Shown piece by piece: positions 1 through 24,414 of a DNA stretch of 24,414 bases (the stretch's first letter is position 1; the number at the start of each line of letters is the position of its first letter). A program made the translations under genes and the position numbers. A model generated the notes under the pieces. The model was not told the origin of the DNA and did not search any database. It saw only the letters and a program-made list of their open reading frames with translations. Origin of the DNA: Parachlamydiales bacterium (GTDB lineage Bacteria > Chlamydiota > Chlamydiia > Chlamydiales > SM23-39); the NCBI GenBank assembly GCA_003151315.1, contig PLXF01000060.1, positions 1 through 24,414 of the forward strand. The letters are read 5' to 3'.

Positions 1-321
1 AAAAGAGTGAGATGCTTTAAAGTTCTCGGCGGTACAAGAAAACGGTATGCCCGCGTTGGTGATATCATTGTCTGTGCGGTTAAAGAAGCAGACCCCAAAG
101 GCGCTGTGAAAAAGGGCGATGTCGTGAAGGCTGTCGTGGTCCGAACGAGAGGTTACATCCGTAGAAACGACGGATCGCTGCTCCGCTTTTATGACAATAG
201 CTGCGTGATCATCGATGATAAAAACAATCCCCGAGGAACTCGTATCTTTGGACCCATAGCCCGCGAAGTTCGCGATGGCGGGTTCGTAAAGATCAGCTCC
301 CTCGCACCGGAAGTCATATAG
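1..321 (+). CDS. rplN: 50S ribosomal protein L14 (5'-truncated by window)
   Basis: Frame 1 reads [11 protein letters not shown]...[15 protein letters not shown]...DNSCVIID...[14 protein letters not shown]...[10 protein letters not shown], which is typical L14. The true start lies upstream of the window. Confidence 0.98.
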
Positions 322-332
322 GAAGAGGAAAC

Positions 333-665
333 ATGAGCAAGTGGATTCGCAAGGGCGATCAAGTGGTAGTCATCGCCGGCAACAATAAAGGCAAGACAGG
401 ACAAGTTCTGTCACGCACAGAAGAGCGCGTTTTAGTGCAAGGGGTCAATATCCGCAAGAAACACTTGCGTAAAACCCAAGAGTCACAAGGCGGCCGCATT
501 GTTGAGATGGAAGTGCCCATACACATATCGAACGTAAACCTCTGTGATAAAGAGGGTAAAGCCTTCCGCGTTCGCGTTAGAAATAGCGCAGAGAACGGCC
601 GCGAGTTAGTTTATAAAGCTGGCGGCGAGGAAATTGGCCACCGTTCGGTCAAAAAACAAGCGTAG
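333..665 (+). CDS. rplX: 50S ribosomal protein L24
   Basis: KOW motif IRKGDQVVVIAGNNKGKTG, plus VQGVNIRKKH and PIHISNV. Position in the spc operon. Confidence 0.97.
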   Translation: MSKWIRKGDQVVVIAGNNKGKTGQVLSRTEERVLVQGVNIRKKHLRKTQESQGGRIVEMEVPIHISNVNLCDKEGKAFRVRVRNSAENGRELVYKAGGEEIGHRSVKKQA

Positions 666-674
666 AGAGAGACC

Positions 675-1208
675 ATGTCGAGATTACAAGAAAAATTAAA
701 AAAAGTTATCGTACCAGAGATACTGTCTCGCCACCCTGAGAGAAATCCCATGGAGACGCCTGTTCTGAAAAAAATTGTGATCAGCATGGGACTTGGAGAA
801 GCTTTAAAAGATAAAAATGCTCTACAGGAGCATAGTGATGAGCTCTCCTTAATCAGCGGACAGAAACCTGTGGTAACCCGATCGAAGAAAGCGATTTCGA
901 ACTTTAAACTGCGAGAAAATCAGCCTGTAGGCTTGATGGTCACATTACGCGGTAAAAGAATGTTTGATTTCTTGGATCGTTTCTGCAATATTAGCTCTCC
1001 TCGTATCCGAGACTTCCGCGGATTTACTCCAAAAGGAGATGGTCGAGGTAATTTTAATTTTGGATTGAACGACCAGCAGATTTTTCCGGAAGTAAACCTA
1101 GACAAAGTAAAAAGAACGCAAGGGATGAACATCACAATTGTGACTACAGCCAAAACCGATGCCGACTGCGTCGAGCTTTTGACCTTGTTAGGCTTCCCCT
1201 TTAAGTAA
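675..1208 (+). CDS. rplE: 50S ribosomal protein L5
   Basis: [58 protein letters not shown]. Confidence 0.98.
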
Positions 1209-1227
1209 GTGACGGAGAGAATAAAAC

Positions 1228-1620
1228 ATGGCATTTAATGATCCCATTGCTGAGCTTTTAACTAAGATTCGCAATGCTAAAGACGCTCAACACCGCTTTG
1301 TCGATATGAGCCGTAGCAAGATGAAAGTGAAATTACTTGAAATCCTGAGAGATCAAGGTTTTATCGAAAATTTCCTTGTCAACGAAGAGCAACATAAGAT
1401 CCGGGTGTTTTTGCGATATAACAAAACCCGTGAGCCTGTGATCCGCGGATTGAAGCGTGAGTCTAAGTGTGGACTTCGCCGCTATATAGGACATCAGGAG
1501 ATACCCAATGTGTTCAACGGAATGGGTATCGCTATTCTGTCCACCTCCAAAGGTGTCATGGTTGGTAAATCAGCGCGCGACCTGAAAGTGGGCGGCGAGC
1601 TGCTTTGTACTGTTTGGTAA
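1228..1620 (+). CDS. rpsH: 30S ribosomal protein S8
   Basis: DPIAELLTKIRNA at the N-terminus and GIAILSTSKGVM...VGGELLCTVW at the C-terminus. Confidence 0.98.
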   Translation: MAFNDPIAELLTKIRNAKDAQHRFVDMSRSKMKVKLLEILRDQGFIENFLVNEEQHKIRVFLRYNKTREPVIRGLKRESKCGLRRYIGHQEIPNVFNGMGIAILSTSKGVMVGKSARDLKVGGELLCTVW

Positions 1621-1637
1621 GATAGAGGTTTATTTAT

Positions 1638-2186
1638 ATGTCAAGACTCGGAAAGACGCCACTTCAGATTCCCAAGGGCGTAGAAGTGAAAGCTGACAAA
1701 GACGGCCATTTGAGTTTTAAAGGCCCTAAAGGGACGCTTGAAATGACTCTCCCGAAGGGTTTGACCCTGAAAGTGCAAGGGGAAGAGATCCTGCTCGAAA
1801 GAGATGAGAAAGAGATGCCCGCGAAAGCGATGCACGGTCTATTTCGCTCCCTGGTCAAAAACAACATGATTGGCGTTACGGATGGATTTGAAGTTAAGCT
1901 TATCCTGATTGGCGTTGGATACCGCGCTGCAGCACAAGGCAATAAGCTCGACCTTTCTCTCGGCTATTCGCACCCTACGAGCGTCGAAATTCCTAAGTCG
2001 CTTCAAATTACAATTGAAAAAGGGACAGCGATTACAATTAAGGGTTCAGATAAGCGCGAAGTGGGGCAATTTGCCGCCTCTGTTCGAGCGATGAAACCTC
2101 CAGAGCCTTATAAAGGTAAGGGGATTCGCTACGAAAACGAGTTCGTGCGTAAGAAAGATGGTAAAGCTGCTAAAGGAAAAGCATAA
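1638..2186 (+). CDS. rplF: 50S ribosomal protein L6
   Basis: MSRLGKTP, GVGYRA, LSLGYSHP, PPEPYKGKGIRY. Confidence 0.98.
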   Translation: MSRLGKTPLQIPKGVEVKADKDGHLSFKGPKGTLEMTLPKGLTLKVQGEEILLERDEKEMPAKAMHGLFRSLVKNNMIGVTDGFEVKLILIGVGYRAAAQGNKLDLSLGYSHPTSVEIPKSLQITIEKGTAITIKGSDKREVGQFAASVRAMKPPEPYKGKGIRYENEFVRKKDGKAAKGKA

Positions 2187-2188
2187 TT

Positions 2189-2542
2189 ATGGATAACTCA
2201 CTGACCAGAAGAAAAAGAGCCCGCGCTTCCCGCCTCATGCGCGTTCGCAAGACCCTAAAAGGTTCTGCTACGAAGCCCAGACTCTCTGTATTTAAAAGCA
2301 ATCAGCACATTTATGCCCAGATCATCGATGATGAGAGGGGAGTTACAATAGCAGGCTATGGAACTCCATCCATTAAGGCTCGCAAATCGAAAGATTCGGC
2401 GCGCCAAATTGGGTTGATGATTGCAGAACTCGCAAAAAAAAATAACGTAACGGCGGTTGTATTCGATCGTGGTTGCTCTAAATATCACGGCGTTGTCGCT
2501 GAGCTGGCTCAAGCCGCTCGCGAAGCCGGATTGCAATTTTAA
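2189..2542 (+). CDS. rplR: 50S ribosomal protein L18
   Basis: PRLSVFKSNQHIYAQIIDD, VVFDRG...YHG...AREAGLQF. Confidence 0.97.
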   Translation: MDNSLTRRKRARASRLMRVRKTLKGSATKPRLSVFKSNQHIYAQIIDDERGVTIAGYGTPSIKARKSKDSARQIGLMIAELAKKNNVTAVVFDRGCSKYHGVVAELAQAAREAGLQF

Positions 2543-2558
2543 AGGCAGGAATTAAATA

Positions 2559-3065
2559 ATGGCAAAGCAACCAGAGAAAAAACGCCAAGAAGATTTCGGC
2601 ACAGAATTCGAAGAGAAAGTACTCTACATCAATCGCTGCTCGAAAGTTGTTAAGGGCGGAAGAAAATTTAGTTTCTCTGCGCTAATTCTTGTAGGCGACA
2701 GCCAGGGCCATGTGGGCTTCGGATTTGCGAAAGCAAACGAAGTTTCCGACGCTATCCGCAAGGGATCAGAAGCCGCAAGAAAGAACATCATCACCATTGA
2801 GATGGAAGGATCGACGATTCCACACGAAATTTATGTTGAGTGGGATGGATCTAAACTTCTCTTGAAACCGGCTCCGGAAGGAACGGGCGTTGTTGCGGGT
2901 TCCAAAGTCCGATCGGTTCTCGAGCTTGGCGGTGTAAAAGACATCATTGCTAAAAGCCTCGGATCGAATAACCCTTTGAATCAGGTGAAAGCCACTTTCA
3001 AAGCGTTTGGTCAACTGAGAAATAGAGAGAAAGCTCTCGCAGAACGGAGATCTCACCATGCTTAA
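2559..3065 (+). CDS. rpsE: 30S ribosomal protein S5
   Basis: INRCSKVVKGGRKFSFSALILVGD, KPAPEGTGVVAG, KSLGSNNP. Confidence 0.98.
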   Translation: MAKQPEKKRQEDFGTEFEEKVLYINRCSKVVKGGRKFSFSALILVGDSQGHVGFGFAKANEVSDAIRKGSEAARKNIITIEMEGSTIPHEIYVEWDGSKLLLKPAPEGTGVVAGSKVRSVLELGGVKDIIAKSLGSNNPLNQVKATFKAFGQLRNREKALAERRSHHA

Positions 3066-3513
3066 TCTAGCCGAACTACAAAATACCTCCCGTCCTAAGA
3101 AAAAAATCCAGCGCGTAGGTCGCGGTGTAGGCTCTGGCCGCGGTAAAACATCTTGCCGAGGCTCTAAAGGGGACGGTTCCCGTTCCGGTTATAAGCGCCG
3201 TTACGGATATGAAGGGGGACAAGTTCCTCTCTATCGTAAACTGCCTATCCGTGGATTTACTCGTGGACGCTTCATTAAGGCCTCCTATGCTGTTACGTTT
3301 TCGCTCATTGAGCATAACTATGAAGATGGCGAAGTGGTCAACATGGCGACCTTAAGAGAAAAAGGGCTGATTCCCCGCAGATTGCCTGGAGGAATCAAAG
3401 TTCTTTTTACAGGAGATCTCACTAAGAAAGTGACGATCGAAGCTAACGGATTTTCAGAAGCGGCTATCCGCAATCTGGAAGAGAAAAAGATTTCTTATAC
3501 AGTAGTTGAATAA
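3058..3513 (+). CDS. rplO: 50S ribosomal protein L15
   Basis: RVGRGVGSGRGKTSCRGSKG...RSG and YEGGQVPLYRKLPIRGF. Confidence 0.97.
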   Translation: MLNLAELQNTSRPKKKIQRVGRGVGSGRGKTSCRGSKGDGSRSGYKRRYGYEGGQVPLYRKLPIRGFTRGRFIKASYAVTFSLIEHNYEDGEVVNMATLREKGLIPRRLPGGIKVLFTGDLTKKVTIEANGFSEAAIRNLEEKKISYTVVE

Positions 3514-3529
3514 ACGAAAGTGATAAATC

Positions 3530-4900
3530 ATGATCGATGCGATCAAGCGTGTTTTTGCCATCTCTGAGCTAAGAAGTAAGATCATCTATACGTTGATTTT
3601 GCTGGTAGTTTGCCGTATAGGGGCTTATATCCCTGTTCCCGGCATCAATGGCGAAGCAGCCATAAACCTGTTTAAATTCGCGACTGGCGGAGGACAAAAC
3701 CTCTTCCAACTCGTAGATATTTTTTCAGGGGGAGCTTTTGCTAAGATGACATTGCTGGCTTTGGGTGTTATGCCCTATATCCAAGCCTCGATCATCTTGC
3801 AACTCTTGATCGCACTGATTCCATCACTCCAACGAGAAATTCGGGAAAGCCCAGACCAAGGGCGTCGCAAACTGTCTAAATGGACCCGCACCTCAACGCT
3901 CCTTTTCGGATTGATGCAGTCGGGCCTTTTTGCCAAGTATGCGATCTCTGTTAACCATTCAAGTCCCGGGATCATCATCTCTGAGATCATGGACGTCCAA
4001 GCTTTTGGCTTCCCCTGGCTGTTCTACCTGATCGTTATGTTTTCTATGACGACGGGTACCCTGCTCCTTATGTGGATCGGAGAGCAGATTTCAGAAAAAG
4101 GGATCGGCAACGGAATTAGCTTAATTATTGCGATCGGTATTATCTCCTCATTCCCTAGCACGATTGGATCGATTATCCAGCAATTAAACCTCGAATCACA
4201 AGAGGCGGGACAACTGACTTTCGTCTCCTTGATTGTACTTGCAGCCCTATTTGTATTTATCATTATTGGGACGATCCTCGTCATACAAGGGCAAAGGCGC
4301 GTTCCCCTCCAATACGCAAGAAGAATCGTGGGACGGCATGAAGTGCAAGGGGGATCATCCCATATTCCGCTTAAGGTCAACTATTCTGGTGTTATTCCTG
4401 TAATTTTTGCGAGCTCTCTCTTGATGTTCCCCGCCACTATCGGGCAATTTCTAGGGAAGGGAACCTGGCTTGGCCAGCTCTCAAACTATTTTTTACCCGG
4501 CGGTTGGATCTATACAATTATGTACGTCCTTCTCATCCTCTTTTTCACCTATTTTTGGACCGCTACCCAATTTAAGCCGGAGCAAATTGCCTCCGATATG
4601 AAGAAAAACGGCGCCTTTATACCAGGCATCCGACAGGGGAGACCCACACAAGATTACCTAGAGACAACCATGAGCCGAATTACCTTTGCTGGGGCGATAT
4701 TTTTAGCGATCATCGCTATCCTTCCCAACTTGGTAGGCCGACTCATGGGAGTAGATGCCAATATCAGCCAGTTTTTTGGCGGGACATCGCTCTTGATCTT
4801 GGTAGGAGTTATTTTAGATACGACCAAACAAATTGAGTCTCACCTACTTATGAAACGCTATGATGGCTTCATGACTAAGGGCCGGCTACGAGGGCGATAA
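3530..4900 (+). CDS. secY: Preprotein translocase subunit SecY
   Basis: About 10 hydrophobic segments, with [39 protein letters not shown] and [13 protein letters not shown]. Confidence 0.98.
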
Positions 4901-4961
4901 GCCATTGTGATTTAAACAGTTCGTGTGTTAATTTATTAGGGACACAAAGAAGAAGGAAACC

Positions 4962-5330
4962 ATGCCAAGAGTTATAGGAATAGACATTCCAGACAATAAA
5001 CGATTAGAAATCAGTTTGACCTATATTTATGGAATCGGCCGAACGCTTTCCAACCAGATTATCGAAAAACTCAGACTGAACAAAAATATGCGTGCTCGCG
5101 AACTGAACGAAGATCAGGTCGCCAGCTTAAACGCCATTTTGCAATCTGAGTATGAGGTTGAAGGGGACCTTCGCCGACAAGTACAAAATAACATCAAGCG
5201 ATTGATCGGCATCCATTGCTATCGCGGCATGCGCCATCGCTTGGGATTGCCTGTACGTGGTCAAAGAACCAGAACGAATGCCCGTACTCGCAAAGGCAAG
5301 AGAAAAACCGTTGCCAACAAGAAAATCTAA
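4962..5330 (+). CDS. rpsM: 30S ribosomal protein S13
   Basis: [35 protein letters not shown]. Confidence 0.98.
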
Positions 5331-5346
5331 ATAGGAGATCCGACCC

Positions 5347-5763
5347 TTGGCTAAGCAAGATCAAAAAGCGCCTCCAAAAAAAGCTGGAGTTCGCGTAAAA
5401 AAGAAAAATCAGCGTACGGTTCCATCGGGGATTGCGCACGTCAAAGCGACGTTTAACAACACGATTGTTTCCATCACCGATTTAGCGGGTAACGTTATCT
5501 CCTGGTCGTCAGCCGGTAAGGCGAACTTTTCAGGCTCTCGTAAATCATCCGCTTTTGCAGCGACAGTGGCTGCACAGACTGCTGCTAAAGAGGCGATGGC
5601 TGTTGGAATGAAAGAGTGCGAAGTGAATTTGAATGGACCTGGCGCGGGGCGTGAATCAGCTGTCCGCGGACTGCAAAGCGCAGGGATGTCCATTACGATC
5701 ATCCACGATAAGACCCCTGTACCGCACAACGGCTGCAGACCGCGCAAAAGAAGACGCGTATAA
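5347..5763 (+). CDS. rpsK: 30S ribosomal protein S11 (TTG start)
   Basis: [48 protein letters not shown]. An AGGAG RBS lies upstream of the TTG. Confidence 0.98.
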
Positions 5764-5790
5764 GAAACGTTTGAGTAGAGGAGTCCTAGT

Positions 5791-6888
5791 ATGCCCGTCA
5801 AGTATGGCAAATTTGAAATGCCGGACAAAATTAAATTGGATGAAGCAAGTCAAACGGCTACTTTCGCCCGCTTTGTAGTAGAACCTTTCGAAAGAGGGTT
5901 TGGACATACAGTCGGCAACGCGTTGAGAAGGATGATGTTGGCCTCTTTAGAAGCCCCTGCTATCCTCTCTATTAGAATCGAGGGGATTCCCCACGAGTAT
6001 ATGGCGAGCGAAGGGATTGTCCAGGACATGACCCACATCGTATTGAATTTGAAAGGGGCTCTCTTACGCCGCGTTAGCTTAAGCGATGACATGCATCCTC
6101 GCGATATGAAGCTCATTACTAAAAATTTAGAGATCACTGAAGAGATGCTGGAAAAAGGGGGCGGGGAAGTTAAAGTCACGCTTAAAGACCTGATTTCACA
6201 TAATGAGTTTGATGTTGTCAATCCAGAGCACCATCTGTTCACGGTCACTAAGCCGATGTCGAGACGAGTTGACTTGCGCGTAGCTTATGGACGGGGATAT
6301 GTCCCTTCTGAGCGCCACACATTTGAGCGCCAAATCGACGAGATCGTAATCGACACCTGCTTTTCACCTGTAAGACTCGTGAACTACTACGTAGAAAACA
6401 CACGGGTAGGACAAGATACTGACTTTGATCGATTGATTTTGGAAGTGACTACCGACGGACGAGTCTCTCCAGTAGAAGCTCTCACGTTTGCTTCGCAGAT
6501 CGGCATTCTCCATTTCCAAGTATTCGATTTGGTCAAAACGCACATGATCTATTTCGACAAAGGGGAAGCCCAAGTGAATCGAGATCGAGACGAGATTCTC
6601 CAAAAGCTAGCTCTCAAAATCAATGAGATTGAGCTTTCGGTTCGCTCGACCAACTGCTTGGCAAATGCGAATATCGATACGATTGGCGAACTTGTCGTTA
6701 TGCCAGAATCTGAAATGCTCAGATTCCGTAACTTTGGTAAGAAATCTCTCACAGAGATTAAGCAAAAACTCGATGAATTAGAACTGTCCCTAGGGATGGA
6801 TTTGTCCAAATATGGGATCAATCGGGATAATATCAAAACAGTTATCCACAACTATAACTTAGAAAAAGCGGAAAGCGTAGAAGTATGA
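5791..6888 (+). CDS. rpoA: DNA-directed RNA polymerase subunit alpha
   Basis: [35 protein letters not shown], and [13 protein letters not shown]...[12 protein letters not shown]. Confidence 0.98.
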
Positions 6889-7310
6889 GACACGGAAAAC
6901 ACACATTTAAAGTAGGCCGGACAGGATCTCATCGTCGTTGCATGTTGGCTAACATGCTGAAGTCGCTCATCGAAAATGAGCGGATTAGTACGACGGTAGT
7001 GAAGGCGAAAGAACTTCGCCGCCACGCAGAGCGCCTCATCACAATGGCCAAGAAAAATACAGTAGCCTCCCGACGTAATGCGATTGCCGAGCTGATGGTC
7101 ACATACAACTCGCTAACGCATAAAGAGGCTCGATTGGTCAAGAAAGGAGACAAGAGTTCTTTTTCTCGCGACCGTATCGTTATCGATAAGCTGTTTGGCG
7201 AACTGGGCATCCGCTTCGTTGGACGAAACGGAGGATACACCCGTATTATCCGAACCGCTGATCGAATTGGCGATAGCGCCCCTACTTGCTATATCGAATA
7301 TCTCAAGTAA
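6885..7310 (+). CDS. rplQ: 50S ribosomal protein L17
   Basis: MRHGK...[35 protein letters not shown] overlap with rpoA. Confidence 0.98.
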
Positions 7311-7324
7311 TTCTTAACGTCTTG

Positions 7325-7364
7325 AAAACCACCTGTTTGAATCATTTTCAAACAAGTGGTTTTT
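7325..7364 (+). terminator. Rho-independent terminator after rplQ
   Basis: AAAACCACCTGTTTGA-atcattt-TCAAACAAGTGGTTTT: 16-bp stem with one mismatch, ending in a T run. Confidence 0.8.
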
Positions 7365-7369
7365 GTCTC

Positions 7370-7398
7370 TTTACATCCGTATATTTTTCGAGTATGCT
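7370..7398 (+). promoter_or_regulatory. Putative sigma66/sigma70-type promoter of gapA
   Basis: TTTACA (7370-7375), 17-nt spacer, TATGCT (7393-7398), 22 nt upstream of the gapA ATG. Confidence 0.6.
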
Positions 7399-7420
7399 AC
7401 CCCCTTTTAGGGACTAACAC

Positions 7421-8428
7421 ATGGTCAAGCGAATAGCGATTAACGGATTTGGCCGGATTGGACGACTAGTTTTGCGCCAGTCGCTAAAAAGCAGCTCTAT
7501 AGAAGTCGTCGCCATTAACGATCTTGTCCCTGCCGATAACCTAGCCTACCTCTTTAAACACGATACTGTTCACCGTACCTACCCAAAACCTGTCTCTTCT
7601 GAGGGAAATCATCTCCTTATCGACGGGAAAAAAATTATAGTTACGGCTGAAAAGGATCCCACTCTTCTTCCGTGGAAAGAGTTAAATATCGATTATGTCG
7701 TTGAATCGACAGGCCGTTTCACTCAGCGCGAAGGCGCTCTAAAGCATATTGAAGCGGGAGCGCGCCGCGTTCTGATTAGCGCTCCCACTAAAGACGATAT
7801 CCCCACCTATGTGATGGGGGTAAATCACACACACTTTAATCCAAGTCTGGACGTTGTAGTCAACAATGCCTCTTGCACAACAAATTGTTTAGCCCCTTTA
7901 TGTAAAGTTTTAATGGACAATTTCGGCATTGAAGAAGGTTTGATGACGACCGTCCATTCCCTTACAGCAAGCCAACCGACCGTTGATGGCCCATCTCACA
8001 AAGATTGGCGCGGTGGGCGAGCGGCGAGCATGAATATTATCCCAGCTACGACTGGGGCGGCCAAAGCGGTGACGCTCTGTTTACCTGAATTAAAAGGAAA
8101 GCTAACCGGAATGGCCTTTAGAGTTCCTACTCCCGATGTATCCGCTGTAGATCTTACAGTTCGACTTATGCGCGATACAACGTACGAGGAGATTGGCAAC
8201 GCTATGGATGCCGCATCAAAGACAAACCTCAAAGGCATCCTGACAACGACGGACGAGCAATTGGTCTCTTCCGATTTTATCGGCACCACCTACTCTTGTA
8301 TTTACGACAAGCTGGCAGGGATTGCTCTGAACCGTCGCTTTTATAAATTGATTGCATGGTACGACAACGAAATGGGGTATTCCCAGAGAGTGGTCGACCT
8401 GCTGGAGTACATGGCCTCGAAAGAATGA
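7421..8428 (+). CDS. gapA: Glyceraldehyde-3-phosphate dehydrogenase (type I)
   Basis: INGFGRIGR, catalytic [28 protein letters not shown]. Confidence 0.98.
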
Positions 8429-8485
8429 AAACAGCACTCTTGCCGCTACTCCATTTTAACAACCCTTTAAATTACGGTAATTCCA

Positions 8486-9226
8486 GTGAATTTTACACGA
8501 GAACCTATCATCGAGACAGTCATCACCCCCCGAGAAGGGTGCAAGCTTGTCGTTCGCAGCAGCAAAGGGAACGGACAAGAAGATTACTTCGTAGACGCAG
8601 TGGAAGTGGTCTCTTTTGGTCACTCCTTCTTCTTCCGTTCGCTAAAGCGTCCTAAATCCTTTATTGTCCCGGTTAGCGACTACGAAATCCTCGAGCTCAA
8701 AGAGACGCGGATGGTACTGAAAAACGTAGCGACTGAGCGTTCGATCAAGATTGGTGGCGGCAGAGATGCCCCCCGTCCTCGCGAACCGATGGAAGAGCGC
8801 GTTCATGAAGAGCCCCAGGCCCTCCAAGAAGGGGAGCAGCCCGCTCCGCCTCCAGTGGATCGGAAGAGGGATAAACGGCGCCGTGGCCGACGATCTGGAC
8901 GTGACCGGCAAGATCAGCCTCCCGAGCACAGAATGGTCCCCCGAACCTCTGAAGAGGGCGTTCAGGAAGGAGAAGAGGTGCATGCGAAAGAGCCTATGGC
9001 AGAAGAGGTCAAAGCCCCTTCGTTTATTTCGAAGCTGTTCCCACCGCCTCCGACCCTTATTAGAGATACTCTAAGTCGCTATAAAACAACCGAGTCGGTA
9101 GGGGAAGACCCCTTCGCTACACCTCGGGAAGAAAAAGCGCCTAGCCATTTTGACGAATCGGTATTTGACGAGCCGATAGCGCCGAAACACCCCGAGCCGA
9201 CAGAGGACGAAGAAGACCGCCCATAG
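8486..9226 (+). CDS. grgA: Chlamydia-specific transcription factor GrgA homologue (CT504 family), GTG start
   Basis: The N-terminus MNFTREPIIETVITPREGCKL...VEVVSFG...FIVPVSDYEILE matches my recollection of CT504/GrgA. It also has a basic central patch (RKRDKRRRGRR), a PPPPTLI motif and an acidic tail. It follows gapA as CT504 follows CT505. Confidence 0.85.
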   Translation: MNFTREPIIETVITPREGCKLVVRSSKGNGQEDYFVDAVEVVSFGHSFFFRSLKRPKSFIVPVSDYEILELKETRMVLKNVATERSIKIGGGRDAPRPREPMEERVHEEPQALQEGEQPAPPPVDRKRDKRRRGRRSGRDRQDQPPEHRMVPRTSEEGVQEGEEVHAKEPMAEEVKAPSFISKLFPPPPTLIRDTLSRYKTTESVGEDPFATPREEKAPSHFDESVFDEPIAPKHPEPTEDEEDRP

Positions 9227-9230
9227 ATCT

Positions 9231-9265
9231 GAAAGGAGCGAGCCTTTTTCAAGGCTAGCTCTTTC
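9231..9265 (+). terminator. Probable terminator hairpin after grgA
   Basis: GAGC-g-AGCCTT-tttc-AAGGCT-a-GCTC followed by a short TTTC. Confidence 0.55.
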
Positions 9266-9278
9266 GGATAAAGGGGTC

Positions 9279-9308
9279 TTGCATCTTTTCCCCCCTTTCT
9301 TTTACAAT
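9279..9308 (+). promoter_or_regulatory. Putative promoter of tRNA-Leu
   Basis: TTGCAT (9279-9284), 18-nt spacer, TACAAT (9303-9308), 9 nt before the tRNA 5' end. Confidence 0.65.
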
Positions 9309-9317
9309 AATTCCTCT

Positions 9318-9400
<83 letters not shown>

Positions 9401-9507
9401 TCCTTATAATGAATGAGTTATGTAATGTTGCATAACCTCCTAACAACTGATGCAAACCGCTGTGGGCCAAATCTGGGTCACAGCGCAAGAAGTTGGAGGT
9501 TTTACAC

Positions 9508-10578
9508 ATGGCGTATATTGAAACGAGAAGGCACCCCGATGGGTCGAAGACTTATCGCGTACGGATTAGACGTAAGGGGATGCCTGACAAATCAGAAACT
9601 TTTTTCTGCAAATCCAAAGCGCAAGCTTGGGGGCGGAAAAAAGAAGCGGAAGTCTGTGATAAACGGCACTTTCCTCGAAAGGAAGACGAAGAGAGGACAT
9701 TTGCGGATCTCATAGATAAATACATTGGGGTTGAGCTTCCGAAAAAGCCCAAGAGCTACAAGAAGCAGTCTATGCAGCTACTTTGGTTCAAGCGACAGCT
9801 TGGCGACTATTTTTTGGTTTATATTACGACTCCTATGATTGCTGAGCTGAGAGACAAACTCCTTTCTGAGAAACTTCCCAGAGGTAGTAAACGAACTTCC
9901 TCTACTACGAATCGATATCTTGCAGCTCTGAGTCATGTCTACACGGTTGCTGTGAAAGACTGGGGTTGGGTTAATGAGAATCCTGTTCTCAACGTTCGGC
10001 GACCAAGAGAGAACAAGGCAAGAGAACGATTTTTAGAAAAGCATGAGATCGAGTGTCTATTAGGTGACTGTTCAAAAAGCAAAAGTGCCTATATTTATCC
10101 CGTGGTTTTCTTAGCATTAGCTACAGGAGCGAGAAAGGGAGAGCTTCTTGCTCTTAAATGGAGTGACATCGATTTCGCCAGAGCAAGGTTGACGTTTCGC
10201 GATACCAAGAATGGAGAATCTCGATCGATTCATTTGAGCAAACAGTCAATGAAGTGCCTCGAGATGGAAAAATCGAAGAGGGTGATATTTAGCGAATATG
10301 TCTTTCCTACCCGTGATGGGAAGAGGCCCGCTGATATTAAAACTGCTTGGGAGGCTGCTGTAAAGCACGCGAACTTAAGTATCTGTTTTCACACGTTGAG
10401 GCACACGGCAGCTAGTCAATTGGCGATGCGTGGGGCTACTTTACTAGAGCTGGCCGCCATTCTCGGACATAAAACTTTGGCTATGGTAAAAAGGTATAGC
10501 CATTTATCTGTTGCTGCGACAGCTGGCGCTCTTGATCGGATGAATGAAGACTTGCTGGAAGGATCTATATATGCGTGA
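9508..10578 (+). CDS. Tyrosine recombinase / phage-type integrase (356 aa from ATG 9508)
   Basis: Full catalytic set: TGARKGE (R), FRDTKNG (K), FHTLRH (H-x-x-R), LGHK (H), KRYSH (Y). It has an N-terminal arm-binding-like region. A GGAGG RBS precedes ATG 9508, which I prefer to the TTG at 9493. Confidence 0.93.
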   Translation: MAYIETRRHPDGSKTYRVRIRRKGMPDKSETFFCKSKAQAWGRKKEAEVCDKRHFPRKEDEERTFADLIDKYIGVELPKKPKSYKKQSMQLLWFKRQLGDYFLVYITTPMIAELRDKLLSEKLPRGSKRTSSTTNRYLAALSHVYTVAVKDWGWVNENPVLNVRRPRENKARERFLEKHEIECLLGDCSKSKSAYIYPVVFLALATGARKGELLALKWSDIDFARARLTFRDTKNGESRSIHLSKQSMKCLEMEKSKRVIFSEYVFPTRDGKRPADIKTAWEAAVKHANLSICFHTLRHTAASQLAMRGATLLELAAILGHKTLAMVKRYSHLSVAATAGALDRMNEDLLEGSIYA

Positions 10579-11461
10579 CCAATCAATGCTAACAGAATCT
10601 AAAAATGAGGCCGAATTTTCTCCTCAGGGATTGCGCAAACGATTTTCACATGAGGCGTTTTTAGCTCACGCTCAGACGATATTGCCGGAGGGAGTGCTAG
10701 ATGAGTCAAGAAGGCGCTTTCAAGAAGATCGAAAGCGCCTCAATGAGGAAATTAGGCATTTCTGGCGGTCATTTGGCGACATGACTCTTTTGGCGTTGTT
10801 TTCAATTTGGGTGGAAGAACGTCCTGACACAGAGGTTATCGAGAATCGCGAAGCTATTCTAGCGGGGAATTTTATTAAATTCCAGGATGCCTCGGGTGAG
10901 TTTTTGCAAGTACGAGATCTCAAATCTAAGGAGTTCTTGTTAACTCTAGAAAACATACGCTGTCAAGGTGAACTATCTGCTCAAGAGCAAGAGCGGTGGG
11001 TTGAAATCTTTGTAGATTTTCATAATTGGATGTCTCTCCAATCAATCTCTTATATCCCAGAAATCGTTGATCCAGACAAAGAGAGAACTCGCAATCGAGC
11101 ATTGTCTCATGCGGATTTTGTTCGTCTGATTGGCTGTTTAGATGATCGATGTCGTCTTGTATCGAAATTGCTTTATTTTGGCGGCAACCGAACCATTGAG
11201 CAAATAATCGAGATTGATATTGAAAATATTGATTTTGAAAAACATTTTATTTCATTTGATTCAAGCCTCTATTCTTATCCATTGCATGTGTTCCGAGACA
11301 TTCGACGGCTGATTGGATCTCGTGCATCAGGTCAAGTCTTCGTAGGAAGGCAAAATTCCCCGATCAATCCCTCAACGATTTTCAGAAACGTGAAAGAGGC
11401 TGCGGTCGGAATTGGTCTTGGAGATTTATTTTCTCCTAAAATCCTCACTCAAAATCGGTAG
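10571..11461 (+). CDS. Pgp7/Pgp8-like tyrosine-recombinase-fold protein lacking most catalytic residues (296 aa)
   Basis: ATG 10571 overlaps the integrase stop (ATGCGTGA). LLYFGGNRTIEQI is box I-like, followed by IDFEKHFISF, SYP, IGSRASGQVFV and SPKILT. The protein ends before the GH/Tyr region. Confidence 0.7.
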   Translation: MRDQSMLTESKNEAEFSPQGLRKRFSHEAFLAHAQTILPEGVLDESRRRFQEDRKRLNEEIRHFWRSFGDMTLLALFSIWVEERPDTEVIENREAILAGNFIKFQDASGEFLQVRDLKSKEFLLTLENIRCQGELSAQEQERWVEIFVDFHNWMSLQSISYIPEIVDPDKERTRNRALSHADFVRLIGCLDDRCRLVSKLLYFGGNRTIEQIIEIDIENIDFEKHFISFDSSLYSYPLHVFRDIRRLIGSRASGQVFVGRQNSPINPSTIFRNVKEAAVGIGLGDLFSPKILTQNR

Positions 11462-11564
11462 TTTTGTTATTTGGGCTTAGCCTAAATGCGATCTGCTCTC
11501 GCAAGTTCTCTGACATTTATTTTCTCATGTTCCTCTATGGCCGAACTCCTTTTGCACTGTAATA

Positions 11565-11593
11565 TTGCGAATATCATTCCAATTGTGTAAAAT
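11565..11593 (+). promoter_or_regulatory. Putative promoter of the xis-primase unit, overlapped by two palindromes
   Basis: TTGCGA (11565-11570), 17-nt spacer, TAAAAT (11588-11593). Palindromes ATATT-gcg-AATAT (11562-11574) and TGTAAAA-tt-TTTTACA (11586-11601). Confidence 0.5.
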
Positions 11594-11640
11594 TTTTTAC
11601 AGCATCGGTTGTTAGAAGAGGTTGTGAATGAGGAAAATTT

Positions 11641-11904
11641 ATGCAAAAGGAGAGGGAAAGATTCATGAACAGTGAAATTTGTAGAAAAGATGAGGATGTC
11701 TTTGCAAAGACAATTGGTAATTTGGCAGAGCTAAGGTCTTATTGTCGACAAAATCGATGGCCTCGACTTAGTCAATGGCATCATTGGATCTATTCTAAAC
11801 ATCCCATAGCGGCGGCTTGTGTGAAAAAAATCGGGGGTCGATATCTGATCGATTTGGGGGCTTTGACCTCATATATCCAAAGCGCTTCTTTAGAGGAGAG
11901 GTGA
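11641..11904 (+). CDS. Small excisionase/AlpA-like winged-helix DNA-binding protein (alternative start 11665)
   Basis: WP...W++WIY...VKKIGGRYLID pattern typical of xis-like proteins. Located between the integrase module and the primase. Confidence 0.65.
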   Translation: MQKERERFMNSEICRKDEDVFAKTIGNLAELRSYCRQNRWPRLSQWHHWIYSKHPIAAACVKKIGGRYLIDLGALTSYIQSASLEER

Positions 11905-12026
11905 TCAAAGTTCATAAGCATTATGTGATGAGGCTGCCTAGGCTTTAGGGCAATGGTTGGGCAGCTTTTAGAGTTTATAAAAACAAAAGAGGCTATGCGG
12001 GCAAGCAGAGCGGCTGAAAATCTGAG

Positions 12027-14654
12027 ATGTTTATGGCAAGCTATTCTACCAGCGATGATCCTCGCCTTCAAGCAAAACTAGAAAGATCAAGTAATTATAC
12101 CATCTACGATCTTGAACAAGAGTGTCTTTCTCAAATGGCTAGAGATGGAATCCATTTTCCAAAAACAAGACTTGAAACAGATGGGATTTTGCGCCGGTTT
12201 TCAAGAGATCAATGCCAAGATAAGGAAGATGAATTTTATTGGTGTCGATCAGGAGTATCCCAAAATGGAAATCCCTGGTTGAGTTGCTACTATGGAACTT
12301 GGTCTGGTGGAAAAAAAGATTATAAATATAGCAGCTACAGGGGAGATCCAAAATTCTCGCAAATGGAAAGAGAAACCCTCGCTGAGGAGGAGAATCAATG
12401 GAATAAGATTCAAGAGCGGATTCAAAATGCACAGTTAGATTGGGAAAGAGCGTCTGAAGAACCTATTGACACTGGCCATTTGGACTATCTTTCTAAGAAA
12501 ATGGTGGAACGTCACGGTGTAAAATTTAGTAAAAGTAAATTGAAGGAGAGGGCTTCGGTAACAGGCAAAGAGATTTGGGTAGAGTACCCAACTCTGGTCA
12601 TTCCAATTCGAAATATTGAAGGTAGGCTTCAGGGAGTTCAACATATTTTCCCAAGTGGAGAAAAACGAATTCACGGTCTTAAAAAAGGTAATTTTCATGT
12701 GATTGGATCAGTCGGCCCCACTGGCTCTATCTTGATCGGGGAGGGATATGCGACGGTCGCCAGCGTCTATGAGGCAATCAGAGAGCCATCTGTAGTCACA
12801 TTTGATTGCGGTAACTTTGATCCCGTGATTCAAAATCTGAAGAAAATGCATCCTCAACATCGAATCGTCATTATCGGAGATGATGACGCAGAGACGGAGA
12901 GAAAAAACAAAGAGAACCCAGGCAAATTGAAAGCTATAGCTGCCGCTAAAAAGCATCGTTGTAAAGTGATATTTCCGCAATTTCCGGAAGGATTTTATTT
13001 GGGCGGCGGGAGTCTGCCATCAGATTTTAACGATTTGAGAGTCCATTTTGGAATGGAGGAAGTAAAAAAACAGCTCATGCAAGGGATCTCCCAATCCAAA
13101 AATGCAGAGTCTTCTGAAGAAGATTCTGATGGGGCATTCATCATACGTCGAGGAGGAACTCACTTAGCGGCTTCGCGAGGAAGTCTTCTTTTATCTGATC
13201 CTTCTAATGGGATATTCCAGCGAGCTGGTCAGACAGTTCGAATTATCAAGTGTCCTAAATGGCCTCAGCGCAAAGCAGGTCCTATTCAGCGTCAAAACGA
13301 GTCGTTGATCATTGTGCAGGCCCAAGAAATTGAAATTGTACGAATGTTATCCGAAAAGGCGCTTTGGAAGAAATTTGATGCGCGATCAAATGGGTACATA
13401 CGAACTGATTTTCCTGATAAAGCTGCAAAAATGATTCTTAGCGAAAGGGGTGTTAACCTCCCGGTTCTCACCGGATTTGTTAATTCACCGACGCTAAGAG
13501 TAGATGGATCGATATTAGAAAAGCCAGGATATGATCTTGAGTCGGGTCTTTTTTTCGATCCTTGCGGCGCTGTATTTCCTCCGATTCCAGTTTATCCGAC
13601 AAAAGATCAAGCAGTTGAGAACTTGTTGCTTCTAAGAGATATGGTGAAAGACTTTCCCTTTGAAAATAAAGTAAGCGAATCTGTGGCAATTGCTCAAATC
13701 ATGACGGGGGCGGTGCGTCGCTCGTTACCTCTTTCTCCTGTATTTGGGAATTCAGCTCCTGTTATGGAATCGGGAAAAACGCTCCTAGTTGATATCAATG
13801 CCATGCTCTACACGGGAAAAAATGCGGTTTGTATTTCTCCTGCTAAAACCGAGGAAGAAAACAGAAAGAGGTTATTTAGTGTCTTGCTGGCAGGTGATCT
13901 GATTGTTTGCATAGATAATGTCAGCGAGCCTTTTGAGAGTGATGCAATGTGTACGATTGTGACGAGCCAGTATTGGCAAGAAAGGTTGTTGGGGACAAAT
14001 ACAAAGGTTGAGATTCCAACCAACGCTCTTTTTATTTTTACTGGGAATAATCTGGTCTTTCGAGGAGATATGAGCACTAGAGTTCTTATGTGTCAAATAG
14101 ATCCGAGATGCGAACGTCCAGGCGAACGCGTTTTCAGTCGTGATTTAAGAAAGTACGTCCCAGAGAATCGAGGCGCGCTCGCTTGCGCTGCCCCAACAAT
14201 CATACGGGCCTTTATAGCTGCTGGGAGTCCAGATCAGGGGCTTCCTCCCTATCGATTGTTTAGTGAATGGTCTCATTGGATTAGATCGTCGCTTGCGTGG
14301 TTGGATATGCCCGATCCATATCAAAGCTCGAAAATTGCGGCGGATAGCGATCCAATCAAGAAGCAATTAAAAGTGCTATTTGAAATTAGCTATGCAATTA
14401 TTCCCCTGTCGTTTACTGCAAAAGAACTATGCGTTATTGCGAATGACCCTATTCGTAGAGAGTCCGATAAAAACGTTCAAGCGCTCTATGATGCACTTCT
14501 TGAATTTGCTTCAGATCGCGAAGGGAAAATTAGTTCGATCGTCCTAGGCAACAAAATTCGTCAACATAAGGGACGTCAAATTAATGGATATCGGCTTGAG
14601 GCTGTTGGGGAGGATAGGGGTGGCGCTGTCTTGTGGAAAATTTTGAAAATTTAG
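12027..14654 (+). CDS. Primase-helicase replication protein (TraC/P4-alpha-like Toprim domain plus C-terminal P-loop helicase)
   Basis: Toprim motifs IGEGYATVAS, FDCGN, IIGDDD, NPG and SDFNDL. The C-terminal ATPase has APVMESGKTLL (Walker A-like), VCIDNV (Walker B), FTGNN and TRVL. Confidence 0.85.
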   Translation: MFMASYSTSDDPRLQAKLERSSNYTIYDLEQECLSQMARDGIHFPKTRLETDGILRRFSRDQCQDKEDEFYWCRSGVSQNGNPWLSCYYGTWSGGKKDYKYSSYRGDPKFSQMERETLAEEENQWNKIQERIQNAQLDWERASEEPIDTGHLDYLSKKMVERHGVKFSKSKLKERASVTGKEIWVEYPTLVIPIRNIEGRLQGVQHIFPSGEKRIHGLKKGNFHVIGSVGPTGSILIGEGYATVASVYEAIREPSVVTFDCGNFDPVIQNLKKMHPQHRIVIIGDDDAETERKNKENPGKLKAIAAAKKHRCKVIFPQFPEGFYLGGGSLPSDFNDLRVHFGMEEVKKQLMQGISQSKNAESSEEDSDGAFIIRRGGTHLAASRGSLLLSDPSNGIFQRAGQTVRIIKCPKWPQRKAGPIQRQNESLIIVQAQEIEIVRMLSEKALWKKFDARSNGYIRTDFPDKAAKMILSERGVNLPVLTGFVNSPTLRVDGSILEKPGYDLESGLFFDPCGAVFPPIPVYPTKDQAVENLLLLRDMVKDFPFENKVSESVAIAQIMTGAVRRSLPLSPVFGNSAPVMESGKTLLVDINAMLYTGKNAVCISPAKTEEENRKRLFSVLLAGDLIVCIDNVSEPFESDAMCTIVTSQYWQERLLGTNTKVEIPTNALFIFTGNNLVFRGDMSTRVLMCQIDPRCERPGERVFSRDLRKYVPENRGALACAAPTIIRAFIAAGSPDQGLPPYRLFSEWSHWIRSSLAWLDMPDPYQSSKIAADSDPIKKQLKVLFEISYAIIPLSFTAKELCVIANDPIRRESDKNVQALYDALLEFASDREGKISSIVLGNKIRQHKGRQINGYRLEAVGEDRGGAVLWKILKI

Positions 14655-14668
14655 CCGCTTTCCTCGTG

Positions 14669-14802
14669 TGCATAGGCTGCATACGATGCATAGTCTCTTC
14701 TCGACTCTTCTGCAAAAGTATCAGTTTCTCTCAAATTTTTCTCAAAATGACAAATTCCACGCTTAGATCCATATTGAGTATGCACCCTATGCAGCCTATG
14801 CA
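14669..14802. repeat. Inverted arrays of three TGCATA hexamers with 9-bp period (iteron/ori-like)
   Basis: TGCATA-ggc-TGCATA-cga-TGCATA (14669-14692), 86-bp spacer, TATGCA-ccc-TATGCA-gcc-TATGCA (14779-14802). The outer 15 bp of the two arms are perfect reverse complements. Confidence 0.85.
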
Positions 14803-14899
14803 AATCAGGGTATTTACTCGGGATAATATTGACATTTCAGGAGAAATATTTTCTCAGAGTAAAGTCCTCTATGCCTATTGAGCAGCGGGTGGGAACAAT

Positions 14900-15073
14900 T
14901 TAAATCAGTCCAGGATTTCTTCCGTTATCTGGAAGAAAGATCATAACCATGTTTTTAGGAGTAGGATGTTCTGGTCTAGGAGCTTTTGGATCAAATATGA
15001 TGACGGGGTCTGCCTGCATTGCTGGTCTAATTTTTTCTAAGTTTTCGAGGCGCCTTTTAGTTGAAGCTTTCAT
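14900..15073 (-). CDS. 57-aa hypothetical protein (below the ORF-track cut-off), coupled to DUF5681
   Basis: MKASTKRRLENLEKIRPAMQADPVIIFDPKAPRPEHPTPKNMVMIFLPDNGRNPGLI. Its ATG overlaps the DUF5681 TGA (ATGA), with GGAGG a few nt upstream. Confidence 0.65.
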   Translation of the reverse strand: MKASTKRRLENLEKIRPAMQADPVIIFDPKAPRPEHPTPKNMVMIFLPDNGRNPGLI

Positions 15074-15510
15074 TTCTTTTCGCCCTCCAAAGCTGCAAGC
15101 CGTTTCTCAAATTCCGTTAACTCTAGAGCTTTCGTGTGAACGTCAATGATTCTGGCGAGGGTTTCTCCTTCACAGGGAGAAATCTGACCAGAGCCCACAG
15201 CATTCGTAATACATTCTACAGCTTTCAGGAGGTCGGAGCTGTTTTCCATTTTAGGAAGATCGATTTGGATCGGGTTGTCCTTTCTTGGCGGCAGAAGTCG
15301 GTCTAGAATCATTTTGGCCGCTTGCATATCTCCAGCCTTAGCCTCTTGAATCACTGTTTTGCAGATATCTTCGACTTCGTTCGCAAACAATTGTTCGGCG
15401 ATTAGGGTGGATCGATTTCGAGTGCCCTTTGGCTTACCTCTGGGATTTCCTGATTTCCCTTTTGGAAATTGGCCTTTCGCCTGTATTTTGCCTGTATTTG
15501 CAGGTGTCAT
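15070..15510 (-). CDS. DUF5681-family protein (often in small-terminase-like position in prophages/satellites)
   Basis: GQFPKGKSGNPRGKPKG motif, AKAGDMQAAKMILDRLLP, and C-terminal helix EFEKRLAALE. Confidence 0.8.
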   Translation of the reverse strand: MTPANTGKIQAKGQFPKGKSGNPRGKPKGTRNRSTLIAEQLFANEVEDICKTVIQEAKAGDMQAAKMILDRLLPPRKDNPIQIDLPKMENSSDLLKAVECITNAVGSGQISPCEGETLARIIDVHTKALELTEFEKRLAALEGEKK

Positions 15511-15621
15511 GTTCCCGATACCGATTTTGATTGTGATTTTACAGGAGTGGCTTTTTCATTTCATCTTTTCAATACTTGAAAATTCCACTCATTTCTTCTA
15601 TTACAAGATTTAAGAGGATCT

Positions 15622-15948
15622 ATGGAATATAAGTATGACCACTTTGGGATACCCGTAAAGCAAAAACGTAAAGGGATGATTTATATCCCAGAATATAAAG
15701 TCTGGAGTTCTGACTACGAGAAGGACCCTTATCGCATCGAATGGATCTTTTTCGAAAATGAGAGTCATCTACATCCTCTAATCCAAACGATTTCTCACGT
15801 CTGTTTCCTAGTTGAGGACATAGAGAAAGCGGTGTTCAAGAAAAAGCTTCTTTTGAAGCCCATTCATTATCAAGGATACCAGATGGCGTTTATCGAGGAA
15901 GAGGGGGTGCCGATTGAATTCATGCAACTTTCGAGGTCTGAGAAATAA
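15622..15948 (+). CDS. VOC/glyoxalase-like protein
   Basis: YDHFGIP, HVCFLVEDIE and AFIEEEGVPIEFM fit the VOC beta-alpha-beta-beta-beta metal-ligand pattern. GAGG RBS upstream. Confidence 0.65.
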   Translation: MEYKYDHFGIPVKQKRKGMIYIPEYKVWSSDYEKDPYRIEWIFFENESHLHPLIQTISHVCFLVEDIEKAVFKKKLLLKPIHYQGYQMAFIEEEGVPIEFMQLSRSEK

Positions 15949-15976
15949 CAGATCTTTGGGCTCAATCTTCAGAGAT

Positions 15977-16972
15977 TTATGAGTGCCGTTTGGCAAATTT
16001 TGGAAATAATCGTTCTAGATTTTTATAACGAATCATCTCTTTCTGATCGCTGGAGATAAAATCGCATCCATTAAAAGAATCGAAGACCGCTCTAATTCCT
16101 TCATCCGAGACAAATGGTGAGTCCGTCCCCATCACAATTTGTTCGCAAGACACGTAATCTGTTAAGCATCGCAACGTGGAGGGGCTGGTTGCCATAGCAG
16201 TATCATAAAATAAACGCTTTAAATAATGGTCTACTCCTTTTGGAGTATTTTGGAAGGCGCTTGGAGCTAAAAATTTTTCATACAATTTGAATCTTCCGGC
16301 TAAATAAGGAATCACGCCTCCCGCATGAGGAATGATGAAATGGATATTGGGAAATTGGTCAAATACACCTGCTGTCAATAAGTGAATTACGGACCTCGAC
16401 GTGTCACAGACAAACTCAAACAAAGTGAGTGGAAGATGATGCATGTCTGAACAACAGAATGTGGGAGCCGTCGGGTGGATAAATACCTTGGCTTTTCTCT
16501 CATTTAACGCTTCGTAAAGAGGATTGAAATGGCTGTTGCCGAGGTGCATCTGATCATAATTTGATAATAAAACGATCCCATCCATTTTTAGGACATCAAA
16601 TACGTACCGCAATTCTTCTAAAGCAGCATGAATATCTGGCAATGGAAGAGTCGCAAATGCGCCATATTTCGTGGGATTTGTGCGAGACATTTCTGCTGCA
16701 TACTCATTGCATTGTCTGGCCATATTTTTTGCAAATTTGACATCACCAAAATAAACGCCGGGTGCAGAAATAGAAGTCAGAGCTGAACGAATCGAATGTT
16801 TAGCCATTGTTTTTTCGGAGTCATCCCATGTCCACTCAGGAATCTTAACTCCACCCGTTGGCCATTGAGGAAGCTGCGTAAATCCCTTTGCATTGACACC
16901 AAATTGTTTTTCCAAAGCAATACGATAAAAAGGCGGGATGATATGATGATGAACGTCAATATAGTGATGCAT
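15977..16972 (-). CDS. Amidohydrolase_2 family metal-dependent hydrolase/decarboxylase (ACMSD/6-methylsalicylate decarboxylase-like)
   Basis: IDVHHH (HxH), VFIHPT, HAGG, FYDTA, MGTDSPF. Confidence 0.85.
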   Translation of the reverse strand: MHHYIDVHHHIIPPFYRIALEKQFGVNAKGFTQLPQWPTGGVKIPEWTWDDSEKTMAKHSIRSALTSISAPGVYFGDVKFAKNMARQCNEYAAEMSRTNPTKYGAFATLPLPDIHAALEELRYVFDVLKMDGIVLLSNYDQMHLGNSHFNPLYEALNERKAKVFIHPTAPTFCCSDMHHLPLTLFEFVCDTSRSVIHLLTAGVFDQFPNIHFIIPHAGGVIPYLAGRFKLYEKFLAPSAFQNTPKGVDHYLKRLFYDTAMATSPSTLRCLTDYVSCEQIVMGTDSPFVSDEGIRAVFDSFNGCDFISSDQKEMIRYKNLERLFPKFAKRHS

Positions 16973-16992
16973 ATTCCCGCTTATATGCGACT

Positions 16993-17499
16993 TTATTTTT
17001 TAGAACAACTATTTGATCGTTTAAAAAGAAAGTAGCCGATCCACAAACTAGCACGTATCGATAAGAACATCACAATCATCGAGACTATGAACCATCCCAC
17101 GATATCGAGAATGCTAAACTGTGTTTCCTTCTCAAGAAATACAAGATAAATAGCGGAGCACGGAATCAAGAGAAAAATTGCAGAAATAGTTCCAGGAAGA
17201 ATTTTTACGTGCCCAAAAGAGGAAATGCAGTGCTGTATTCCATTGGCTAAAAGCGACATAGCTACAATCGTCGTAGCAAATCGAAGTATTTGACTGGTCA
17301 TCAAGTAGTTTGAAATGCAAACTCCGCTTACAAAAATAGTCAAGATCATGAGCGCGTATAGAAATACTGTCCGATGGCGGAATTTTGAATTTATTGCCTT
17401 AAGGTAGAATGTCTTGAATTTTTCAAAAGATCGATATTCTTCAATATTATGTACGATAAAGACTACCGGAAGAAAAAGTCCTAATATTTTTGTGTGCAT
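16993..17499 (-). CDS. HXXEE-domain membrane protein
   Basis: FIVHNIEEY motif, a second His (NGIQH), PGTISA, and about 5 TM segments. Confidence 0.8.
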   Translation of the reverse strand: MHTKILGLFLPVVFIVHNIEEYRSFEKFKTFYLKAINSKFRHRTVFLYALMILTIFVSGVCISNYLMTSQILRFATTIVAMSLLANGIQHCISSFGHVKILPGTISAIFLLIPCSAIYLVFLEKETQFSILDIVGWFIVSMIVMFLSIRASLWIGYFLFKRSNSCSKK

Positions 17500-17560
17500 A
17501 TTCGTCAGCTCTTTAACGTAAGAACAGTGATTACTTTACTGTCTCCAGGCATCACAGAAC

Positions 17561-17570
17561 GGGGGGGGGG
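17561..17570. repeat. G10 homopolymer in the intergenic leader upstream of the HXXEE gene
   Basis: Ten consecutive G at 17561-17570. Confidence 0.9.
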
Positions 17571-17625
17571 CTTTCGGTTTTAATGGGTAATTTGAAATCG
17601 AGCAAAATCGGTTTCTCAAATTTCT

Positions 17626-18057
17626 TCATCGAAGACTCTTCCTCAACAAAAACATTTTTGAATTTCCCTCGTAACCCTCTCTAACGAATTCAATGGAATA
17701 CCCGAGTTTTTGATAGAAGTGAAGTCCCTCCCAATCCATTGTATTTAGAGTCACGAAATTAGCGTCGCGTTCTCTTCCCATTTTCTCAGCTTCGTGCATG
17801 AGCTTCGTTCCCCATCCCTGACGACGTAGGCTTTTATCAACCCAAAGGGAATCTATGTAAAGAGAGCTATACATTACGACTCCAGAGACTCCCCCAAAAA
17901 TATTTTGTTTCTGATCCTTCATGAAAACACTCCACGGTTGAATAGGAGGAAACCCCTTCATCTGGAAGGCATACTCACTAATTCCCCTATAAAGGACTCC
18001 CTCATACTCTGCTGGAATCGCATTGTAGCGTTCTAAAATTATGGAGCCGTCAATCAT
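17626..18057 (-). CDS. GNAT family N-acetyltransferase (GhoS-like small type)
   Basis: LYIDSLWVDKSLRRQGWGTKLM acetyl-CoA motif A, and LHFYQKLGY motif B. Confidence 0.9.
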   Translation of the reverse strand: MIDGSIILERYNAIPAEYEGVLYRGISEYAFQMKGFPPIQPWSVFMKDQKQNIFGGVSGVVMYSSLYIDSLWVDKSLRRQGWGTKLMHEAEKMGRERDANFVTLNTMDWEGLHFYQKLGYSIEFVREGYEGNSKMFLLRKSLR

Positions 18058-19067
18058 GAGATCTTTCCTTTGACCATGAGAAAATGTTTTACGTTTTTTT
18101 CATCTCTGCAATCGCGATAAAACGTCGCAAGATTGATAAAGCCTGCTTTTTCATAGACATGCGTCGCTCTTGCATTAGATGCTGCTGGATCTATGAAGAA
18201 TGTATCTACTGGAGGGATCATTTTCTCTCCGACAAACTGCATAAATGCCTTTAAAGTGGGAGCTGCCAATCCCTGTCCCAAATATTTGTTATTTCCAATC
18301 ATAAAATCGATGCTCCACGTTCTACCTGTGGAAGATAGATGGGCTCTCCAAGTTTCTGGCAAATCGGGCTGTTCAGCTCGGACTTCAGATGTCATCAACA
18401 AACAGTAAGGTTCTGTGTCTGCCAAGCCCACCCAATAGTCAAACATTCCGTTCCAATACGGAGATGGTTCTTTGCGCTCCTTTATAAAAATTAGGAGATC
18501 TTCTCGAAATTCTGGACTGGTATCCCAAAATTCTTGGATATGAGGCTCGGCAAGCCATTGCAAAACGGTCTTTTGATGTTCAAGCCCAAGTTTCTTGAAA
18601 GTGAGTATGGGACGTCGAGAGGCTTTTCGGTAGTATTCCAATGCTTTTTTGAATCCAGGTCTCAAAGGAAGACTTTTTAAATCATTGCTGTCTGCCCATC
18701 GATAGTTACTATGTTCACTAGATAGCTCGATTGATGGCTTTTTATCCAAGTGAATCTTAAACATGTAATAAATATAATCGAGATCTGGCTTGCGAATGTA
18801 CAAAGTTTCCAAATAGATGATTTGAGAAGCAGATGAGGGCTGGATGCCTGTTTCTTCGAATAGCTCTCGTCTTGCTGCTGCTTCAGGAGTTTCTCCATGC
18901 TCTAGTTTCCCTGCAGGCACTCCCCACATCCCTTCATCCGTTTTGCCTTTCTCCTGTTGAATGAGAAGAATCTGGCCATTTATCTCTAACCAACAACCAG
19001 AAGCTCTCATTGTGGCCTGGAAATTCACCAGCTTTTCATCGCTTACTTCAGCCTTTAACGTCATCAT
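18054..19067 (-). CDS. NUDIX hydrolase fused to an AAC(6')-like/RimJ-type GNAT domain
   Basis: Complete Nudix box GKLEHGETPEAAARRELFEETGI. The C-terminal half has WLAEPHIQEFWD, IDFMIGNNKYLGQG and IDPAASNARATHVYEKAGF. Confidence 0.85.
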   Translation of the reverse strand: MMTLKAEVSDEKLVNFQATMRASGCWLEINGQILLIQQEKGKTDEGMWGVPAGKLEHGETPEAAARRELFEETGIQPSSASQIIYLETLYIRKPDLDYIYYMFKIHLDKKPSIELSSEHSNYRWADSNDLKSLPLRPGFKKALEYYRKASRRPILTFKKLGLEHQKTVLQWLAEPHIQEFWDTSPEFREDLLIFIKERKEPSPYWNGMFDYWVGLADTEPYCLLMTSEVRAEQPDLPETWRAHLSSTGRTWSIDFMIGNNKYLGQGLAAPTLKAFMQFVGEKMIPPVDTFFIDPAASNARATHVYEKAGFINLATFYRDCRDEKNVKHFLMVKGKIS

Positions 19068-20926
19068 AAATTACTTCCATTAAATGCCTTAATTTTATTC
19101 ACAATGGCCTCTTTTGTATATCCAAACCGCTCAGCTAAATCGGAAGTCGAACCCGATTCTCCAAACCAAGTAAGCGCAATTGCAATCCCATCAGCTCCAA
19201 TGTATTTGTGCCATCCCTGGTCCACCCCGGCCTCGATGCTGACTTTAACTTTTCCTTGGAGAATCGTCTTTTTATATGGGAGAGGCTGGCTTTCAAACAA
19301 TTCCCAAGAGGGCATGGATACAACACGGGCTGTGGGTCCCAATTCCTTGGCCACTTCAAGTGCCAAATGAACCTCCGAACCTGTGGCTAAAAGTAGGTAG
19401 TCGACTTGATCACCTATTTCTTTTTGTAAAATGTAGGCTCCACGTCCAACCCCTTCTGCATAGGATCTAGAAGAAAGTTCATTTATTGGCTGTCGAGAAA
19501 GAATAATAGCTGATGGTCCCTCGTGTAAAAGGGCTGCCAACCAAGACATCTTCACTTCATTTGCATCGGCAGGCCGCAAAACCAAAAGTCCCGGAATAGC
19601 GCGAAGAGACGCAATCTGCTCAATGGGTTGATGAGTGGGGCCATCAGGACCAATGAAAATCGAATCATGCGTCAGTTGATAAATTACTTTGAGCTGCATC
19701 AAGCTGGTCATTCGGATAGCACTACGCATATAGTCTACGAACCCAAGAAACGTCCCTATGAATGGAATGATCGATCTGTCTAAAGCCATTCCAGCGGCAA
19801 TGCAGGCCATTCCGAATTCCCGGACTCCATATTTGATATTGCGCCCCTCAAACTGCCCCGTTTGGATGAGCCCATATTTTTCTAAGTAAGTCCCATCTGA
19901 AGAGGATAAATCAGCAGAACCACCTATCAATTGAGGAAGAAGAGCTGCCAGCACCTGAAGCACTGCATGAGACGCCCATCGTCCTGCTACAGGGGCAGGT
20001 ATTGAGATGTTTTGTAGGATCGATTCCAAATGAGAGGGGACTGAAAACATGGATGGAGGGGAACCTGCAACGCCTCTTTGTTGAAAGAAGTGGTAAATTC
20101 CTGGATCTACGTGAAAAGAAACATCCGGCAGCCCTAGAGCTTTCTTGGCTAGAGCAACCTCTTCTTTCCCAAGAGGACGACCATGAGCAGCGGGCGTTCC
20201 TTGTTTATTCGGCGCCCCACAACCGATTCGCGTATGAGCGATGATTAGAGTAGGTTTTCCCTGATGTGTTCTAAGAGGGGCTAAAGCCGCCCTAATTTGA
20301 TCTAGGTCGTGGCCATCTACAGTGGTCACATCCCATCCTTGAGCTTGGAAGCGAAGAGGAAGATTTTCGGAAAAGCTTTCATGAACGTATCCATCCAAAG
20401 TAGTGGAATTGCTGTCATAAATAAGAATCAGATTGTCGAGGCGAAGGTGGCCAGCTATTGAGCAAGATTCCATAGCAACTCCTTCCATTAAATCTCCATC
20501 ACCGGCTACGACTACGACTTTAGAATCAATTCCCAGATGCTTGAGTCCAAGAGCCTGTCCTACCGCGAATCCAACTCCTTGCCCATCCACACCAGTTGTC
20601 GCTTCTACTCCTTCAGTCCTAGTCAAGTCAGGATGACTCGGTGTTTTAGAATCGATTTGTCTAAATTTTTTCAAATCGTTCAATGTTAAAGGAAACCCAG
20701 CGAGATGCAAGCAGCTATAAAGCCAAAGGGACCCATGTCCTACTGAAAGAATGAGACGATCTCTATGTGGCCATTTTGGGTGAGCAGGATCAAACCTTAA
20801 GAATTCGCCGAATAGATATGCGCCAATTTCTGCACAACCCATAGGCATTCCAGGATGGCCGGAACCTGCAAGCTCTACTGCATCCATCGTGAGATGCCGA
20901 ATTGTATTTGCTATTTTTTTTAACAT
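19064..20926 (-). CDS. tkt: Transketolase (divergent, 620 aa, accessory copy)
   Basis: GHPG, DRLILSVGH, TPP motif GDGDLMEG...DSN, AAHG, GSADL, YGVREFGM, THDSI..GPDGPTHQP, RPAD, LSRQ. Confidence 0.9.
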   Translation of the reverse strand: MLKKIANTIRHLTMDAVELAGSGHPGMPMGCAEIGAYLFGEFLRFDPAHPKWPHRDRLILSVGHGSLWLYSCLHLAGFPLTLNDLKKFRQIDSKTPSHPDLTRTEGVEATTGVDGQGVGFAVGQALGLKHLGIDSKVVVVAGDGDLMEGVAMESCSIAGHLRLDNLILIYDSNSTTLDGYVHESFSENLPLRFQAQGWDVTTVDGHDLDQIRAALAPLRTHQGKPTLIIAHTRIGCGAPNKQGTPAAHGRPLGKEEVALAKKALGLPDVSFHVDPGIYHFFQQRGVAGSPPSMFSVPSHLESILQNISIPAPVAGRWASHAVLQVLAALLPQLIGGSADLSSSDGTYLEKYGLIQTGQFEGRNIKYGVREFGMACIAAGMALDRSIIPFIGTFLGFVDYMRSAIRMTSLMQLKVIYQLTHDSIFIGPDGPTHQPIEQIASLRAIPGLLVLRPADANEVKMSWLAALLHEGPSAIILSRQPINELSSRSYAEGVGRGAYILQKEIGDQVDYLLLATGSEVHLALEVAKELGPTARVVSMPSWELFESQPLPYKKTILQGKVKVSIEAGVDQGWHKYIGADGIAIALTWFGESGSTSDLAERFGYTKEAIVNKIKAFNGSNL

Positions 20927-21186
20927 CGGTCACTTAGCTAGGGTTTGATCATAGGCATGTGTTGGTTAGATCGTAAAATTCAGTGCATAAATTTAAATAC
21001 GACGGCTTCATACAACTCTTGTTTACAATAGTTTACCATGTTTCGTAAAAGCTCAACAAGAACTTCAAAAGATTTAGAGTGGGAGGGCCTAAAGCTAGGG
21101 TTGTGGTCCATTCAAAATCCATGTAATTTTCCCTGTATTTCAAAAAATTGCTCTGTCTCATTTTGCATAAAGGGTAGGTTTTTATA

Positions 21187-21231
21187 TGTAACATAGGCAC
21201 TCATTGACTTTTAGTGAGTGCCTGTGTTACA
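21187..21231 (+). promoter_or_regulatory. 19-bp inverted repeat: probable AbiEi operator overlapping the abiE promoter
   Basis: TGTAACATAGGCACTCATT-gactttt-AGTGAGTGCCTGTGTTACA (17/19 match). TTGACT -35-like hexamer at 21204-21209. The repeat ends 9 nt before ATG 21241. Confidence 0.75.
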
Positions 21232-21240
21232 CATAGAAAC

Positions 21241-21837
21241 ATGAAACGATCTAAGTATCAGCACCTTCTTGATCCGCTTCTCAAAGAGTCTATATTCAAG
21301 GCCAGTGAGGCTCGCTCTAGGGGCATTCCCCCTCGAATGCTTGCGCATTTTTGTCAGAAAGGACTGATTGAAAGGGTCGGGCGCGGGCTATATCGGGTAG
21401 CCGAGGCTTCTAGCGGAGTCAACCTTGATTTTGAAGAGCTTGTGCTAACCGCTTCGAGTATCCCCAGAGGGGTTGTTTGTCTCGTCTCAGCCCTTTGCTA
21501 TTATAATTTGACCGATCAGATCATGAGGGAATATTGGATTGCCATTCCCAACACCGATAAGAGCCCGAAGCGTCCCCATACCCGAATCGTTCGAATGAGG
21601 AATATGAGTCTCGGACTAACAACCGTAAAGATGGGGAAATACGAGGTAAAAATCTTTGATCGTGAGAGGACTGTTGTCGACTCATTTCGATATTTGAGCG
21701 ACGAAATTGCCATCAAGGCTCTTCAAGCCTATTTACAACCTTTTGGCGAAAAGAAGGCAGACCTGCCAAAGCTTTCAAGATACGCCAAAGCATTAAGAAT
21801 AAATATTAATAAATATATTGTGGCTTTAACAACATGA
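21241..21837 (+). CDS. abiEi: Type IV TA antitoxin AbiEi (wHTH plus C-terminal domain)
   Basis: GLIERVGRGLYR wHTH wing, VVCLVSALCYYNLTDQI, KIFDRERTVVDSFRY. ATG 21241 is preferred over GTG 21214, which lies inside the operator. Confidence 0.85.
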   Translation: MKRSKYQHLLDPLLKESIFKASEARSRGIPPRMLAHFCQKGLIERVGRGLYRVAEASSGVNLDFEELVLTASSIPRGVVCLVSALCYYNLTDQIMREYWIAIPNTDKSPKRPHTRIVRMRNMSLGLTTVKMGKYEVKIFDRERTVVDSFRYLSDEIAIKALQAYLQPFGEKKADLPKLSRYAKALRININKYIVALTT

Positions 21838-22682
21838 CATCTGCATTAGAACAATCATTTAAAAAACGACTACAGCTCATTGCCAAGGAAAGAAACATAA
21901 CTCCTGCTGAAGTTTGGCAAAACGTCATCACAGAAAGATTTCTCGTGCGCCTATGCCGATCGCCTTACCACTCACATTTTGTCCTGAAAGGGGGAACGCT
22001 ATTGGCTCGGTATGTGGACATTGGTAGAGAAACCAAAGACTTGGATTTCACGATCCAACGACTCAGCAACGAAATCAGCGCCCTGCAGAAGACTTTTAAT
22101 GATATTGTACGAGTTGAGATTGAGGACGGGTTTGTTTTTATGAATCCAGTCGTCGCTCCTCTCGAGCATTTTCACATGGAGTATCCCGGTGCTCACGTCA
22201 AAATAGAGGTTCGTTTTGGCAAAGCCAAATTTCCTCTCTTCATCGATCTAGGATTTGGTGATCTGGTTCAGGTACGTGAGAAAGAGTTTTTGCTTCTCTC
22301 AAGTTCCAAAGGGCCTTTGTTCGAACCTTCGCTAAAGGTAAATTGCTATCCAATGGAATTTGTTTTCGCAGAGAAGCTTGAGACGGCAATCTTTCGAGGG
22401 GCCGACAACAGCCGGATGAAAGACTTTCACGATCTTTACACTCTTGCGAGTTCAGAGAAAATGTTAAATGGGAAGGATGCAGTCAAGGCGATTCAGTTGG
22501 TGTTTGAACATCGGAAGACGCCGCTTAGATTACCGATGCAGTTCGATTCTTCAGCGCTTGAAGCGTTGCAGCAATACTGGGGACGTTATCATAAAACGGC
22601 AACAGTGTCGGCCCGTTTGCCGGATCAAATTACAGAAGTGATCGAGACCATTAATGGAATCCTTGACAAAATGAATTGTTGA
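21834..22682 (+). CDS. abiEii: Type IV TA toxin AbiEii (DUF1814 nucleotidyltransferase)
   Basis: ERFLVRL, FVLKGGTLL, RETKDLDF, IDLGFGD, AEKLE, NSRMKDFHDLY. ATGA overlap with abiEi. Confidence 0.9.
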   Translation: MTSALEQSFKKRLQLIAKERNITPAEVWQNVITERFLVRLCRSPYHSHFVLKGGTLLARYVDIGRETKDLDFTIQRLSNEISALQKTFNDIVRVEIEDGFVFMNPVVAPLEHFHMEYPGAHVKIEVRFGKAKFPLFIDLGFGDLVQVREKEFLLLSSSKGPLFEPSLKVNCYPMEFVFAEKLETAIFRGADNSRMKDFHDLYTLASSEKMLNGKDAVKAIQLVFEHRKTPLRLPMQFDSSALEALQQYWGRYHKTATVSARLPDQITEVIETINGILDKMNC

Positions 22683-23009
22683 TAAGGAGATGGTGTGAAA
22701 TCGCTTCGTCAGAGGTTCTAGGATCTGGGATTACGAGATGAGATGAGTGGAGCGTTGTTTTCTTCCTTTTGAGCGGTTTTAGGGCCGTTTCTGGATGTTT
22801 TTGTCTTCTGTATCCATTTGCACCCGAGCTTGGATTGGAACACGACGGAATTTCTGATAACCTTTGCGATCATTTGCGCTACAATTGTCTTCATCAAGAA
22901 AGATTGTTTTGGTATCATCCTCTCTCTTAGATCGTAAGAAATTTCTTTGCGATTATTAGGGCATTTTGAAAATAGCACGCCCTTGCTGGGTCTGACAAAT
23001 GGAGGTTTT

Positions 23010-23468
23010 ATGTCACGATTTTGGAAGAGTTTTTTATGTCTGTTCTGCTCTTGCTGCTTTTGTTCTGCAAAAGCCGATGATTTGGATTTACTTTCTCGAG
23101 CGTATCTTTCGAATAAGAAATATGCGAAAAACATCGAAGTAAAAGCGTATTTAGTCACAAGGGATCAAGTTGCAAAAGTATTTACCGAAGACAATGTGGA
23201 AATCATTCAAAAAACGAATAAAGAGCTTTATGGTCGAGAAATATTTCTTTTAGTTCGCTGTAAAAATTTTGGCGATTACAGATCTTTTGGCACTTTAAAT
23301 TGCAAGTTTTCTGAGAGTGGTAATCCTATATCGATTGAAGTAATGATGATGCCAGGCTACATGAAATCTTTCGGAAATTCTGTTCTCCCCATGTACAGCG
23401 GAACTATTCCTAATGATGAAAATACGCCTGTTATAATTTGTGAATGGAAGAGTCTGTATACGATATAG
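23010..23468 (+). CDS. Hypothetical secreted protein (152 aa), Sec signal peptide
   Basis: GGAGG RBS before ATG 23010. N-terminus MSRFWKSFLCLFCSCCFCSAKA-DD suggests an A-x-A cleavage site. The mature part looks beta-rich. Confidence 0.65.
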   Translation: MSRFWKSFLCLFCSCCFCSAKADDLDLLSRAYLSNKKYAKNIEVKAYLVTRDQVAKVFTEDNVEIIQKTNKELYGREIFLLVRCKNFGDYRSFGTLNCKFSESGNPISIEVMMMPGYMKSFGNSVLPMYSGTIPNDENTPVIICEWKSLYTI

Positions 23469-23475
23469 TTAAAAA

Positions 23476-24414
23476 ATGAATTGCTTTTTCACTTTTTTCT
23501 TTTTCTTTTTTTCTAGTTTTTGCTTTTCAGCAGATTATACAGAAAAATCGATAGTCTATGATGCAAATGGAAATATTTCCAAATCCACTTCTTCTCATGC
23601 GGGAGAGATTGCTTATTTATATGATCCGATCAACAGACTTATTGAGACTCGTTATCCCAATGTCGAAAGTATCAAATGTGCTTATGATTACAATAGCAAT
23701 CTCATAAAAGTAGCCAAAGGTAGCGAGGTCACATCTTATTCTTATGATTCCTCAAACCGTTTGATAAAAGCGCAGTTTTCGGGGGATATCTCTTTTGTCT
23801 ACGAATACGATTTGGTAGATAGACTTGTAAAAATTACTTATCCCGATCAGGAAGAGGTTCGGTACGAATATGATCATCGGGGCCGACTAACTAAGGTTTT
23901 TGATCTGGTCGGCGGAACCGAATATGAGTATGACGATCAAACAAATCTCGTTGTGAAGGAGCGACTGTCTAATGGGATTGTCACAGAGTACAGCCATGAT
24001 TCCTTTCCCAGAATTACGGGAGTGTCTCACAAGAAATCAGATGGAGAGCTTCTTGTTGAATATCAATTTGCCTATGATGGCAATAACAATTGCATATCAG
24101 TTAAGGAACGTACTCCCTCAGAGACCAAAACCACGACCTATTCTTATGACAAATTAAAAAGGCTTGTCGAGGTTCTCTGCTCTGATCATTCCTTTGAACA
24201 GTATACCTATGATGGCGCTGGCAATCGTTTGGCTAAGATTACGCCAAACGGGACTGTTGAGTATGAATATGATAATCGCAATCGATTAATAAGGGCGGGG
24301 GTGACTCGTTTTTACTACGATGCTTCGGGAAATGTAGTCAAAAAGACGTCCCCAGGGAAAAATATCAGTTTCGGATATGATCCAGCGGGGCGACTGGTTT
24401 CATTTAATGATGCA
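23476..24414 (+). CDS. YD/RHS-repeat protein, N-terminal 313 aa (runs off the window; absent from the ORF track)
   Basis: Open frame from ATG 23476: MNCFFTFFFFFFSSFCFSA-DYTEKSIVYDANGN..., with many YD repeats (YLYDPINRL, YSYDSSNRL, YEYDHRGRL, YTYDGAGNR, YYDASGN, GYDPAGRL). Confidence 0.9.
   Translation, partial: MNCFFTFFFFFFSSFCFSADYTEKSIVYDANGNISKSTSSHAGEIAYLYDPINRLIETRYPNVESIKCAYDYNSNLIKVAKGSEVTSYSYDSSNRLIKAQFSGDISFVYEYDLVDRLVKITYPDQEEVRYEYDHRGRLTKVFDLVGGTEYEYDDQTNLVVKERLSNGIVTEYSHDSFPRITGVSHKKSDGELLVEYQFAYDGNNNCISVKERTPSETKTTTYSYDKLKRLVEVLCSDHSFEQYTYDGAGNRLAKITPNGTVEYEYDNRNRLIRAGVTRFYYDASGNVVKKTSPGKNISFGYDPAGRLVSFNDA

Follow-up and report, generated by a model that had tools for sequence, protein, structure and literature searches.

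Tycheposons of Prochlorococcus are integrated in tRNA genes and carry a tyrosine recombinase, a primase/helicase module and variable cargo, and some of them have PICI-like packaging genes. PICIs, more than 99.9% of the known ones being found in Proteobacteria and Firmicutes, are defined in SatelliteFinder by five core components, of which four are required: an integrase, a regulation module (a homolog of alpA, merR or stl), a primase-replicase, a capsid-morphogenesis gene and terS; tail, holin and portal genes are forbidden components (PMC10085698). The mandatory genes of PICMIs are an integrase, AlpA (PF05930/PF12728), a primase with DUF3987/DUF5906 and a neighbouring fis (PMC10803314).

The island described here is formally a member of neither group. 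It shares with PICIs the integrase, the primase-replicase module and the absence of tail, holin and portal genes, and it lacks the capsid-morphogenesis gene (no Pfam or PHROG match in the window, i.e., the whole stretch of 24,414 nt that was analysed, or in the part of the island on contig C41). It reaches two to three of the five core components and is thus not a PICI by the SatelliteFinder definition. As for the PICMI genes, the integrase alone is present: there is no AlpA match and no DUF3987, and the integration site is a tRNA gene, not fis. The preliminary description had proposed a PICI-like satellite, for which the conserved gene order, the TerS position of DUF5681 and the origin speak, and against which stand its length of 19.8 kb instead of 6 kb, the count of PICI core components and the missing helper.

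The best explanation of the region 9401-15510 is that it forms the conserved core of an integrative, self-replicating island, 19.8 kb long, which is inserted in the tRNA-Leu(taa) gene of an environmental chlamydia. ARAGORN placed this tRNA gene at 9317-9403 (+ strand). Its 3' 55 nt (9347-9401) are one copy (attL) of the direct repeat that bounds the island; the other, exact copy (attR) is present on another contig (C41:10682-10628). The end of the window's contig and the reverse complement of C41 share an exact overlap of 28 nt, and the island runs from tRNA-Leu off the contig end and through an RHS toxin gene to attR on C41, where the part before attR contains only the remainder of this toxin gene and an ORF of 239 aa. 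The 6 kb at 9401-15510, initially taken for the element itself, are therefore only its left third. The host, an uncultured organism, belongs to the environmental chlamydiae, its SecY being 84-85% identical to that of Chlamydiales MAGs. The empty tRNA-Leu site, suggested as a check, was not recovered in the four same-genus genomes compared because neither the window nor C41 has anything in common with the DNA that follows their tRNA-Leu.

No major ORF of the window matched capsid, tail, portal, relaxase or T4SS families in Pfam or PHROG, in agreement with the preliminary description, and the C41 part of the island has no structural or conjugation/transfer genes, which had been named as the sign of a larger prophage or ICE. 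Across the whole island, Pfam and PHROG gave no capsid, portal, tail, TerL, holin, relaxase or T4SS gene, and neither a capsid-size-redirection gene nor an identifiable repressor was found. The set of genes that defines a prophage (capsid, portal, TerL, tail and lysis within att sites) is absent, as is the one that defines ICEs and IMEs (relaxase with or without coupling protein, T4SS).

The tyrosine integrase (9493-10578, + strand, 361 aa; PF00589, E 8e-31, with Int_N; phrog_1, E 4e-69) has paralogs with 34-42% identity on contigs C125, C142 and C92 of the same genome. Its stop is overlapped by a 305-aa gene in the position of a regulator (10544-11461, + strand), whose profile matches mark it as a probable degenerate tyrosine-recombinase-like protein. 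It aligns with NCBIfam XerA (E 5.8e-11; residues 123-300 against positions 35-217 of the 263 in the profile) with a score of 42 bits, far below the cut-off of 220, and with Pfam PF00589 at E 0.009. A relationship of this ORF with the positional genes of the elements that we call class A and class B was considered and rejected. The next gene (11641-11904, + strand, 87 aa) was assigned to the Xis/AlpA position by its place in the order and has no Pfam or PHROG match, including none to AlpA. HMM-HMM comparison with the ~70-aa gene in the same position of class A chlamydial elements (hhalign E 1e-4, probability 58%) showed a WP...GGRxLID motif common to both, and related class B islands do encode a true AlpA (PF05930).

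PHROG identified an 875-aa primase-helicase (12027-14654, + strand), with matches to a DNA primase at the N-terminus (phrog_2249, E 4e-54, residues 90-363) and to phrog_29234 at the C-terminus (E 9e-94, residues 367-872). The protein joins a Toprim primase at its N-terminus to a P-loop domain at its C-terminus, which is from an unnamed family and widespread beside integrases. A GKT Walker A-like motif is seen in the translation, and a profile of the protein retrieved no solved relative from PDB. With a paralog on C125 it shares 47% identity in the N-terminal domain; the paralog carries DUF3987 in place of the second domain.

SaPI origins consist of iterons that flank an AT-rich stretch beside rep, and the putative replication origin of the island (14669-14802) has the same layout. 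Three copies of TGCATA with a 9-bp period (14669, 14678 and 14687) face three inverted copies (14779, 14788 and 14797) across a spacer of ~86 bp with 34% G+C. The motif occurs 20 times in the window against 9.7 expected, a count reached by 0 of 100 shuffles, and the ori-like repeats noted earlier are real. The layout is kept in two sister islands, L033, where three direct and three inverted copies of GGTATTG come right after the primase-helicase, and C125, where direct and inverted TTGTAGAyG-type repeats follow it. With an iteron sequence of their own beside each of three diverged helicases, these natural helicase-iteron pairs are material to study origin specificity.

The DUF5681 protein (15070-15510, 146 aa; PF18932, E 2e-14) is encoded on the minus strand, opposite to the primase as was pointed out in the preliminary description, together with a 57-aa 'LPDNGR' protein (14900-15073, minus strand). 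The small ORF noted beside it is real: the two genes overlap by 4 nt (ATGA), which predicts that they are translationally coupled. In 33 loci, the gene right after DUF5681 is a homolog of the LPDNGR gene. The 57-aa protein has the conserved motifs MKxSxKKRxExLEK and LPDNGR, and no phage homolog of it was detected with tblastn. DUF5681 homologs with 50-84% identity are encoded in many Chlamydiota MAGs. The family was identified in 27 of the 201 sampled genomes of the order (13%) and in three of the six with TerL or capsid matches; these genomes are too few and too related for this to count as co-occurrence.

The argument for a packaging function comes from gene position. Of 71 viral contigs with DUF5681, about 50, from more than 10 architectures, place it directly before a TerL-like ORF. 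Pfam Terminase_6N confirmed the TerL position in four of the five phage records tested, two of which are complete genomes with terminal repeats. In G062:C59, a phage-like contig binned with Chlamydiales, DUF5681 is located 92 nt upstream of TerL, followed by portal and then HK97 capsid; no terminase adjoins the gene in Felix O1-like phages. Together, these viral contigs give positional support to a terS-like reading. The island-type proteins have a partner gene and, at the C-terminus, a further helical part in which an R-h-x-x-h-E motif is present; the phage forms lack both. A role of this motif in TerL docking, as a motif of TerL N-termini, was discarded, as only one of 53 TerL-position ORFs has it. 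In the AF2 model (pLDDT 79), the basic N-terminus is disordered and helices come after it. Foldseek against PDB gave no match, BFVD gave only other DUF5681 proteins, and VIA-align gave only generic helical hairpins (Z <=7.1) and no TerS. DUF5681 is not a named or recognised TerS family, and we regard it as a candidate small-terminase-like DNA-binding protein, its TerS role being read from gene position alone.

All parts of the gene order first listed were found, and the core order (integrase, integrase-overlapping gene, small Xis-position gene, primase-helicase, iterons, and DUF5681 with the LPDNGR gene) is shared by at least 10 further Chlamydiota genomes, where it also lies at tRNA genes and has changing cargo, as the proposed search for gene order revealed. 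In at least 10 chlamydial loci a tRNA gene, int, a gene x, the ~70-aa gene and pri/hel are followed by the convergent small ORF and DUF5681, whereas int, pri/hel and DUF5681 are co-directional in Proteobacteria and followed by defence-like cargo. In the chlamydial DUF5681 loci examined, the gene sits in a compact, self-replicating tRNA island; for the class A loci, no tRNA repeat that could serve as attR was seen within the flanks examined. L033 is a complete 14.6-kb island in the same tRNA-Leu(taa), with a 57-nt repeat, and its integrase and primase-helicase are 44% and 34% identical to those of the present island. C125, from the same genome as our island, is at tRNA-Phe and bounded by a 44-nt repeat. 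Both sister islands are devoid of DUF5681, which is thus not essential to the island family; a convergent 171-aa ORF of C125 was ruled out as a relative.

The cargo starts with genes at 15622-20926 that have Pfam annotations: a glyoxalase-like fragment (+ strand) and, on the minus strand, an amidohydrolase_2, an HXXEE protein, a GNAT, a NUDIX-GNAT and a second transketolase, 54% identical to the one on C79. They are followed by an AbiEi/AbiEii toxin-antitoxin (abortive-infection) pair (21214-22682, + strand; PF13338, E 1e-11 and PF08843, E 1e-37) and by the N-terminal 313 aa of the RHS-repeat toxin (23476-24414, + strand; PF05593), which continues on C41. The joined RHS protein is colinear with a 1549-aa RHS paralog on C125. 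A single 9.9-kb metagenome contig covers 9467-19378 at ~99% identity and spans both core and cargo, which therefore move together. Copies that are ~99% identical were also found in moss, wastewater and bioreactor metagenomes, a distribution across habitats that hints at mobility. In the metagenome runs X1, X7 and X9 the island is covered and the chromosomal flank 6000-9069 is not, and this missing cover is not counted as a different host. Two joints (9400 to 21188 and 9406 to 15327) were set aside, as they have 29-33 nt on one side, inside the conserved tRNA. Identical proteins are also encoded on 50-kb and 80-kb contigs.

We tentatively favour a PICI/PICMI-like phage satellite, with a probability of roughly 0.45. 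Upon a trigger, the integrase would excise the island as a circle, with the help of the integrase-overlapping gene and of the small protein in the Xis position, and the primase-helicase would recognise its own iterons and replicate the circle. DUF5681 and its small partner would then bind the island DNA and recruit the large terminase of a helper, so that the DNA could be packaged into helper capsids and transferred, as in SaPI-type PICIs. The helper implied by the preliminary description did not turn up: in the island's MAG, which is 94% complete, no gene for TerL, portal or HK97 capsid is present, and a search that had no positive control gave no microvirus capsid. To our knowledge, the only characterised chlamydiaphages are Microviridae, with small ssDNA genomes. 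HK97-type head modules occur in a few Chlamydiales MAGs, and the phage-like contigs G048:C18 (78 kb) and G062:C59 have no homologs of the genes of this genome; their link to chlamydiae is by binning alone, and they cannot be tied to chlamydial chromosomes.

Nearly as likely is a phage-independent integrative and replicative island, a plasmid-like circle that spreads through transformation, vesicles, recombination during co-infection or some unrecognised route. Here DUF5681 and its partner would have been co-opted from phages to serve as a DNA-binding regulator or as a maintenance pair. The genome without helper genes agrees with this reading, as do the sister islands, which have the integrase, primase and origin in common with it and carry no DUF5681, and the large metabolic and toxin cargo, which resembles that of ordinary genomic islands. 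The island form of DUF5681, unlike the phage form, and the fold searches, without a TerS match, point the same way. However, a family that precedes TerL in phages is kept at 50-84% identity in islands without TerL, a conservation otherwise hard to explain that favours a packaging role, and the core order matches that of experimentally proven satellites (PICMI, PMC10803314; PICI, PMC10085698).

It is improbable that the island is a decayed prophage, left with integration, replication and small-terminase genes after loss of the structural ones. Integrase, primase and DUF5681 do all have phage relatives, and the head modules in Chlamydiales MAGs would fit such an origin, but the compact order, the intact frames and the conserved partner are shared by at least 10 chlamydial and many proteobacterial genomes, and independent decay is not expected to converge on a single architecture; the exact 55-nt repeats and the ~99% identical copies in several habitats also argue against it. 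Least probable of all is an integrative mobilizable element that depends for its transfer on a conjugative system from outside the island. Conjugation genes do occur in some environmental chlamydiae, and L033 encodes a weak NikA/ParD-like RHH protein, but the island has no relaxase match and no recognised oriT, and the MAG has neither a PF03432 relaxase nor a VirD4-type coupling protein (PF02534).

The satellite reading offers a testable function for a domain of unknown function, with DUF5681 as a small terminase or terminase adaptor. Chlamydiota may even carry widespread true phage satellites in which DUF5681 is the satellite small terminase, a more speculative proposal. If this is true, undiscovered pac-type tailed dsDNA phages would infect these obligate intracellular bacteria and shuttle toxin, defence and metabolic cargo among them. 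Chlamydial gene flow is poorly understood, and a compact tRNA island with a terminase-associated gene, moving RHS toxins, abortive-infection systems and metabolic genes, suggests an unrecognised transfer route, possibly tailed phages.

Among known systems, Tycheposons differ from the island in phylum and in their integrase and replicase families. PICMIs of Vibrionaceae (PMC10803314) share with it the core order of int, a gene overlapping the int stop (iolg, whose counterpart by position is the 305-aa ORF), a small gene in AlpA/Xis position and a primase; both are devoid of capsid-remodelling genes, and the PICMI primase marker DUF3987 is present on C125. PICMIs are ~6 kb long and located beside fis, with a Pfam-recognisable AlpA and no terS-like gene, whereas the island is 19.8 kb long and located in a tRNA gene, has no AlpA match, carries DUF5681 with its partner, and has a helicase domain from another family and a large cargo. 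Compared with PICIs, the island is large, has no capsid-morphogenesis gene and, in chlamydiae, has DUF5681 convergent to the replication genes. Like PICIs and SaPIs, it has an integrase together with a primase-replicase module, carries a gene (here a candidate) of terS-like type but no terL, is free of tail, holin and portal genes, and has defence genes among its cargo.

The 3'-terminal 55 nt of the tRNA-Leu(taa) gene (9317-9403), at 9347-9401, have exactly one further exact copy in the genome, on the minus strand of another contig of the same MAG (C41, 10682-10628), and this copy is a partial tRNA, as an attR should be. The window ends within an RHS-repeat gene and C41 within the remainder of one, the two contigs share an exact 28-base overlap at these ends, and the two RHS fragments align in order along a 1549-aa RHS paralog from a third contig, C125. 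The island thus takes in everything from 9347 onward in the window plus C41:15424-10628 and measures about 19.8 kb; the extent of 9401-15510 in the preliminary description was too short. Its G+C content is 0.41-0.43 throughout, versus 0.47 in the flank and 0.46 in the genome. The MAG (1.85 Mb, 198 contigs, 94% complete), of which the window is one whole contig, belongs to an environmental chlamydia, judging by SecY identities of 84-85% to Chlamydiales and Chlamydiae MAGs and 71-73% to Rhabdochlamydia and Simkania. In the same genus, G004 has a partial copy of the tRNA-Leu 3' end (C33:448187-448238, L017/L030; 87% identical) ~1.2 kb past its tRNA-Leu gene, perhaps left behind by an island that used this site.

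All core features named in the preliminary description were found. The tRNA is followed by a tyrosine integrase (9493-10578) and, in the regulator position, by a 305-aa ORF (10544-11461) that overlaps the integrase stop. The latter encodes a tyrosine-recombinase-fold protein that scores far under family cut-offs and covers only positions 35-217 of the 263 in the XerA model. The xis-like 87-aa ORF (11641-11904) had no family match, and shares a WP...GGRxLID motif (hhalign E 1e-4) with the ~70-aa gene at the same position in class A elements, one of two chlamydial groups of DUF5681 loci; from its position only, it is a putative excisionase or AlpA-like gene. Then come a primase-helicase (875 aa, 12027-14654), ori-like repeats and, both on the minus strand, a 57-aa small ORF (14900-15073) and the DUF5681 gene (15070-15510), whose stop overlaps the small ORF start by ATGA.

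The cargo 3' of this core comprises a glyoxalase-like fragment, amidohydrolase, HXXEE protein, GNAT, NUDIX-GNAT and a second transketolase, then AbiEi/AbiEii, two unknown ORFs and, at the far end, the RHS toxin and a 239-aa ORF. The transketolase (19064-20926) is coupled to the NUDIX-GNAT and GNAT genes and is 54% identical to the other copy, at the edge of contig C79. The last 25 AbiEii codons and downstream DNA (22624-22737) form a 114-nt stretch 82% identical to C125:22115-22227, ~1 kb outside the C125 island on its attR side, where it looks like a leftover from a further AbiE module. Moss, wastewater and bioreactor metagenomes of separate studies contain contigs ~99% identical to 9467-~21650, and a single 9.9-kb metagenome contig covers core and cargo; identity drops to ~92% at ~21,800-22,600 in the listed X1 contig. 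The chromosomal flank has no cover in these runs, an absence that was given no weight. Family searches of the whole island, C41 part included, gave no capsid, portal, TerL, tail, lysis, relaxase or T4SS match, so the lack of structural and conjugation genes noted earlier extends to its full length.

Two further islands have a comparable layout. The sister island on C125 (L009, 3494-21146; 17.6 kb, 44-nt bounding repeat) lies in tRNA-Phe and encodes an integrase (34% identity to that of the window), 322-aa and 98-aa genes, primase-helicase, repeats, cargo and, as at the far end of the window's island, an RHS toxin (1549 aa). The primase domains of this island and of the window share 47% identity; the helicase domain on C125 is DUF3987. 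The second (L033, complete, 14.6 kb), from an uncultured-bacterium MAG, occupies the same tRNA-Leu(taa) with a 57-nt repeat; its integrase is 44% and its primase-helicase 34% identical, the latter full-length, and it has neither structural genes nor DUF5681. Across different elements (window 12027-14654, P0006-P0026), the primase domain (44-47% identical) is joined to three C-terminal NTPase domains, namely the window's unnamed family, DUF3987 and AAA_25 with HTH, which indicates that helicase domains are probably swapped as modules on a shared primase domain.

The ori-like repeats 3' of the primase-helicase proved real: TGCATA occurs three times with a 9-bp period and, beyond a ~86-bp spacer, three times more in inverted orientation. 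The TGCATA count of the window was reached by none of 100 shuffles. An 82-aa ORF lying over them (14633-14881) is probably no gene. Directly past the helicase stop, L033 carries three GGTATTG iterons, also at a 9-bp period and facing three inverted copies ~90 bp away, and C125 has direct and inverted TTGTAGAyG-type repeats 3' of its helicase stop. Constant in place and varying in sequence with the helicase, the arrays look like those of cognate origin-initiator pairs. SaPI origins have the same layout of iterons facing inverted copies.

Homologs of the DUF5681 protein (50-84% identity) are present in dozens of Chlamydiota MAGs. Of 201 genomes sampled from the order, 27 contained DUF5681. Conserved gene order elsewhere, which the preliminary description proposed to look for, was seen in at least 10 fetched class A loci: tRNA (tRNA-Thr or tRNA-Met, where the fetched stretch included one), integrase, ~240-aa gene, ~70-aa gene, primase-helicase, then convergent small ORF and DUF5681, spanning ~6 kb as in the window. 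Class B islands lie in tRNA-Pro(ggg) (L222, L225, L252; L224-L247 group) and measure 10-11.5 kb with 48-55-nt repeats in three loci (L222, L225, L252). Their order is P4-type integrase, 197-aa gene, true AlpA, ~305-aa gene, DUF5681, LPDNGR gene and variable cargo, and most have no primase; two repeat copies in L252 suggest a tandem insertion. In proteobacterial relatives the integrase, small genes, primase-helicase and DUF5681 are all co-directional. What comes next is cargo (TIR + PD-(D/E)XK nuclease, NACHT protein or P-type ATPase, for example), in no case TerL or portal. The window's island is one member of a family rather than a one-off.

The small ORF is a genuine gene, with a homolog 3' of DUF5681 in 33 loci that conserves the MKxSxKKRxExLEK and LPDNGR motifs. 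Of 55 island DUF5681 proteins, 53 have an R-h-x-x-h-E motif within their last 30 residues, as do 32 of 34 small proteins within their first 25, against a background of 2% over all ORFs; in the window the copies are RLAALE at the DUF5681 C-terminus (15070-15110) and RLENLE at the small protein N-terminus (15030-15073). Its presence in both suggests that the two proteins may pair through similar helices.

A small-terminase role of DUF5681 is supported by gene position. In a Chlamydiales MAG (G062:C59) only 92 nt separate it from a large terminase gene downstream, with portal and HK97 capsid next, and in IMG/VR about 50 of 71 DUF5681-ORF contigs place a TerL-like ORF immediately after it on the same strand, across more than 10 different size architectures. 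Pfam Terminase_6N independently confirmed the TerL position in four of five records tested, of which two are complete genomes carrying terminal repeats. Sequence and fold were uninformative: DUF5681 had no sequence match in PDB, its AF2 model (pLDDT 79) has a disordered basic N-terminus containing the invariant SGNPxGKPKG motif, then four helices, and fold searches brought up nothing beyond other DUF5681 proteins and generic helical hairpins. Against this role, Felix O1-like phages do not carry the gene next to a terminase, a DUF5681 protein is reported from a virion proteome (PMC8954984), and island forms are extended at the C-terminus and have a partner gene, two features missing in phage forms.

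As for a helper, searches of the MAG for TerL (two families), portal, HK97 capsid, VirD4 and relaxase gave no match, and neither did one for microvirus capsid, run without positive control. Two of 201 genomes of the order contained TerL (PF03354) and five contained HK97 capsid. Phage-like head modules (TerL, portal, HK97 capsid) were seen on G062:C59 (L311, 6925-15549), the one with DUF5681 at the TerS position, and on G048:C18 (L312); these contigs have no genes in common with the MAG, and binning is thus their sole tie to chlamydiae.

The element is real and larger than described, and the satellite reading is partly supported. Hijacking of a phage is the single most likely transfer route (probability roughly 0.45), ranked first because the island carries a conserved gene of a terminase-associated family. 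Ranked close behind is a replicative island that moves independently of phages, a plausible though not favored alternative. Our literature search returned nothing connecting phage satellites with Chlamydiota, and chlamydiae are unmentioned in the SatelliteFinder paper (PMC10085698); what is new is the presence and spread of DUF5681 satellite-like islands in this phylum, and the positional evidence on the role of DUF5681. The island lies outside the formal PICI, PICMI, P4-like, prophage and ICE classes. Its integration and replication half resembles that of PICI and PICMI, and the 305-aa ORF occupies a position matching that of iolg, the integrase-overlapping gene that PICMI satellites require for excision (PMC10803314).

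Follow-up and report, generated by a model that had tools for sequence, protein, structure and literature searches.

A truncated, apparently non-catalytic sister of the plasmid proteins Pgp7 and Pgp8, encoded beside an active integrase, is a candidate regulator of a chlamydial integrative element

The nearest described relatives of the protein reported here are the integrase-like proteins Pgp7 and Pgp8 of the chlamydial plasmid, which are restricted to Chlamydiota (PMC7846284), as is nearly all of the present family. Maintenance and regulatory phenotypes were reported for these proteins, the regulatory ones for both in C. psittaci, where Pgp8 is dispensable (PMC13711795). Pgp8-type proteins comprise 305–335 aa and harbor R, the hairpin K, H-x-x-R, GH and Y; the catalytic motifs of C. 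trachomatis Pgp7 (CtPgp7) are degenerate (TPRVLR; GH replaced by CL). Tyrosine-recombinase folds have also been found in repressors: MrpR has the recombinase fold but represses and does not recombine (PMC10516654), and SroF of phi3T is presented with MrpR (YopR) of Bacillus phage SPbeta as a recombinase-fold master repressor (bioRxiv 10.1101/2025.11.27.690993). Both resemble the present protein in their tyrosine-recombinase fold, the loss of catalytic residues and their location on mobile elements. MrpR is however full length with Lys and Tyr, whereas the present family is truncated before the Tyr region; additionally, MrpR has been shown to act as a DNA-binding repressor, whereas DNA binding by our protein is a prediction. 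Another shortened tyrosine-recombinase paralogue conserved in its lineage is the streptococcal XerD-like protein (A8AYT9, about 240 aa), which lacks the catalytic C-terminus; it belongs to the Xer clade and resides at a chromosomal housekeeping locus, unlike the mobile-element gene described below. NCBIfam NF002685 does not match our protein, and searching the literature for accounts of XerD-like proteins of streptococci or of a "pseudo-recombinase" returned nothing directly comparable. With respect to gene position, the likeness is to Stl of the staphylococcal pathogenicity islands, which lies between int and the xis / pri-rep module and is highly divergent among related islands. The gene studied here holds a Stl-like position (int, truncated gene, xis-like gene, primase), but Stl is a HTH repressor divergently transcribed from the replication module, whereas this protein has a recombinase fold and its gene is co-oriented with all the others.

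The window (the whole stretch of 24,414 nucleotides analysed, from a Parachlamydiales bacterium) carries a chromosomal island whose features are collected in Table 1. The catalytic residues of the integrase (R214, K239, H300, R303, H326 and Y335) are invariant among 17 orthologues, and its likely true start is the ATG at 9508, reading MAYIETRR. The truncated gene, which runs from an ATG to a TAG, is preceded by a GGAAGG/GAGGAG-type ribosome-binding site that is kept in the closest relative; an in-frame ATG upstream at 10544 is a possible alternative start. The overlap with the int stop bears out the coupling to the active integrase that had been predicted, and in most syntenic loci the two genes overlap by 8–23 nt. 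Downstream, the promoter box TATTGCGAA is conserved across the intergenic sequences of 11 loci, being kept between the window and locus L058 while the flanks have diverged. In the search for attR, the tRNA-Leu 3' end did not recur even with up to 3 mismatches allowed, nor was a downstream direct repeat of 9341–9495 found within the window, and no origin-like repeats were seen near the truncated gene.

Table 1. Coordinates of the island features within the window.
Feature	Position	Strand	Remarks
tRNA-Leu(UAA), integration target, left end of the island	9317..9403	+	ARAGORN; also ahead of the integrase/truncated gene pair in relatives
Inverted repeat, left arm	9440..9453		about 40–55 nt upstream of int, near attL
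Active tyrosine integrase of the island	9493..10578	+	Pfam Phage_integrase 8e-31 plus Int_N
Truncated tyrosine-recombinase-fold protein, sister to Pgp7/Pgp8	10571..11461	+	296 aa, C-terminally truncated
Start/stop overlap of integrase and truncated gene, ATGCGTGA	10571..10578	+	8 nt; int stop TGA at 10576-10578
Sigma-70-like promoter TTGCGA-17-TAAAAT for the orf87-primase module	11565..11593	+	consensus scan
Inverted repeat, right arm	11602..11615		5' leader of orf87, at its ribosome-binding region
orf87, small winged-helix protein	11641..11904	+	identity, alignment, AF2 fold, weak HTH_17
Primase / replication protein of the island	12027..14654	+	875 aa; PHROG DNA primase families 4e-54, 9e-94; Toprim_3

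The AF2 model of the truncated protein (pLDDT 93.2, pTM 0.85) has the two-domain recombinase fold (VIA-align Z 10–13 to XerA, IntI4, XerH, Cre and lambda Int), with MrpR, SroF and the streptococcal A8AYT9 among the fold matches. It is predicted to comprise the core-binding domain and the first two thirds of the catalytic domain: residues 174–296 align to Cre 135–297, XerA and IntI4 (Z 10–13) and end after helix K, so that the C-terminus falls just past the helix that normally bears H-x-x-R. The score against Pfam PF00589 (Phage_integrase) is 16.1 bits, below the gathering cut-off of 27.1, and PHROGs contain no family matching the protein. The catalytic losses called in the original prediction were all recovered. 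The beta-hairpin with the catalytic Lys is removed by a 9-residue deletion with respect to Pgp8-type proteins, and the alignment of the family shows no conserved Lys in the remaining beta2-beta3 turn. H-x-x-R is replaced by K290-I-L-T293 (SPKILT aligning to TPHVLRA), a position occupied by TFKDF or ITPGxLL in other subfamilies. The protein stops 4 residues past L292, the Leu of SPKIL, and thus lacks His/Trp-III and the Tyr nucleophile; no GH...Y remnant was detected in any forward frame of 11441–11660. The box I Arg was likewise found to be kept as R207, also in the 16 closest relatives, though only 47 of 94 aligned relatives retain it and about 40% have lost it, and it is thus not a conserved feature of the family. 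Since Lys, His-II, Arg-II, His/Trp-III and Tyr are lost, the protein cannot cut or join DNA, and must therefore act by binding; judged from sequence and model, it appears to be catalytically dead, with a job other than recombination. A split enzyme, in which another small ORF would supply the catalytic C-terminus, was rejected because Lys, His-II and Arg-II, which are needed in this half, are lost as well. In turn, R130, E141, D167, D169 and H239 are invariant and specific to the family, and could conceivably belong to a novel site, for binding or for catalysis, that has nothing to do with recombination; R176 and R193 are conserved too.

Profile score, predicted-structure ranking and phylogeny all place Pgp7 and Pgp8 nearest to the truncated family, as had been proposed from string matches to Pgp8. 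BLASTP and hhalign against Pgp8 and Pgp7 of C. trachomatis pCTA (hhalign probability 95.6) showed that the proposed matches are real: FGGNRTIEQI/QGGKRSSEVL, IDFEKHFISF/ICFQQATISF, SYP/TYP, IGSRASGQVFV/IGQRRGFVFV and SPKIL/TPHVL align, as does the N-terminal W..F..L..W helix. A HMM of the family scored plasmid integrases at 104–112 bits, CtPgp8 at 80 and CtPgp7 at 54, compared to 17 and 15 bits for the genome's own XerC/D-like proteins and 9 for the adjacent integrase. The eight top fold matches in the Swiss-Prot AFDB (Foldseek) are Pgp8 and Pgp7, and the tree supports the truncated and Pgp proteins together at 100/99, the truncated family alone at 95/98 and the Pgp proteins alone at 99/96. According to these comparisons, the truncated family is a monophyletic sister of Pgp7/Pgp8, not nested within them and apart from XerC/D and the neighbouring integrase. 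The proposed derivation from the chlamydial plasmid is therefore supported as a sister-group relation only. A tblastn search against PLSDB gave no match at E<=0.01, in a database too large for such weak pairwise similarity. Both groups have the N-terminal helix, the core-binding domain and the catalytic-domain scaffold in common. They differ in that the truncated family has the 9-aa hairpin deletion, lacks H-x-x-R and stops about 45 residues earlier than Pgp8-type proteins, and in that its genes lie in islands of the chromosome, next to another integrase that is active, instead of on the plasmid.

The family has 134 representatives at 50% clustering, nearly all from Chlamydiota; matches at E<1e-30 occur in 25 of 300 chlamydial genomes, and 30 GTDB loci, again nearly all chlamydial, carry it. 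The stop position is shared across more than 90 diverse homologues, and in 80 of 94 members the C-terminus lies at most 7 residues from the motif Leu (L292 here); this copy is thus not a lone truncated one among intact full-length homologues. Against a 78%-identical relative, dN/dS is 0.08–0.14, whereas in the intergenic DNA on either side divergence sets in immediately. The selection proposed earlier in place of random decay is upheld by these values and by the shared truncation, which show strong purifying selection on a gene that is not a pseudogene. In about two thirds of the loci examined the order is integrase, truncated gene, small winged-helix protein and primase. The remaining third or so have no adjacent integrase; there the truncated gene is intact, still under purifying selection (dN/dS 0.16 at dS 0.41 for integrase-less paralogues) and followed by DnaG-type zinc-ribbon (primase-type) proteins. 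Because these members persist under selection without an integrase, the function of the protein cannot depend strictly on a cis-encoded one. The most constant neighbour of the family is a primase-type gene; in the window this is the gene of the 875-aa primase, at other loci those of DnaB plus Toprim or DnaG zinc-ribbon proteins. In 11 syntenic loci mean pairwise identity is 58% for the integrase, 58% for orf87 and 30% for the truncated protein, which diverges roughly two-fold faster than the other two.

The original statement that no cI-like HTH gene is present has to be complemented, since orf87, a winged-helix candidate of the excisionase/AlpA type for a DNA-binding protein in a directionality or regulatory role, adjoins the truncated gene. 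Its homologues begin near residue 20, so that its real start may be 11665 or later. It shows 50–68% identity across loci and a beta-alpha-alpha-beta-beta fold in AF2; 6 of 18 members match HTH_17 weakly, fold comparison gives weak Xis/TorI/P2 matches, and PHROGs contain no family matching it. From sequence and model, orf87 is probably an excisionase/AlpA-type factor.

An inverted repeat flanks int and the truncated gene and falls partly within both stretches that had been proposed for binding tests (9401–9500 and 11560–11605). It does not co-vary with the truncated protein (Mantel r 0.125, p 0.17): the variable box of the repeat is 90% alike in two loci (L004 and L011) whose truncated proteins are 27% identical. 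The repeat is absent from integrase-less loci. The mismatches between its arms cluster mid-site, which is evidence against an active crossover site. Inversion of the segment with int and the truncated gene was also rejected, as four runs (moss, wastewater, bioreactor and cave) gave colinear Logan contigs with no strand-switch joints, although rare variants could escape contigs. RNA pairing of the arms was rejected too, with 8 G-U-compatible transition mismatches versus 5 incompatible ones and hence no bias.

The explanation favoured here, held tentatively and at somewhat less than an even chance, is that, like the recombinase-fold repressors, the truncated protein works without catalysis as a regulator of the module by which the element excises and replicates. 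It would be co-expressed with the integrase from the leftward-proximal operon and would control the adjacent promoter-driven module, i.e., the winged-helix protein orf87 plus the primase, probably through DNA binding with the retained recombinase clamp, as MrpR/YopR and SroF. An element-specific control protein fits better than a recombination subunit because of the position of the gene between int and a xis-like gene, the two-fold faster divergence with respect to the integrase and orf87, and the constancy of the downstream primase-type gene even without an integrase. Against a regulator, the analysis found no site at which the protein would bind DNA, the one clear repeat flanking the gene pair does not co-vary with the protein, and no sequence relation to MrpR was found (no Pfam MrpR_C_cat match, E<=1). 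The gene is also co-oriented and translationally coupled with int, whereas classic repressors are usually transcribed separately. Additionally, the protein here is acidic (pI 5.8, net charge -6) and the family is only mildly basic (median pI 8.2, compared to 9.9 for the integrases), which is atypical of a DNA clamp and would also allow the protein to act by binding other proteins.

An alternative that is unlikely but has to be taken seriously is that the protein is an integrase partner or modulator, binding the integrase or one att half-site as a non-catalytic subunit, e.g., as a dominant-negative brake that helps to keep the element integrated, or as an intasome subunit with an architectural or specificity function. 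XerC/XerD and TnpA/TnpB of Tn554 are recombinases working in pairs, and the core-binding domain, through which the subunits of recombinase tetramers contact one another, is predicted to be kept whole here. The gene overlaps imply coupled synthesis with the integrase, the acidic protein faces a strongly basic integrase, and the two proteins are co-inherited to the extent expected from linkage alone (Mantel r 0.77, 17 loci). On the other hand, about a third of the loci keep the gene under purifying selection without an adjacent integrase, the C-terminal helix that tyrosine recombinases donate to a neighbouring subunit is missing, and, the nearest relatives being Pgp7/Pgp8 and not the partner integrase, any interface would have had to arise between distant paralogues. 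A complex prediction from the alignments of the integrase and the truncated protein scored 0.00, which counts neither way.

It is less probable still that the protein acts as a replication or maintenance factor of the excised element, like Pgp8 on the plasmid, marking an origin or loading or regulating a primase-helicase without catalysis. The constancy of the primase-type neighbour and the degenerate motifs of CtPgp7 itself are consistent with this role, but none of the repeats near the gene is origin-like and Pgp8 is dispensable in C. psittaci (PMC13711795). The position beside int, which is frequent for xis genes, might point to a recombination directionality factor (excisionase) of recombinase origin, a role we consider very unlikely. 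Known directionality factors are small basic proteins, whereas this one has 296 aa and a pI of 5.8, and the integrase-less copies persist. The highly conserved 80-aa winged-helix protein orf87 is a much better excisionase candidate, with the arms of the inverted repeat lying at its ribosome-binding region and near attL. The suggestion of a recent, functionless pseudogene of a Pgp8-like integrase, to which the missing C-terminal third of the enzyme and the internal stops in occasional relatives (G158 and G190) might point, can practically be dismissed, being refuted by the truncation conserved at one stop position throughout the family and the purifying selection (dN/dS about 0.1), along with the confident fold prediction and the monophyly and long internal history of the family.

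The presence of two integrase-like genes on chlamydial plasmids, and the part played by Pgp7 and Pgp8, have been a puzzle ever since the plasmid was sequenced. A sister family that is stripped of catalysis, as it appears, yet strongly selected points to a recombinase-fold lineage with a selectable activity other than recombination, and would offer a natural separation-of-function variant for studying it. Next to MrpR/SroF, it would also be a second and independent example of a tyrosine-recombinase scaffold put to non-enzymatic use in a mobile element, reached here via truncation, while the module of integrase, truncated recombinase, winged-helix protein and primase may serve as a recognition mark for small mobile elements of environmental chlamydiae. 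In a wider and more speculative proposal, to which only a minor share of confidence is given, the whole superclade of Pgp7/Pgp8 and the truncated family would consist primarily of non-catalytic regulators of DNA transactions, its truncated branch being the master control or immunity protein of an undescribed class of small, primase-bearing, satellite-like chlamydial integrative elements. If this is true, neither the part that Pgp8 plays in maintaining the plasmid nor the expression phenotypes of Pgp7/Pgp8 would need strand exchange.

The truncated tyrosine-recombinase-fold protein encoded beside the island integrase (Int), here called the dead protein, belongs to a real new branch of tyrosine recombinases, a truncated and inactive sister of Pgp7 and Pgp8 (the integrase-like proteins of chlamydial plasmids), and this assignment is well supported. 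With a family HMM, environmental chlamydial plasmid integrases (329 aa) scored 104-112 bits and the C. trachomatis proteins CtPgp8 and CtPgp7 80 and 54, against 17 and 15 for the XerC/D-like proteins of the same genome and 9 for the adjacent Int. The best eight Swiss-Prot AlphaFold models were Pgp8/Pgp7 of four Chlamydia strains/entries, above every XerC/XerA, and the first row of an ESM Atlas structural search read 'Virulence plasmid integrase-D family'. An IQ-TREE phylogeny of 28 members sampled from the family, together with 12 Pgp-type proteins, 5 island integrases, 2 Xer and 2 other recombinases, recovered the dead family (95/98) and the Pgp clade (99/96) as monophyletic and joined them at 100/99. 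HMM, structure search and tree thus agree, and two monophyletic clades imply a single origin of the truncation, with the dead family sister to Pgp7/8. The searched passages of Köstlbacher et al. [quoted passage not shown] CtPgp7 (plasmid pCTA 25-942, minus strand) carries TPRVLR for the TPHVLR of Pgp8 and S-C-L-S for T-G-H (GH to CL), degenerate motifs which suggest that catalytic decay in this clade may have happened more than once.

The Pgp8 strings given in the original prediction all aligned as stated in direct comparison with the C. trachomatis plasmid pCTA, by BLASTP (25% identity to Pgp8 over 138 residues, 4e-08 pairwise) and hhalign (probability 95.6 each for Pgp8 and Pgp7). The proposed catalytic losses were likewise found: in a multiple alignment with Pgp8-type proteins the dead protein has lost the beta-hairpin with the catalytic Lys through a clean deletion of 9 residues, has S-P-K-I-L-T in place of T-P-H-V-L-R-A (the altered H-x-x-R), and stops 4 residues past L292, the Leu of SPKIL, whereas Pgp8-type proteins run about 45 residues further and take in GH and Tyr. 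No remnant of the GH/Tyr segment was found in any frame 3' of the gene. Pfam Phage_integrase matched at a sub-threshold 16 bits, with no other match, and residues 114-291 fell on positions 35-217 of the 263 of the NCBIfam XerA model, so that the protein lacks the enzyme's C-terminal quarter. An AlphaFold2 model built from a 94-sequence alignment (pLDDT 93.2, pTM 0.85) matched XerA, IntI4, XerH, Tn1549 Int, lambda Int and Cre in Foldseek/VIA-align, as well as the recombinase-fold phage repressors MrpR (8a0a) and SroF (9rgl). Its residues 174-296 overlay Cre 135-297 (Z 10-13, rmsd 2.3-3.2 Å), meaning that it stops just past the helix with Cre His289/Arg292, and that the helices with Cre Trp315 and Tyr324 are missing, as is the swapped C-terminal helix. 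Both the description and the family assignment of the original prediction hold. Catalysis is excluded, so what remains is binding, and the dead protein would act through its retained core-binding domain and the partial catalytic-domain clamp.

That the losses reflect selection rather than random decay, as had been suggested, is borne out by truncation shared across homologues and by a dN/dS of 0.08-0.14 for the coding region against the closest relative, L058 (78% identity; approximate, dS being near saturation); the common stop position family-wide and the low ratio refute the pseudogene reading. Alignability between the window and L058 is lost right after the stop codon. A word-index search returned 17 homologues of 266-302 aa, and an exhaustive HMMER search 134 cluster representatives (109 with E below 1e-10), nearly all of 285-310 aa and aligned up to their final residues; the tail past the L292 column is 4 residues in 50 of the 94 aligned sequences and at most 7 in 80. 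Internal stops in a few relatives indicate that unused copies do decay. The box I Arg is present in just 47 of the 94, with YFGAP-S in many of the rest, and none of the (nearly) invariant residues (R130, E141, D167, H239, F257, Y202, P237) is a catalytic position. At L058 ~838-906 the gene was called as 64- and 186-aa pieces owing to a run of N (scaffold gap), with no frameshift.

In the window, a chlamydial chromosomal block (ribosomal-protein/secY/rpoA/L17/GAPDH) lies 5' of a tRNA-Leu(UAA) gene, 3' of which four genes share one orientation: integrase, dead gene, orf87 (a small winged-helix ORF) and primase. The catalytic set of Int (Arg-I, hairpin Lys, H-x-x-R, GH, Tyr) is invariant across 17 orthologues, and the dead-gene ATG and the integrase stop have 8 nt in common (ATGCGTGA). 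The Int ORF is listed from a TTG; its conserved N-terminus (MAxIE.R) and a GGAGG 9 bases 5' point to ATG 9508. An AbiEi antitoxin/AbiEii nucleotidyltransferase toxin pair (type IV TA) occurs at 21214-22682, 3' of a transketolase operon.

Features of the island locus in the window
Feature	Position	Remarks
tRNA-Leu(UAA)	9317-9403	
Integrase	9493-10578	Full Phage_integrase protein, 8e-31
Dead gene	10571-11461	296 residues
Sigma-70-like promoter	11565-11593	TTGCGA-17-TAAAAT, 5' of orf87
orf87	11641-11904	87-codon ORF
Primase	12027-14654	875 aa

Across Chlamydiota the family has a patchy distribution: 25 genomes out of the 300 sampled gave E<1e-30, and it was not found in the two sampled congeners of the source organism. 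A GTDB-wide scan gave 30 loci, nearly all in chlamydial MAGs, and one of these MAGs has five copies. The MAG CAWGYH01 has at least five family members. At about two thirds of the loci the dead gene is directly 3' of an Int orthologue (43-59% identity), with stop and start mostly overlapping, and an orf87 orthologue (50-68% identity) comes next at the closer ones. Another species has one Int/dead/orf87 island at this very chromosomal site (L001); it carries a cI/Cro-type HTH_3/HTH_19/HTH_31 gene (14072-14470), and a DnaB-like helicase and a Toprim protein replace the single 875-aa primase. Cargo and replication modules are interchangeable between these islands. The remaining third or so have no integrase, the dead gene being single or in tandem, and in five of these a DnaG-type zinc-ribbon protein comes next. 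At L032, L033, L035, L039, L041 and L046 a DnaG-type CHC2 zinc-ribbon protein lies 56-204 nt 3' of an integrase-less dead gene, one of these proteins also having an FRG domain.

The predicted fold of orf87 is a beta-alpha-alpha-beta-beta winged helix weakly resembling lambda Xis, TorI and a P2 DNA-binding protein; HTH_17 matched 6 of 18 members weakly, and no Pfam family matched above threshold. It is strongly conserved (consensus WPRLPQWHHWIY...KKIGGRYLIDL), the TATTGCGAA box of its promoter is present in every related intergenic region, and the window copy is longer than its homologues by about 20 codons at the N-terminus. An inverted repeat of 14-33 nt flanks the int/dead pair in 10 related loci (L001, L004-L007, L009-L011, L026, L029), with scores of 14-23 where shuffled sequences reached no more than 12; the window's own repeat (9440-9453/11602-11615) is marginal, its score of 11 not exceeding the best shuffle. 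The left arm lies 39-52 nt 5' of int and the right arm on the leader/RBS region of orf87, in the window about 90 nt 5' of the homologous start. The CCTCCTAAC core is common and the rest locus-specific with a variable distal box, mismatches clustering between the two. Neither RNA pairing nor activity as a crossover site finds support in the pattern of mismatches, and no inversion between the arms was seen in contigs from four metagenomes. The repeat could not be linked to the dead protein, with which it does not co-vary, and it is absent from integrase-less loci. It is best read as a putative pair of sites for the orf87-type factor or for Int, at attL and the orf87 leader, a layout resembling that of the dual-site excisionase-repressors Apl and Cox. 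Between left arm and int start there is a conserved quasi-palindromic element at 9457-9485 (CCGCTGTGGGCC-AAATC-TGGGTCACAGCG), with TGGGCC N5 GGGTC at every related locus. It may serve as a core-type site for Int or as an operator, or form a hairpin. In the moss metagenome run X1 several Logan unitigs end or branch within 9443-9537, and one 2.5-kb contig matches 9467-9537 alone and then diverges, which suggests co-existing related elements or strains with a common int leader.

Tentatively, the dead protein may regulate the excision/replication module of its element. This hypothesis is favoured by its position between int and a xis-like gene, by its fast, element-specific divergence (mean identity over 11 syntenic loci 30%, against 58% for both Int and orf87, about twice as diverged), by a primase-type gene constantly 3' whether or not an integrase is present, by the precedent of the recombinase-fold repressors MrpR and SroF (PMC10516654), and by the regulatory phenotypes of Pgp7/8 described in C. 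psittaci (PMC13711795). Counting against it, no operator was assignable, the window protein is acidic, with a pI of 5.8 against a family median of 8.2 and 9.9 for the integrases, and the dead gene is co-translated with int. A partner modulating the integrase is a less likely role. Int and dead-protein distances correlate (r 0.77), as linked genes would give. Two integrase-less paralogues in one genome show a dN/dS of 0.16, with dS unsaturated at 0.41, so that integrase-less copies are under selection and no cis-encoded integrase is needed for the function. Maintenance or replication in a Pgp8-like manner appears unlikely, and an excisionase role is very improbable, orf87 probably being the more natural candidate excisionase/AlpA-type factor. 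A regulator or not, the dead family is another variant of recombinase scaffolds put to non-catalytic use in mobile elements, and orf87 is to be weighed together with it when function is assigned.
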